64,000 bases of DNA from Bacteroidaceae bacterium (GTDB lineage Bacteria; Bacteroidota; Bacteroidia; Bacteroidales; Bacteroidaceae), in assembly GCA_017381015.1 (NCBI GenBank), contig JAFOCV010000045.1:5628-69627 (forward strand). Reading direction: 5' to 3'. The position numbers and the translations under genes were made by a program. Under the pieces are notes generated by a model. That model did no database searches, was not told the DNA's origin, and saw only the letters and a list, made by a program, of their open reading frames with translations. Of this stretch, positions 1 through 64,000 are shown one piece after another (within the stretch, counting starts at the first letter, position 1; each line of letters starts with the position of its first letter).

Positions 1-184
1 TCAAAAATAAAGTTCTGACCCCTTGAGAGAAATTTTCCCGAAGGATAAACTTTTCCGGGATAGCCACCAGTCGTCCATCACTGAAGGTAATATAACGCAC
101 CTCGCCTGGAGGAGGAGCAATCTGTGCACTCAAGCTCATAGCTGAGGAGGCACATAAAATCAACGTACGAAATAAGTGTTTCAT
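1..184 (-). CDS. N-terminal fragment of a secreted protein (gene runs off the left edge of the window)
   Basis: Hand translation of the minus strand from the ATG (plus-strand cat at 182-184) gives MKHLFRTLILCASSAMSLSAQIAPPPGEVRYITFSDGRLVAIPEKF... The N-terminus is signal-peptide-like and the frame stays open to position 1. It is below the ORF-track length cutoff. Confidence 0.35.
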   Translation of the reverse strand, partial: MKHLFRTLILCASSAMSLSAQIAPPPGEVRYITFSDGRLVAIPEKFILRENFSQGVRTLFL

Positions 185-225
185 GAGATTTAGGCAATTT
201 AAGGTTTTTGGGGTTATTATTCGGG

Positions 226-1080
226 TTATAAATCTATTCCTTTGAGCACCCCCATCATCTGTTCGCGTCCAAGGCGGGAAATAGGTTCGGCATCGTCATA
301 ATCATAGAAGCCATATTCGCCAAGGTCTACATTCAGATATATATCGGGGGGAGTGAAGCGCAGGGCCATGTCAATATTGGTTTTCATGAGCACCAGCAAG
401 GTGTCGTAGGTCAAGGACACATAATTATTGCCCAGCGCACTTATCTTGTTTTGGAACTTGCGGGAAAGAGTTTTCAGACGGGATGTATTTTCAAACTTAT
501 TGGGCTGGCTTTCATCATCTTCCCATTGATAATTATCCAGGTTGACGGCCACCAGCACATCACCCTCCGTACGTACCACTCTGTCCAGAGGGAGGCCATT
601 GCTCATGGCACCATCTATCAGCAACATATCACCATACTCCACAGGGCTGAATACCATGGGGATGGAGATACTGGCGCGTATGGCATCGTAAAGGCTACCC
701 GTGCGGAATACCACTTCCCTACCCGTCTTCAAGTCGGTAGCTACGGCACAATATGGTATGGGCAAGTCTTCTATCAAGCAATCGGGCACTATGGCTTTGA
801 GAGCCTCCATGATGCGGTCACCCTTGAGGATGGCGTGCGGACTTATGGTGAAATCCACCAGGCGGAACATCTCGCGATTGGTCAGTTCGTACATCCATTC
901 CTTTACCTTGTCCAAACCGCCCGTGGCATACAATCCGCCTATCAAAGCACCCATCGATGCACCAGCAATGGAGGTGATTTCGTATCCGTTCTCCTCCAAT
1001 GCTTCGATAGCACCAATGTGTGCAAATCCCTTGGCACCACCACTGGCTAGCACTAATGCTACTTTTTGCTTCTTGCTCAT
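226..1080 (-). CDS. patatin-like phospholipase
   Basis: 284 aa. It has the glycine-rich oxyanion motif SGGAKG, the nucleophile elbow GASMG (GxSxG) and the catalytic Asp motif IDGA, as in the patatin/RssA family. Confidence 0.9.
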   Translation of the reverse strand: MSKKQKVALVLASGGAKGFAHIGAIEALEENGYEITSIAGASMGALIGGLYATGGLDKVKEWMYELTNREMFRLVDFTISPHAILKGDRIMEALKAIVPDCLIEDLPIPYCAVATDLKTGREVVFRTGSLYDAIRASISIPMVFSPVEYGDMLLIDGAMSNGLPLDRVVRTEGDVLVAVNLDNYQWEDDESQPNKFENTSRLKTLSRKFQNKISALGNNYVSLTYDTLLVLMKTNIDMALRFTPPDIYLNVDLGEYGFYDYDDAEPISRLGREQMMGVLKGIDL

Positions 1081-1126
1081 AACCTTGGGTGTATATCTGA
1101 GGGGTGAGAGAAAAATAATGTTGCTC

Positions 1127-2548
1127 TTACTTTATATTGTCCACCAGACGGAATAATCTATTCCAACGGATAGCGCCTAGGCCTCCACGGTCGGGGTCCA
1201 TTGAGAGCCAAATCACCAGAGGTTTGCCCACGATGTGGTCCTCGGGCACAAAGCCCCAGTATCTGGAATCGGCACTATTATGACGATTGTCGCCTTGCAT
1301 CCAATAGTAATCCATCTTGAAGGTGTACTGGGTGGTTTCCTCGCCATTGATCAGGATTCGGGCATCATCGGTTACCTCCAGCTCGTTGCCTTCGTAGATA
1401 CGGATGGGACGCTCATACACGGGGAGATTGCTCATGGTCAGTTGTACGGTTTCTCCCTTGGCAGGAATCCATATAGGGCCGTAATTATCGCATGTCCAAC
1501 CCGTATGACCATTCAGCGGATAAAGGAAGCCACGCTCCTTGTCCTCATGATAGGTGATGCTCTCCACCAGGTCGGTGCGTGCCTCCAGAGCAGCCTTGGC
1601 CTTGGCGGTAAGAGGCATATTGCCTGTTTGACGAAGCGAGGCAAGGTCCTCCTGAGAGATACCCAATTCTCTGATGAGCGATTGAGGCAGAGTGGCCTTC
1701 AGCACCACGTCATAATTGTACTGAACATCTTCGGGCTCCTTGTTGGCCACACCATCAAGATAGATGATATGGTCACGAATTTCCAATGTCTGACCAGGCA
1801 AACCAACACATCGCTTGACATAGTTTTCACGACGGTCCACGGGACGCCAATTCACCTTGCCAAAGGTGCCAGGATTCTTTTTCACGTAATCACTACCCAC
1901 ACCAATGGCATAGTTGTAGAAGCGGTATTGCTCCAGGGGAGAAAGGCTATCCAGATTCTCTGGCACCTCCAGATTGTACATGTACAATTCCTTGCACATG
2001 CGATAGTAATCGGTATTCTGATAGTTGTAGGCTATGGTATCTCCCGAGGGATAGTTGAATACCACGATATCATTCAGAGTAACCTTCTTGGGCGTAACGC
2101 GCTTGTAATCCCATTGTATTCCCTCGATATAGCTCTTGCCCAGGTTGAAGGGCAGAGTGTGCTGGCACAAGGGAGCATGCAGGGGTGTCTGTGGCACACG
2201 AGGACCGTATGTCATCTTGCTCACAAAGAGATAATCGCCCACTAGCAGGCTCTTCTCCAACGAACTGGAAGGAATGGTATAGTTCTGAAAGAAGTAGATA
2301 TTGACAAAATACACCGCCACCAAGGCAAAGACGATGGCATCTACCCACGACATGACGGTGCGCAGGATGGGGTCCTCCAGGTCCTTCCACCATGTCCAGT
2401 TAATCTTCTTTGTGACGTATGCATCAAAGATGAATGGGAGAACGATGATTCCCCACCACGACTTGATCCATACTAGGAAAGCAATATATAGGGCGCATGC
2501 TATCAAACCCTTGGCCCAGTTTAGCTTTGTTGGTTTGTATTTATTCAT
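1127..2548 (-). CDS. lepB: signal peptidase I
   Basis: 473 aa with N-terminal TM segments. S26 boxes are present: Ser box IPSSSLEKSLLVGD, Lys box YVKRCVGLPGQ, and GDNRHNSADSRYWGFVP. Confidence 0.9.
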   Translation of the reverse strand: MNKYKPTKLNWAKGLIACALYIAFLVWIKSWWGIIVLPFIFDAYVTKKINWTWWKDLEDPILRTVMSWVDAIVFALVAVYFVNIYFFQNYTIPSSSLEKSLLVGDYLFVSKMTYGPRVPQTPLHAPLCQHTLPFNLGKSYIEGIQWDYKRVTPKKVTLNDIVVFNYPSGDTIAYNYQNTDYYRMCKELYMYNLEVPENLDSLSPLEQYRFYNYAIGVGSDYVKKNPGTFGKVNWRPVDRRENYVKRCVGLPGQTLEIRDHIIYLDGVANKEPEDVQYNYDVVLKATLPQSLIRELGISQEDLASLRQTGNMPLTAKAKAALEARTDLVESITYHEDKERGFLYPLNGHTGWTCDNYGPIWIPAKGETVQLTMSNLPVYERPIRIYEGNELEVTDDARILINGEETTQYTFKMDYYWMQGDNRHNSADSRYWGFVPEDHIVGKPLVIWLSMDPDRGGLGAIRWNRLFRLVDNIK

Positions 2549-2583
2549 CGATTAAAAAAAAGTCTGAGTGATTATATAAGTGT

Positions 2584-3339
2584 TTAGAATTGGAACAAAT
2601 CATCCATAGTGAGCAAGCCGCTATGCTTTGCGGTGTATTCTGCCGCCAGTACGGCTCCAAGGGCAAAGCCCTTTCGTGAGTGGGCATCGTGGGTGATGGT
2701 GATGCAATCAGCCTCGCTCTCCCAATTGATGGTGTGTATGCCTGGCACCTCGTCGCGACGAATGCTATCAATGCGGAGCTTATCGGAGGCTACATCCGTG
2801 GTGCCTTCCTTGCTTCCATCGGGATTGGTGAGCATACCAAACTCCCATCCATTCAGGCGCTCCACTTCTGCCACCAACTCCTCGCCCAAGGTGATACCTG
2901 TGCCCGAGGGATGGTCCAACTTGTGGATATGGTGCACCTCCTCCAATACGGGAGTGTAAGAGTCAAAACCATTCATGATGCGTGCCAAATATCGGTTCAC
3001 GGCGCGGAAGATGGTTACACCCAAACTGAAATTGGAACTCCAGAAAAGGGTCTTGCCCTCCTCCAGACACATCTTCTTCACCTCTTCACCATGCTGAGGT
3101 ATCCAACCGGTACTACCACTTACCACCTTCACGCCATGCTTGAAGGCCTTCATGTAATTGTCGTATGCCGTGTGTGGAGCAGTAAATTCTATTGCCACAT
3201 CTGCACTCTTGAAGGCAGGGCTATCAAAATCCTCCTGATTGTTGATATCGATAATGCTTACTATTTCATGACCGCGACTGAGCGCTATTTCTTCTATCAT
3301 ACGGCCCATTTTGCCGTATCCTATCAATGCTATTTTCAT
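2584..3339 (-). CDS. dapB: 4-hydroxy-tetrahydrodipicolinate reductase
   Basis: 251 aa from the internal ATG (cat at 3337-3339). MKIALIGYGKMG is the NAD(P)-binding GxGxxG, and EVHHIHKLDHPSGTG is the DapB signature. The extra 46 codons of the ORF-track entry overlap a promoter box, so I treat them as non-coding. Confidence 0.9.
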   Translation of the reverse strand: MKIALIGYGKMGRMIEEIALSRGHEIVSIIDINNQEDFDSPAFKSADVAIEFTAPHTAYDNYMKAFKHGVKVVSGSTGWIPQHGEEVKKMCLEEGKTLFWSSNFSLGVTIFRAVNRYLARIMNGFDSYTPVLEEVHHIHKLDHPSGTGITLGEELVAEVERLNGWEFGMLTNPDGSKEGTTDVASDKLRIDSIRRDEVPGIHTINWESEADCITITHDAHSRKGFALGAVLAAEYTAKHSGLLTMDDLFQF

Positions 3340-3362
3340 TTCTTTGTCTATATTTTGGTACG

Positions 3363-3370
3363 CAAAAGTA
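3363..3370 (-). promoter_or_regulatory. Bacteroidota -7 promoter box (TACTTTTG on minus strand) for dapB-lepB-patatin operon
   Basis: The plus strand reads CAAAAGTA, which is the reverse complement of TAnnTTTG. It lies 24 nt upstream of the dapB ATG. Confidence 0.55.
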
Positions 3371-3543
3371 CAAATTACTGAGGTAATGACAAAAGATTTT
3401 CTCCTATTATTATAATAATGTACCCCAACAATACCCATTTTCCATGATGAGGGGGACATAGTTTTTGAGCACAACATCTTGCATTGTGATATAATTTTGA
3501 TAGGAAAAGGGCACTTTTATTTGTTTTTTTTCTTACTAAATCG

Positions 3544-3551
3544 TACCTTTG
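3544..3551 (+). promoter_or_regulatory. Bacteroidota -7 promoter box TACCTTTG
   Basis: Matches TAnnTTTG 22 nt upstream of the ATG at 3573. A T-rich region containing TTTG precedes it. Confidence 0.6.
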
Positions 3552-3572
3552 CCTACAAATTGACAATTTAAT

Positions 3573-4796
3573 ATGGAGAAACTGCTCCACTATGTATGGA
3601 TGCACAAACTTTTGCCCTCGAAAGAGTTTATCACAACTGATGGGCAAAAAATAAGAATTCTGGAACTTGGTAGGCACAATGCCAATCAGGGTCCGGATTT
3701 CTGCAACGCCCGCATAGAAATGGAGGGCATGGAGTGGATTGGCAATGTAGAGATTCATTCTCTCGCCAGCGATTGGGCAAGACACGGGCACCATAAAGAC
3801 CCCGTCTACAATACCACCATTCTGCATGTCGTGGGCAAAGCCGATGCCGAGGCCTTTCTGGAGAACGGACAACGATTACCTCAAATCGTATTGGACATAC
3901 CCTCTGCATTGACCAACAACTATCAGGAATTACTCCATACTACCGACTATCCTCGGTGTCACAAATTCGTGCCCAACATACCCAGCATCAAGGTGCACTC
4001 ATGGTTGGATGCCTTGTTGGCGGAACGTATGGAGGCGCGTGCCAAGCGAATCCTTGACATATTGCAGGAATGCCGTGGAGATTGGGAGCAAACCACCTTT
4101 ATCACCTTGGCTCGCAACTTTGGCTTCGGACTCAATGGTGATATCTTCGAGATGTGGGCAAAACGCATTCCTTTGTCGGCGGCCGGTAAGCATCGCGACA
4201 ATCTTTTCCAGTTGGTTAGCCTCTTCCTGGGCGTAGCTGGATTGATAGACAAGGTGGGCAACAAGGAAGAAAAGGACAAACTCACGGCGGAATACAAATT
4301 CCTTGCTCATAAGTTCTCTCTTCCCCAGGCAATGGAGACGTGCAATTGGCACTATCTGCGCACTCGCCCTCAGAACTTTCCCGATGTACGTTTGCGCCAG
4401 TTGGCCCAACTTTTCCATGAAGGTCATTGCTCTATGCGTAGCATGCTCGAGGCACAATCATTGAAAGACATTGACAATGTACTGGCAAATGCTGGCATCA
4501 GCAAGACCAGCAGGCATCTGATTGTCATCAACACCGTAGTACCTCTGATGTTTGCCTATGATATCTATAGAGATTCCTATGAATATCGCACCAGAGCTAC
4601 CGACTTTCTGGAGCAACAACCTGGCGAGAAAAACTATATCCTGCGCCAATGGCAGGCTTGTGGCCTCAAGGTGGGTACGGCATACGATAGTCAGGCTCTG
4701 ATACAACTGAAAAAGGAATATTGCGACAAGGCCAATTGCCTGAATTGTCGCTTTGGCTTTGAATACATTTCATACACGATGCACAACAATGGATAA
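3573..4796 (+). CDS. DUF2851 family protein
   Basis: 407 aa. The N-terminus MEKLLHYVWMHKLLP...GPDFCNARIE...VEIH...SDWARHGHH matches my memory of the conserved Bacteroidota DUF2851 family. This needs an HMM check. Confidence 0.75.
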   Translation: MEKLLHYVWMHKLLPSKEFITTDGQKIRILELGRHNANQGPDFCNARIEMEGMEWIGNVEIHSLASDWARHGHHKDPVYNTTILHVVGKADAEAFLENGQRLPQIVLDIPSALTNNYQELLHTTDYPRCHKFVPNIPSIKVHSWLDALLAERMEARAKRILDILQECRGDWEQTTFITLARNFGFGLNGDIFEMWAKRIPLSAAGKHRDNLFQLVSLFLGVAGLIDKVGNKEEKDKLTAEYKFLAHKFSLPQAMETCNWHYLRTRPQNFPDVRLRQLAQLFHEGHCSMRSMLEAQSLKDIDNVLANAGISKTSRHLIVINTVVPLMFAYDIYRDSYEYRTRATDFLEQQPGEKNYILRQWQACGLKVGTAYDSQALIQLKKEYCDKANCLNCRFGFEYISYTMHNNG

Positions 4797-5910
4797 GGAA
4801 ACGCTTTACATGATGGCACTGACTCGGGTACCAAAATTGACCTTTAGTCAGCAACGCACACTGGTGGAAACACTGGGTAGCGCCACCGCCGTGTATGAGA
4901 ACAGGCACAACATCCTGGATATAATACCCAATGCCATACCTGCACTCAAAGACAATCTCTTGCTCATGGATGCCAATCTGGAGCGATGCGAGGAAGAAAT
5001 ATCCTGGGCAGAGAACTATCGCGTGCAATGCATCCATTTCCACGACAATAGATACCCTGCGCGTCTGAAAGAGTGCGATGATGCTCCTATGGTGCTATAC
5101 TATAGAGGTAATGCTGACTTGAACAACATGCGCATAGTGAGCATCGTGGGCACACGAAAAATAACTGACTATGGCAGACAGATAAGCGAACAATTCGTGC
5201 GCGAACTGGCCGAACTCTGTCCCAATGTGCTCATCATGAGCGGACTTGCCTATGGAGTGGATATTCATTGTCATCGCCTGGCATTGAAGCACAATCTCAA
5301 CACAATTGCAGTGCTCGCTCATGGTTTAGACCAGATATATCCCACCATGCACCGACAAACGGCCAAAGAGATGCTTGAGCACGGAGGACTACTCACCGAA
5401 TACATGTCTAGAACCTCAGTAAACAAGGGATATTTCGTTCAGCGCAATCGCATCGTGGCTGGTTGTGCCGATGCCACCATCGTGATAGAAAGTGCCTCCA
5501 GAGGTGGTAGCCTCATCACGGCAGAAACGGCTCAGAGTTATGGACGAGATGTTTTTGCCTTTCCCGGCAGAGCAAACGACCCACAATCTGCTGGTTGCAA
5601 CAGGATTATTGCTCAAAACATAGCTGGCCTCCTGTGCGATGCCGAATCCTTTGTTCAAGCCATGGGATGGCAAGACGATGCCTTGAGAAAGAAACATCTG
5701 ACCGATGGCATTCAACAAGAACTCTTCCCAAACCTAAGCCAAGAGGAACAATTGATTGTTGATGCCTTGAGGGATAAAGACAAGCTCCAGCTCAATCTCA
5801 TCTCCGTAATCACGGGCATCCCGGCAGGACAACTGAGCGGTATGCTTTTCACCCTTGAAATGAAAGGCATCGTGAGAATGATTCCTGGCGGAATGTATCG
5901 ACTTAATTGA
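4789..5910 (+). CDS. dprA: DNA-processing protein DprA (Smf)
   Basis: 373 aa from the ATG at 4789, which overlaps the preceding stop (ATGGATAA). It has a Rossmann-like DprA core (VSIVGTRKITDYG, SGLAYGVDIHCHRLAL, VIESASRGGSLITA) and a C-terminal winged-helix-like tail. Confidence 0.85.
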   Translation: MDKETLYMMALTRVPKLTFSQQRTLVETLGSATAVYENRHNILDIIPNAIPALKDNLLLMDANLERCEEEISWAENYRVQCIHFHDNRYPARLKECDDAPMVLYYRGNADLNNMRIVSIVGTRKITDYGRQISEQFVRELAELCPNVLIMSGLAYGVDIHCHRLALKHNLNTIAVLAHGLDQIYPTMHRQTAKEMLEHGGLLTEYMSRTSVNKGYFVQRNRIVAGCADATIVIESASRGGSLITAETAQSYGRDVFAFPGRANDPQSAGCNRIIAQNIAGLLCDAESFVQAMGWQDDALRKKHLTDGIQQELFPNLSQEEQLIVDALRDKDKLQLNLISVITGIPAGQLSGMLFTLEMKGIVRMIPGGMYRLN

Positions 5911-5941
5911 CTAACTTTTAGATAAACATTACACTAAACAT

Positions 5942-7306
5942 ATGAGTAAACAAAAGCGTTTCTTCCTAAGCGAAGAAGAAATCCCAACACAATGGTACAA
6001 CATCCAAGCTGACATGCCCAACAAGCCCATGCCCATGCTTGACCCCAAGACCAAGAAACCAATGACTCCCGAGGATATGTTCCCCCTATTCTCTATGGAA
6101 GCCAGCCGTCAGGAGATGGACCAAGAGCATGCATGGATAGACATTCCCGAACCCGTCAGAGAGCAATACAAATTCTATCGTAGTACTCCCTTGGTGAGAG
6201 CCTACGGCCTGGAGAAAGCATTAGGTACACCTGCTCACATTTATTTCAAAAACGAGAGCGTAAGCCCCATCGGTAGCCACAAGCTAAATAGTGCCTTGGC
6301 TCAGGCTTATTATTGCAAACAAGAGGGTGTCACCAACATCACCACCGAGACTGGTGCTGGTCAATGGGGATGTGCTCTCAGTTATGCGGCCAAGGTTTTC
6401 GGTCTTGAAGCAGCCGTATATCAGGTAAAAATCAGTTATGAGCAGAAGCCTTATCGTCGTGCCATCATGCAGAGCTATGGCGCACAGGTTACTCCATCGC
6501 CCTCTATGTCTACCAGAGCTGGTAAGGATGTGCTCACCGTTGACCCCAACAACAATGGTTCGCTCGGTACCGCTATATCAGAAGCCGTGGAATTGGCTAT
6601 GACCACTCCCAATTGTAAATACGTACTTGGCTCCGTAATGAACCACGTTTCTCTGCACCAAACCATCATTGGCCTTGAGGCAGAAAAGCAAATGCAGATG
6701 GCTGGTGAATATCCCGACATAGTAATCGGTTGCTTCGGTGGCGGTTCTAACTTTGCAGGTATCTCCTTCCCCTTCATGCGCCACAACTTTACTGGCGAGC
6801 GCAATACTCGTTTCATAGCCGCCGAACCCGCCAGTTGTCCCAAGTTGACACGTGGCCAGTTCCAATACGATTATGGTGACCTCAGTGGTCTTACTCCCAT
6901 GATGCCCATGTACACCTTGGGACACAACTTCATGCCTGCCAACATTCACGCGGGTGGTCTTCGCTATCATGGTGCTGGTGTGATAGTTTCCCAACTTATC
7001 AAGGATGGATATATCGAAGCGGTTGACCTCAAGCAATCAGAGACGTTCAAGGCTGGCCTACTCTTTGCCAAGGAAGAAGGTATCATCCCTGCTCCTGAAT
7101 CTTGTCATGCCATAGCAGCAGCTATTGCCGAGGCAGAGAAATGCAAGGAAACGGGCGAGGAGAAAGTTATCCTGTTCAACCTCTCTGGTCACGGCCTCAT
7201 CGACATGGCGGCTTACACCCAATACCTCTCTGGCAACCTCTTCGACCTGGAAGTTTCTGACGAGGACGTTGCTCGCAATGTTAGAGAATTGGAACAGATT
7301 ATCTAG
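5942..7306 (+). CDS. TrpB-like pyridoxal-phosphate-dependent enzyme (TrpB2 type)
   Basis: 454 aa. It has the PLP-lysine motif GSHKLNSA, a GGGSNFAG phosphate-binding loop, and the long N-terminal extension typical of stand-alone TrpB2 proteins. Confidence 0.85.
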   Translation: MSKQKRFFLSEEEIPTQWYNIQADMPNKPMPMLDPKTKKPMTPEDMFPLFSMEASRQEMDQEHAWIDIPEPVREQYKFYRSTPLVRAYGLEKALGTPAHIYFKNESVSPIGSHKLNSALAQAYYCKQEGVTNITTETGAGQWGCALSYAAKVFGLEAAVYQVKISYEQKPYRRAIMQSYGAQVTPSPSMSTRAGKDVLTVDPNNNGSLGTAISEAVELAMTTPNCKYVLGSVMNHVSLHQTIIGLEAEKQMQMAGEYPDIVIGCFGGGSNFAGISFPFMRHNFTGERNTRFIAAEPASCPKLTRGQFQYDYGDLSGLTPMMPMYTLGHNFMPANIHAGGLRYHGAGVIVSQLIKDGYIEAVDLKQSETFKAGLLFAKEEGIIPAPESCHAIAAAIAEAEKCKETGEEKVILFNLSGHGLIDMAAYTQYLSGNLFDLEVSDEDVARNVRELEQII

Positions 7307-7323
7307 TACACATTCATTGAATT

Positions 7324-8349
7324 ATGGCAAAAAAACTCCTAAAGATTTTCCTTTGGATTATCGGCTTAATAGTGTCTGCAATCATTATCTTTGCTTGTTA
7401 CTTCTGGTTCAAATTCAACCAAGCAGAGCAATCAGCTGGGCGCAAGGTGGAATGGGAATCAAAAGATGGAGAAATCCTTCGCAATCTGAAATACGGAGAA
7501 GGAACCAGAAATGTCTATGACCTGTTCCTTCCTCCCACCAAGGATAGCAATGCCTTGATGCTCTTTGTTCATGGCGGTGCATGGATGTCTGGCAACAAAG
7601 AAGACATAGAATGGGCTGCTCGCAGATACACAAAAGAAGGATATGTAAGCGCTACCATAAATTACTCTCGAGCAGGCAAAGACACTCTTGCTCTGGGGGG
7701 AGAATATTCTGCACCATCTATCGAGAGTATGGTTACAGAAATTGGTATGTCTATCGATGCCATCATACAAGACTGCAAGAAACAAGGCATCACTCTCACT
7801 CAAATGGCCATCGGAGGTTATTCTGCCGGAGGTCACCTGGCCATGCTATATGCCACACGTCATGCCGAGGACTCTCCCCTTCCCATCCGTTTTCAGATTA
7901 GTTGGGTGGGACCTGCCGACTTCACCCGTCTATTCCCCACCAATGCCGAGTATATGAGTAAAGTGTGGGAAGAAGATAGTGAGGAGAACATACGCAAACG
8001 CAAGGAACACCAGCAGACCATGTATTTCCTTGGTGGAAAAAGCGTGCAAACAGATTCTTATAGTGCCTCACTGGAAGACTCGCTCAAGCGCATGGCTTCT
8101 CCCCTATTCCAAATCAAGGAGAACACACCTCCTGCGGTGCTGGTTTATGGAGCAAAGGACCGACTGGTATCTGCCGAGCATGGCAAAGCCACCAATCAGG
8201 CACTCGAGCAGATTGGCATAGAGAGCCGCTTGTACGTATTCCCCAATTCTGGTCACGAATTAGGTGCCGACCCCGAGTATGCAGATAGTGTTCAACACAC
8301 GATTCTCGATTTTTGCCAAAGATACTTCGGTTCTGACAAACAGCAATAA
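7324..8349 (+). CDS. alpha/beta hydrolase (esterase/lipase-like), membrane anchored
   Basis: 341 aa with an N-terminal TM helix. It has the oxyanion motif HGGAW, the nucleophile elbow GGYSAGGH (GxSxG), and a C-terminal His in NSGHEL. Confidence 0.8.
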   Translation: MAKKLLKIFLWIIGLIVSAIIIFACYFWFKFNQAEQSAGRKVEWESKDGEILRNLKYGEGTRNVYDLFLPPTKDSNALMLFVHGGAWMSGNKEDIEWAARRYTKEGYVSATINYSRAGKDTLALGGEYSAPSIESMVTEIGMSIDAIIQDCKKQGITLTQMAIGGYSAGGHLAMLYATRHAEDSPLPIRFQISWVGPADFTRLFPTNAEYMSKVWEEDSEENIRKRKEHQQTMYFLGGKSVQTDSYSASLEDSLKRMASPLFQIKENTPPAVLVYGAKDRLVSAEHGKATNQALEQIGIESRLYVFPNSGHELGADPEYADSVQHTILDFCQRYFGSDKQQ

Positions 8350-8430
8350 CTCACTTGTCTGCACCAACATTCAACCGATTTCTTTAAGAGGTAGTTTTCT
8401 TCTTCACTCTACCCCTCCGCATAAACACAA

Positions 8431-8469
8431 CATTCCGCAATGCCCAAACATCTTAGGCGTTGCGGAATG
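8431..8469. terminator. hairpin between convergent genes (bidirectional terminator candidate)
   Basis: CATTCCGCAA (8431-8440) pairs with TTGCGGAATG (8460-8469), giving a 10-bp stem. It lies between the convergent hydrolase and methyltransferase genes. Confidence 0.5.
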
Positions 8470-8553
8470 CTATTGTTGAGAGAAGGGCTTTTATACCTAT
8501 ACTCAGAAATCCATTTTCGTTTCTTAAGGAAATCCCTCTCCTTAACTCAGAAA

Positions 8554-9372
8554 TCAATCCTCGTTTCTTTGTCTTACCGCTTCGTACATCAGGATTGCGG
8601 CCGAGACGGATACATTGAGCGAATCCAGGATGCCAAGCATAGGAATACGAATATGGGCATCAGCGGCTTCACGCCATTGATTGGTGAGACCTGTTGCCTC
8701 CGTGCCCATGACTATGGCCGTGGGGAGAGTCATGTCGGTATCGTAATAGAGAGATGAGTCTTGCAATTGAGCCGTGAGGATGCGGATACCTTGTGCCTTG
8801 AAATAAGCAATACACTCCTGGCTGGTGCATGCTATGGTGGGAACGGAGAAAATACCTCCCAAGGAAGAACGGATGAGATTGGGATTGTAAAGGTCGGTCA
8901 GAGGGTCGCACACTATTACTGCATCCACACCAGCCGCATCTGCACTACGAAGGATAGCGCCAAGATTTCCGGGTTTCTCCACACTCTCCAGCACCACATA
9001 GAGCGGTGCCTTGCCTTCCGGCATCTTGGGCAAGGTATCAAGACCATGCTCCTTCATACGTATTGTGGCCACCACACCCTCCGTACCACCACGATATGCT
9101 ATGCGGTCATAAACGGAGGAACTAACCTGAATAGTATGGCACTTGGGAAGGGCTTGCAAGAGAGTGTCGTACTCGGCTTCTGCCTTGAGAATCTCTGGAC
9201 AAATGAATACGGTATCCATGACATATCCTCGAGAGAGGCAATGCATGAGTTCGCGACGTCCCTCAACGAGAAAAAGTTGTTCTTTTCTACGAAGAGACGA
9301 CTTCTGTTGCAATTGCAGAAGAGCCTTGATTTTGGGGTTCTGCGTACTGGTTATGATATCTTGTGTTTGCAT
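8554..9372 (-). CDS. TrmH/SpoU-family RNA 2'-O-methyltransferase
   Basis: 272 aa from the ATG (cat at 9370-9372). SpoU motifs are present: VLESVEKPGNLGAILRSADAAG, MGTEATGL and IPMLGILDSLNVSVSAAI. The GTG-extended ORF-track start would cover the promoter box. Confidence 0.85.
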   Translation of the reverse strand: MQTQDIITSTQNPKIKALLQLQQKSSLRRKEQLFLVEGRRELMHCLSRGYVMDTVFICPEILKAEAEYDTLLQALPKCHTIQVSSSVYDRIAYRGGTEGVVATIRMKEHGLDTLPKMPEGKAPLYVVLESVEKPGNLGAILRSADAAGVDAVIVCDPLTDLYNPNLIRSSLGGIFSVPTIACTSQECIAYFKAQGIRILTAQLQDSSLYYDTDMTLPTAIVMGTEATGLTNQWREAADAHIRIPMLGILDSLNVSVSAAILMYEAVRQRNED

Positions 9373-9380
9373 TCTGCCTA

Positions 9381-9388
9381 CAAAAGTA
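9381..9388 (-). promoter_or_regulatory. -7 promoter box (TACTTTTG on minus strand) directly upstream of the methyltransferase ATG
   Basis: The plus strand reads CAAAAGTA. Only 8 nt separate the box from the ATG at 9372, which implies a very short leader or a leaderless mRNA. Confidence 0.5.
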
Positions 9389-9441
9389 CTCAAATCCACA
9401 AAGCTAACAAAGAAATCTTTGCATTTTTCTAGATAAATAGG

Positions 9442-9449
9442 TACATTTG
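9442..9449 (+). promoter_or_regulatory. -7 promoter box TACATTTG
   Basis: Matches TAnnTTTG 54 nt upstream of the ATG at 9503. Confidence 0.5.
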
Positions 9450-9502
9450 CAAGCCTTTGTGTGCAGAGTTAATGAATAAAACACGCAGAGGATATAGAAA
9501 AG

Positions 9503-10285
9503 ATGAAGCAAATCTTAAGTGCAATGAAGCGCCCCATGGTGGCAATCCTGGTATTGCTTTTGATGCAATGCGTGGTGGGCGTAGCCTTGTTGTTTATGGG
9601 TAGCAACAGGCAAATGATGCCCGATGTGAAGCAATTGAGTCTTGGTACTATTGTGGCTGACGTAGTAGCATTGCTCGCATGCCTGTGGTTGTTCAGAGAA
9701 AGTATTTACCAAACTCCACCTATCAGGAAAGCATCCTTCCCGTGGTGGCACAATGTGGTGGCCTTGTTTGCATGCATGTTGGGAACATTGGCGCTGGACC
9801 TGCTGAGCGAATTGTTAGACTTGCCTAACACATTATTTGAACAAACGATAGAGATGTGTACCTATCCTCTTGGTATCGTGGCAATAGCCCTGGTGGCTCC
9901 CATAGCCGAAGAGGTGATATTCAGATGGGGTATTATGAGACATCTGCTCAGAAGCGAACAATCCACGGGCATGGCCATATTGCTCAGCGCACTGGCCTTT
10001 GGTCTCATTCACATGAACCCCGTTCAAATCTTCTTTGCCACGGCAATGGGCGTATTGCTGGGTCTTTTGTATTGGAAGAGCGGAAGTCTTCTGATACCTT
10101 GCATATTGCACATAGTAAACAATTCGGTGGCTTGCTTACAGGCATATATAATGGGCGACGAAATTAGAACCTTCAACCTGGTAGAGTACGTTGGTGGAGC
10201 CGCCGTAGCATGGACGCTAATCACGATACTCTCGCTGATATGCATCAGTACCATGTATTGGTATGCAAGCAGAAAAGACGTTTAA
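9503..10285 (+). CDS. CPBP-family intramembrane glutamic endopeptidase (CAAX protease-like)
   Basis: 260 aa, polytopic. The three CPBP motifs are present: EEVIFRWG, FGLIHMN and HIVNN. Confidence 0.85.
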   Translation: MKQILSAMKRPMVAILVLLLMQCVVGVALLFMGSNRQMMPDVKQLSLGTIVADVVALLACLWLFRESIYQTPPIRKASFPWWHNVVALFACMLGTLALDLLSELLDLPNTLFEQTIEMCTYPLGIVAIALVAPIAEEVIFRWGIMRHLLRSEQSTGMAILLSALAFGLIHMNPVQIFFATAMGVLLGLLYWKSGSLLIPCILHIVNNSVACLQAYIMGDEIRTFNLVEYVGGAAVAWTLITILSLICISTMYWYASRKDV

Positions 10286-10319
10286 AATCAATGGCAAACA
10301 ACAATAAATCTAATAGGAT

Positions 10320-10787
10320 ATGGAAATAAGCAAAATGACATCGTGTTCGGATGAAGATTTCAAGCAGATAGAGGCACTGGTGGGTGTACTTTCCTCTTCG
10401 TGCAAGGCAGACAGAGCTGTGCTCGAGGAAGTGATAGCTCAGGAGAACACACACCTGTTTGTGGCACGCGACAAGGAAAAAGGCATCGTGGGCATGGCCA
10501 CCATCTGTTGCTTTACCATACCTACGGGCAGACATGCTACGGTGGAGGACGTGGTGGTGCTACCTCAGTGCCAAGGTCTGGGATTGGGCCGCAGACTTGT
10601 GGAAGCTGCACTGAGTTATCTTCGCAAGAATGGCAAGGGCTATAAGGTGGGACTTACTTCCAAGCCTTCGCGCGTGGCGGCAAATGCTTTGTATAAAAGC
10701 ATGGGATTCAAGCAAAAAGAAACCAACGTGTACAACATGGAAATATACGATTGTGGGGACATACTCAGCACCCTGCATCTGAAGTAA
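10320..10787 (+). CDS. GNAT-family N-acetyltransferase
   Basis: 155 aa. The acetyl-CoA binding motif A is QCQGLGLGRRLVEAAL (Q/RxxGxG/A), and the C-terminus reads NALYKSMGF. Confidence 0.85.
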   Translation: MEISKMTSCSDEDFKQIEALVGVLSSSCKADRAVLEEVIAQENTHLFVARDKEKGIVGMATICCFTIPTGRHATVEDVVVLPQCQGLGLGRRLVEAALSYLRKNGKGYKVGLTSKPSRVAANALYKSMGFKQKETNVYNMEIYDCGDILSTLHLK

Positions 10788-10806
10788 TAAGATAATAGTT
10801 TTCGGG

Positions 10807-12741
10807 ATGAAATCATTTGAAGAATTAGGATTAAACGAGAGTATATTGCAAGCCATTGGCGAGCAAGGTTATGAGTACCCTATGCCCATCCAAGAGGCCG
10901 TAATACCCGTGCTTCTGGGACTTGGCGATGAAACGGGATGGCAAGGCGACCTGGTGGCATTGGCACAAACAGGTACAGGCAAGACGGCCGCCTATGGTCT
11001 TCCCATAGTACAACTGACCGAGGGAGCTCCTCTTATGCCCACCTCGCTCATCTTGGCTCCCACGCGTGAACTATGCCTACAGATAGCCGACGACCTGGAA
11101 GGCTTCTCCAAGCACTCCGAGGGAGTACACATCCTACCCGTATATGGCGGTACTAGCATAGAAGCTCAGATACGTGCCCTGAAGCGTGGCGTGAACGTAT
11201 TGGTGGCCACACCAGGAAGATTGATTGACCTGATGAAGCGTGGTGCGGCTAAACTTTCCACAATAAGAAATGTGGTGCTGGACGAAGCCGACGAGATGCT
11301 TACCATGGGATTCCAGGAAGACCTGAACGAAATCCTATCTGGCATACCTGAAGACCATCGCACACTACTCTTCTCTGCCACAATGAGCAAAGAGATAGAA
11401 AACATTGCTCGCAAATACCTGAAGAATAGCAAGGAGATACAAGTTGGTTCACGCAACGAGGGTGCCGAGCATGTCAATCACATATATTATATGGTGAGGG
11501 CGCAGGACAAGTATCTGGCCCTGAAGCGAGTGGTGGACTATTACCCACGCATCTATGGCATCATCTTCTGTCGCACACGTATGGAGACCCAGGAGATAGC
11601 CGACAAACTGATACAGGATGGATACAGCGCTGATGCCTTGCATGGAGAACTTTCCCAGCAACAACGCGACCTGACCATGCAAAAGTTCCGCCAGCACCGC
11701 ACTCAATTGTTGGTGGCAACGGACGTAGCTGCTCGCGGTCTTGATGTGAACGACCTCACCCACGTAATCAACTATGGTTTGCCTGATGATACCGAAAACT
11801 ATACTCATCGAAGCGGACGTACCGGTCGTGCCGGCAAGAAGGGTACCAGCATCAGCATAGTACACGTCAGGGAAAAGAGTCGCATTCGCCTCATCGAGAA
11901 GGCTATTCAGAAACAATTCGAGCGTGGCACTCTGCCCTCTGGCAAGGACATTTGTCAGAAACAATTGTATCGCGTCATCGACGACATAGAGCGCGTGGAC
12001 GTGATGGAGGAAGAGATAGCCGACGTGATGCCCGAGGTAATACGCCGCTGGGAATGGCTCGACAAGGAAGAACTCATCAAGCGTGTGGTGAGCCGAGAAT
12101 TTGGTCGCTTCCTGGCATACTATGCCGATGCACCCGAGATAGAGGAGGTGCAGGAGTCTGCATCAAAGAGTCGCTCCGAACGTGGCAAGCAAGGTTCTAA
12201 GGGTGCTCGCAAGGCCGAGGAAGGATATACTCGCCTCTTCATCAATGTGGGCAAGATTGATGGCTTCTATGCCAAGGAAATCATTGGCCTCATCAACAGG
12301 AGCGTAAAGGGTCAGCAGGTGGAGATTGGACGTATAGACCTGATGAAGAATTTTGCCTTCGTAGAGGTTGCATCCGAGCAAGCCAATGACGTAATCAAAT
12401 CGATGAAGCATGGTGTCACCGTAAAGGGACGTAGCGTGGTGTGCGACGTGGCTGACAAGAGTCAGGACGACAAGGAGTCAAGACATAGCAAGAACAGGGG
12501 CGAGAAGAAAGACAATTCTCGTGGCGGACATGCCTTCAACGACAAGAAAGGATGTGGAAGCAAAGAGAAATCCTCAAAGGGCAAATACCAGAAGGAGGAG
12601 AATTCTCCCACCTCGCACCGCAAGCAATATAGCAAGGAGGATTGGATGAAGTTCCTCAATCCAGAAAAGGCATCCTCAAAGAAGCACACTCCCGAGATGG
12701 AAGAGGGATGGGCAAGACGCAAACCAAAGAAAAAGAAATAA
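10807..12741 (+). CDS. DEAD-box ATP-dependent RNA helicase with DbpA-like RNA-binding domain and long basic tail
   Basis: 644 aa. It has a Q-motif region, motif I AQTGTGKT, DEAD (VLDEADEM), SAT, and motif VI HRSGRTGRAG. The last ~100 aa are a Lys/Ser/Glu-rich low-complexity tail. Confidence 0.9.
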   Translation: MKSFEELGLNESILQAIGEQGYEYPMPIQEAVIPVLLGLGDETGWQGDLVALAQTGTGKTAAYGLPIVQLTEGAPLMPTSLILAPTRELCLQIADDLEGFSKHSEGVHILPVYGGTSIEAQIRALKRGVNVLVATPGRLIDLMKRGAAKLSTIRNVVLDEADEMLTMGFQEDLNEILSGIPEDHRTLLFSATMSKEIENIARKYLKNSKEIQVGSRNEGAEHVNHIYYMVRAQDKYLALKRVVDYYPRIYGIIFCRTRMETQEIADKLIQDGYSADALHGELSQQQRDLTMQKFRQHRTQLLVATDVAARGLDVNDLTHVINYGLPDDTENYTHRSGRTGRAGKKGTSISIVHVREKSRIRLIEKAIQKQFERGTLPSGKDICQKQLYRVIDDIERVDVMEEEIADVMPEVIRRWEWLDKEELIKRVVSREFGRFLAYYADAPEIEEVQESASKSRSERGKQGSKGARKAEEGYTRLFINVGKIDGFYAKEIIGLINRSVKGQQVEIGRIDLMKNFAFVEVASEQANDVIKSMKHGVTVKGRSVVCDVADKSQDDKESRHSKNRGEKKDNSRGGHAFNDKKGCGSKEKSSKGKYQKEENSPTSHRKQYSKEDWMKFLNPEKASSKKHTPEMEEGWARRKPKKKK

Positions 12742-12856
12742 GGTCCCATCCCGAAAAAGTATGATTTAGCAAGGCTTTTACCCTAAAAACGAGACTTATT
12801 GACACAATTCTATAAATAAAAGTTATCAAAACGTTATCACTTTATCGAAAATGTAA

Positions 12857-12864
12857 TATATTTG
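12857..12864 (+). promoter_or_regulatory. -7 promoter box TATATTTG
   Basis: Matches TAnnTTTG 40 nt upstream of the ATG at 12904. Confidence 0.5.
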
Positions 12865-12903
12865 CACTAACTTTTATAATTACTAATCATAAATACAAAA
12901 ATC

Positions 12904-13443
12904 ATGAAAAAGTCATTAAAGTTTTCAGCAATGGTACTAGCTTGCGCTATTTTGTGCTCTTCTTGCATTGGTTCATTCCAATTGACCAACAAGTTGAAGG
13001 ACTACAACGATGGTATTGGTAGCAAGTTCGTAAACGAGTTGGTATTCCTTGCATTCTGCATTGTTCCCGTGTACGAAGTTACCCTGTTGGTGGACGCAGT
13101 GGTACTGAACTCTATAGAATTCTGGTCAGGCGAAAAGGCTTATGCTCAAGCAGGCGAGAAGAAGGTGGTAAAGAATGCCAAGGGTCAGGCCGTAGAGATT
13201 ACAACTTTGGAGAATGGTTATTGCTTGTCTGATGGCAATTCTTCAATGAACCTTATCTATGACGAGGCAGAGCAGATTTGGAGCGCTCAGTACGAGGACC
13301 AGGTAACCAACCTCATCAAGCTCGTTGACGAGAACAAGGCTCAGCTCTTCCTTAAGAACGGTGATATTATGGACATCACCCTTGACAAGGAAGGTATGGA
13401 CATGGCTCGCAACTATATGGGCAATTTCTTTGCAATGAAGTAA
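12904..13443 (+). CDS. lipoprotein, DUF3332-like
   Basis: 179 aa. It has a signal peptide with a lipobox (ILCSSC), followed by a hydrophobic hairpin VNELVFLAFCIVPVYEVTLLVDAVVLNSIEFW, as I remember for DUF3332. This needs an HMM check. Confidence 0.65.
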   Translation: MKKSLKFSAMVLACAILCSSCIGSFQLTNKLKDYNDGIGSKFVNELVFLAFCIVPVYEVTLLVDAVVLNSIEFWSGEKAYAQAGEKKVVKNAKGQAVEITTLENGYCLSDGNSSMNLIYDEAEQIWSAQYEDQVTNLIKLVDENKAQLFLKNGDIMDITLDKEGMDMARNYMGNFFAMK

Positions 13444-13495
13444 ACCTTATACTTGATAACTTCATTTTATCATAATCATTATTCATAATCATTAT

Positions 13496-13540
13496 TCTCC
13501 TCCCCGAAGAAGGTATCTTCCAAACGGGAGGAGATTTTCT
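13496..13540 (+). terminator. rho-independent terminator
   Basis: TCTCCTCCC (13496-13504) pairs with GGGAGGAGA (13526-13534) and is followed by TTTTCTTTTT. Confidence 0.7.
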
Positions 13541-13643
13541 TTTTCTGGAAAGTGAGATTTTAGGGTATGATTTGCTTGAGCAACACCTTCCAAGTGACTT
13601 TCTTTGGTCAAAAATCCATTTCCCACGTCTCCATCATGCTCTC

Positions 13644-15095
13644 CTAACCTATCAGCGTGAACGAGATGGTCAATCCTCCGCCTGGAGTATTCTCTGCCTT
13701 AATACTACCGCCATAGGTGAGAACCAAATTCTTTACTATGGACAAGCCTAAGCCCGTACCACCCATCTGGCGGCTACGTCCCTTGTCCACACGATAGAAG
13801 CGTTCAAAGATGTGCAACAGGTGCTTGGGGTCCACACCACATCCGTCATCCACCACCGAAAATTCATACTTGCATCCCTTGGTCTCTCCCGTTGGAGTTT
13901 CTCCGCCCATTAGCTTTCTTCCATAAAACTTGATACTGGTGGCACCATCGGCATAAGACATGGCATTATCAAACAGATTTTGGAAGATGCTCTGCAGGGC
14001 CGACTTATCGCATCTGAGTTCTACATCCTCGTCCACATTCATCTCCACCACTATTCCCTTTGCCTCCAGGTTATGGGCAGCATCCTCTATCATCGTGTGC
14101 AACATTTCTGGCACAGAAACGGGGGGCAAGGTGGACAGATTGTCTTCTATATTGGAATAAGGCAAATCATCCATCCTGGTGAGAGTGGACATGTCTTGCA
14201 ATAGTTTGCACATACGCTGACTCTGGGCATAGCACCTCTCCATAAAATGGGCACGTGTGGCTTCGGGCATATCGGGATTGCTGATGATGCTCTCCAAATA
14301 ACCATTGATACTGGCGGCCGGTGTCTTTAGCTCGTGAGCAGCATTCTGTGTCAATTGTCGCTTCAGCCTCTCCTTGTCGCTCTCGCTATGCCTTAATTTC
14401 CAAAACAGAGTAATGATGGTATGAGAGATATCTCCCAATTCATCATCGGGCAATTTGCGTTCCAACTCGTGATCCAGTTCCTCTCCACTCTTGGCCTTCA
14501 CGGCAAACTCCCTCAAATAACGGATGTGTCGCGAAATGCGTGTAGTGCTTTTATAGAGCACTACAATGAGCAAGATGGTAAGCATGAGAGAATACCAGAG
14601 AAAGCTGTATTTGGGTTGGAGAGACTCTACCAACATTGCATCATATGGCACGGCACTACGAACGATGTAATTGCCTGCCTGAGTGGCAGAATAAAAGTAT
14701 GTCTCGTCCGTAGATTCCGACCGGCGCTTTATCACATAGCCATCACCCTTGAGCAGGGCTTCTTTTACCTCCTGTCTGTCGGCATGGTTGGGCAATGCTT
14801 TCACATTAGCATAACTGTTGTCCTGCACCACCCTACCCTGCAATGTCATGATAGTCACTCGAAGACCTTCCAGGTCGTTCTGATTGACATAATTGGCAAA
14901 AGCCGTGGATGAAGAAAGACTATCCCCAAGGGTGCGCATCAACTTCAAATTATACATCTGCAATCGTGCATGGAGCAAGTCCGTCTTAAACTCGCGCTCA
15001 CGCCCGTATTGATAAGCCGTGATTAGCAATACGAACAACAGGAATATACCTGCTATGCGTATGAACAATTTGGTTTGAAAACTCCTAAAGTGCAT
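13644..15095 (-). CDS. sensor histidine kinase
   Basis: 483 aa with two TM segments flanking a periplasmic domain. It has the H-box AAHELKTPAAS and ATP-lid boxes DDGCGV and GGTGLGLSIV. Confidence 0.9.
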   Translation of the reverse strand: MHFRSFQTKLFIRIAGIFLLFVLLITAYQYGREREFKTDLLHARLQMYNLKLMRTLGDSLSSSTAFANYVNQNDLEGLRVTIMTLQGRVVQDNSYANVKALPNHADRQEVKEALLKGDGYVIKRRSESTDETYFYSATQAGNYIVRSAVPYDAMLVESLQPKYSFLWYSLMLTILLIVVLYKSTTRISRHIRYLREFAVKAKSGEELDHELERKLPDDELGDISHTIITLFWKLRHSESDKERLKRQLTQNAAHELKTPAASINGYLESIISNPDMPEATRAHFMERCYAQSQRMCKLLQDMSTLTRMDDLPYSNIEDNLSTLPPVSVPEMLHTMIEDAAHNLEAKGIVVEMNVDEDVELRCDKSALQSIFQNLFDNAMSYADGATSIKFYGRKLMGGETPTGETKGCKYEFSVVDDGCGVDPKHLLHIFERFYRVDKGRSRQMGGTGLGLSIVKNLVLTYGGSIKAENTPGGGLTISFTLIG

Positions 15096-15113
15096 TGCCT
15101 TACCTGTTTTTTT

Positions 15114-15815
15114 CTATTCAAAGACATATCCATAGCCGATACGTGTCTTGATATGCTGACCATAGCCTCCAATCTTCTTTCTGAGACGATTGATGCTCAC
15201 GTCCACAGTTCTGCCAAGTACGTACACCTCCTCTGGCCAGCATCTGGTCAAGAGTTCTTCGCGAGAGAACAATCTGCCTGGGGTTTCCAAAAAGAGCATC
15301 AGCAGGGAGAATTCCAACTTGGTCAGGGGCAACACCTCGTCATCCATCGTCACCACCTTGCTGGCCGTATTGAGGCTCAGAGTTTCAAAGACCAACAATC
15401 GAGGAGCATCGTCTGCCTTCTCCTCCTCCTTCATCATCTGTTGCTTCTGTTTGACCGTGCGTCGCAATACGGCCTTCACCCTTGCCTTTACCTCCTGCAT
15501 GCCCAGAGGCTTGGTAATATAATCGTCGGCACCGATATTCAGACCTCTCACCTTCTCGTTCTCGCTATCCAATGCGGTGATAAAGATAATGGGAGTATCT
15601 GCCACCTCGGGCATAGCCTTCAATCGCATGGCCATCTGAAAACCCGACATGCCATCCATCATCACATCAAGCAGAAACAAGTCGTAGCTGCTCAAATCCT
15701 TGTCCAAGGCCTCCTCTGCCGACGATGCCGTATCCACCTCATATCCCTCTATCTCGAGATTGTATTTCAAGATTTCTTGCAAATCCTGTTCGTCGTCTAC
15801 AACTAGCAGTTTCAT
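15114..15815 (-). CDS. OmpR/PhoB-type response regulator
   Basis: 233 aa. The receiver domain has LLVVDDEQD and the phospho-acceptor Asp in FLLDVMMDGMSG. A winged-helix C-terminus follows (RTVDVSINRLRKKI...GYGYVF). It lies 18 nt upstream of the kinase gene. Confidence 0.9.
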   Translation of the reverse strand: MKLLVVDDEQDLQEILKYNLEIEGYEVDTASSAEEALDKDLSSYDLFLLDVMMDGMSGFQMAMRLKAMPEVADTPIIFITALDSENEKVRGLNIGADDYITKPLGMQEVKARVKAVLRRTVKQKQQMMKEEEKADDAPRLLVFETLSLNTASKVVTMDDEVLPLTKLEFSLLMLFLETPGRLFSREELLTRCWPEEVYVLGRTVDVSINRLRKKIGGYGQHIKTRIGYGYVFE

Positions 15816-15844
15816 TTCTTTTTGATTTCTGATTTTTGTGTGTA

Positions 15845-15852
15845 CAAAGTTA
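15845..15852 (-). promoter_or_regulatory. -7 promoter box (TAACTTTG on minus strand) for the two-component operon
   Basis: The plus strand reads CAAAGTTA, 30 nt upstream of the ATG at 15815. Confidence 0.55.
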
Positions 15853-15958
15853 TAAATATTTCGCTTATTAGTGCATTCCCCGACAGATATCCCGTATTTT
15901 GTTAGCCATTAAGTTAAAGATTTCGTACCTCTTTGTTATCTTTCTTAATAATATTTCC

Positions 15959-15966
15959 TATCTTTG
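15959..15966 (+). promoter_or_regulatory. -7 promoter box TATCTTTG for the Na/Pi transporter gene
   Basis: Matches TAnnTTTG 24 nt upstream of the ATG at 15990. It is divergent from the two-component operon. Confidence 0.6.
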
Positions 15967-15989
15967 CGGTAACATAATTCATAAAACGT

Positions 15990-17678
15990 ATGGAAACTTT
16001 TATTAATCTATTGAGTTTAGTTGGCTCGCTAGCCCTCTTCCTCTATGGTATGAAAATCATGAGTGAAGGTCTTGAAAAGTTTGCTGGTGACCGACTGAGA
16101 AACATTCTTGCTTCCATGACTCGCAATCGCTTCATGGGTGTATGTACAGGTATTTTGGTTACAGCACTCATTCAAAGTTCGAGCGCCACCACCGTCATGG
16201 TTGTTAGTTTTGTAAATGCCGGTTTGATGTCGCTGGTTCAGAGTATCGGTGTCATCATGGGTGCCAACATCGGTACCACCGTAACGGCATGGATTATCTC
16301 GGCCATTGGCTTCAAGGTTAACATTGCCGCCTTTGCCCTCCCTCTCTTGGGTATCGGTCTGCCGATGGTATTCAGTGGCAAGAGCAAGCGCAAGAGCATC
16401 GGCGAATTTGTGTTTGGCTTCTCCTTCCTGTTCATGGGTTTGAGTTACTTGCAGAAGAGTGCCGAGGCATTGGAACTAGGCAACATCGTGGCCAATATGC
16501 TAGCCGGATGGGCTGGTAATGGCGGTTTCTTCACCATATTATTGTTTGTATTTGTGGGTGCCGTTGTCACCATGATAGTACAGGCCTCTGCCGCTACAAT
16601 GGCAGTAACACTGATGCTATTTGATATGCAAATCCCCGGATTCGGTTTCGAATTGGCTGCAGCCCTGGCTATGGGTCAGAATATTGGTACCACCATCACA
16701 GCATTCATTGCTTCAATGACAGCCAATACACAGGCACGCCGAGCTGCATTTGCTCACATGTTCTTCAACATATTTGGTGTTGTCTTCATCCTATTGATAT
16801 TCCACCCCTTCTGCGATGCCGTTACATGGTTTGTCACCAATGTTATGGGAGCAGGAAACAACGACCTCTTCAAGCTGTCTGCATTCCACTCTGCCTTCAA
16901 CATCTGCAACACCCTCTTGCTGATTGGTTTCGTTAAGCAGATTGAGAAGTTCGTTTGCTGGCTACTTCCCCAGAAGGAGAGCGACGAGGAATACCGTCTT
17001 CAGTACATCTCTGCAGGTATCCTTTCTACCGCCGAGTTGAGCATCCTTGAGGCTCAGAAGGAAATCCATAGCTATGCCGAGCGTTGCAACCGCATGGCTG
17101 CTTTCGTGGACGAATTGATGAATACGGAGAAGGACGAGGATTTTAATAAACTGTACTCTCGTATCGAGAAATACGAGAATATCACCGACAACATGGAGGT
17201 TGAGATAGCCAACTATCTGCACAAGGTGAGCGATGGTCGATTGAGTATCGAATCCAAGATGGAAATCATGCGCATGCTTCGCCAGATTACCGAATTGGAG
17301 AGCATTGGCGACTCTTGCTACAACCTGGCTCGTACTCTGAATCGTCATCGCGAGAATTCCAAGATTCCTTTCACCGAGCAGCAGTTGTCCAACATGCACA
17401 CTATGATGACAATGGTGCGCAAGGCTATGAGCTTTATGCAGGTAGCTGTGGAGGATGTACTCAATGGACGCCATGTTGATTACAATAGGTCTTACAACAT
17501 TGAGAACGAAATCAACAATTATCGTCGTCAGTTGAAGAATCGCAACCTACAAGATGTTGATGCTGGTGTATACAACTATCAGATTGGTGTATTCTACATC
17601 GACTTCATCTCCGAGTGCGAAAAGCTTGGTGACTATGTCCTGAATGTGGTACAGGCTACTACTCCTGAAAAGATTTAA
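15990..17678 (+). CDS. Na+/phosphate cotransporter family protein with C-terminal PhoU-like domain
   Basis: 562 aa. It has duplicated NptA-type membrane repeats (LIQSSSATTVMVV / VQASAATMAVTL) and a soluble helical PhoU-like C-terminal third. Confidence 0.9.
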   Translation: METFINLLSLVGSLALFLYGMKIMSEGLEKFAGDRLRNILASMTRNRFMGVCTGILVTALIQSSSATTVMVVSFVNAGLMSLVQSIGVIMGANIGTTVTAWIISAIGFKVNIAAFALPLLGIGLPMVFSGKSKRKSIGEFVFGFSFLFMGLSYLQKSAEALELGNIVANMLAGWAGNGGFFTILLFVFVGAVVTMIVQASAATMAVTLMLFDMQIPGFGFELAAALAMGQNIGTTITAFIASMTANTQARRAAFAHMFFNIFGVVFILLIFHPFCDAVTWFVTNVMGAGNNDLFKLSAFHSAFNICNTLLLIGFVKQIEKFVCWLLPQKESDEEYRLQYISAGILSTAELSILEAQKEIHSYAERCNRMAAFVDELMNTEKDEDFNKLYSRIEKYENITDNMEVEIANYLHKVSDGRLSIESKMEIMRMLRQITELESIGDSCYNLARTLNRHRENSKIPFTEQQLSNMHTMMTMVRKAMSFMQVAVEDVLNGRHVDYNRSYNIENEINNYRRQLKNRNLQDVDAGVYNYQIGVFYIDFISECEKLGDYVLNVVQATTPEKI

Positions 17679-17731
17679 GCAGTACCTCATCAGAAAAGAA
17701 CACTCCTAACTTAATTTTTTTCATAATGCTT

Positions 17732-17766
17732 CAAAGGCTTGGCTTCACCTAAGAAACCAAGCCTTT
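17732..17766. terminator. rho-independent terminator (between convergent genes)
   Basis: CAAAGGCTTGG (17732-17742) pairs with CCAAGCCTTTG (17756-17766) and is followed by TTTT. Confidence 0.7.
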
Positions 17767-17822
17767 GTTTTGTGCGCTCGTGCTCGTCACATTTGCGCCT
17801 TATGCTTTTTGTTTTGGCTCTA

Positions 17823-18446
17823 TTACCATCCCATCACTATGCATAGCACTGACGAGAAATGGGCTACAGCTCCCAGCAAAACGAAGATATGCCAAATGGC
17901 ATGATAGTTGGGGCGCTCATCGTGAGCAAAGAAATAGGTACCTGCCGTATAGAATAGTCCTTCGGCCAAAATACCTGCTATGGCAAGGATGGACATGCGC
18001 TGGCACACACTATCTGCAATAAACAGACCGCTCCATCCCATGAAGAGATACAAGCCCAGGGAAAGACGCGGATACTTACCTATGGCTATTAGTTTGTACA
18101 CCACTCCGGCTATCACAAAGGCCCATTGCAAGCCAAAAACCAACCAGCCTTGCCATCCGCCCACCACACCTACGGCAATAGGTGTGTACGAACAGGCTAT
18201 CATCACATAGATGCTGATATGGTCGCACTTGCGAAAGGCGTCCTTCACCTTGCCTGGGGGCAACATATGATACACCGTGCTGGACAGGAACATGAGAAAC
18301 ATGCCCACGACAAAGAAGATGACTCCAAAGGACATCTGCCATCCCTGAGCCGTTGCTGGCCAGATGAGCCAGATACAACTCAATGCAAACACGACTCCAG
18401 CCAGATGTGTCCAACTGTTGCCGTGTTCAAAGGGTACTTCTTTCAT
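17823..18446 (-). CDS. hemolysin III / PAQR-family membrane protein
   Basis: 207 aa with 7 predicted TM helices. Conserved His/Asp positions are present (HLAGVVF, SSTVYH, CDHISIY, HAIWHIFVL). Confidence 0.85.
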   Translation of the reverse strand: MKEVPFEHGNSWTHLAGVVFALSCIWLIWPATAQGWQMSFGVIFFVVGMFLMFLSSTVYHMLPPGKVKDAFRKCDHISIYVMIACSYTPIAVGVVGGWQGWLVFGLQWAFVIAGVVYKLIAIGKYPRLSLGLYLFMGWSGLFIADSVCQRMSILAIAGILAEGLFYTAGTYFFAHDERPNYHAIWHIFVLLGAVAHFSSVLCIVMGW

Positions 18447-18721
18447 TAGAATTCAAATTTCTCTATCTTAAGCGTACCGCATTTGCTGAGGATACCAGCA
18501 TACTCGGCAAACTCTGGAGTCTGCTCGTGCAAAGCCAGTGACTCCTCGTCTAACCATGTTTCGCAAAACATGAACACATCGGGGCGTGTAGCGCTCTCAA
18601 AGACGTCATAGGCCTTGCAACCCTGGTGTAGCTGACTCTTGGCGGTAAGTGCCATAGCTGCCTGAAGAGCCTCATCAAAGCATCCTTCTTTGGCTTGGAA
18701 AAAACAATTAACTCGTAACAT
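18446..18721 (-). CDS. ABM-domain (antibiotic biosynthesis monooxygenase-like) protein
   Basis: 91 aa of ferredoxin-like ABM pattern (MLRVNCFFQAKEG...CKAYDVFES...FMFCETWLDEESLALH). Its stop overlaps the hemolysin III ATG (TAATG). Confidence 0.7.
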   Translation of the reverse strand: MLRVNCFFQAKEGCFDEALQAAMALTAKSQLHQGCKAYDVFESATRPDVFMFCETWLDEESLALHEQTPEFAEYAGILSKCGTLKIEKFEF

Positions 18722-19001
18722 AGTTGTATTATTTATTGGTTATTACTCTTATTCTATATAATATCGTTTTCTGCCTTCTTTCTTTTCACACAAAATTTCT
18801 CTACTATAACAGCTCTTGAATTATTTTCTTTCACAAGGAATCCTCAGATTTCACAGAAAATACCATTGCATAATCTACTTTGTGTTACTGGAATCCACTT
18901 TCTTTTACTATTTATCCTAAGGAAATTCCATGAACCGAAGGTCGACACCCATAGGGGCAGAAGTCGATTCCGTGTGAGATAATTCACCTGCATGAAAAGT
19001 A

Positions 19002-20021
19002 TCAGAGCTTGGCCATGAACTTTTCCTTGTTTATGATATAGCGGATGTGCTCGCCTTCGCCGATAAGGCCCTGCTCGTCGTGAGCCTCCACATGGAAGGT
19101 CAGTTTGCGACCTTCACGTGAAAGTAAGGTTGCATTAGCACTTACCTCCTTGCCCAAGGCAGTAGGCTTGACGTGTGATACAGATATCTGACTGCCCACG
19201 GTTGACTCGCCATCAGCCAACAACCCCTGTGCGCATAGCATGGCAGCATTCTCCATCAGAGCCACCATCATCGGTGTGGCAAATACTGGCAAATCTCCGC
19301 TACCCACGTTGCAAGCCAGGTGCTGTTCGCCCACGGTGATTGTACTAGTGTATGTCATCGCCTCCTTTAGCATATCGTTTATCTCCTCTCGGAAGTCATA
19401 GTGCAATGGTGTCTTATACACGTTGTAGCCCAATGCCTGGGCTGCATCCACATTGGCTTGAGAATCGTCCAGGAAAAGACATTCCGAAGGCTCTGCCCCC
19501 AATCGCTCCAGCACTGCCTGGAAAATATCTGCGTTGGGCTTGGCCATGTGCATCTCCTGCGAGAGGAACAGTTGGTCAAAATACTCCTCCGTCTTGCCGC
19601 CAAAGTGTTCCTCGGCGATGAACTGCCAATGGGCATCGTTGGTATTTGACAAGAGGTGCACGGCATAACCCTGTGTGCGCAATTGCTTTAGATACTCCAA
19701 CTTGTAGGCTGGTATCGTGAGCAAGCAATCATTCCATGCCTCCATCACCTGCTGCTCGGTGGTGCCTTCATGGCAATAGCTCTGTATGCCCTTGACAAAG
19801 TCATCGGTAGAGATATCTCCCGTCTGATACAGGTCCATGGCACCATTGGCCACCATACCGTCGCACAACGTAGCCTTTGCTCTGCCCTCTGTAGCGGCAC
19901 TGCTGGCTGGTTGGAGCAATGCCTTGGGGTCTGCTCCAAGGGCAGCAAAACTCTGCATGCTACGAGGCATGTCCAGGTCTATCAACACACCGCCCAGGTC
20001 GAATATTACATGTTTAATCAT
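19002..20021 (-). CDS. fusion protein: HAD-superfamily hydrolase + hotdog-fold thioesterase
   Basis: 339 aa. The N-terminal part carries HAD motifs (I: VIFDLGGVL; LSNTN; IV: FLDDSQANVDAA). The C-terminal ~125 aa match the small 'thioesterase family protein' pattern (GSGDLPVFATPMMVALMENA...STVGSQISVSHVKPT...GRKLTFHVEAHDEQGLIGEGEHIRYI). Confidence 0.75.
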   Translation of the reverse strand: MIKHVIFDLGGVLIDLDMPRSMQSFAALGADPKALLQPASSAATEGRAKATLCDGMVANGAMDLYQTGDISTDDFVKGIQSYCHEGTTEQQVMEAWNDCLLTIPAYKLEYLKQLRTQGYAVHLLSNTNDAHWQFIAEEHFGGKTEEYFDQLFLSQEMHMAKPNADIFQAVLERLGAEPSECLFLDDSQANVDAAQALGYNVYKTPLHYDFREEINDMLKEAMTYTSTITVGEQHLACNVGSGDLPVFATPMMVALMENAAMLCAQGLLADGESTVGSQISVSHVKPTALGKEVSANATLLSREGRKLTFHVEAHDEQGLIGEGEHIRYIINKEKFMAKL

Positions 20022-20538
20022 ATAGTTCTAGGTATTCGTAAGTATTTCCCACGATGGAGAGGTATCGTTCGAAGTCGTCCTTGCCTATCACCACCGTGCC
20101 TGTACAATCATTGGGATGAAAGCTGAGTGTCTCGGCCTCCTGCAGTGTGGCATCCAGAAAGAGATGCACATGATGCTCTTCGTCATTAATCAATCCGAAG
20201 GGCGAAACGCTACCGGGCTCCAATCCCAGATATTTCATCATACGCTCTGGAGAAGCAAAAGAGAGCTTGCCAGGCGCAGCCAATCCTCTGCTCTGCAAGG
20301 CAGCCTTCAACCTCTGCTCCAGGCTATGAATATCCAGATTGTGGTCGCAATGGTAACATACCAGATAGTGCTTATTACCCTTGTGGTTGCGCAAAAAGAT
20401 ATTCTTGCAATGCACACTCCCATCGTCCTTCCACCATCGCTTAGCCTCCTCAATGGTCTTACCCTCGGGGTGATTATAGTTGGTGAAAGGTATATCATGC
20501 TGACGCAAGTACGCCAATACTGTTTCTTCTCGTGTCAT
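20014..20538 (-). CDS. YbaK/ProX-type aminoacyl-tRNA deacylase domain protein
   Basis: 174 aa. The pattern is that of a prolyl-tRNA-synthetase-associated domain (HCKNIFLRNHKGNKHYLV..., GLEPGSVSPFGLIND). It overlaps the downstream HAD-thioesterase start by 8 nt. Confidence 0.75.
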   Translation of the reverse strand: MTREETVLAYLRQHDIPFTNYNHPEGKTIEEAKRWWKDDGSVHCKNIFLRNHKGNKHYLVCYHCDHNLDIHSLEQRLKAALQSRGLAAPGKLSFASPERMMKYLGLEPGSVSPFGLINDEEHHVHLFLDATLQEAETLSFHPNDCTGTVVIGKDDFERYLSIVGNTYEYLELYD

Positions 20539-20604
20539 AATTTAGTGTTTTTATATCAAGGGGCATCTTGTCCCCTTTATTGTGTCACCCCCTTTTACTG
20601 AGCA

Positions 20605-20612
20605 CAAAGTTA
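20605..20612 (-). promoter_or_regulatory. -7 promoter box (TAACTTTG on minus strand)
   Basis: The plus strand reads CAAAGTTA, 67 nt upstream of the ATG at 20538. Confidence 0.45.
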
Positions 20613-20623
20613 CAAAGAAATAT

Positions 20624-20660
20624 CAGATACACAAGTATTTTTTCCGCCTTTTTGTATCTG
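20624..20660 (-). terminator. hairpin terminator candidate for the hypothetical gene 20665-21432
   Basis: CAGATACA (20624-20631) pairs with TGTATCTG (20653-20660). The loop is T-rich and the hairpin starts 5 nt after the stop codon. Confidence 0.45.
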
Positions 20661-20664
20661 TCCT

Positions 20665-21432
20665 TTAGCCTTGGTCACTGTTTTTCGCTTCTCTCACTGA
20701 TGGTTGACGTTTCTTCGCCGCCATGTGTTGCCTGTAACTGGTGGTGATATCGGACAGCAACTTGTTTGTGCTACGGATAAATGCTGTTGCCTCCTCCGAT
20801 GGGTCGGTAATACTGAATATCCAGATAGCAGTCATAAACACTTCGTACAGCTCGTCCATCTGTCGGCGTATACGCTTGGTGCCCTGCTTACCTTGATTGA
20901 CTTTCTTGTCCGAGCGAGCATCCATCAGCGCCATGCATTGCTCGTTCAGGCGGTCCATATCATCCACCTCGCCTTGCAGACCCAGCGTCTGAATATGTTT
21001 ACTTAGAGGCTCTTTGCGCATACGACCTGCCATGATGCTCACTGCCTCAGACTTTAGGTGCTGAGTCCATCTCACCGTCTTGTAAAACTGCTTCAAAGCC
21101 AAGTACAGCGTCGTGGCAGCCTCCTTTTTCTCTGGCACAGGGTTCTTGCATGAAGCACGGATACTGGCCAGTATCACTCTCATCAACCTGGTCACGGTGG
21201 CATTCAACTCCACTATCTGCGCCGTCTCAATAGACGCTCTACTCTTCCTTGTCAGCTCATGCAACTTAACTTGCAATTCGCAATACTCCTGAAATATATC
21301 CACAGGCACATGAAGTTTCTCTACTCCTGCAGCCTTGACGTGCTCAATAGTGCGAGCACTCAGATGGCAGTAATCCAAGTTACTAATCCTGGTTGCCAAC
21401 GAAAAATTCTTGTATCTCAAGTATCTTCCCAT
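20665..21432 (-). CDS. hypothetical all-alpha protein (possibly DUF6261-like)
   Basis: 255 aa from the ATG (cat at 21430-21432); the ORF-track start is a TTG 5 codons upstream. The protein is predicted to be helical throughout and has no catalytic motifs. The loose resemblance to Bacteroidales DUF6261 proteins is from memory only. Confidence 0.5.
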   Translation of the reverse strand: MGRYLRYKNFSLATRISNLDYCHLSARTIEHVKAAGVEKLHVPVDIFQEYCELQVKLHELTRKSRASIETAQIVELNATVTRLMRVILASIRASCKNPVPEKKEAATTLYLALKQFYKTVRWTQHLKSEAVSIMAGRMRKEPLSKHIQTLGLQGEVDDMDRLNEQCMALMDARSDKKVNQGKQGTKRIRRQMDELYEVFMTAIWIFSITDPSEEATAFIRSTNKLLSDITTSYRQHMAAKKRQPSVREAKNSDQG

Positions 21433-21745
21433 AATATTTTTCTTCAATTAATTTTCTAAAATAGTATTATACATACCTTGGCAAGCACTTAGTAAAATTA
21501 CAAATCCCTTCTCATTGACCTCGTAACATGCTTTGTATACCACAAATTCGTTCCCAACGGCCTTCCTACTACTCTCGTAATATTCAAATTCGACCATCCG
21601 CTATGTCGAAATAGTATTTCTATTTCTCAAAAGCATTCAAACAACGTGTCAATAGGTAATCTGTTTTCACAAAATCATCATTCATGCAATACCAAAGGCT
21701 TGTGCAAATATACAACAATATTTTTACTATTAAAAAAGCTTATAT

Positions 21746-21923
21746 GTATAAATACATAATTTATATCACACAAGTAAAATATAATACGCATTCATACACT
21801 GTACTTTTTATTGGTTGCAAAATATATTCGTACAAATACGCCACCCTTTTTACTCTTAACAAAACTGTCGCGTATATATACATAATTTATTTTTCTATAG
21901 TAAAAATATACACGTATAAATAC
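21746..21923. repeat. four copies of a 10-bp quasi-palindrome GTAYAWATAC in AT-rich ORF-free DNA
   Basis: The copies are GTATAAATAC at 21746-21755, GTACAAATAC at 21830-21839, GTATATATAC at 21872-21881 and GTATAAATAC at 21914-21923. Two copies share the longer context GTATAWATACATAATTTAT. Confidence 0.6.
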
Positions 21924-22230
21924 ACAAGGTGTTAACACCACATAAAAAATGATTTTACGCATTTAAAAAGTAGTTCCCCAAGTCCAGAAACCGATTTTAA
22001 AAGTCTAAAAAACTATTCCAACATATTAAAAGCCTATTTCCAACATCACAACACCAGTTGCCACATCATCGGAATACTTTTCTAAAACTCCTACACCTAT
22101 TCCCCGCCCCTCCACATTGCATTATAAACCCACAACACCACTTCCAACCCACATAAAATGAAAAAAATAAATGGCAAAGAGCCCATCTAGAGCCACCAGG
22201 CCCCATCATCCATAATTTCCAGGATATCCC

Positions 22231-22370
22231 AGATTCTCCTAAGTCTTCCTAAACTCTAAACCACAAAATCATCATAGGTCTTCCTAGGACTTCCTAGGTC
22301 CTCCTAAGTTCTAAACCATAAAAATCCTCCTAGGACTTCCTAAAACCACCCAGAAAATCCTAAAACCACC
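22231..22370 (+). repeat. CCTAGG/CCTAAR short-period repeat array A
   Basis: About 12 degenerate 9-11-bp units, e.g. tcttCCTAGG acttCCTAGG tcctCCTAAG ... tcctCCTAGG acttCCTAAA. All units are in one orientation on a C/T-rich strand. Confidence 0.8.
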
Positions 22371-22465
22371 CTCCTTCCACCACTTCTTCTTACTCAGCCC
22401 TTTCGGTCTAAAGTACTCAGGTTCAGAAAAAGCAGATTATATTTGTTTTTTCGCTCACTTATTCG

Positions 22466-22473
22466 TACCTTTG
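22466..22473 (+). promoter_or_regulatory. promoter of the four-helix-bundle gene (-33 TTTG at 22442-22445, -7 TACCTTTG)
   Basis: The module is TTTG-N20-TACCTTTG. It reads tcgctcacttattcgtacctttg and recurs upstream of the TIR gene. Confidence 0.6.
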
Positions 22474-22487
22474 CTAAGAGAATGGTT

Positions 22488-22555
22488 CTCCTGAGCCCTA
22501 GGATTTCCTAGATTCTCCTAGGTCCTCCTTGTTCATCCTAGTCTCACCTAAAACA
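22488..22555 (+). repeat. CCTAGG short-period repeat array B
   Basis: The sequence is gagCCCTAGG atttCCTAG attctCCTAGG tcctccttg ttcatCCTAG tctcaCCTAAA. It lies between the promoter and the ATG at 22580. Confidence 0.75.
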
Positions 22556-22579
22556 ATAATCACCCAAAAACATCATACC

Positions 22580-23239
22580 ATGGAATATAACACAAAAGGA
22601 AAAGTCCTGAAAAAGGCCGTAGTATGGAAGAATCTCTTCTTCTACCGCAAAAGCGATGCTATATTCCAGCTTACGGTGGAGTTTTGCCGTCGTTTTCTCC
22701 CTGCTCATGGCGACCGCACAGTAGACCAGATGGTGCAGGCTGCCCGTTCAGGCAAACAGAATATAATAGAAGGCAGCGAGGATGGAATGACCAGTTCGGA
22801 GATGGAGATAAAACTGCTCAATGTGGCCAGAGGTAGCCTGCAGGAATTGAGAGAAGATTATATAGATTACCTAAACACCCACCACCTATGCCTATGGCCT
22901 GTCACAGAACCCAGGCAGGAGCGTCTGCGAGATTTCTGCCACTCTCACAACGATTTTGAAGACTATGCCCCCTTGGTAGATAAGATGAACGACGAGGAAT
23001 ATGCCAACCTGCTACTCACCCTATGCCACCAAACAGACAAGATGATGTGCTCCTATGTAGAGAAACTAGAAGAGCGCTTCGTCACCGAGGGAGGAATAAA
23101 GGAGCGTATGCACGCTGCACGTACGGGATATCGCCAACAACAAGACGAACACATGCTCCGCTTAGAAGAAGAAAACCGCCAACTACGTGCAGAAAACGAA
23201 AAACTCAAGAAGATGCTAGCAGAGCTAAACAAAATCTAA
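22580..23239 (+). CDS. four-helix-bundle protein (23S rRNA IVS / Avd-like fold) with C-terminal 'suffix' coiled coil
   Basis: 219 aa from the ATG at 22580; the ORF-track TTG start lies inside repeat array B. The motif QMVQAARSGKQNIIEGS...ARGSLQELREDY is typical of the four-helix-bundle family. The C-terminal part is heptad-rich (LRLEEENRQLRAENEKLKKMLAELNKI). Confidence 0.75.
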   Translation: MEYNTKGKVLKKAVVWKNLFFYRKSDAIFQLTVEFCRRFLPAHGDRTVDQMVQAARSGKQNIIEGSEDGMTSSEMEIKLLNVARGSLQELREDYIDYLNTHHLCLWPVTEPRQERLRDFCHSHNDFEDYAPLVDKMNDEEYANLLLTLCHQTDKMMCSYVEKLEERFVTEGGIKERMHAARTGYRQQQDEHMLRLEEENRQLRAENEKLKKMLAELNKI

Positions 23240-23269
23240 AGTCTTTTAGTATCCTGAATTTTCCAAAGC

Positions 23270-23452
23270 CCCCTCTAGGAAATCCTAGGTTTCGCTAGGT
23301 TACCCTAGGACCTCCTAGTACTTCCTAAAACTTCCTAAAACTTCCTAGAATCTCCTAGACTTTCACCTTACACCATCCTAGGCTATCCTAAGTCTTCCTA
23401 GAACCTCCTAGGCCCGCCTAGGATACCCTAAAACCAGATATCCATCTAGCGA
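23270..23452 (+). repeat. CCTAGG/CCTAAR short-period repeat array C
   Basis: About 16 consecutive units of 9-11 bp (one of 15). Twelve CTAG tetranucleotides fall within ~185 nt, e.g. aaatCCTAGG tttcgCTAGG ttacCCTAGG acctCCTAG tacttCCTAAA acttCCTAAA. Confidence 0.85.
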
Positions 23453-23564
23453 CAGATTAGAAAATCCTTAAAAAATCGCTCACTTATTAGTACTCAGACA
23501 TATCGTCTAAGTTACTTTCGCTCGGATTTTCCCATTTAAATTTGGAAAATCGCTCACTTAATCG

Positions 23565-23572
23565 TAACTTTG
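23565..23572 (+). promoter_or_regulatory. promoter of the TIR-WD40 operon (-33 TTTG at 23541-23544, -7 TAACTTTG)
   Basis: The module is TTTG-N20-TAACTTTG, 62 nt upstream of the ATG at 23634. The sequence tcgctcacttaatcgtaactttg is a near copy of 22451-22473. A decayed third copy lies at 23476-23497. Confidence 0.6.
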
Positions 23573-23633
23573 TCACTGTCTCACGCCGAAAAATTGTAAC
23601 AAACATAATCCTTAAATCAGACCGATATCAATA

Positions 23634-25154
23634 ATGAGCAACCAACAGAAAGATATATTCATCAGTTATTGCCGTCGCGACATTGATAAAGTTAAATGCT
23701 TCAAGAAAGAAATTGAGGACGAAACGCTGGCACAGTGTTGGATGGACCTGGAGGGTATTGAAAGTGGAAATCCTAAATTTACTAAAATGGTTATCCACGC
23801 CATCAACTCATGTCCAGTATTTCTCTTCATGCTCAGTGAGGCATCGCAGCAATCGGAAAATGCTCTAAAAGAGCTGGACTTTGCTTATGACAAATACCAT
23901 GAAGAAGGAAAGAAGGTCGTCATAGTATACATTGAGCCTTGTAAAATGAATGACGAATTAAAATTTGACTATAAAAAAGCCGACACTATTGACTGGCAGA
24001 ACACAATGCAACGTGAGAAACTCATTCTCGACTTAAAGAAATGGACAGGATACGAAGAGAAGGTAAAAAAGGATGAGAAAAATCATATTACAAAAGAAAG
24101 ATTGCAAACTATTCGCAAAGAAATAGAAGACATCAAGAACCATATAAACCATATAGATACAGAATTGATAACGCAAGAACATCAATTAATGGTTCTGCGC
24201 AATATAAAACATCAGGAGAGAGTTCTATTAACAAAATTGGCAGACGAGGAAGCTTTATTGATGGGTAAGCCACGTCCAATCCATTGCCATGCAAACATTC
24301 TTGAGGGACATACAAGAACTATATACTCTGCGGCATTCAGTCCGGATGGAAAACAAATTGTGTCTGCATCAGAAGATAAAAGCATACGTATTTGGGATAT
24401 GATGACTGGAGAATGCCTTTGGGTTATCAAAGGACATGCGGATGCCGTTTTCTCTGCATCATTCAGTCCGGATGGAAAGAAAATCATATCGGCATCTAGG
24501 AATGTACTCCGAATTTGGAATGCAGAAACAAAAGAATGCTTAAAAGTTCTCAAGGGAGGGGATTATGCAACTTTCAGCCCTGACGGGAAAGTCATCTTAA
24601 CAAGAGGATATGCAACTAGTCTCTTTATCCTAGATGCCGAAACAGGAGAACGAATCAATACGATAGAACATAAATCTTCTTTACGTCACGCTTCTTTCAG
24701 CCCTGATGGAAAAAACATTATCGCTGCATCTATGGATAACACCATTCGTATCTGGGATACCAAGACCGGGGAATGCATTAGAACAATTACAGAAAACGAA
24801 CTTCATTCTGCGACATTCAGCCCTGACGGGAATAGAATCTTATCGTCATCTGGGGATAACACCATTCGTATCTGGGATGCCAAGACAGGGAATATAATCA
24901 AAGCAATAAAAGGACATGAAGATTCTGTCTTTGAAGCATTTTTCAGTCCTGACGGAAAGAGAATTGTATCAACATCTTTGGACAAGACCGTCCGCATATG
25001 GGATGCTCAAACTGGAGAATGTATCACGCAGTTCGGAAACCAACTCACACCATACAAATTAATCAAACGGGCCACTTTAAGTCCAAACGAAGAAATAATC
25101 TTATTAATTATATCAGACAACACGATTCGCATCTCCGACATCCTCGAACACTAA
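23634..25154 (+). CDS. TIR domain / coiled-coil / seven-bladed WD40 repeat protein
   Basis: 506 aa. The TIR part has DIFISYCRRD and FLFMLSEASQQSENALKELDFA, with a candidate catalytic Glu80. Residues ~140-215 are a Lys/Glu heptad-rich coiled coil. Seven WD40 blades follow (GH..., FSPDGK x6, IRIWD x5). There is no Walker A motif. Confidence 0.85.
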   Translation: MSNQQKDIFISYCRRDIDKVKCFKKEIEDETLAQCWMDLEGIESGNPKFTKMVIHAINSCPVFLFMLSEASQQSENALKELDFAYDKYHEEGKKVVIVYIEPCKMNDELKFDYKKADTIDWQNTMQREKLILDLKKWTGYEEKVKKDEKNHITKERLQTIRKEIEDIKNHINHIDTELITQEHQLMVLRNIKHQERVLLTKLADEEALLMGKPRPIHCHANILEGHTRTIYSAAFSPDGKQIVSASEDKSIRIWDMMTGECLWVIKGHADAVFSASFSPDGKKIISASRNVLRIWNAETKECLKVLKGGDYATFSPDGKVILTRGYATSLFILDAETGERINTIEHKSSLRHASFSPDGKNIIAASMDNTIRIWDTKTGECIRTITENELHSATFSPDGNRILSSSGDNTIRIWDAKTGNIIKAIKGHEDSVFEAFFSPDGKRIVSTSLDKTVRIWDAQTGECITQFGNQLTPYKLIKRATLSPNEEIILLIISDNTIRISDILEH

Positions 25155-25188
25155 CCTCCTATCTGAATAAATTTTGATTTTACTTCAT

Positions 25189-25863
25189 ATGGAACTTTTA
25201 TCTTTTAAAAAAGCAAAAGAAACATTTGACGCAAATATATTTGAGCAGTCATGTAAGGATTTGTTTAGGCTAAGAGAAGAATTTGTCAATATATTCTCTA
25301 TTGATAAAATCGCATCTATGAAAATCGAAGAGTACGTTGTTGGATTACAAAGCCGAAATAGTTTCTGTTATTGGCTGGAACGCACCTTGCATAGTTTAGG
25401 CAATATTTCTGGGCAGGCAAGCTTTAAATTTGGCATTTGGTATTCTCCATCAAAAGAAACATACTGTTTCCAAGCAAAATTTGGAGACAATTATGAAGAA
25501 GCCTTCAAAAACGTCAAATCTGCAATATTAGAATTGCTTATTGCCGGCGAGAAAAAGGATTATAAATCCATCGCAAAAAATCCAATTAATTCTGCCATCA
25601 AAGGCAAGATTTTGGCTACATACTATCCAGATAAGTACATGAACATTTATGCATCCAAGCACCTTGACTATTATATGAAAGCTTTGGGAATTAGTTCTAC
25701 AGAATTACTTAAATCTGATGTGGTGTACAAAAGAGAGGCTTTGGTAAAATTCAAAAATAACGATGACGATATGAAGAACTGGAGCAATTATGTGTTTTCT
25801 GCATTCCTTTGGTCGCACTACCCCAAATCTCCAAGTAGAAATGGTATTAGTTTAAGAAACTAG
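25189..25863 (+). CDS. stand-alone protein resembling the N-terminal module of McrB-type (AAA+ GTPase) restriction proteins
   Basis: 224 aa from the ATG at 25189, 34 nt after the TIR-WD40 stop. The pattern IEEYVVG...NSFCYWLERTL..LGNISG....FKFGIWY...FG.NYEEAF..VK..I..LL.AG...DY..I....I...IKGKILATYYPDKYMNIY...HLDYYMKALGI matches my memory of the N-terminal region of many McrB-like ATPases. No AAA+ domain follows it. Confidence 0.55.
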   Translation: MELLSFKKAKETFDANIFEQSCKDLFRLREEFVNIFSIDKIASMKIEEYVVGLQSRNSFCYWLERTLHSLGNISGQASFKFGIWYSPSKETYCFQAKFGDNYEEAFKNVKSAILELLIAGEKKDYKSIAKNPINSAIKGKILATYYPDKYMNIYASKHLDYYMKALGISSTELLKSDVVYKREALVKFKNNDDDMKNWSNYVFSAFLWSHYPKSPSRNGISLRN

Positions 25864-26040
25864 AATTCACACACCATCCCTTTTTCCTGTGCATGTAATA
25901 TGTTTTGTGAGCTTCGGAGGCATAGGATGCGATGTCCCATTCAGCAACAAGGAAAATACAGATAGTTTTGTAAATAGAATGCTATGTACAGAATATTCTT
26001 TACCATAGATGCCCTAAAAGCACCCCTATGTAAAGTACAT

Positions 26041-26096
26041 ATTCAACAAAAATGGAGAGAACCGCATTGAGTATGGTTCTCTCCATTTTGTTGAAT
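26041..26096. terminator. strong bidirectional hairpin terminator at the right edge of island 1
   Basis: ATTCAACAAAAATGGAGAGAACC (26041-26063) pairs with GGTTCTCTCCATTTTGTTGAAT (26075-26096), giving about 22 bp with one bulge. It is flanked by A/T runs and lies 27 nt from the acyl-CoA synthetase stop. Confidence 0.8.
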
Positions 26097-26122
26097 AAAA
26101 GTATTCGCGACTTTGTATCTTT

Positions 26123-27802
26123 TTATGAATATAAATATCGCTTGATGCTTTGCTTGGGAGTCTTTTCGAAGGCTTCGCGACGAATCTCGGTATAACCTAT
26201 CTTGCTATAAACTGCTAATTCGGGATTCAAGGCTAGGACGTTGTCATTGACTAACTTCTCCAAAGCCTTGTCGTCAAGACCTGCCTTGTTGCCTGCTTCA
26301 TAGTCAGCTACAACGAGGGCTACGATGGCATTCTTGCGACCTACAACCAATGATTCTACCACATAGGGAAGATTGTTAATCTTGTCCTCAATTTCCTCGG
26401 GATAGATGTTCTGACCATTGCCAGTGAGAATCATATTCTTGCAACGTCCCTTGATAAATACATTGCCCTTGGCATCAACAACACCCATGTCACCAGTCTT
26501 CAACCAACCGTCTTCTGTAAAGGTGGCTGCAGTAGCGTCTGCATTCTTGTAATAGCCTAGCATGACGGCATCGCCCTTGACCTGAATCTCGCCAAGGATG
26601 GTGCGTGGATTAGTAGAATCAATACGCAACTCCAATGGGTCGGCCTTCTTGCCACAAGAGTACTTTACAAATTCGCTCTTGTCACAATAAGAGATGAGCG
26701 GACCACACTCTGTCATACCATAACCTACTACGTAGGGGAATTTCATGCGCTTGAGCAGGTCTTCGACCTCGCGATTAAGTGCTGCGCCACCAAGAATAAG
26801 GCCTGTAGTGAAACCATTGCCAAAAGCGGTGAGAAGCGACTCTCTAATCTTGTTGAGCACAATCTTGTCTAGTCCTGGTATCTTTAGAAGCAACTTGGCA
26901 GGATAACTGTTGGTTGCTGGGAATACCTTTGCCTTGAATATCTTCTCAATAACCAAGGGTACGGTGAGAAACATGAATGGCTTTACCTTGCCTAAGCCTT
27001 CTAGCAAACGTGCTGGAGTGGGCTTGCCTGGCAGGATATACACATGGCAACCGCTGGCCAAGGGGAACAACACATCGAATGTCTGACCAAACATGTGTGC
27101 CATGGGGAGAATGGCAAAGATATGGCCACCACGAGCTGCGGGAATCTCACGACGAGCAAAATCGAGATTGACTGACAAGGAGCGTGCTGGCAATACAACA
27201 CCCTTTGAGGTGGCGCTGGTGGTACCGGAGGTGAAGCTGATTTCTACTACAGCCTCCATATCGCGCTCCTCGGGGTAATAGTTGACCACATCAGCACTCA
27301 AACCATTGGGATATTGGCGTGAGAAATGCTCCTCAAGAGTGTCATGAGCCTCTGCCAATGCCTTCTCTGTGGCCCAACAGATGCTGATATCCTTTACATT
27401 GATGATACCTGCAAAACCCTGAGTAGATTCCAGCTGTTTGATGTATTTCTCGTTTTCACTCAAACTATTATAAGCAATATCATCTGCAATGAGCAACTTG
27501 CACTCGGAGAATGAGCCTAATTCGGCAACGGACGCAGGTGTGAAGTCGGGCAAGAAAGGTACAGACACTGCATCGTAGGTAAGTGTGGCAAAGTAAGCTA
27601 CAACCCATTCTGCTGAGTTGCGAGCATAAAGAGCCACCTTGTCACCCTTCTTGATACCTGCCTCTGCAAAAAGAATGTGGTACTTGGCTATCTGCTCTGC
27701 CATTTGGCCGTAAGTATAGGTAACACCGCCAAAATTAGTCACAGCAGGCGAGGTCCAATTCTCTCTTACGGATTGACTAAAAAGTTTAACAAAATGTATC
27801 AT
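26123..27802 (-). CDS. long-chain-fatty-acid--CoA ligase (AMP-binding enzyme)
   Basis: 559 aa. It has adenylate-forming motifs: TSGTTSATSKGV (P-loop-like A3), GYGMTE (A5), TGDMG (A7) and a C-terminal K in PKQSIKR. Confidence 0.9.
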   Translation of the reverse strand: MIHFVKLFSQSVRENWTSPAVTNFGGVTYTYGQMAEQIAKYHILFAEAGIKKGDKVALYARNSAEWVVAYFATLTYDAVSVPFLPDFTPASVAELGSFSECKLLIADDIAYNSLSENEKYIKQLESTQGFAGIINVKDISICWATEKALAEAHDTLEEHFSRQYPNGLSADVVNYYPEERDMEAVVEISFTSGTTSATSKGVVLPARSLSVNLDFARREIPAARGGHIFAILPMAHMFGQTFDVLFPLASGCHVYILPGKPTPARLLEGLGKVKPFMFLTVPLVIEKIFKAKVFPATNSYPAKLLLKIPGLDKIVLNKIRESLLTAFGNGFTTGLILGGAALNREVEDLLKRMKFPYVVGYGMTECGPLISYCDKSEFVKYSCGKKADPLELRIDSTNPRTILGEIQVKGDAVMLGYYKNADATAATFTEDGWLKTGDMGVVDAKGNVFIKGRCKNMILTGNGQNIYPEEIEDKINNLPYVVESLVVGRKNAIVALVVADYEAGNKAGLDDKALEKLVNDNVLALNPELAVYSKIGYTEIRREAFEKTPKQSIKRYLYS

Positions 27803-28121
27803 AATATATCAAGTATTAAATATACTAATTAAGGACAGATGACATCAGTCATCCAGTTGTTTTCATTAGTTGTTTGACAAATTTATCTTGTTTTCGTAAA
27901 AATCTCGCGACAAATATAGTTAATTTCAAACACATATTCTTCCATTTCGAATAAAAAATACTCGCTATTTTACTATTTTTTACGTGAAGCACTAAAAAAT
28001 CCCGATAACTATGAAGCCATTAGGACTGGTTGGGCGATATCATTTTTGGGAGGAGCTGTTTAAGGCTTAGTTTTCTATTCGACAAGGCAAAGAAAAAAGA
28101 AAAGACAGAAAACCATTATAG

Positions 28122-28159
28122 TAGCACCTCTGCTTCTTGTCTATTTCGCAGAAGTGCTA
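28122..28159 (-). terminator. hairpin terminator candidate downstream of the glycosylase gene
   Basis: TAGCAC-c-TCTGC (28122-28133) pairs with GCAGA-a-GTGCTA (28148-28159). On the minus strand a T-rich run follows it (ttttctgtcttttctttttt). Confidence 0.5.
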
Positions 28160-28209
28160 ATACTTATCACCTTGGAACACTCGTAATCACATGAAAAGTC
28201 TCTCTCCCC

Positions 28210-28860
28210 CTACTCCACTCCGCAGAATTTGAACATTTGGCGGTATGCCTCGGCCTTCTTGGGCAAGGAAAGTGGGTATGCACGTGAAGAAGAAGGCAGA
28301 CGATAAAGCACCACAGGATATCCATCGGCACAAAGCCCCGGAATGGGCACGTATTGCCCCACAGAGGGCATTTCGGGAATGGAGAGGGTATTGCATAGGG
28401 TAATGGTGGCTTTCTCGCCTGTGGTGACTATTACACGGCAATGAGGTACACGAGACAGGAGAGCATGAATGTCGGTGGGCAGTACAACCTCCAGAAACTT
28501 GTCCGAGGCATTGTCCTTCAGTCGGCGCACAGCGGTGGAGGTATCATAGAAACCAATGCCCTTGTTGTAAAGGAAGGGAATGATAAGGTCCAGACGGAAT
28601 GTCTTTGCCTCGGTGTCCACCAAATAGTCCTTATTGCCAAAGAATATGAGTCCCTCAATGCGCCAATGGTCGTTGATGAAGTTGGGATAGTAGAAGTCCA
28701 TGCACCAGCGCTTCCTCTGTGGCGGAAAACTGCCCAAAAAGAGCACTCGGCAGTTCTCGGGCAGAAAGGGGTGCAAAGGATGGTACTCTACTCCATCGGC
28801 AGAGCGGGCAATATTCTCAAGGTTGAGGAAGGAGGCTGGGAAAACAAATGGCTCATTCAT
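28210..28860 (-). CDS. uracil-DNA glycosylase superfamily protein (DNA-deoxyinosine glycosylase-like)
   Basis: 216 aa. The motif FLGSFPPQRKRWCMDFYYPNFINDHWRI resembles motif A of the family-6/HDG-type UDG superfamily (GSFPS...YY..P.N.FW). The C-terminal part reads LPSSSRAYP. Confidence 0.65.
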   Translation of the reverse strand: MNEPFVFPASFLNLENIARSADGVEYHPLHPFLPENCRVLFLGSFPPQRKRWCMDFYYPNFINDHWRIEGLIFFGNKDYLVDTEAKTFRLDLIIPFLYNKGIGFYDTSTAVRRLKDNASDKFLEVVLPTDIHALLSRVPHCRVIVTTGEKATITLCNTLSIPEMPSVGQYVPIPGLCADGYPVVLYRLPSSSRAYPLSLPKKAEAYRQMFKFCGVE

Positions 28861-28880
28861 TTGAGGGAGGATTTAGGTTT

Positions 28881-28943
28881 TATCAGAGTATTCAGAGTAT
28901 TCGGAGTAATCAGAAAACCCAGAAAACCCAGAAAATCTGAAAG
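28881..28943 (+). repeat. seven tandem degenerate 9-mers
   Basis: The units are tatcagagt attcagagt attcggagt aatcagaaa acccagaaa acccagaaa atctgaaag. They lie in the spacer between frdB and the glycosylase gene. Confidence 0.8.
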
Positions 28944-29050
28944 AAATTATAAATCCCGATGGCGCTAATGCCACCGGGATTATTTCATATCCTTATGCTA
29001 TATTATATACAATGCAATATTATATACATAAGGAAAGGTTGTCTAGTTGC

Positions 29051-29809
29051 TTAGTCAGCAAGCTTTGCCTTGATGAACTCGCGGTTCAAGCGTGCGATGT
29101 TAGAGATGGTTTCGCACTTAGGACAAACAGCCTCGCAAGCGCGGGTGTTGGTACAGTTACCGAAGCCCAACTCGTCCATCTTAGCAACCATTGCCTTGGC
29201 ACGGCGTGCAGCCTCTACCTTGCCCTGGGGAAGGAGTGCAAACTGGCTTACCTTAGAAGAAACGAATAGCATAGCAGAACCGTTCTTACATGCTGCTACA
29301 CATGCACCACAACCGATACAGCTAGCGCAATCCATTGCCTCGTCGGCATCATCCTTTGAGATAAGGATAGCATTAGCGTCCTGAGCCTGACCAGTACGGA
29401 TGCTGGTGTAACCACCTGCCTGCATAATCTTCTCGAATGCCATACGGTCTACCATACAGTCCTTGATTACAGGGAAACCTGCACTGCGCCAAGGCTCTAC
29501 GGTGATAACGTCGCCATCATTGAACTTACGCATGTACAACTGGCAAGTTGTAGCACCACGCTCGGTCTTACCATGAGGAGTACCATTGATATATAGTGAG
29601 CACATACCACAGATGCCTTCACGACAGTCATGATCGAATACGAAGGGCTCGTTGCCAGCAGCAATGAGTTCCTCGTTCATCATGTCTAGCATCTCCAAGA
29701 ATGAAGTATCGTCGGGCACGTTCTTCATTTCGTGCTTCTCAAAATGACCCTTGTCCTTAGGACCATTCTGCTTCCAAAACTTTACAGTTACTGATATATT
29801 TTTTGCCAT
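29051..29809 (-). CDS. frdB: fumarate reductase / succinate dehydrogenase iron-sulfur subunit
   Basis: 252 aa. Cys clusters are present for 2Fe-2S (CREGICGMC), 4Fe-4S ([11 protein letters not shown]) and 3Fe-4S ([12 protein letters not shown]). Confidence 0.9.
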
Positions 29810-29832
29810 AATAATCTTTAGGATTAAGGGGG

Positions 29833-31815
29833 TTAGTTCTTATAGTTACGCTGCTGAACCTTGATAATCTCGTACTGGAGAGCCTCCTTGATAAGCTCAG
29901 GAGCAGCCTCGTCGTTGTTCTGGTATTCCCAGCAACCAACGTAGAAGAAGTTCTCGTCGTCGCGCTTAGCTTCGCCTTCCTCTGTCTGGTGCTCCTCACG
30001 GAAGTGACCACCACAACTTTCCTCACGATGTAGAGCATCGTATGCAATCAACTCGCCCATAAGGATGAAGTCGCGCAAGTGGATAGCCTTATCCAACTCT
30101 ACGTTCAAACCTTCCTTGGTACCGGGGATGAACAGGTTCTCGTTGAACTCCTTGCGGATAGCCTTCAAGAGCTTCAAACCCTCTTGCAAACCTTCCTTGG
30201 TACGACCCATACCTACGTGCTCCCACATGATGTGACCCAACTCCTTGTGGATAGAGTCAACAGAGCGCTTACCCTTGATGTTCATCAAACGGTCGATTTC
30301 TGCCTGAACAGCCTTCTCAGCCTCCTCAAACTCGGGAAGGTCGGTAGATAGGCGTGACCATAGCTTCTGGTCGGCCAAGTAGTTCTGTATAGTATAAGGT
30401 AGAACGAAGTAACCGTCGGCCAAGCCCTGCATAAGAGCAGAAGCACCTAGGCGGTTAGCACCGTGGTCAGAGAAGTTACACTCACCGATAGCGAATAGGC
30501 CGGGGATAGTGGTTTGCAACTCGTAGTCAACCCATACACCACCCATTGTGTAGTGGATAGCGGGGAAAATCATCATGGGATGATAGTACTCTACGCCATT
30601 AACGGTCTTAGCTAGCTTGCCGGGGTTAACGTCGGTAATCTCCTCGTACATCTCGAAGAGGTTGCCATAACGCTGAAGGATTTCCTTGATACCCAAACGC
30701 TGGATAGACTCAGAGAAGTCAAGGAATACAGCCAAACCAGTGTTGTTTACACCGAAGCCCTTGTCGCAACGCTCCTTAGCTGCACGTGAAGCTACGTCAC
30801 GGGGAACCAAGTTACCGAATGCGGGATAACGACGCTCCAAGTAGTAGTCGCGGTCTTCCTCGGGAATCTCATAACCCTGCTTGGTACCAGCCTGAAGTGC
30901 CTTAGCATCTTCCAACTTCTTGGGAACCCAGATACGACCATCGTTACGAAGAGACTCTGACATAAGAGTCAACTTTGACTGCTTGTCGCCATGTACGGGG
31001 ATACATGTGGGGTGAATCTGAACGTATGAGGGGTTAGCCATCACAGCACCCTTACGGTAGCACTGGATAGCAGCGGTGCAGTTACAACCCATAGCGTTGG
31101 TGCTGAGGAAGTATGCATTGCCATAACCACCAGTAGCGATTACAACAGCATTGGCACTGAAGCGAACGAGCTTACCAGTAACCAAATCCTTAGCGATGAT
31201 ACCACGAGCACGACCATCAACGATAACTACGTCTTCCATCTCGTAACGAGTGAAGAGCTTTACCTTACCGGTATTTACCATGCGGCTCAATGAAGAGTAA
31301 GCACCCAACAATAGCTGCTGACCTGTCTGACCCTTAGCATAGAAAGTACGGCTTACCTGAGCACCACCGAAAGAACGGTTGGCTAGCATGCCACCATATT
31401 CGCGAGCGAAGGGAACGCCCTGTGCCACACACTGGTCGATGATAGCGTTGCTCACCTCTGCCAAACGATATACGTTAGCCTCACGAGCACGATAGTCGCC
31501 ACCCTTTACTGTATCGTAGAATAGACGATAAACAGAGTCACCATCATTCTGATAGTTCTTTGCAGCATTGATACCACCCTGTGCAGCGATTGAGTGTGCA
31601 CGACGGGGTGAGTCTTGAATACAGAAATTATATACATTGAAACCCATCTCAGCCAAAGAAGCGGCAGCGCTGGCACCAGCCAAACCTGTACCTACTACGA
31701 TAACATCGAGCTTGAGTTTATTCTTGGGGTTAACCAAACGCTGGTGAGCCTTATAGTTGGTCCATTTTTCAGCAATAGGTCCCTCGGGGATTCTTGAATC
31801 TAAAGTCTTTGCCAT
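29833..31815 (-). CDS. frdA: fumarate reductase / succinate dehydrogenase flavoprotein subunit
   Basis: 660 aa. It has the FAD fold [10 protein letters not shown], the covalent-FAD His context [11 protein letters not shown], and the active-site motif HPT...R...H.TMGG. Confidence 0.92.
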
Positions 31816-31859
31816 GATTTTGGTAGATTATAGATTAATGGATTAGTTTAATAAATTAA

Positions 31860-32588
31860 TTAGCAAAGGCCCATTGCATGGCAACCTTCTACAACTGCAT
31901 TGATCTGATCGAAGTCAGCAGGACGATAACCGAAGCAGAATGCAACAGCTACGGCAACGAACATCAAGATGATGATAGTTGAAACCACGCAGCTGATAAC
32001 ACGCCAGCGGTTGAACCATACCTTGCCGCTCAAACCCAAGGTCTGCATTGAGCTCCACAAACCGTGGTTCAAGTGCATCCAAAGAGCTGCCAACCAAACC
32101 AAATAGATAACGGTGTAAACGGGGCAAGAGAATGTCTCAGCAATCCAGTACACACCATTGGTAGCCAAGTGATGGTCACCTGCACAGGGAGCAAGCTCAA
32201 CGAGCATCATCTTTGCCCAGAAGTTCCATAGGTGAAGACCCATACCCAGGATTACGATGATACCAAGAACAAGCATGTTCTGGCTACTCCACTCTACCTT
32301 CTTGGGGGTATCAGTAACCTCGTAACGGCTGTTACCGCGAGCACGACGGTTCTGTACTGTCAACCAAAAAGCGTAAAGGAAGTGCAACACTACCAAAGCA
32401 GCCAAACCAACTGTTGCTGCTACCGCATACCAATTAGCACCAAGGAAGGCACAAATCATGTTGTAACCCTCGGCACTGATAAGAGCCACTACGTTCATTG
32501 ACGCATGGAACAGAAGGAAGAGAATGAGCGCAATGCCGGTTACCGACATAACCACCTTCCTACCGATTGATGAATTGATTAACCACAT
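31860..32588 (-). CDS. frdC: fumarate reductase cytochrome b subunit
   Basis: 242 aa with about 5 TM helices and conserved haem-ligand His residues. It is the first gene of the frdCAB order typical of Bacteroidota. Confidence 0.8.
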   Translation of the reverse strand: MWLINSSIGRKVVMSVTGIALILFLLFHASMNVVALISAEGYNMICAFLGANWYAVAATVGLAALVVLHFLYAFWLTVQNRRARGNSRYEVTDTPKKVEWSSQNMLVLGIIVILGMGLHLWNFWAKMMLVELAPCAGDHHLATNGVYWIAETFSCPVYTVIYLVWLAALWMHLNHGLWSSMQTLGLSGKVWFNRWRVISCVVSTIIILMFVAVAVAFCFGYRPADFDQINAVVEGCHAMGLC

Positions 32589-32700
32589 AGGATTTTGATT
32601 AAAATTAATGTTTATTTAAAAATTTTGTTCGTTCCTATTTTAGCACATTTTTTACACGCTTCATGGTGCAAATACTCACTTTTGGGTATTATGCACGCCA

Positions 32701-32708
32701 CAAATTTA
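32701..32708 (-). promoter_or_regulatory. -7 promoter box candidate (TAAATTTG on minus strand) for frdCAB
   Basis: The plus strand reads CAAATTTA, 113 nt upstream of the frdC ATG. Confidence 0.4.
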
Positions 32709-32761
32709 AGGTAATTTATTTATTTATGCAATGCTTTTCAAAAAAAGTAGAAAGATTTACG

Positions 32762-32769
32762 TACTTTTG
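32762..32769 (+). promoter_or_regulatory. -7 promoter box TACTTTTG for mnmG
   Basis: Matches TAnnTTTG 26 nt upstream of the ATG at 32795. Confidence 0.6.
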
Positions 32770-32794
32770 CGAATGAAATATTGATTTATTGAAA

Positions 32795-34672
32795 ATGGAA
32801 CTTAATTACGACGTTGTTGTTATTGGTGCTGGACATGCTGGTTGCGAGGCTGCTGCTGCTAGTGCAAAACTGGGTGCGAAGACATGCTTGGTGACCATGG
32901 ATATGAACAAGATTGCGCAGATGTCCTGCAACCCTGCCATTGGTGGTATTGCCAAGGGACAAATCGTGCGAGAGATAGATGCACTGGGTGGCTACACGGG
33001 TATCGTCACCGACCGCACGGCTATTCAATTCAGAATGCTCAACCGTAGCAAAGGACCTGCAATGTGGAGCCCTCGCGCTCAATGTGACAGAGCCAAATTC
33101 ATCTGCGAATGGAGAAAGATTCTGGAGAATTGTGACAACCTGAGCATCTGGCAAGACCAGGCAAGGGAACTCCTCGTGGACGAAGATACCAAGCAAGCTA
33201 TCGGTGTGAAAACATACATGGACGTCACCATCAAGGCAAAGAGCGTGATTATCACCGCGGGCACCTTCTTGAATGGTCTTATGCATATCGGCAAGACCAA
33301 ACTCGAGGGAGGAAGATGTGCCGAACCTGCATCTAAAGAACTAACGGAGAGCATCACCAAACATGGCATCGTTTGTGGTCGCATGAAGACCGGCACACCG
33401 GTTCGTATTGACGGTCGTTCTGTCCACTTTGAAGACATGCAAGAACAACCGGGTGATAGCGTCTGTCAAAATTTTTCTTTCATAGAAAAAACTCATTCCC
33501 TACCCCAACTTCCCTGTTGGATAACGTACACCAATACTGATACTCACGAGAGATTGAGAGCTGGACTTGCCGACTCTCCTCTTTACAATGGTCAGATACA
33601 AAGTATTGGTCCTCGCTATTGCCCGAGCATAGAAACAAAACTCGTTACTTTTGCTGATAAGGACCAGCACCAATTGTTCCTCGAACCCGAGGGTGTTGAC
33701 ACGCAGGAATACTACCTGAACGGTTTCTCTTCTTCTCTGCCCATCGATGTGCAGCTGGAGGCTTTGAGAAAGATTGAGTGCTTCCGTGATGTACAGGTAT
33801 ACCGTCCTGGTTATGCCATCGAATACGATTACTTCGACCCAACACAATTGTACCACACGCTTGAGTCAAAGATAGTGGAAAATCTATATTTCGCCGGTCA
33901 GGTAAATGGCACCACTGGGTATGAGGAGGCAGCTGGCCAAGGTCTAATTGCTGGTATCAATGCGGCACTGAAATTGCAGGGTAAGGATAGTTTTGTTCTT
34001 CATCGTGACGAGGCTTACATCGGTGTACTAATTGACGATTTGGTGACAAAGGGAGTTGACGAACCTTATCGTATGTTTACCTCGAGAGCCGAGTATCGTA
34101 TTCTTCTCAGGCAGGATGATGCTGATGCCCGTTTGACAGAGCGCAGTTATAATATTGGATTGGCTACAAAACAAAGATATGACTACTGGTTGGAGAAGAA
34201 GGAATGGATAGAGAAGATTATTGGTTTCTGCAAGAACTTCTCCGTAAAAGCCATCTATATTAACGATGCTTTGGAATCGCTTGGTAGCGTTCCCCTGAAG
34301 AAGGGTTGCAAGTTGATTGACCTCATCACTCGTCCTCAGATTACCATTCTTTCTCTGGAGAAGCACATCAAAGCTCTCGAACAATTCCTGAGCACCATTC
34401 CCAATCGCAGAGAGGAGATAATCGAGGCGGCAGAAATTCAGATAAAGTATGATGGTTATATCAAACGTGAAAGAGAGATTGCCGACAAGATGCTACGTCT
34501 GGAGAATATCAAAATCAGAGGCAAGTTTGATTATGAGAACATAAAATCTCTTTCCACAGAAGCAAGACAAAAACTTATCAAGATTAACCCCGAGACTCTT
34601 GCTCAGGCTTCTCGCATACCAGGTGTTTCGCCCTCGGACATAAACGTACTCCTTGTCTTAATGGGCAGATAA
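32795..34672 (+). CDS. mnmG: tRNA uridine 5-carboxymethylaminomethyl modification enzyme MnmG (GidA)
   Basis: 625 aa from the ATG at 32795. It has the FAD motif VIGAGHAGCEAA, MSCNPAIGG, and a conserved C-terminal region. Confidence 0.95.
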   Translation: MELNYDVVVIGAGHAGCEAAAASAKLGAKTCLVTMDMNKIAQMSCNPAIGGIAKGQIVREIDALGGYTGIVTDRTAIQFRMLNRSKGPAMWSPRAQCDRAKFICEWRKILENCDNLSIWQDQARELLVDEDTKQAIGVKTYMDVTIKAKSVIITAGTFLNGLMHIGKTKLEGGRCAEPASKELTESITKHGIVCGRMKTGTPVRIDGRSVHFEDMQEQPGDSVCQNFSFIEKTHSLPQLPCWITYTNTDTHERLRAGLADSPLYNGQIQSIGPRYCPSIETKLVTFADKDQHQLFLEPEGVDTQEYYLNGFSSSLPIDVQLEALRKIECFRDVQVYRPGYAIEYDYFDPTQLYHTLESKIVENLYFAGQVNGTTGYEEAAGQGLIAGINAALKLQGKDSFVLHRDEAYIGVLIDDLVTKGVDEPYRMFTSRAEYRILLRQDDADARLTERSYNIGLATKQRYDYWLEKKEWIEKIIGFCKNFSVKAIYINDALESLGSVPLKKGCKLIDLITRPQITILSLEKHIKALEQFLSTIPNRREEIIEAAEIQIKYDGYIKREREIADKMLRLENIKIRGKFDYENIKSLSTEARQKLIKINPETLAQASRIPGVSPSDINVLLVLMGR

Positions 34673-34733
34673 AATTCAAAGCAAAATCAATAATCGTTTC
34701 ACGTGAAACAACAGAAGAATAAATTTCTCAAAA

Positions 34734-35264
34734 ATGAATAAACAAACGTTATTACAGAATCTAAGAGTCGTTCCTGACTTTCCCATCCCTGGAATTCAAT
34801 TTCAAGACGTCACAACTCTCTTCCGCAACCCAGAATGCCTGAAGATAATGAGGGAAGAGGTTTTTAGACTTTATAAAGACAAGGGCATAACCAAGGTGGT
34901 GGGTTTGGAGAGTCGCGGTTTCCCTCTTGGTTGCACATTGGCAGCTGACCTCAATGCTGGATTCGTGATGGCTCGTAAACCCGGCAAACTACCAGGCGAG
35001 GTAATAGAACAAACCTACCAAAAAGAATATGGAGAGGACAAGATTTGCATGAGCTCTGATGCTATCTCATCTGACGATGTACTTCTTCTGCATGACGACC
35101 TTCTTGCTACTGGTGGCACGATGAAAGCTGTATATGACCTGGTAAAGCGTTTCAATCCAAAGAAAATATACATTAACTTTATCATCGAACTAACCATCGA
35201 GGGATTGCACGGCAGAGACATCCTGGATCCTGACGTGGAGATTACAACCCTACTTCGCATATAA
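34734..35264 (+). CDS. apt: adenine phosphoribosyltransferase
   Basis: 176 aa. It has the PRPP-binding motif VLLLHDDLLATGGT and an Apt-type N-terminus (PDFPIPGIQFQDVTTL). Confidence 0.9.
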   Translation: MNKQTLLQNLRVVPDFPIPGIQFQDVTTLFRNPECLKIMREEVFRLYKDKGITKVVGLESRGFPLGCTLAADLNAGFVMARKPGKLPGEVIEQTYQKEYGEDKICMSSDAISSDDVLLLHDDLLATGGTMKAVYDLVKRFNPKKIYINFIIELTIEGLHGRDILDPDVEITTLLRI

Positions 35265-35285
35265 TTATAAGCAAAGGCATCTAGC

Positions 35286-37106
35286 ATGAAAAGAGATGAG
35301 ATAATAACAAAACTGAAATCTATAGCAGGGAGTTTACCAGAGCTCCCTGGTTGTTATCAATATCTTGATGAAAACGGAACAATAATATACGTTGGCAAGG
35401 CTAAAAACCTCAAAAGAAGGGTAAATAGTTATTTCAATAGAGAGCACGACAACTTTAAAACCAGCATCCTCGTTAGTAAAATTCGCGATATAAAATACAT
35501 CGTGGTTAATAGCGAAGAGGACGCTCTCCTATTGGAAAACAACCTTATCAAGCAATGGAACCCCAGATACAATATCCTGCTAAAAGACGGTAAAACTTAT
35601 CCTAGCATTTGTATAACCAACGAGTATCTGCCACGTATAATATATACGAGAAAAATAGTCAAAGGTGCGGGATTATATTTCGGTCCTTATAGTCACATCC
35701 CTACCCTACAGGCATTATTGGAACTGATTAAAAACCTCTATCCGCTTCGTACATGCAAAGAGAAAATCTCCCATGAAAGCATCTGTTCTGGCAAGCACAA
35801 GGTGTGCCTGGAATACCATATTAAGAATTGCAAGGGGCCTTGTTGCGGACTTCAAACCAGGGACGAATACCTCAGTTACATAAATGAGGCAAAAGAAATT
35901 CTAAAAGGAAACACCAAGGATATTCAGAGAAAGATGCTTTCTGAAATGCAATCGCTTGCAGAAGAATTAAGATTTGAAGAAGCCGAAGTAATCAAGAAAA
36001 AATACGATTTACTCGAGAATTATCGCAATAAGAGCGAGGTTGTAAACAATACCCTTCATAATATAGACGTGTTCTATATTGAGAACGATGAAAAGGAGGC
36101 CTATATCAACTATCTGCACGTGGTAAATGGATGCATCAACCAAGCATTTACCTTTGAATACAGTAAAAAACTGGGTGAAACCGCAGAAGAATTACTCGTT
36201 GCTGGCATTGGTGAAATGAGAGCCAGATACGGAAGCCAGAGTAAAGAAATCATCGTTCCGTTTCACGTGGAACTAAATTTGGAAAATATAGAGTTCACCA
36301 TTCCTCAAAGAGGGGATAAAAAGAAACTCTTGGAGCTATCAAAACTAAATACTCTGCAATATAAAAAGGACCGATTAAATCAGAAAGATAAGTTGAATCC
36401 TGAGCAAAAACAGGTAAGATGTCTGAAGGAATTGCAAGACGCTCTTGGTATAGAAACCCTACCATTGCATATAGAATGCTTTGATAATAGTAATATCAGT
36501 GGAGATGATGCCGTGGCTGCATGCATAGTGTTCAGAAAGGGAAAACCGAGCAAAAAAGAGTACCGAAAATACAATATAAAAACGGTGACAGGACCCGATG
36601 ATTACGCCTCAATGAAAGAGGTTGTTCGTCGTAGATACACCCGAATGATAAGCGAGAACACTCCCCTACCCAATCTGATTATAGCGGACGGTGGAAAGGG
36701 CCAAATGGAGGTAATAAGAGAGGTAGTGGAAGACGAACTAAATCTGGAAATACCTATCGCTGGATTGGCCAAAAACGAGCATCACAAGACCAACGAATTG
36801 CTATTTGGATTCCCTCAAATGAGCATTGGATTAAGACTTGATAGCGCTCTGTTTCATATGCTCACACACATACAAGACGAGGTACATCGCTTTGCAATCA
36901 CCTTCCATAGAGACAAGAGAAGCAAGCGACAAACGGCTAGCGAATTGGACACAATAACTGGCATTGGTCCTAAGACAAAGGAACTACTTCTGAAGGAGTT
37001 TAAGAGCCTCACTCGTATCAAAAAGGCCACTTTGGAAGAGTTGCAGAAATGCATCGGTGAAAGCAAAGGAAATACCTTATTTGCATATTTGAATCATCAG
37101 GAATAA
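35286..37106 (+). CDS. uvrC: excinuclease ABC subunit C
   Basis: 606 aa. It has a GIY-YIG domain (GCYQYLDENGTIIYVGKAKNLKRRV), a UVR domain, an Endo-V-like nuclease domain and a C-terminal helix-hairpin-helix (LDTITGIGPKTKELLLKEF). Confidence 0.95.
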   Translation: MKRDEIITKLKSIAGSLPELPGCYQYLDENGTIIYVGKAKNLKRRVNSYFNREHDNFKTSILVSKIRDIKYIVVNSEEDALLLENNLIKQWNPRYNILLKDGKTYPSICITNEYLPRIIYTRKIVKGAGLYFGPYSHIPTLQALLELIKNLYPLRTCKEKISHESICSGKHKVCLEYHIKNCKGPCCGLQTRDEYLSYINEAKEILKGNTKDIQRKMLSEMQSLAEELRFEEAEVIKKKYDLLENYRNKSEVVNNTLHNIDVFYIENDEKEAYINYLHVVNGCINQAFTFEYSKKLGETAEELLVAGIGEMRARYGSQSKEIIVPFHVELNLENIEFTIPQRGDKKKLLELSKLNTLQYKKDRLNQKDKLNPEQKQVRCLKELQDALGIETLPLHIECFDNSNISGDDAVAACIVFRKGKPSKKEYRKYNIKTVTGPDDYASMKEVVRRRYTRMISENTPLPNLIIADGGKGQMEVIREVVEDELNLEIPIAGLAKNEHHKTNELLFGFPQMSIGLRLDSALFHMLTHIQDEVHRFAITFHRDKRSKRQTASELDTITGIGPKTKELLLKEFKSLTRIKKATLEELQKCIGESKGNTLFAYLNHQE

Positions 37107-37150
37107 AGCTAAAATGAAAGAAAAATAACAATAAAACAAGGATATTAGAC

Positions 37151-38038
37151 ATGGAAGAAAACAAGTATGAACGCATGTTGGCCCAGTACAACACCAACAT
37201 CAATGACGAAGAAGTCACTCGTAAGGTTAAGAGAATAGTTGAGGACGGGGTGGAAGAAAACAACACCCTTGATATAAAGAAATTCCTCTTTGGTAGCATA
37301 GAACTAACCTCACTAAAAGCCACTGATAGCGATGAAAGCATTCTAAAACTAGTAGAGAATGTAAACAAATTTGAGGACGAATACATGGAGCTACCTCACG
37401 TGGCCACCATCTGTGTATACCCATGCTTTGCACAGATAGTGAACCAAAGCCTGGAGGTAGAAGGTGTGGAATTGGCATGCGTAAGCGGCTCATTCCCAAG
37501 CTCTCAGGCACTCATCGAGGTCAAGGTGGCAGAGACAGCTCTAGCCATAAAAGACGGCGCTACAGAGATAGATATAGTAATGAGTATCGGCAAATTCCTG
37601 AGCGGTGATTACGAAACAGTATGTGATGAAATCAGCGAATTGAAGGCTGTTTGCGGCGACAAAAAGCTGAAAGTTATTCTTGAAACTGGGTTGTTTGGCA
37701 ATGCCTCAGACATCAAGACCGCAAGCCTTTTGGCCATGTACTCTGGTGCTGATTATATCAAGACAAGTACTGGCAAGGAGAATCCTGCTGCCACACCAGA
37801 AGCCGTATATGTAATGTGCGAAGCTATCAAAGAGTACCACGAAAAGACAGGCATCAAGATTGGTCTTAAACCAGCAGGCGGTTTGAACACCGTTCGTGAT
37901 GCGCTTACCTATTATACTATAGTAAAGGAAGTTCTTGGAGAGGAGTGGTTAACAAATGAACTCTTCCGTCTTGGCACCAGCCGTTTGGCAAATCTTTTGC
38001 TAAGCGAAATAGTTGGCAAGGAAGTAAAGTTCTTCTAA
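37151..38038 (+). CDS. deoC: deoxyribose-phosphate aldolase (long Bacteroidota form)
   Basis: 295 aa. The class I aldolase barrel has the Schiff-base Lys in DYIKTSTGK and a second Lys in LKVILETG. Confidence 0.85.
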   Translation: MEENKYERMLAQYNTNINDEEVTRKVKRIVEDGVEENNTLDIKKFLFGSIELTSLKATDSDESILKLVENVNKFEDEYMELPHVATICVYPCFAQIVNQSLEVEGVELACVSGSFPSSQALIEVKVAETALAIKDGATEIDIVMSIGKFLSGDYETVCDEISELKAVCGDKKLKVILETGLFGNASDIKTASLLAMYSGADYIKTSTGKENPAATPEAVYVMCEAIKEYHEKTGIKIGLKPAGGLNTVRDALTYYTIVKEVLGEEWLTNELFRLGTSRLANLLLSEIVGKEVKFF

Positions 38039-38186
38039 CTGAGAATCATAAACTCTATATTATCTGAGAAGCTCCCCTACCCTACTCTAGTCACTCGCAC
38101 ATAGCATTTTTGCCCATTTTGCGTCTGAAATACGTGTGCAGATGGCCGAAAAATAAGAAAAAAGGGATTCTCAGAGAGCTAAAAAA

Positions 38187-38220
38187 GGCCTTAATAGATG
38201 AATTTCAGTCTATTAGGGCC
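38187..38220 (+). terminator. rho-independent terminator
   Basis: GGCCTTAATAGA (38187-38198) pairs with TCTATTAGGGCC (38209-38220) with one mismatch, followed by ATTTTTTA. Confidence 0.6.
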
Positions 38221-38373
38221 ATTTTTTATGTTGCAGATAGATTTTATTCTAGATTGAGAATGCGTATTTTTGCAAAATTTTAGCCACTCGCGGTGGATTT
38301 CCTTCAAAACACTCAACATCCACCATCTAATGACCACTAAACGATAACTGACATCTGACATTCGACATTTAAT

Positions 38374-38580
38374 AACTGTTAACTGTTAATTGTTAACTGT
38401 TAAGCATCATCTGTCACTTGTCAACCATTAACTGTCATCTGTCATCTGTCAACCATCAAGCATTAACCATTTTTACTATCTGATTACTGATTACTGATTA
38501 CCAAAGCAGGAACTGAAAACTGAAAAACCGAAAACTAGGTTACAGAAAAATAGCAACTGAATATCTGAATATCCGAATAA
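38374..38580 (+). repeat. mosaic of four microsatellite-like blocks (periods 7, 7, 8, 8)
   Basis: Block 1 is fourteen in-phase heptamers at 38374-38471 (aactgtt x4 variants, atctgtc x3, aaccatt/aaccatc, aagcatc/aagcatt). Block 2 is ctgatta x3 at 38480-38500. Block 3 is aactgaaa/actgaaaa/accgaaaa at 38511-38534. Block 4 is ctgaatat x2 plus ccgaataa at 38557-38580. Confidence 0.9.
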
Positions 38581-38682
38581 AGAGGCTGAAAGGAATAAGC
38601 AAACCAGTTGACCAATCATGATCAACCAAACTATACAAGTCAAAAAGAAAAACAAGAGCTAAATCAGCATCAAGAGCTAAGA

Positions 38683-39663
38683 CTATAACTTTCTCTGAGA
38701 AACAAAGTCGAGATACAATTGCAGAGTTTTTGCTATCTCGCGCTCCCCAACTTCATCCAGCAAACCGCTAGCCATATGAGAGAAATCAGTCATGGCGGCT
38801 TCTGCATAAAGCACACCACCCTCGTGTATGGTCAGTTGAACCAGATGTTCTATTTCCTCTACAGATGCTTCAAAACGTCTAACCTTTAGAGCCAATTCCT
38901 GGACAAATGCATTCTTGCGAGAAGCAAAGATTACGGGTAGAGTCAACTTGCCCTCCTTCATATCATTGCCCGTTGGTTTGCCTACATCCTGCGTGTTGTC
39001 ATAATCAAAAATATCGTCTCTCAATTGGAAACAAATTCCTAACAACATACCAAAGCGTTTCATCGTGTAGATATAACCTTCGTTGTCGGAAGTAAGTGAT
39101 GCACCAGCTTCGGCACAAGCGGAGAAGAGAGATGCCGTTTTCTTCCTAATCACATCATAGTATCTACTTTCCTCAATCTCCTGGGAATCAATGTTTGCCA
39201 ATTGGAGAAGTTCTCCGTCAGAGAGCATTACACCAACGTTGGAAATCAACTCTACAACACGGAAATTACCACAAGCCACTGCATGTTCAATAGCCTTACT
39301 CAAGAGGAAATCACCAACAAGAACAGCAGCCTTATTATCCAGAAGATTATTTACACTCTTCTGACCACGACGGCGGTCGCTCTCGTCCACAATATCATCG
39401 TGTACCAAAGAAGCCGTATGAAGCAATTCGAAAGCAATGGCGGCATGCAAAACCTTGTCATCCAATAGTCCTTCATTATTACTTCCACCACGAGCCGCCA
39501 ACATCACCAACAAGGGACGCATCTGCTTGCCCTTGCGCTGAAGTAAATGCTCGAGAGCAACGTTGAGAAGTGCGTTATCGGACGTAAGCGATTCGGCAAA
39601 CATTTCATTGTAACGTGCCAAATCCTGCTCCACTGGTTTTCTAATCTCCTTTAGTAATTCCAC
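38683..39663 (-). CDS. polyprenyl diphosphate synthase (octaprenyl/all-trans type)
   Basis: About 326 aa if translation starts at the GTG (39661-39663). The first Asp-rich motif is DDIVDESDRRRG and the second is DDIFD. The ORF-track ATG at 39708 would overlap the promoter box, so the start is uncertain (the alternative ATG is at 39606). Confidence 0.85.
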   Translation of the reverse strand: MELLKEIRKPVEQDLARYNEMFAESLTSDNALLNVALEHLLQRKGKQMRPLLVMLAARGGSNNEGLLDDKVLHAAIAFELLHTASLVHDDIVDESDRRRGQKSVNNLLDNKAAVLVGDFLLSKAIEHAVACGNFRVVELISNVGVMLSDGELLQLANIDSQEIEESRYYDVIRKKTASLFSACAEAGASLTSDNEGYIYTMKRFGMLLGICFQLRDDIFDYDNTQDVGKPTGNDMKEGKLTLPVIFASRKNAFVQELALKVRRFEASVEEIEHLVQLTIHEGGVLYAEAAMTDFSHMASGLLDEVGEREIAKTLQLYLDFVSQRKL

Positions 39664-39695
39664 TTTGATTGTTGTAAATTTATATTTTTGATGCG

Positions 39696-39703
39696 CAAAA
39701 TTA
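39696..39703 (-). promoter_or_regulatory. -7 promoter box (TAATTTTG on minus strand)
   Basis: The plus strand reads CAAAATTA, 33 nt upstream of the GTG at 39663. Confidence 0.45.
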
Positions 39704-39737
39704 CACAAAAAGACCGAAAAATCTCACTTTTTTTCAT

Positions 39738-39745
39738 TATTTTTG
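39738..39745 (+). promoter_or_regulatory. -7 promoter box TATTTTTG for polA
   Basis: Matches TAnnTTTG 23 nt upstream of the ATG at 39768. Confidence 0.55.
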
Positions 39746-39767
39746 TGTCCAAATATGTTAAAAAGAT

Positions 39768-42347
39768 ATGAAATTATTCCTTCTAGATGCATATGCTCTC
39801 ATCTATAGAGCCTATTATGCCTTTATCAAGAACCCACGCTACAATTCCAAGGGTGAAAACACAAGCGCCATTCTTGGTTTTGTAAATACCCTGGAAGATG
39901 TACTTCGCAATATGCAACCCACCCATCTGGGTGTGGCTTTTGACCCTCACGGAGGTACCTTCCGTCATGAAAAATACCCTGATTATAAGGCTCAGCGCGA
40001 AGAAACACCCGAAGCCATACGCTTTGCCGTGCCCAAAATCAAAGAGATACTAAAGGCATACCACATACCCGTATTGGAGGTTTCTGGATACGAGGCAGAC
40101 GATGTGATAGGCACATTGGCCAAACAAGCCGACCAACAAGGTATCTGCACCTATATGATGACTCCCGACAAGGATTATGGCCAATTGGTTACCCCAAACG
40201 TGAGCATGTATCGCCCACCCGTGGGTAAGGCTGAAGCTCAGATAATGGGCCCTGAGGAAATATGCGAGAAGTGGGGAATAGAATCCCCCCTTCAGGTTAT
40301 AGATATCCTGGGCCTCATGGGCGATGCGAGCGACAATATCCCTGGTTGTCCTGGTGTGGGAGAAAAGACCGCATGTACGCTTGTACAACAATGGGGAAGT
40401 ATAGATAATCTATTGAATAATATTGACAAACTAAAAGGAGCCATTCAGAAGAAGATATCCGAAAACACGGAACAAATCAAACAAAGCTACTGGTTGGCCA
40501 CAATTGTTACGGATGCACCCATTACTTTAGACCTGGAAGCGCTAAAAATCACCGAACCCGATAATCAGGCACTACAGGAAATATATGAACAATTGGAGTT
40601 CCGTCAGTTGCTAAAGAAGAAACAAGCCAATGCCACCTCTTCCGAGGAGAAAAAGGCTACTCAGAAAGAAAAGAAAACGAGACATCAGGAGAAGTTTAGC
40701 GATGGAAGTATACAAGGCGACCTCTTTGCCAATTTTGACGATTTTGGTAAGGCTGAAGGTGGTGCCGAAAAAGCATCATCGGCAAGTGAAAAGCCCGTAT
40801 ACGACCTATTTAATCTGCCACCAGAGGGCGAATTTGGCATCGTTAGCGAGGCACCCTTCTTCCTGGAAGGAAATACTATCATTGGTCACGATTTGAAAAC
40901 ACACTGGAAGGAACTTACCCAACAGTTCCCTCACCTGATGGAGTGCCCTCGAGGCGAGGAGGGAGCCAAAGAAAAGCCATTGCTCTTTGACACCGCCATA
41001 GCACACTATCTTCTGCATCCCGAGATGCGCCATGGCCTTGATTATCTGAAGGATGCTTACAGATGCCCCACTATCCTATCGCTAAAGCAACTCTTCGAGA
41101 CACAACTGCATGAGAGGGACCTATGGAGCGTGTTTGAGGACATAGAAATGCCACTGATGTGCGTACTGGCACGCATGGAGAGTGCTGGTGTGCGCATAGA
41201 CGAAAAGGGACTTGCCGAAACCAGTCAGCACTACACTCAAGAGATGCTACGACTGGAGGAAGAAATATACATCCTGGCCGGTCAGAGATTCAACATAGCA
41301 TCGCCTCGTCAAGTGGGCGAAATACTGTTTGATGTACTCAAACTGGATTCCAAGGCCAAGAAGACAAAAACCGGTCAGTATGTAACCGGAGAAGAGGTAC
41401 TGGAAGGTCTGCGCAACAAGCACGAAATAGTAGGCAAAATCCTTGAGCACAGAGGACTGAAAAAATTGCTTGGCACGTACATCGATGCCCTACCCCGCTT
41501 GGTCAATCCAGATACCGGACATATACACACAACCTTCAATCAGACGGTCACAACCACCGGTCGCCTTTCATCCTCCAACCCTAATCTGCAAAACATCCCC
41601 GTACGCGATGCCATGGGCAAGGAAGTGCGCAAGGCTTTCATCCCCGACGAAGGACACATCCTCCTCTCTGCCGACTATAGCCAGATAGAACTACGCATCA
41701 TGGCACACCTGAGCCAAGACCCCAATCTTGTGCAGGCCTTTCTGGACGGAGAAGACATCCATGCAGCCACGGCAGCTAAGATTTTCCACAAGGAAATAGG
41801 CGAAGTAACCTCCGATGAGCGACGCGCTGCCAAAACGGCTAATTTCGGCATTATTTACGGCATCAGTGCCTTCGGCCTTGCCGAACGGTTAGGATGCAGC
41901 AGAAGCGAAGCAAAGCAGCTTATAGATGGTTATTTCGAGAGCTATCCCAACGTAAAGCAATACATGGAGCAAAGCATAGCCACTGCACGCGAAAATGGAT
42001 ATACCCAAACCATCTTCAAGCGTCGCTGTCCCCTACCCGATATCAATAGTCACAATGCCGTGGTGCGAGGATATGCCGAGCGCAATGCCATCAATTCGCC
42101 CATCCAGGGAAGTGCCGCAGACATCATGAAGATAGCCATGATAAGGGTGGACAATCGCATGCGCCACGAAGGCCTCAAGAGCCGTATGATATTGCAGGTA
42201 CACGACGAACTAATCTTCACCGTACTACCCGAAGAGAAAGAGGCGCTCCAAGCCCTGGTTATTGAAGAGATGCAGAGTGCCGCACAATTGGCCATACCGT
42301 TGATAGCCGATGTGGGTTGGGGCAAGAATTGGCTTGAAGCACATTAA
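39768..42347 (+). CDS. polA: DNA polymerase I
   Basis: 859 aa. It has a 5' nuclease domain (YAFIKNP..., GYEADDVIGTLA, GDASDNIPGCPGVGEKTA) and polymerase motifs A (LLSADYSQIELRI), B (RRAAKTANFGIIYG) and C (LQVHDEL). The middle domain lacks the proofreading motifs (see findings). Confidence 0.95.
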   Translation: MKLFLLDAYALIYRAYYAFIKNPRYNSKGENTSAILGFVNTLEDVLRNMQPTHLGVAFDPHGGTFRHEKYPDYKAQREETPEAIRFAVPKIKEILKAYHIPVLEVSGYEADDVIGTLAKQADQQGICTYMMTPDKDYGQLVTPNVSMYRPPVGKAEAQIMGPEEICEKWGIESPLQVIDILGLMGDASDNIPGCPGVGEKTACTLVQQWGSIDNLLNNIDKLKGAIQKKISENTEQIKQSYWLATIVTDAPITLDLEALKITEPDNQALQEIYEQLEFRQLLKKKQANATSSEEKKATQKEKKTRHQEKFSDGSIQGDLFANFDDFGKAEGGAEKASSASEKPVYDLFNLPPEGEFGIVSEAPFFLEGNTIIGHDLKTHWKELTQQFPHLMECPRGEEGAKEKPLLFDTAIAHYLLHPEMRHGLDYLKDAYRCPTILSLKQLFETQLHERDLWSVFEDIEMPLMCVLARMESAGVRIDEKGLAETSQHYTQEMLRLEEEIYILAGQRFNIASPRQVGEILFDVLKLDSKAKKTKTGQYVTGEEVLEGLRNKHEIVGKILEHRGLKKLLGTYIDALPRLVNPDTGHIHTTFNQTVTTTGRLSSSNPNLQNIPVRDAMGKEVRKAFIPDEGHILLSADYSQIELRIMAHLSQDPNLVQAFLDGEDIHAATAAKIFHKEIGEVTSDERRAAKTANFGIIYGISAFGLAERLGCSRSEAKQLIDGYFESYPNVKQYMEQSIATARENGYTQTIFKRRCPLPDINSHNAVVRGYAERNAINSPIQGSAADIMKIAMIRVDNRMRHEGLKSRMILQVHDELIFTVLPEEKEALQALVIEEMQSAAQLAIPLIADVGWGKNWLEAH

Positions 42348-42450
42348 TCTCACATAGACATGAGATAGGGAGGAAACGACACCTCTCTGCTGGAAAAGAG
42401 ACATCTGTGTTAAAAAATGTTAAATCCTTGTTGGTAAGCAAAGTAAATTG

Positions 42451-42458
42451 TAACTTTG
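42451..42458 (+). promoter_or_regulatory. -7 promoter box TAACTTTG
   Basis: Matches TAnnTTTG 28 nt upstream of the ATG at 42486. Confidence 0.5.
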
Positions 42459-42485
42459 TCTTCGCAAAAACTATTCTAAGTCTGT

Positions 42486-42941
42486 ATGAAAAGTCCTCTC
42501 TCGCTAGTAATCGTAGCAATAATGGCTTGTATCCTGGCCTCTCACACTACCCTATCCCACTCTACCCCAATGCCCTGCGTAAGTATGGCAGACACCACCG
42601 AAACAACCAAGGTGGACACATTGAGAGAGCTAGAGGTTGGTGGCCAGAAGAGGCTTCGTGTGCTGGACGTGCTGGAGGAAACCAGAAAGAAGCAGAAGAA
42701 GCAACCTGGACAAAAGAGTATCTCTGACGTGATAGGAGGCAAGGCTACCGATTATATTATGCATCCCTTTGCCATAAAGGAGAGGCGCAAGGAGAAGCGC
42801 AACAAGAAGGCCATGGAGGCTCTGGAACAGTTGGATGCTCGCACCTACGAGGATGAGCTCACCGACGCCATCAACCGCCAACTGATGGAGGATTCCATTG
42901 CCAATGCCAAGAAGGAAGCCAAACAGAGTGATAAACAATAA
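42486..42941 (+). CDS. hypothetical exported Lys/Glu-rich protein
   Basis: 151 aa. It has an N-terminal signal/anchor (MKSPLSLVIVAIMACILAS) followed by a highly charged, probably helical region. No family was recognised. Confidence 0.5.
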   Translation: MKSPLSLVIVAIMACILASHTTLSHSTPMPCVSMADTTETTKVDTLRELEVGGQKRLRVLDVLEETRKKQKKQPGQKSISDVIGGKATDYIMHPFAIKERRKEKRNKKAMEALEQLDARTYEDELTDAINRQLMEDSIANAKKEAKQSDKQ

Positions 42942-43222
42942 AATACACTCACCCCCACCCTGCCATCCGTAGTGACAACAACAGGTACAAGGGCATTTTT
43001 CAAAGAAATGAGCACAAAATGGAGCACTTTTGACTCAATTGGTGATTTTGCGTCCTTCATGCGCCAGGAGAGAAAAATTTTGCAAAATGGGGATTTTTTC
43101 ACATATCGAAGCTCAAAACTGAGCATTTTCAGATGCTAAAAACATGCCAAAAGTGTAGTCAGCCAACGATTCTCTCCGATGCCCGTCTTCTGAAACTGGC
43201 TCTACAGGCCAATTCTGAGCCA

Positions 43223-43271
43223 AGGTGTAGTCAGTGAGTCAGTAGTGTCAGTACTTTTTTTGACTACACCT
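43223..43271. other. 11-bp-stem hairpin built from a locally repeated word GTGTAGTCA
   Basis: AGGTGTAGTCA (43223-43233) pairs with TGACTACACCT (43261-43271). A third, direct copy (agtgtagtcag) lies at ~43153-43163. Confidence 0.5.
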
Positions 43272-43686
43272 ATAGCCATCAGACAATGTTCACCAGCAAA
43301 TGATGGGGGATACAGAAACTACATCACGCACAATTATACCATCTATTATCTTGCTAATTAACAACCCGATATCACACGATTTTAGACACATTGTCTATCC
43401 TCTGTCTATTCACACGACGTCCATCGTATCTTCGCACAATGAACAGACGAAATTTAGACACGCTGGCTCTATACAAGATAGCCGACGAAGATGATAACAT
43501 CGAGATTGTAGATAGCAGTGAACTTGTACTTTGAAAGAGTATTATGCAAATTTGCATATTACTATCCTATTCCAATTCGCCTTCTTTAAACAAATTACTG
43601 ATATGGCGACGTATTTTTGACACTTCAAATTAAAAAAGGACTACCATTTGATTTTAAAACCAATACTTAGCCAAAAAATAATTGAA

Positions 43687-43740
43687 TTTTGCGATTAAGC
43701 GAGGGTAGAATCAAGTTTACTTGAATTAGACGAGCGTGAG
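43687..43740 (+). repeat. copy 1 of a ~55-nt direct repeat bracketing the lipoprotein cassette
   Basis: The sequence ttttgcgattaagcgagggtagaatcaagtttacttgaattagacgagcgtgag differs from copy 2 (46585-46640) at about 5 positions. It contains the mini-hairpin TCAAG-ttta-CTTGA. Confidence 0.85.
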
Positions 43741-43760
43741 AAATATCTACGGAGTTAATA

Positions 43761-43882
43761 CCTGACTAACAGTGAAGCAATAGGTGGTGGACGTTTCGTC
43801 CCATCCCATCCTTGCGGGTGGTTGGTAAACGAGGGCACGTTTTGTGATATCTCTCCATACAGAGGGTTCTGTTAGTACCAGG
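43761..43882 (+). ncRNA. candidate structured RNA / leader element (unassigned)
   Basis: A long-range helix pairs CCTGACTAACAG (43761-43772) with CTGTTAGT-ac-CAGG (43869-43882). It encloses the hairpins GGACG-ttt-CGTCC (43789-43801), CCATCC-ttgc-GGGTGG (43806-43821) and CTCT-ccatac-AGAG (43851-43864). The strand and transcription are unproven. Confidence 0.25.
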
Positions 43883-44068
43883 AAATGCGTCTTGAAATAT
43901 TCGACCGTATAGGTAAATTTCCCGACACCCCTTTGTTATACATATATGTTTAACAAAACATTGCTATATATATAATGTGTAAAGAAGGTAAATTAAATGT
44001 AATTAACACAATCTAATAAAAAAAAGATTTTTTTTATATGGCGATGTTTATTTTTTTTGATTAATACG

Positions 44069-44076
44069 TAAATTTG
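44069..44076 (+). promoter_or_regulatory. -7 promoter box TAAATTTG for the lipoprotein pair
   Basis: Matches TAnnTTTG 60 nt upstream of the ATG at 44136, within very AT-rich DNA. Confidence 0.5.
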
Positions 44077-44135
44077 CGATAACTAAAACTCTAAAATGAA
44101 CAATTATTAAGAACTTAACCTAAAACAAAACAATT

Positions 44136-53197: not shown

Positions 53198-53205
53198 TAA
53201 ATTTG
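53198..53205 (+). promoter_or_regulatory. -7 promoter box TAAATTTG for dfx
   Basis: Matches TAnnTTTG 67 nt upstream of the ATG at 53272. Confidence 0.5.
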
Positions 53206-53271
53206 CATCAGATTCAAGAGAAAATGAATCAGGAAACCTAAATGAACACTAACACTTTAAAATGAAGAATT

Positions 53272-53646
53272 ATGGCAACAAGATTTTATAAATGCAACCA
53301 TTGTGGCAACGTAATAGTAAAGGTAGTAAATGCGGCCGTGCCAGTAGTATGCTGTGGCGAAATCATGGAAGAGCTCAAGCCCAACACCGTTGATGCCAGC
53401 GCCGAGAAGCACGTCCCTATGGTAACACCACTGGATGGTGGTAAACTACAGATAGAGGTGGGAAGCGTACATCACCCCATGCTACCCGAACACCATATCT
53501 CGTTCGTCTATGTAGAGACAGACAACGGTGGGATATTGGTAAACCTGAAAGACAAACCCATAGCAACCGTAACCCTTGGCGATGCCAAGCCATTGGCCGT
53601 GTATGAATATTGCAACTTGCACGGACTTTGGAAAAAAGACCTATAG
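53272..53646 (+). CDS. dfx: desulfoferrodoxin (2Fe superoxide reductase)
   Basis: 124 aa. The N-terminal desulforedoxin centre has CNHC...CCG. The centre II ligands are EKHVP, HPM..EHHI and CNLHGLW. Confidence 0.9.
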   Translation: MATRFYKCNHCGNVIVKVVNAAVPVVCCGEIMEELKPNTVDASAEKHVPMVTPLDGGKLQIEVGSVHHPMLPEHHISFVYVETDNGGILVNLKDKPIATVTLGDAKPLAVYEYCNLHGLWKKDL

Positions 53647-53893
53647 AGCGAAAACAATCCCTTTTATAGCACACGCAGAGGGAAGCGAAGAATGCACAGT
53701 TGAACATAACACTTTTTCTCCTATCCAGCATCTCTTTTCTTCCCTCTTTCTTCCCTCAAAGAGAAGATTTCCAACAATAAAAACTCCTCCATTTACCCCC
53801 TAAAACACACCAAAAACACAAAAAATACGGATATTTTACTATATTTCAGCAACTTTTTCTGCATTTACACATAATTATATGAAGAAAAAGTCT

Positions 53894-53901
53894 TAACTTT
53901 G
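53894..53901 (+). promoter_or_regulatory. -7 promoter box TAACTTTG for rimP-nusA-infB
   Basis: Matches TAnnTTTG 105 nt upstream of the rimP ATG. Confidence 0.55.
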
Positions 53902-53921
53902 CGTGCAGAACAGCACGAGAG

Positions 53922-53951
53922 AGTGAGGGGCCACACAGGTTCCTCACTTTT
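53922..53951 (+). terminator. terminator-like hairpin inside the rimP-nusA-infB leader (attenuator candidate)
   Basis: AGTGAGG (53922-53928) pairs with CCTCACT (53942-53948) and is followed by TTTT. It starts about 20 nt after the -7 box. Confidence 0.45.
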
Positions 53952-54005
53952 CGTTAACGGAAAAAGTTATAAAGTAAGAATTTGCATTAAGCTTTAGTCG
54001 AAGAA

Positions 54006-54467
54006 ATGATTAGCAAAAGTGCCGTAGAAAAAGCCGTACATGAATGGCTAGAAGGAAAAGAGTATTTCCTAGTAGAGATTAACATCAGCGCAGACGACAG
54101 AATCGAAGTACTCATCGACCACGCCGAGGGTGTGTGGATTGAGGATTGTGCCGACCTGAGCCGATACATCGAATCACAAATCAATCGTGAAGATGAAGAC
54201 TACGAACTTGAGGTAGGAAGCGCAGGATTGGGCTACCCCTTCAAGGTGCGTCGCCAATGGGAAATACACTTGCAGAAGCCCGTTGAAACACAATTGAAGG
54301 ATGGACACAAGTATCGTGGCATACTCACATCCGTAGACGAAGAAACCTTTACCATCACCTGCGAAGAGAAGGTAAAGCGCGAAGGCGAAAAGCGACCCAA
54401 GATGGAACAGGTACCACACACCTTCAACTACGACGAAGCTGCATTCACCAAATACTGGATAAAATAA
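54006..54467 (+). CDS. rimP: ribosome maturation factor RimP
   Basis: 153 aa. The N-terminal RimP fold pattern is present (FLVEINISADDRIEVLIDHAEGV...LEVGSAGL), and the gene sits directly upstream of nusA. Confidence 0.9.
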   Translation: MISKSAVEKAVHEWLEGKEYFLVEINISADDRIEVLIDHAEGVWIEDCADLSRYIESQINREDEDYELEVGSAGLGYPFKVRRQWEIHLQKPVETQLKDGHKYRGILTSVDEETFTITCEEKVKREGEKRPKMEQVPHTFNYDEAAFTKYWIK

Positions 54468-54478
54468 AAACTACATAA

Positions 54479-55750
54479 ATGGCAACAACAAAAACTAAAA
54501 GCACACTAAATCCTGTTGACTTGATTGAGTCATTCTCAGAATTTAAGGAAACCAAAAACATCGACCGCGCCACTCTAGTGGGCGTTTTGGAAGAATGTTT
54601 CCGTAGCGTTATTGCAAAAATCAATGGCACCGACGAGAACTATGACGTCATCGTCAACCCCGACAAAGGTGACCTGGAAATCTATCAGAACCGAGTAGTA
54701 GTAGCCGATGGCGAGGTAAAGAACCCCAATATGGAAATCAACCTCACCGATGCTCGTAAGATTGACGAAGACTACGAAGAGGGCGAAGAGGTTTCTCAGA
54801 AGGTAGAATTTCAGGACTTCGGCCGTCGTGCCATCCTCACCCTTCGTCAAACCCTGGCTAGCCGCATCCTGGAACTAGAGCACGACACTCTCTACAACAA
54901 GTTCAAAGACCGTGTGGGCGAAGTGATTCATGGCGAAGTATATCAGAGCTGGAAGCGCGAAACATTGGTAACCGACGACGAAGGCAACGAAATGATTCTT
55001 CCTAAGACAGAACAGGTACCTGGCGACTTCTTCCGCAAGGGCGAAACCCTACGTGCTGTAATCAGCCGTGTAGACAACACCAATGGCAACCCCAAGATTA
55101 TCATCTCTCGTACCGACCCAATGTTCCTTCAGCGCATGTTGGAGACAGAGGTTCCCGAAATACACGATGGCCTTATTGCCATCCGCAAGGTAGCACGCAT
55201 CCCTGGCGAGCGCGCCAAGGTAGCCGTAGAGAGCTTTGACGACCGCATCGACCCCGTAGGCGCATGTGTAGGTGTCAAGGGTAATCGTATTCACGGCATT
55301 GTACGCGAATTGCACGGAGAGAATATCGACGTATTGCCATGGACATCAAATGCTCAGTTGATGATTACACGCGCACTAAGCCCAGCTCGCGTAAACACCA
55401 TCAACATGAACGAAGAGGAAAAGAAGGCCGAAGTACTCTTGGATAGCGACCAGATTTCATTGGCCATCGGTAAGGGCGGTGCCAATATCAAGTTGGCAAG
55501 CATCCTCACAGGTTATGTCATCGACGTATATCGCGAAATCGACGAGGAAATCGACGAGGACGATATCAGCCTTGACCAGTTCAACGACGACATCGAACAA
55601 TGGGTGATTGACGAACTCAGAAAGCAGGGCTATGCAACTGCTCGTCAGATTTTGGGTACCTCACGCGAGGAATTGGTGGACAAGACCGACCTCGAGGAAG
55701 AAACCATCGACGAAATCATCCGCATCCTGAGCGCAGAATTTGAGAAATAA
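54479..55750 (+). CDS. nusA: transcription termination/antitermination factor NusA
   Basis: 423 aa. It has a NusA N-terminal domain, an S1 domain (GEVIHGEVYQ), two KH domains (ACVGVKGNRIHGI; IGKGGANIKLAS) and an acidic C-terminus. Confidence 0.95.
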   Translation: MATTKTKSTLNPVDLIESFSEFKETKNIDRATLVGVLEECFRSVIAKINGTDENYDVIVNPDKGDLEIYQNRVVVADGEVKNPNMEINLTDARKIDEDYEEGEEVSQKVEFQDFGRRAILTLRQTLASRILELEHDTLYNKFKDRVGEVIHGEVYQSWKRETLVTDDEGNEMILPKTEQVPGDFFRKGETLRAVISRVDNTNGNPKIIISRTDPMFLQRMLETEVPEIHDGLIAIRKVARIPGERAKVAVESFDDRIDPVGACVGVKGNRIHGIVRELHGENIDVLPWTSNAQLMITRALSPARVNTINMNEEEKKAEVLLDSDQISLAIGKGGANIKLASILTGYVIDVYREIDEEIDEDDISLDQFNDDIEQWVIDELRKQGYATARQILGTSREELVDKTDLEEETIDEIIRILSAEFEK

Positions 55751-55797
55751 AATTTATTTAACACTAACCAAGATAATACCCCGGGAGGGATACACAA

Positions 55798-58575
55798 ATG
55801 AGTATAAGACTAAGCAAAGCAATAAAAGAGTGTAACGTAGGTTTGCAAACTGCTGTTGACTACCTCAATTCCAAGGGTGGCGAAGTAGAGGCTAACCTCA
55901 ACACTAAAATATCTGACGAGCAATACCAACAATTGCTCAAGGAATTCAAACCCGATAGCGTTCTGAAAAATGCTGCCAACAACATGCTCCAGCAGCAGAA
56001 AGAAGAAAAGGAACGCAAGGAGCAAGCAAAGGCAGAGGCTAAAGCAAAGGCTAAGGCAGAAGCAGAAGCCAAGGCAAAGGCCGAAGAAGAGGCAAGAAAG
56101 AAAGCTCAGGAAGAAGAAGCCAAGAAGCAATCCATCAAGGTTGTTGGCCATATCGACCTCGATGCTCCCAAGAAAAAGGCAGAAGAGCCCAAGCCCGTTG
56201 TTGAAGAAACCAAGGCTGCTCCAGCCGAAGACAATGGTGCTCAGATCATCACCGATGGTAAGGTTACTGGTACCTTGGAGAACGGCGTATTCCGCTTGAA
56301 TGCTCCCCAGCAACCCAGCAATGGTTTGAAGGTACAGGGTCATATCGACCTCTCTGCACTCAACCAAAGCACTCGTCCCAAGAAGAAGTCAAAGGACGAA
56401 CGTAAGCGCGAACGCGAAGAAAAGCAGCAACAGGCTCAAGCCGAGCGCAAGAAGCAGCGCGTACGTGGTGCCAAGGAGAAGGTAGACGTAAATGCCGTTG
56501 TTTCTCAGCAAAAGCAACAAGGCGGAAAGAATCAGCAGGGTGGTGGCAAGAACCAGCAAGGCGGTGGAAAGAACAACAATGCCAATGGTCAGCAACAGGG
56601 TCAGCCTCAGGGAAAGAAAGCTAAGAACAAGCAAAAGAATCAACCAAAGCAACAGGTACAACCCGCTGAAGTAAGCGAAGAGGAAGTAGCAAAGCAGGTT
56701 CGCGAGACATTGGCTCGTCTGACATCAAAGAACAAGGTTGGCAAGGGTGCCAAGTACCGTCGTGAGAAGCGCGAAGCCTTCCGCGAACAGATGGAAGAGG
56801 AGATGATGAACGAGATGGCAGAAAACAAGGTGCTAAAGCTCACCGAGTTTGTAACTGCCAACGAATTGGCTACCATGATGAACGTACCCGTTACCAACAT
56901 TATTGGTACCTGTATGAGCATCGGTATCATGGTTAGTATCAACCAGCGCCTGGATGCCGAAACCATCAATATCGTGGCTGAAGAATATGGCTTCAAGACA
57001 GAGTACGTAAGTGCCGAGGTAAGCGAAGCCGTTATCGAGGAGGAAGACGATGAGTCAGATTTGGTTCCTCGCGCTCCCATCGTAACCGTGATGGGTCACG
57101 TTGACCATGGTAAGACATCATTGCTTGACTATGTGCGTGAAGCCAACGTAATCGCCGGTGAGGCTGGTGGTATTACTCAGCACATTGGTGCCTACAACGT
57201 AGAGTTGAAGGATGGCCGTCACGTAACCTTCCTTGACACCCCTGGTCACGAAGCATTTACCGCTATGCGTGCTCGTGGTGCTCAGGTTACCGATATTGCC
57301 ATCATCATCATTGCAGCCGATGATAATATCATGCCTCAGACAAAGGAGGCTATTGCTCACGCAACAGCTGCTAATGTACCCATCGTATTTGCTATTAATA
57401 AGATAGATAAGCCCACCGCCAACCCCGACAAGATTAAGGAAGGTCTGGCAGCAATGAACTTCCTTGTGGAGGATTGGGGTGGTAAGTATCAGAGCCAGGA
57501 CATCAGTGCCAAGAGTGGTCTTGGTGTGGAGGAACTTCTTGAAAAGGTTCTTCTCGAAGCAGAAATGCTTGACCTCAAGGCTAACCCCAACCGCAAGGCA
57601 ACTGGTTCTATCATTGAATCATCACTGGACAAGGGTCGTGGCTATGTAGCTACCGTATTGGTAAGCAACGGTACCTTGCGCGTAGGTGATGTAATGTTGG
57701 CTGGTACCAACTATGGTCGTGTCAAGGCTATGTTCGATGAGCGTGGTCACCGCGTTACCGAGATTGGTCCTTCACAAGCAGCTACCATCCTTGGCTTGAA
57801 TGGTGCTCCCACCGCAGGTGACTCATTCCACATCATGGAGAGCGACCAGGAAGCACGCGAAATAGCCAACAAGCGCGAACAATTGGCACGCGAACAGGGT
57901 TTGCGTACAATGAAGCGCGTTGACTTGACCGAAATTGGTCGTCGTATCGCTTTGGGCGACTTCCAGGAGTTGAATCTGCTTGTTAAGGGTGACGTAGACG
58001 GTTCTATCGAGGCATTGAAAGACTCATTCGAACGCTTGTCAACCGAGAAGATTAAGGTTAATGTCATCTACAAGGCCGTTGGTCAGATTAGCGAAAGCGA
58101 TGTAACCCTGGCAGCAGCATCTGATGCTATCATCATTGCCTTCCAGGTACGTCCCAGCGCACAGGCACGCCGCCTGGCAGAGCAAGAGGGTGTGGACATC
58201 CGTCAGTATAGTGTCATCTATGATGCTATCGAGGAGGTCAAGGATGCCATGGAAGGTATGCTATCACCCGAAATCAAGGAAGAAGTTACCGCTCAGGTGG
58301 AAGTGCGCCAGGTATACCATATCTCCAAGGTTGGTACCGTTGCAGGTGCCTACGTTATTGATGGTAAGGTTAGCCGCACCAACAAGGCACGTGTCATTCG
58401 CGATGGTATCGTAATCTTCACTGGTGCTATCAATGCATTGAAGCGCTTCAAGGACGATGTCAAGGAGGTTACCACCAACTTTGAGTGTGGTATCTCATTG
58501 ACCAACTACAACGACCTTCGCGAGGGCGATATTATCGAAACCTTTGCCGAGATTGAAATCAAGGCCAAGTTGTAA
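55798..58575 (+). CDS. infB: translation initiation factor IF-2
   Basis: 925 aa with a low-complexity Lys/Ala/Glu/Gln N-terminal third. The GTPase motifs are [17 protein letters not shown] and NKID. The C-terminal domains are conserved. Confidence 0.95.
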
Positions 58576-58586
58576 TAAGCACTCTA

Positions 58587-59060
58587 ATGGACATAATACA
58601 GGAACTCGACAAGTACGTCGAGATGATTCCTCTGAGCATAACGGAAATAGTAATAATAGCCCTATTGCTGTATGGAGCGATAAGGGGAATAATAAATGGA
58701 TTTTTGAAGGAACTGGCCAGTATGACCGGTTTCTTCATTGGTCTGTTTTTGGCTTGGAAGTACTACGAGCAAACAGGTGGTGGAGTACTGGCCTTCCTTG
58801 GTATATGGATAGTCACACCAATTACCCTGGGCATATTGGCATCGCTGGTAACCAAGCTACTTGATTGGACACTGGTTGGCGGATTGGCCAATCGTCTGCT
58901 CGGATGCATCTTTGGCGTGGTAAAGTGGGCAGCCCTTATTATATGCGTGCTCATCGTTACCGGCCAGGAGGAAAACCTAGACAAATACATTGATCACGAG
59001 TCCATACCCGGAGTTACATATATAGAAGAAAAATGGAAGACATTACTAGAGAATTTGTAA
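58587..59060 (+). CDS. cvpA: CvpA-family membrane protein
   Basis: 157 aa with 4 TM helices. The N-terminus is CvpA-like ([23 protein letters not shown]). Confidence 0.7.
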
Positions 59061-60469
59061 ATAAAGACTACGAATATGGCTTCCATACGGACGTTCACAC
59101 GGAGATAATAGAAAAGGGACTTAATGAAGATATAGTTCGCCTTATCTCCAAGAAAAAAGGCGAGCCTGAATGGTTGCTAGAATTCCGTTTGAAAGCCTTT
59201 AGATACTGGCAAACTCAAGAACAACCCACCTGGGCACATCTGGATATGCCAGAGATTGATTATCAAGACATATCATACTATGCCGACCCTACGGCCAGTG
59301 CCAAGAAGGATGGCCCCAAGGAGATAGACCCCGAGCTGATGAAGACCTTCGACAAGCTGGGCATCCCCCTGGAGGAGCGCATGGCATTGGCTGGTGTGGC
59401 CGTTGATGCCGTAATGGATAGTGTGTCGGTAAAAACCACCTTCCAGGAGAAGCTGAAGGAGAAAGGCATTATCTTCTGCAGCATCTCGGAAGCCGTACAG
59501 AATCACCCCGATTTGGTACGCGAATACCTTGGTTCTGTAGTACCTTATAGAGACAATTATTTTGCGGCTCTCAATTCGGCCGTATTCTCTGATGGTAGTT
59601 TTGTGTACATTCCCAAGGGAGTAAGATGCCCTATGGAATTGAGCACATACTTCCGCATCAATGCCTCGGGCACTGGTCAGTTTGAGCGCACTCTGATAGT
59701 GTGCGATGACGATGCCTACGTTTCCTATCTCGAGGGATGTACGGCTCCCATGCGCGACGAAAATCAATTGCACGCGGCCATAGTGGAGATTGTGGTGAAG
59801 GACAGAGCCGAAGTAAAGTATTCCACCGTTCAGAACTGGTATCCTGGTGATAAAGACGGTAAGGGTGGTGTGCTGAACCTGGTAACGAAGCGTGGACACC
59901 TGCGAGGAGTGGATAGCCGCCTCTCCTGGACACAGGTAGAAACGGGTAGTGCCATCACATGGAAATACCCCTCGTGCATACTTTCCGGTGATGGTTCGCA
60001 AGCAGAGTTTTACTCCGTGGCCGTTACCAACAACTATCAGCAGGCAGATACAGGTACCAAGATGATTCATATAGGCAAGAACACCAAGAGCACCATCATC
60101 AGCAAGGGTATCAGTGCCGGAAAGAGCCAAAACTCGTACAGAGGACTGGTCAAGGTTTCAGCCAATGCCGATGGTGCAAGAAACTATTCCTGTTGTGACT
60201 CCTTGCTCCTAGGCAGCACATGCGGAGCTCACACCTTCCCCTATATGGATATCCACAACGATACGGCCATCATCGAGCACGAGGCTACTACGAGCAAGAT
60301 TTCCGAAGAGCAACTCTTCTATTGTCAACAACGTGGAATATCCTCGGAAGATGCAGTTAGCCTAATCGTCAACGGTTATGCCAAAGATGTGATTAACAAG
60401 CTACCTATGGAGTTTGCCGTTGAAGCACAAAAACTCTTGGGAGTAAGTCTTGAAGGGTCTGTAGGATAA
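59033..60469 (+). CDS. sufB: Fe-S cluster assembly protein SufB
   Basis: 478 aa. The conserved SufB core is present ([27 protein letters not shown]...[31 protein letters not shown]). It overlaps the cvpA 3' end by 28 nt. Confidence 0.95.
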
Positions 60470-60517
60470 TATAAAACTACCAGAAGACCTTTTCAGACCC
60501 CAAAAACTATACGTACT

Positions 60518-61258
60518 ATGCTAGAAATACGCAATCTACATGCCAGTATTAATGGCAAAGAAATATTAAAAGGTATCAATCTTATCATCAACGATGGCGA
60601 GATTCATGCCGTAATGGGAACCAATGGTGCAGGCAAGTCCACACTGAGCAATGTCATCGTTGGCAATCCCGCATACGAGGTGACCGAGGGAGAAATCATC
60701 TTCAACGGACAGAACCTCCTGGAGATGAATACCGAGGAAAGAGCCAATGCCGGTATCTTCCTCTCCTTCCAGCAACCAGTGGAGATTCCCGGTGTGTCTA
60801 TGACCAACTTTATGCGAGCTGCCGTTAATGCTCGCTACAAGGCTCAGGGCCGCGAATTACTCTCTGCCGGTGATTTTCTCAAGCTCATGAGAGAGAAGAG
60901 AAAGATAGTGGAACTGGACAACAAGCTCACCTCTCGCTCCGTCAATGAGGGTTTTTCCGGTGGTGAGAAGAAGCGCAACGAGATATTCCAGATGGCTATG
61001 CTCGAACCCACGTTCTGCATTCTGGACGAGACGGACTCTGGTCTTGACGTAGATGCTTTGCGCATCGTGGCAGAAGGCTTCAACAAGTTGCGCAAACCTG
61101 AAACCAGCGCTATCGTCATCACCCACTATCGCCGACTACTGGATTATCTCAAGCCCGACATAGTGCATGTGCTTATTGATGGCAAGATAATAAAGACTGG
61201 TGGACCCGAATTGGCTCTGGAAATCGACGAAAAGGGTTTTGCCGATTATCAGGGCTAA
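60518..61258 (+). CDS. sufC: Fe-S cluster assembly ATPase SufC
   Basis: 246 aa. It has Walker A GTNGAGKST, the ABC signature FSGGEKKR, Walker B FCILDETDSGLD, and an H-loop ITHY. Confidence 0.95.
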   Translation: MLEIRNLHASINGKEILKGINLIINDGEIHAVMGTNGAGKSTLSNVIVGNPAYEVTEGEIIFNGQNLLEMNTEERANAGIFLSFQQPVEIPGVSMTNFMRAAVNARYKAQGRELLSAGDFLKLMREKRKIVELDNKLTSRSVNEGFSGGEKKRNEIFQMAMLEPTFCILDETDSGLDVDALRIVAEGFNKLRKPETSAIVITHYRRLLDYLKPDIVHVLIDGKIIKTGGPELALEIDEKGFADYQG

Positions 61259-61306
61259 GAGACACAAAGAGGAAGATTGACATATATTCACTATAGACAA
61301 TCGTAA

Positions 61307-62518
61307 ATGAAGAATAATCAATATGTAGAGTTCTACACTCAGGTACGGGACACCATACGCCAGCGCTCATGTCCCGTGATGAATGCTCATCGCGACGAGG
61401 CCTTCAGCACCTTCTCGGCTATAGGATTCCCCACTCAGAAGGTAGAACGATATAAATACACTGACGTAGCTCAAGACTTTGCTCCTGACTACGGCATACA
61501 ACTTTCTTCTACTACTGGCGACAGGACCGAATTCTGTTGCTCGCTCAAGGACGCTCCCATCGACGTAGCACCTTATTACAATAGTATTGCCAACAAGCAG
61601 GATGCCGTGGTGGCTCTCAATACCATGCTTGCCGTTGATGCCTTGCTCGTATACGTACCTAAGGGTATCAAGGCCAAGCACCCCATACAAATCAACAATA
61701 CTCTCAAGGGCAAGCAAGATACGATGATCAACCGACGCATTCTCATCATGATGGAGGAAGGTGCCGAGGCTGATATCATCATTACCGACCATGCCGCCGA
61801 CCATCAGCAATTCCTCACCAATCAGGTGGTGGAGGTGTTCTGCCAAGATAATAGTCATCTGAACCTGTACGAGATAGAGGAAACCAACCTCATGTGCACT
61901 CGCTATAGCAATGTGTTCATCCACGAAGGCAGAGATTGTTCCGTACGTCACACCTCGCTGACTATCTTCAATGGTCACACTCGCAATACCTGCCATGTGC
62001 AAATGGTGGGAGAGCATTCCGAGGTGACACTACACGGATGCGTCATTGCCGATAAGATGCAACGTGTGGACAATAATACCTGCATAGAGCATATGGTACC
62101 TAATTGCCAATCCAGGGAGCTCTACAAATACATTCTTGATGATAGCGCCATTGGTGCCTTTGCCGGTATGATTCATGTGCACAAGGATGCTCAGAAGACA
62201 TCTTCTTCGATGACCAATGCCAATCTTTGCGCCACTCGCCAGTCAAGGATGTACACCCAACCCATGCTGGAGATTTATGCCGACGATGTCAAGTGCTCGC
62301 ACGGTAGCACCGTTGGCCAACTGAACGACCAGGCACTGCTCTATATGCGCCAGCGCGGTATATCGCTATCCGAGGCTCAGTTGCTCCTCAAGTCGGCCTT
62401 CATCACCGAGGTGATAGACAATATCCCTCTGGAGGCTCTGCGCGACAGACTTCATATCATCGTGGACAAGCGCATGCGCGGAGAATTGAGCAAATGCGAG
62501 GGATGTAAGCTTTGCTAA
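61307..62518 (+). CDS. sufD: Fe-S cluster assembly protein SufD
   Basis: 403 aa. It has a SufB/D beta-helix core and a conserved C-terminus (KCSHGSTVGQLNDQALLYMRQRGIS...A..LL..AF), and it sits between sufC and sufS. Confidence 0.85.
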   Translation: MKNNQYVEFYTQVRDTIRQRSCPVMNAHRDEAFSTFSAIGFPTQKVERYKYTDVAQDFAPDYGIQLSSTTGDRTEFCCSLKDAPIDVAPYYNSIANKQDAVVALNTMLAVDALLVYVPKGIKAKHPIQINNTLKGKQDTMINRRILIMMEEGAEADIIITDHAADHQQFLTNQVVEVFCQDNSHLNLYEIEETNLMCTRYSNVFIHEGRDCSVRHTSLTIFNGHTRNTCHVQMVGEHSEVTLHGCVIADKMQRVDNNTCIEHMVPNCQSRELYKYILDDSAIGAFAGMIHVHKDAQKTSSSMTNANLCATRQSRMYTQPMLEIYADDVKCSHGSTVGQLNDQALLYMRQRGISLSEAQLLLKSAFITEVIDNIPLEALRDRLHIIVDKRMRGELSKCEGCKLC

Positions 62519-62527
62519 AACTGAAAA

Positions 62528-62577
62528 CGGAAAGGTGAAAACGAAAACTAACAGATTAAAGGATTTTCACCTTTCCG
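62528..62577 (+). terminator. 14-bp-stem hairpin between sufD and sufS
   Basis: CGGAAAGGTGAAAA (62528-62541) pairs with TTTTCACCTTTCCG (62564-62577). It is embedded in 'gaaaac/ttccg' word repeats. Confidence 0.55.
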
Positions 62578-62678
62578 ATAGAACAAGTTTTCCGATTTAA
62601 ACAAGTTTGATTGCTCTCGCTTACTCGCAGATTTCGGTTCGCTATAGTTTTCCGTTTTCACATTTCCGATTTCCGTTT

Positions 62679-63920
62679 ATGAACAGACAGGACTTTCCTA
62701 TTTTAGAGAAAACCATATACAAGAAGTACCCGCTCGTGTATCTGGACAATGGTGCTACTACGCAAAAACCCAGATGCGTGGTGGAGGCCATGAGCCACGA
62801 GTATTACAATGTCAATGCCAATGTGCATCGTGGTGTACACTTCCTTTCACAAGCAGCCACCGACCTGCACGAGGGTAGCCGAGAGACGGTGAGAAAATTC
62901 ATCGGTGCCGAAAAGACCAGCGAGATAATCTTCACACGTGGCACCACTGAGAGCATCAATCTGGTGGCTTCATGCTTCTCGCAGGCCTTCATGAAGGAAG
63001 GCGACGAGGTCATCGTGAGCCACATGGAGCACCATTCCAATATCGTCTCGTGGCAATTGGTACAGGCTCGCATGGGTATCAAAATCAGAGTTATCCCTAT
63101 CACCGACGATGGCCGATTGGACATAGAGGCATACAAGGCTCTCTTCAACGAGCGCACGCGCCTCGTCTCCGTCACGCACGTGAGCAATGTGCTGGGCACC
63201 ATTAATCCCGTCAAGCAACTCATAGACATAGCCCATCAGCACGATGTACCCATCCTGATTGATGGCGCACAGAGCACTCCGCACATGGCCATCAATGTCA
63301 AGGATATGGATTGCGACTTCTTTGCCTTCTCCGGACATAAGACCTATGGTCCTACCGGCATTGGCGTACTATACGGCAAGGAGAAATGGTTGGAACATAT
63401 GCCTCCCTACATGGGTGGAGGAGATATGATAAAGACCGTATCCTTCGAGCATACCACCTTCAATGTCCTTCCCTACAAGTTTGAGGCGGGTACGCCCGAT
63501 TATGTGGCTTCCACAGGCCTTGCCAAAGCCCTGGAATATCTCATGAACATAGGCATGGACAATATAGAGAAGCACGAGCGCGAACTGACCCTCTATGCCA
63601 TCAATAAGATGCAGGAGATAGAGGGTATGCACATCTTTGGCCCTATCGGCGAGCATGTCCACGAGCACGATGCCGTCATCTCGTTCGAGGTCAAACCATT
63701 AGGCGCCACACCCCACACTCCCTACATCCATCATCTGGACATGGGCACTCTGCTTGACCGCCTCGGCATAGCCGTTCGCACGGGTCATCATTGCGCCGAA
63801 CCACTCATGAGAAGATTGGGCGTGGAAGGCACTTGCAGAGCCTCTTTTGGTTTGTACAATACCAAAGAAGAAATAGACACGCTTGTACAAGGCATCAAAC
63901 GAGTGCAAAGTATGTTCTAA
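62679..63920 (+). CDS. sufS: cysteine desulfurase SufS
   Basis: 413 aa from the ATG at 62679 (MNRQDFPILEK). It has the PLP Lys in SGHKTYGPTG and the catalytic Cys loop RTGHHCAEP. The 24 upstream codons of the ORF-track entry are low-complexity repeat DNA. Confidence 0.9.
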   Translation: MNRQDFPILEKTIYKKYPLVYLDNGATTQKPRCVVEAMSHEYYNVNANVHRGVHFLSQAATDLHEGSRETVRKFIGAEKTSEIIFTRGTTESINLVASCFSQAFMKEGDEVIVSHMEHHSNIVSWQLVQARMGIKIRVIPITDDGRLDIEAYKALFNERTRLVSVTHVSNVLGTINPVKQLIDIAHQHDVPILIDGAQSTPHMAINVKDMDCDFFAFSGHKTYGPTGIGVLYGKEKWLEHMPPYMGGGDMIKTVSFEHTTFNVLPYKFEAGTPDYVASTGLAKALEYLMNIGMDNIEKHERELTLYAINKMQEIEGMHIFGPIGEHVHEHDAVISFEVKPLGATPHTPYIHHLDMGTLLDRLGIAVRTGHHCAEPLMRRLGVEGTCRASFGLYNTKEEIDTLVQGIKRVQSMF

Positions 63921-63968
63921 ATATGGAAAAAGTAGTGCAACAAAGCCTATATTTTTAATATTTTTTCG

Positions 63969-63976
63969 TATCTTTG
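63969..63976 (+). promoter_or_regulatory. -7 promoter box TATCTTTG for a gene beyond the right edge
   Basis: Matches TAnnTTTG at the end of the window. No start codon lies inside the window. Confidence 0.35.
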
Positions 63977-64000
63977 TAGCCGTATAAAGAGAAAAGTACA

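What the first reader, a model, noticed from the sequence alone, without database searches (positions are those of the whole stretch)
23541..25863. TIR / coiled-coil / 7xWD40 protein co-transcribed with an orphan McrB-N-terminal-like protein: candidate undescribed anti-phage module
Seen: a 506-aa ORF has its own Bacteroidota promoter (TTTG-N20-TAACTTTG). Residues ~6-135 carry TIR hallmarks: DIFISYCRRD, and FLFMLSEASQQSENALKELDFA with a conserved Glu at position 80 (codon 23871-23873). Residues ~140-215 are a Lys/Glu heptad-rich coiled coil. Residues ~222-506 are seven WD40 blades (FSPDGK x6, IRIWD x5). There is no Walker A/P-loop anywhere, so this is not a TIR-STAND (Avs/NACHT-type) protein. 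A 224-aa ORF follows 34 nt downstream on the same strand. The pair sits in an AT-richer island between core genes: single-line spot counts gave 19/60 G+C at 23941-24000 and 29/60 at 30001-30060.

Known: prokaryotic TIR domains (Thoeris, TIR effectors of CBASS/Pycsar, SPARTA, TIR-Avs) are NADases or signal-nucleotide synthases in abortive-infection immunity. WD40/TPR propellers are the ligand sensors of STAND immune proteins.

Inference: this is a compact sensor (WD40) plus effector (TIR) immune protein. Its clustering may be driven by the coiled coil rather than an NTPase, possibly with help from the DNA-reader-like partner. I do not recognise this two-gene architecture as any named defence system.
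Basis: partly seen in the sequence, partly recalled or inferred. Interest (0 to 1): 0.85.

Follow-up and report, generated by a model that had tools for sequence, protein, structure and literature searches.

The report
TIR-WD40 gene beside nuclease-less PD-T4-1 fragment
A gut Bacteroidaceae chromosome carries a probable anti-phage protein (a TIR "NAD-burning" head on a WD40 sensor, with no ATPase), and the small gene after it is not a dedicated partner but a separately acquired, nuclease-less relative of the known PD-T4-1 defence protein.

Summary
The sequence observations hold. ORF A (23634-25154, 506 aa) is TIR (Pfam TIR_2, E=4.5e-15), then one 70-residue heptad helix, then a 7-bladed WD40 propeller. 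It has no Walker A motif, a Bacteroidota-type promoter, and Glu80 at the TIR catalytic position. ORF B (25189-25863, 224 aa) follows 34 nt downstream, in an AT-richer islet.

The "undescribed two-gene module" is not supported. A and B co-occur only in near-identical copies of this same locus. Every diverged A homologue (70-75% identity) lacks B. Every diverged B homologue (43-88%) lacks A. In an 88%-identical copy, DNA homology stops at B's gene borders.

B is not McrB-N-like. It is the N-terminal ~215-aa domain of the PD-T4-1 family (PADLOC E=4e-51, profile positions 10-217 of 383) without the PD-(D/E)xK nuclease. Elsewhere this domain is fused to NOV_C, HNH or McrB-type AAA_5 modules.

A belongs to a sizeable Bacteroidales family of ATPase-less TIR-WD40 proteins. 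At least 81 of the top 120 hits have this architecture. Members sit in TIR gene arrays, mobile elements and defence islands, with TIR heads and sensor tails shuffled.

Both genes are under purifying selection. A is a credible, uncharacterised single-gene immune candidate. This is a new variant of a known kind and of moderate interest.

The parts
23541..23572 (+). Bacteroidota-type promoter motif TTTG-N20-TAACTTTG upstream of gene A. It is part of a duplicated segment that is also found before the four-helix-bundle gene.
   Evidence: 6 matches in the window against 0.84 expected. repeats D6/D7 (22437-22473 against 23536-23572, 78% identical).
23634..25154 (+). Gene A: a 506-aa cytoplasmic TIR / coiled-coil / WD40 protein (NCBI MBQ5912089.1, 'TIR domain-containing protein', Bacteroidaceae MAG).
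   Evidence: dN/dS 0.08-0.15 against homologues.
23655..24044 (+). TIR domain, residues 8-137.
   Evidence: Pfam TIR_2 E=4.5e-15. A profile of this TIR matches solved TIRs: TIR-STING 1e-12, TLR6, SARM1 5.5e-8, L6, Cat1, RUN1, AbTir, SPARTA TIR-APAZ. The AF2 model shows alternating strands and helices.
23871..23873 (+). Codon GAG for Glu80, at the position of the TIR catalytic glutamate (motif S68-x2-S71-x2-S74-x5-E80-L).
   Evidence: codon. Invariant in alignments A2 and A3. Aligned with the Glu of 'SEWCHYEL' in TLR6 and 'SDWCWDEL' in Cat1 and of 'SEWSKFEM' in TIR-STING.
24051..24263 (+). A single long helix, residues 140-210, with heptad periodicity. It is the putative coiled-coil oligomerisation element and stands where STAND proteins carry an NTPase.
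   Evidence: AF2 helix H140-210. Heptad register with 57% against 19% L/I/V/M.
24297..25139 (+). Seven-bladed WD40 beta-propeller, residues 222-502, the putative ligand sensor.
   Evidence: Pfam WD40 1.1e-53 and propeller families. 28 strands in the model, pLDDT about 90. Seven DNA repeat copies spaced 111-135 nt apart (D4).
25189..25863 (+). Gene B: a 224-aa stand-alone homologue of the N-terminal domain of PD-T4-1-family nucleases, without a nuclease domain (NCBI MBQ5912090.1, hypothetical protein). It is an independently placed cassette with no detected promoter of its own.
   Evidence: PADLOC PD-T4-1 E=4.4e-51 on profile positions 10-217 of 383. Family architectures. DNA homology to L026 spans exactly 25184-25866. 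dN/dS 0.08-0.16.
26040..26097 (.). Strong hairpin between the convergent gene B and the AMP-binding gene. It is a likely bidirectional terminator that ends the A-B transcript.
   Evidence: -31.6 kcal/mol, z = -10.2, 0 of 200 shuffles as stable. The simple terminator scan missed it, probably because its 9-nt loop exceeds that scan's 3-8 nt limit.

Best explanation
Two evolutionarily independent, horizontally acquired defence-type genes lie side by side in a 4.7-kb AT-rich islet of a gut or rumen Bacteroidaceae chromosome. In this strain they are probably read from one promoter.

Gene A is a self-contained, ATPase-less immune receptor. Inferred steps: the 7-bladed WD40 propeller binds a phage-derived ligand, most likely a protein. 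The 70-residue coiled coil holds the protein as a dimer or oligomer. Ligand binding then brings the N-terminal TIR domains into the head-to-tail packing that TIR enzymes need to form their active site around the conserved Glu80. NAD+ is then hydrolysed, or converted to a signal nucleotide, and the infected cell stops supporting phage growth. Shown here: the domain architecture, the conserved Glu, the absence of an NTPase, purifying selection, the defence and mobile-element context of homologues, and head/tail domain shuffling. Not shown: the ligand, oligomerisation, NADase activity and phage protection.

Gene B is a stand-alone copy of the N-terminal domain of the PD-T4-1 family. In other proteins this domain is fused to PD-(D/E)xK (NOV_C), HNH or McrB-type AAA_5 modules, so it is most likely a DNA or target-recognition module. 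B has no nuclease and is not an obligate partner of A.
For: Architecture of A.

Catalytic-position Glu.

Family of A: 81 of the best 120 hits carry an N-terminal TIR plus WD40. None of these has a Walker A motif. Six are single-propeller proteins of about 450-506 aa and about 75 are double-propeller proteins of 620-885 aa.

Contexts of A homologues:
- A Rep3/TraO element with WYL, HIRAN and AbiEii genes.
- Next to a type IIG RM gene.
- Arrays of at least 5 TIR genes.

Shuffling: P0030 and P0036 share nearly the same propeller but have different TIR heads. An 85%-identical copy of the window's TIR head is fused to a coiled coil plus a TM helix in L028.

Independence of A and B:
- tblastn of both proteins against the 24 loci held at that point finds them together only in L008-L011, which are copies of this same locus.
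- L025 to L028, fetched afterwards, were read from their gene and ORF lists plus a DNA comparison. None shows the pair.
- L026 (B at 88% identity) has an unrelated upstream gene, and DNA homology is confined to 25184-25866.
- GC is 0.394 for A and 0.341 for B.

Identity of B: PADLOC; a full HMMER scan giving 1806 representative proteins, 101 of the 148 listed ones with stored sequences being 341-450 aa; NOV_C, HNH and AAA_5 fusions.

Selection: dN/dS is 0.08-0.15 for A and 0.08-0.16 for B.

Precedent: an effector plus 7-bladed propeller protein without an NTPase is a validated defence protein (an Mrr nuclease fused to a beta-propeller, Vassallo et al. 2022, PMC9519451).
Against: - No experiment on any member of the family has been found.
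- PADLOC gives only weak TIR hits for A (ThsB E=0.007, SAVED_TIR E=4e-4).
- TLR-type scaffolding TIRs also carry a Glu at this position, so Glu80 does not prove enzyme activity.
- The Trp usually found 4 residues before the Glu is Asn in A.
- In this window the islet holds no other recognised defence gene. Its neighbours are a four-helix-bundle protein and a DUF6261 protein.
- The 34-nt gap, the shared promoter, and the T5orf172-B operon seen in another lineage leave room for a facultative A-B interaction.
- The context sample is small: about 4 A lineages and about 8 B lineages.
Confidence: 0.6

Rival explanations
1. A and B form a true two-gene defence system. B reads phage DNA and helps cluster or activate the TIR-WD40 protein.
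For: The genes share a strand, a 34-nt gap and a single promoter motif, and a terminator appears only after B. The B domain is a recognition-type module that partners with varied effectors, either by fusion or as an adjacent gene. One example is a T5orf172/PDC-S57 nuclease gene 6 nt upstream of a B homologue.
Against: The pairing is found only in 96-97% identical copies of the same locus. Four diverged A lineages lack B. Eight diverged B lineages lack A. At 88% identity, B sits after an unrelated gene and homology ends at the gene borders. The GC content of the two genes differs.
Confidence: 0.1
2. A is a ThsB-like signal-making TIR sensor of a dispersed Thoeris-type system. Its effector, a ThsA-like protein, is encoded elsewhere. 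A does not kill by itself.
For: Homologues lie in arrays of TIR genes, some of which hit Pfam ThsB_TIR. This resembles the multi-thsB loci of Thoeris. A itself has weak PADLOC ThsB hits (E=0.007), and a paralogous TIR-WD40 protein scores 2.6e-5.
Against: No SIR2, SLOG or Macro (ThsA-type) gene lies next to A in the window or in the TIR arrays examined. The ThsB scores are far below family level. A matches the generic TIR_2 model best.
Confidence: 0.15
3. A is not immune. Its TIR and WD40 domains act as protein-protein scaffolds in some housekeeping or signalling complex. B is a decaying remnant of a PD-T4-1 gene.
For: TIR and WD40 are both generic interaction domains. No defence assay exists. 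The window's flanks are housekeeping genes. One B homologue sits between guaA and an alcohol dehydrogenase gene.
Against: The gene is patchy and carried on an islet. GC is low. Homologues sit on mobile elements and among defence genes. Head/tail shuffling is typical of conflict genes. B keeps a length of about 220 aa in at least 27 clusters, has 41 invariant columns and dN/dS of 0.08-0.16. No nuclease remnant exists anywhere in the window.
Confidence: 0.12

Closest known systems
TIR-STAND receptors (TIR-effector Avs / bacterial NACHT / NLR-like proteins)
   Same: An N-terminal TIR effector and a C-terminal repeat sensor (WD40 or TPR) in one cytoplasmic polypeptide. The expected logic is that ligand binding drives oligomerisation, which activates the TIR.
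   Different: There is no NTPase. A has no Walker A motif and no NTPase family hit. The 85 residues between the TIR and the propeller are a single helix. The defining STAND module is therefore absent.
Mrr-nuclease + 7-bladed beta-propeller single-gene defence protein of Vassallo et al. 2022 (PMC9519451)
   Same: An N-terminal effector fused to a 7-bladed propeller with no NTPase. It is experimentally validated as anti-phage.
   Different: The effector is a PD-(D/E)xK/Mrr nuclease, not a TIR. No coiled-coil linker is described. No sequence relationship was tested here.
DSR2 (a SIR2 NADase head plus a repeat sensor, activated by binding a phage tail-tube protein; from my own knowledge of Garb et al. 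2022 and later structural work)
   Same: An NAD+-degrading head and a large repeat sensor in one protein, with no NTPase. Activation is by direct binding of a phage structural protein.
   Different: It uses SIR2 rather than TIR and HEAT-like repeats rather than WD40. It is not homologous to A.
Thoeris ThsB
   Same: A bacterial TIR protein that senses infection. thsB genes often occur as several adjacent paralogues, as in the TIR arrays around A's homologues.
   Different: Thoeris needs ThsA, and none is present. The ThsB profile scores for A are marginal (E=0.007).
PD-T4-1 (single-gene PD-(D/E)xK nuclease defence system; PMC9519451, PMC10952713, bioRxiv 10.1101/2025.07.10.664194), compared with gene B
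   Same: B is clearly homologous to the N-terminal ~215 residues (E=4.4e-51). It is 52% identical to the N-terminal domain of the 409-aa protein P0149, which matches the full-length PD-T4-1 model.
   Different: B lacks the C-terminal NOV_C/DUF3883 nuclease. According to the 2025 preprint, that nuclease forms the dimer core. B therefore cannot work as PD-T4-1 does.
   Same: The resemblance is positional only. The B domain is found N-terminal to McrB-type AAA_5 modules in some proteins (P0260, P0180).
   Different: There is no Pfam hit. B's predicted fold is all-alpha with one beta-hairpin and has no significant PDB match.

Membership tests
TIR domain (Pfam TIR_2) | A significant match to the family profile above the curated cut-off. 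| tested here: met
   56.6 bits against a cut-off of 28, E=4.5e-15, residues 8-123. A profile of this TIR matches solved TIR structures down to 1e-12.
TIR domain (enzymatic NADase subclass) | A conserved catalytic Glu at the position of SARM1 E642 or the plant-TIR 'xEL' motif. | tested here: met
   E80 is invariant and aligns with the Glu of TLR6 and Cat1 and of TIR-STING. The equivalence to SARM1 E642 ('DWVHKEI') rests on my own knowledge of that motif. This was tested by sequence alignment only, with no structural superposition.
TIR domain (enzymatic NADase subclass) | NAD+ hydrolase or cyclase activity. | not testable with these tools
   This needs biochemistry.
STAND / Avs / NLR-like receptors | A central P-loop NTPase (NACHT or NB-ARC type) between the effector and the repeats. 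| tested here: not met
   No Walker A motif. No NTPase family in Pfam or NCBIfam. Residues 140-210 form one helix.
Thoeris | A ThsB-type TIR protein. | tested here: inconclusive
   PADLOC ThsB1 E=0.007, 14 bits. No Pfam ThsB_TIR hit for A.
Thoeris | An adjacent ThsA effector (SIR2-SLOG or TM-Macro). | tested here: not met
   The neighbours are a four-helix-bundle protein, a DUF6261 protein, B and an AMP-binding enzyme. None was found in the homologous TIR arrays either.
PD-T4-1 (gene B) | The N-terminal domain of the family. | tested here: met
   PDLC04021 E=4.4e-51, residues 6-214 of B on profile positions 10-217 of 383.
PD-T4-1 (gene B) | The C-terminal PD-(D/E)xK (NOV_C/DUF3883) nuclease domain. 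| tested here: not met
   B ends at residue 224. Full-length relatives carry NOV_C at about residues 270-390. No nuclease-domain remnant appears anywhere in the window by tblastn.
McrB N-terminal domain (DUF3578) (gene B) | Sequence or fold similarity to the McrB N-terminal DNA-binding domain. | tested here: not met
   No Pfam family at E<=1. The best Foldseek PDB hit has E=0.7 (OGG1/MutY, TM 0.31) and no McrB entry appears.
Two-gene defence system (A+B operon) | Gene adjacency conserved across diverged homologues. | tested here: not met
   Co-occurrence is seen only in L008-L011 (96-97% DNA identity). It is absent in all other A loci and B loci.

The most novel reading that the evidence does not exclude
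Gut Bacteroidales carry an NLR-independent receptor repertoire. It consists of arrays and solitary copies of TIR proteins whose enzymatic heads and sensor tails (single or double WD40 propellers, coiled coil plus TM helix, and others) are freely recombined. In these proteins a coiled coil, not a STAND NTPase, supplies the oligomerisation step. Gene A would be a minimal member of this repertoire. In addition, the nuclease-less PD-T4-1 N-domain (B), which appears to carry no promoter of its own, would be a portable recognition cassette that can retarget whatever effector gene it lands beside: a TIR-WD40 gene here, a T5orf172 nuclease or a type IV restriction enzyme elsewhere.
Probability: 0.2. 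Interest if true: 0.75.

Novelty: new variant of a known kind. Interest (0 to 1): 0.42.

Why it matters
If gene A protects against phage, a TIR effector can be coupled to a WD40 sensor through a plain coiled coil, without the ATP-driven switch of NLR and STAND receptors. That would be the simplest TIR receptor design so far. It would also be a tractable model for how ligand binding alone triggers TIR assembly, in a clade (gut and rumen Bacteroidales) whose phage defence is poorly charted.

The shuffled TIR arrays found around its homologues would be a natural library of head and sensor combinations.

Gene B matters as a caution and as a lead. Profile-based defence finders could call it PD-T4-1 on score alone, although it lacks the nuclease. 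Its conserved stand-alone form suggests that the recognition domain of that family has a function of its own.

Tried and rejected
1. McrB-N/DUF3578 identity of B: no Pfam or NCBIfam hit and no sequence match to any solved structure.

2. Fold assignment for B: the AF2 model is good (pLDDT 84.6), but Foldseek finds nothing significant in PDB. The best hits are HhH-GPD glycosylases (OGG1, MutY) at E>=0.7 and TM about 0.3. BFVD also gives nothing. I considered an HhH-like reading of the invariant 'NPINSxxKGKIL' stretch. I do not claim it, and the Asp at 'YPD' is not invariant.

3. B as a recent pseudogene or truncation: rejected. About 27 clusters keep a length of about 220 aa. dN/dS is 0.08-0.16. 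No nuclease remnant exists downstream or elsewhere in the window. Only 260 nt, containing a terminator, lie before the next gene.

4. A conserved partner for A: a 115-aa upstream gene is shared by L001 and L012, but those two loci are one lineage and the gene is absent from the window. The four-helix-bundle gene is upstream of A only in this locus.

5. Phage or prophage origin: neither A nor B was found in IMG/VR contigs. There is no tRNA in the window and no Rfam family in 20-27 kb.

6. The genome-collection scan for B gave only 3 loci. The metagenome scan with the TIR-coil part of A gave 1 locus.

7. Literature: no paper in the searchable library uses the term 'TIR-WD40'. Recent DUF4062 TIR-like NADase papers concern NACHT-containing TEP1-like proteins, not this architecture.

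8. The sigma-70 and simple terminator scans were uninformative for a Bacteroidota sequence.
Full report
**1. Observation**

- The window holds a 506-aa ORF at 23634-25154 (+), gene A. A 224-aa ORF at 25189-25863 (+), gene B, follows 34 nt downstream.
The general Bacteroidota motif occurs 6 times in the window against 0.84 expected by shuffling.
- On its own, the N-terminal 221 aa matches Pfam TIR_2 over residues 8-123 (E=4.5e-15, 56.6 bits, cut-off 28).
- Residues 222-503 match WD40 and many propeller families.
- An AlphaFold2 model (pLDDT 82) shows an alpha/beta TIR at 8-137, one uninterrupted helix at 140-210, and 28 strands making a 7-bladed propeller.
- The helix has a clear heptad register: 57% L/I/V/M at a/d positions against 19% elsewhere.
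- There is no Walker A motif. Residue 80 is Glu, codon GAG at 23871-23873.
The islet 21448-26122 has GC 0.385 against 0.47 in both flanks (profile).
- Minor errors in the finding: FSPDGK occurs 5 times and IRIWD 3 times.

**2. What gene B is**

- B has no Pfam or NCBIfam hit.
- It matches the PADLOC model of the named system PD-T4-1 at E=4.4e-51, but only over profile positions 10-217 of 383.
- A full HMMER scan of 1.84 billion representatives found 1806 relatives. Of the 148 listed ones with stored sequences, 101 are 341-450 aa, 25 are longer and 16 are 260 aa or shorter.
- The typical relative carries B's domain at the N-terminus followed by a NOV_C/DUF3883 domain. An example is P0149 (409 aa, 52% identical). 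It matches the PD-T4-1 model end to end.
- Other relatives fuse the same domain to HNH nucleases that resemble type IV restriction enzymes, or to McrB-type AAA_5 modules.
- PD-T4-1 is a single-gene system listed among PD-(D/E)xK nucleases (PMC10952713). It is predicted to dimerise through its nuclease core (bioRxiv 10.1101/2025.07.10.664194).
- B therefore has the recognition-type N-domain of this family and lacks the nuclease. No nuclease remnant exists in the window. Only 260 nt, holding a strong hairpin terminator (-31.6 kcal/mol, z=-10.2), lie before the next gene.
- B is not a decaying fragment. About 27 clusters keep a length of about 220 aa with 41 invariant columns. dN/dS is 0.08 and 0.16.
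- Its predicted fold (pLDDT 84.6, all-alpha with one hairpin) has no significant match in PDB or BFVD and none by sequence.
- The 'McrB-N-like' label is not supported as homology. The architectures do suggest a DNA or target-reader role, which is an inference.

**3. Is A+B a system?**

I fetched the genomic context of diverged homologues of both genes.

- Near-identical copies: the pair is present, in the same synteny (DUF6261 / four-helix bundle / A / B / AMP-binding), only in contigs that are 96-97% identical to the window.
- A homologues at 70-72% identity lie on a Rep3/TraO element. They follow WYL, HIRAN and unknown genes and precede a convergent AbiEii pair. Others lie near a type IIG RM gene.
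- A homologues at 75% and 53-60% identity lie inside arrays of TIR genes. None of these has B.
- B homologues lie in many different contexts:
  - alone between guaA and an alcohol dehydrogenase gene;
  - 6 nt after a T5orf172/PDC-S57 nuclease gene;
  - before an 89-aa acidic protein and a type IV restriction enzyme;
  - beside VapE and AAA mobile-element genes.
- At 88% identity, B follows an unrelated gene, and DNA homology runs exactly over 25184-25866.
- tblastn of A and B against the 24 loci held at that point found them together only in the near-identical set. The four loci fetched later (L025-L028) were checked from their gene and ORF lists and a DNA comparison, and none holds the pair.
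- A and B also differ in GC, 0.394 against 0.341.

The adjacency is best read as two cassettes that landed in one islet. They are probably co-transcribed here, because no promoter motif was found in the 34-nt gap.

**4. What gene A is and how it probably works**

- Of the 120 best database hits, 81 have an N-terminal TIR followed by WD40 repeats, and none of these has a Walker A motif. Six are single-propeller proteins (451-506 aa). About 75 are double-propeller proteins (620-885 aa) with a short helical linker.
- NCBI names them 'TIR domain-containing protein'. The window's own protein is MBQ5912089.1 from a Bacteroidaceae MAG.
- Glu80 is invariant and aligns with the conserved Glu of solved TIRs. 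In the double-propeller relatives the motif is 'SEWVNKEI'. From my own knowledge this is close to SARM1's 'DWVHKE(642)I'.
- Heads and tails are shuffled. P0030 and P0036 share an almost identical propeller but have different TIRs. An 85%-identical copy of the window's TIR head is fused to a charged coiled coil and a TM helix in L028.
- dN/dS is 0.08-0.15.
- These are the marks of a conflict gene.
- The most likely mechanism is inferred, not shown. The propeller binds a phage product. The coiled coil pre-assembles the protein. Binding drives TIR-TIR packing and NAD+ cleavage at Glu80.
- The design parallels TIR-STAND receptors but lacks their NTPase. It also parallels NTPase-less effector-sensor proteins, such as the validated Mrr-nuclease plus 7-bladed propeller defence protein (PMC9519451) and DSR2 (own knowledge).

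**5. Rivals**

- A ThsB-like signalling role is possible because of the TIR arrays and weak ThsB scores. No ThsA-type gene was seen.
- A facultative A-B cooperation cannot be excluded.
- A non-immune scaffold role is unlikely given the context and the shuffling.

**6. Verdict**

A is a credible, uncharacterised, ATPase-less TIR-WD40 immune candidate. The 'undescribed two-gene module with an orphan McrB-N-like partner' is not supported.
- Novelty: a new variant of a known kind.
- Interest: 0.42.

Noticed in passing
window 22221-22370, 22497-22558, 23277-23438: Intergenic arrays of a 10-nt phased unit (T/C)CCTA(G/A)NNNN, with up to 11 copies per repeat family. They flank the four-helix-bundle gene (23S rRNA IVP + TIGR04258 suffix, 22580-23239) on both sides. 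A perfect 16-nt inverted repeat, CCTAGGATTTCCTAGA / TCTAGGAAATCCTAGG, at 22497-22512 and 23274-23289 brackets that gene. It may mark an invertible segment or a protein-binding array, or it may simply follow from the palindromic CCTAGG core.
   Followed up: partly
window 22437-22473, 23472-23492, 23536-23572: The promoter-bearing segment (TTTG...CGCTCACTTA(T/A)TCGTA(C/A)CTTTG) is duplicated. One copy lies before the four-helix-bundle gene, one before gene A, and a third partial copy lies in between.
   Followed up: partly
window 21460-22440: About 1 kb without a convincing gene. It is very AT-rich, with repeated 'tatatgtataaatacataatttatat'-like stretches at about 21740 and 21875. There is no Rfam match. 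Relative to the near-identical contigs L008 and L009, the window has 110 extra nt at 22148-22257.
   Followed up: no
L015/L016 2495-11645; L025 60-7537; L028 8-3636: Arrays of 3 to at least 5 consecutive genes that each start with a TIR domain but have different tails: WD40, unknown domains of 500-600 aa, or a coiled coil plus a TM helix. The same propeller occurs with two different TIR heads (P0030 and P0036). No ThsA-like gene was recognised.
   Followed up: partly
L017 2548-4459 (also L018, L019): A tight operon: a T5orf172/MUG113 nuclease (PADLOC candidate PDC-S57, E=4e-60), a B-like gene 6 nt downstream, then two small unknown genes. It sits in an island with HEPN-MNT, WYL and Bro-N/ANT genes. 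A fused version also exists: the B domain plus a PDC-S57 C-terminal part in P0151.
   Followed up: partly
L021 601-4430; L027 433-1462: A B-like gene is followed by a conserved 89-aa highly acidic protein (88% identical between the two loci). In L021 a 922-aa PLD-helicase-DUF3427 type IV methyl-directed restriction enzyme comes next (PADLOC E=9e-106).
   Followed up: partly
L001 4769-10812: On a Rep3/TraO/SSB mobile element, the 70%-identical A homologue sits after WYL, HIRAN (PDC-M03B-like), a weakly HD-like 225-aa gene and two small unknown genes. It sits before a convergent AbiEii / DUF6922 pair.
   Followed up: partly
P0150 (390 aa) and P0149 against PADLOC TmtA models: The whole PD-T4-1-like module, the B-type N-domain plus NOV_C, aligns to the C-terminal ~360 residues of TmtA models (for example PDLC03964 positions 1174-1537). 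TmtA proteins therefore seem to end in the same two-domain unit.
   Followed up: no
window 35000-40000, 43000-47000, 53000-54000: Further low-GC stretches (0.35-0.43 against a window mean of 0.457) that may be other acquired islands. They were not examined.
   Followed up: no
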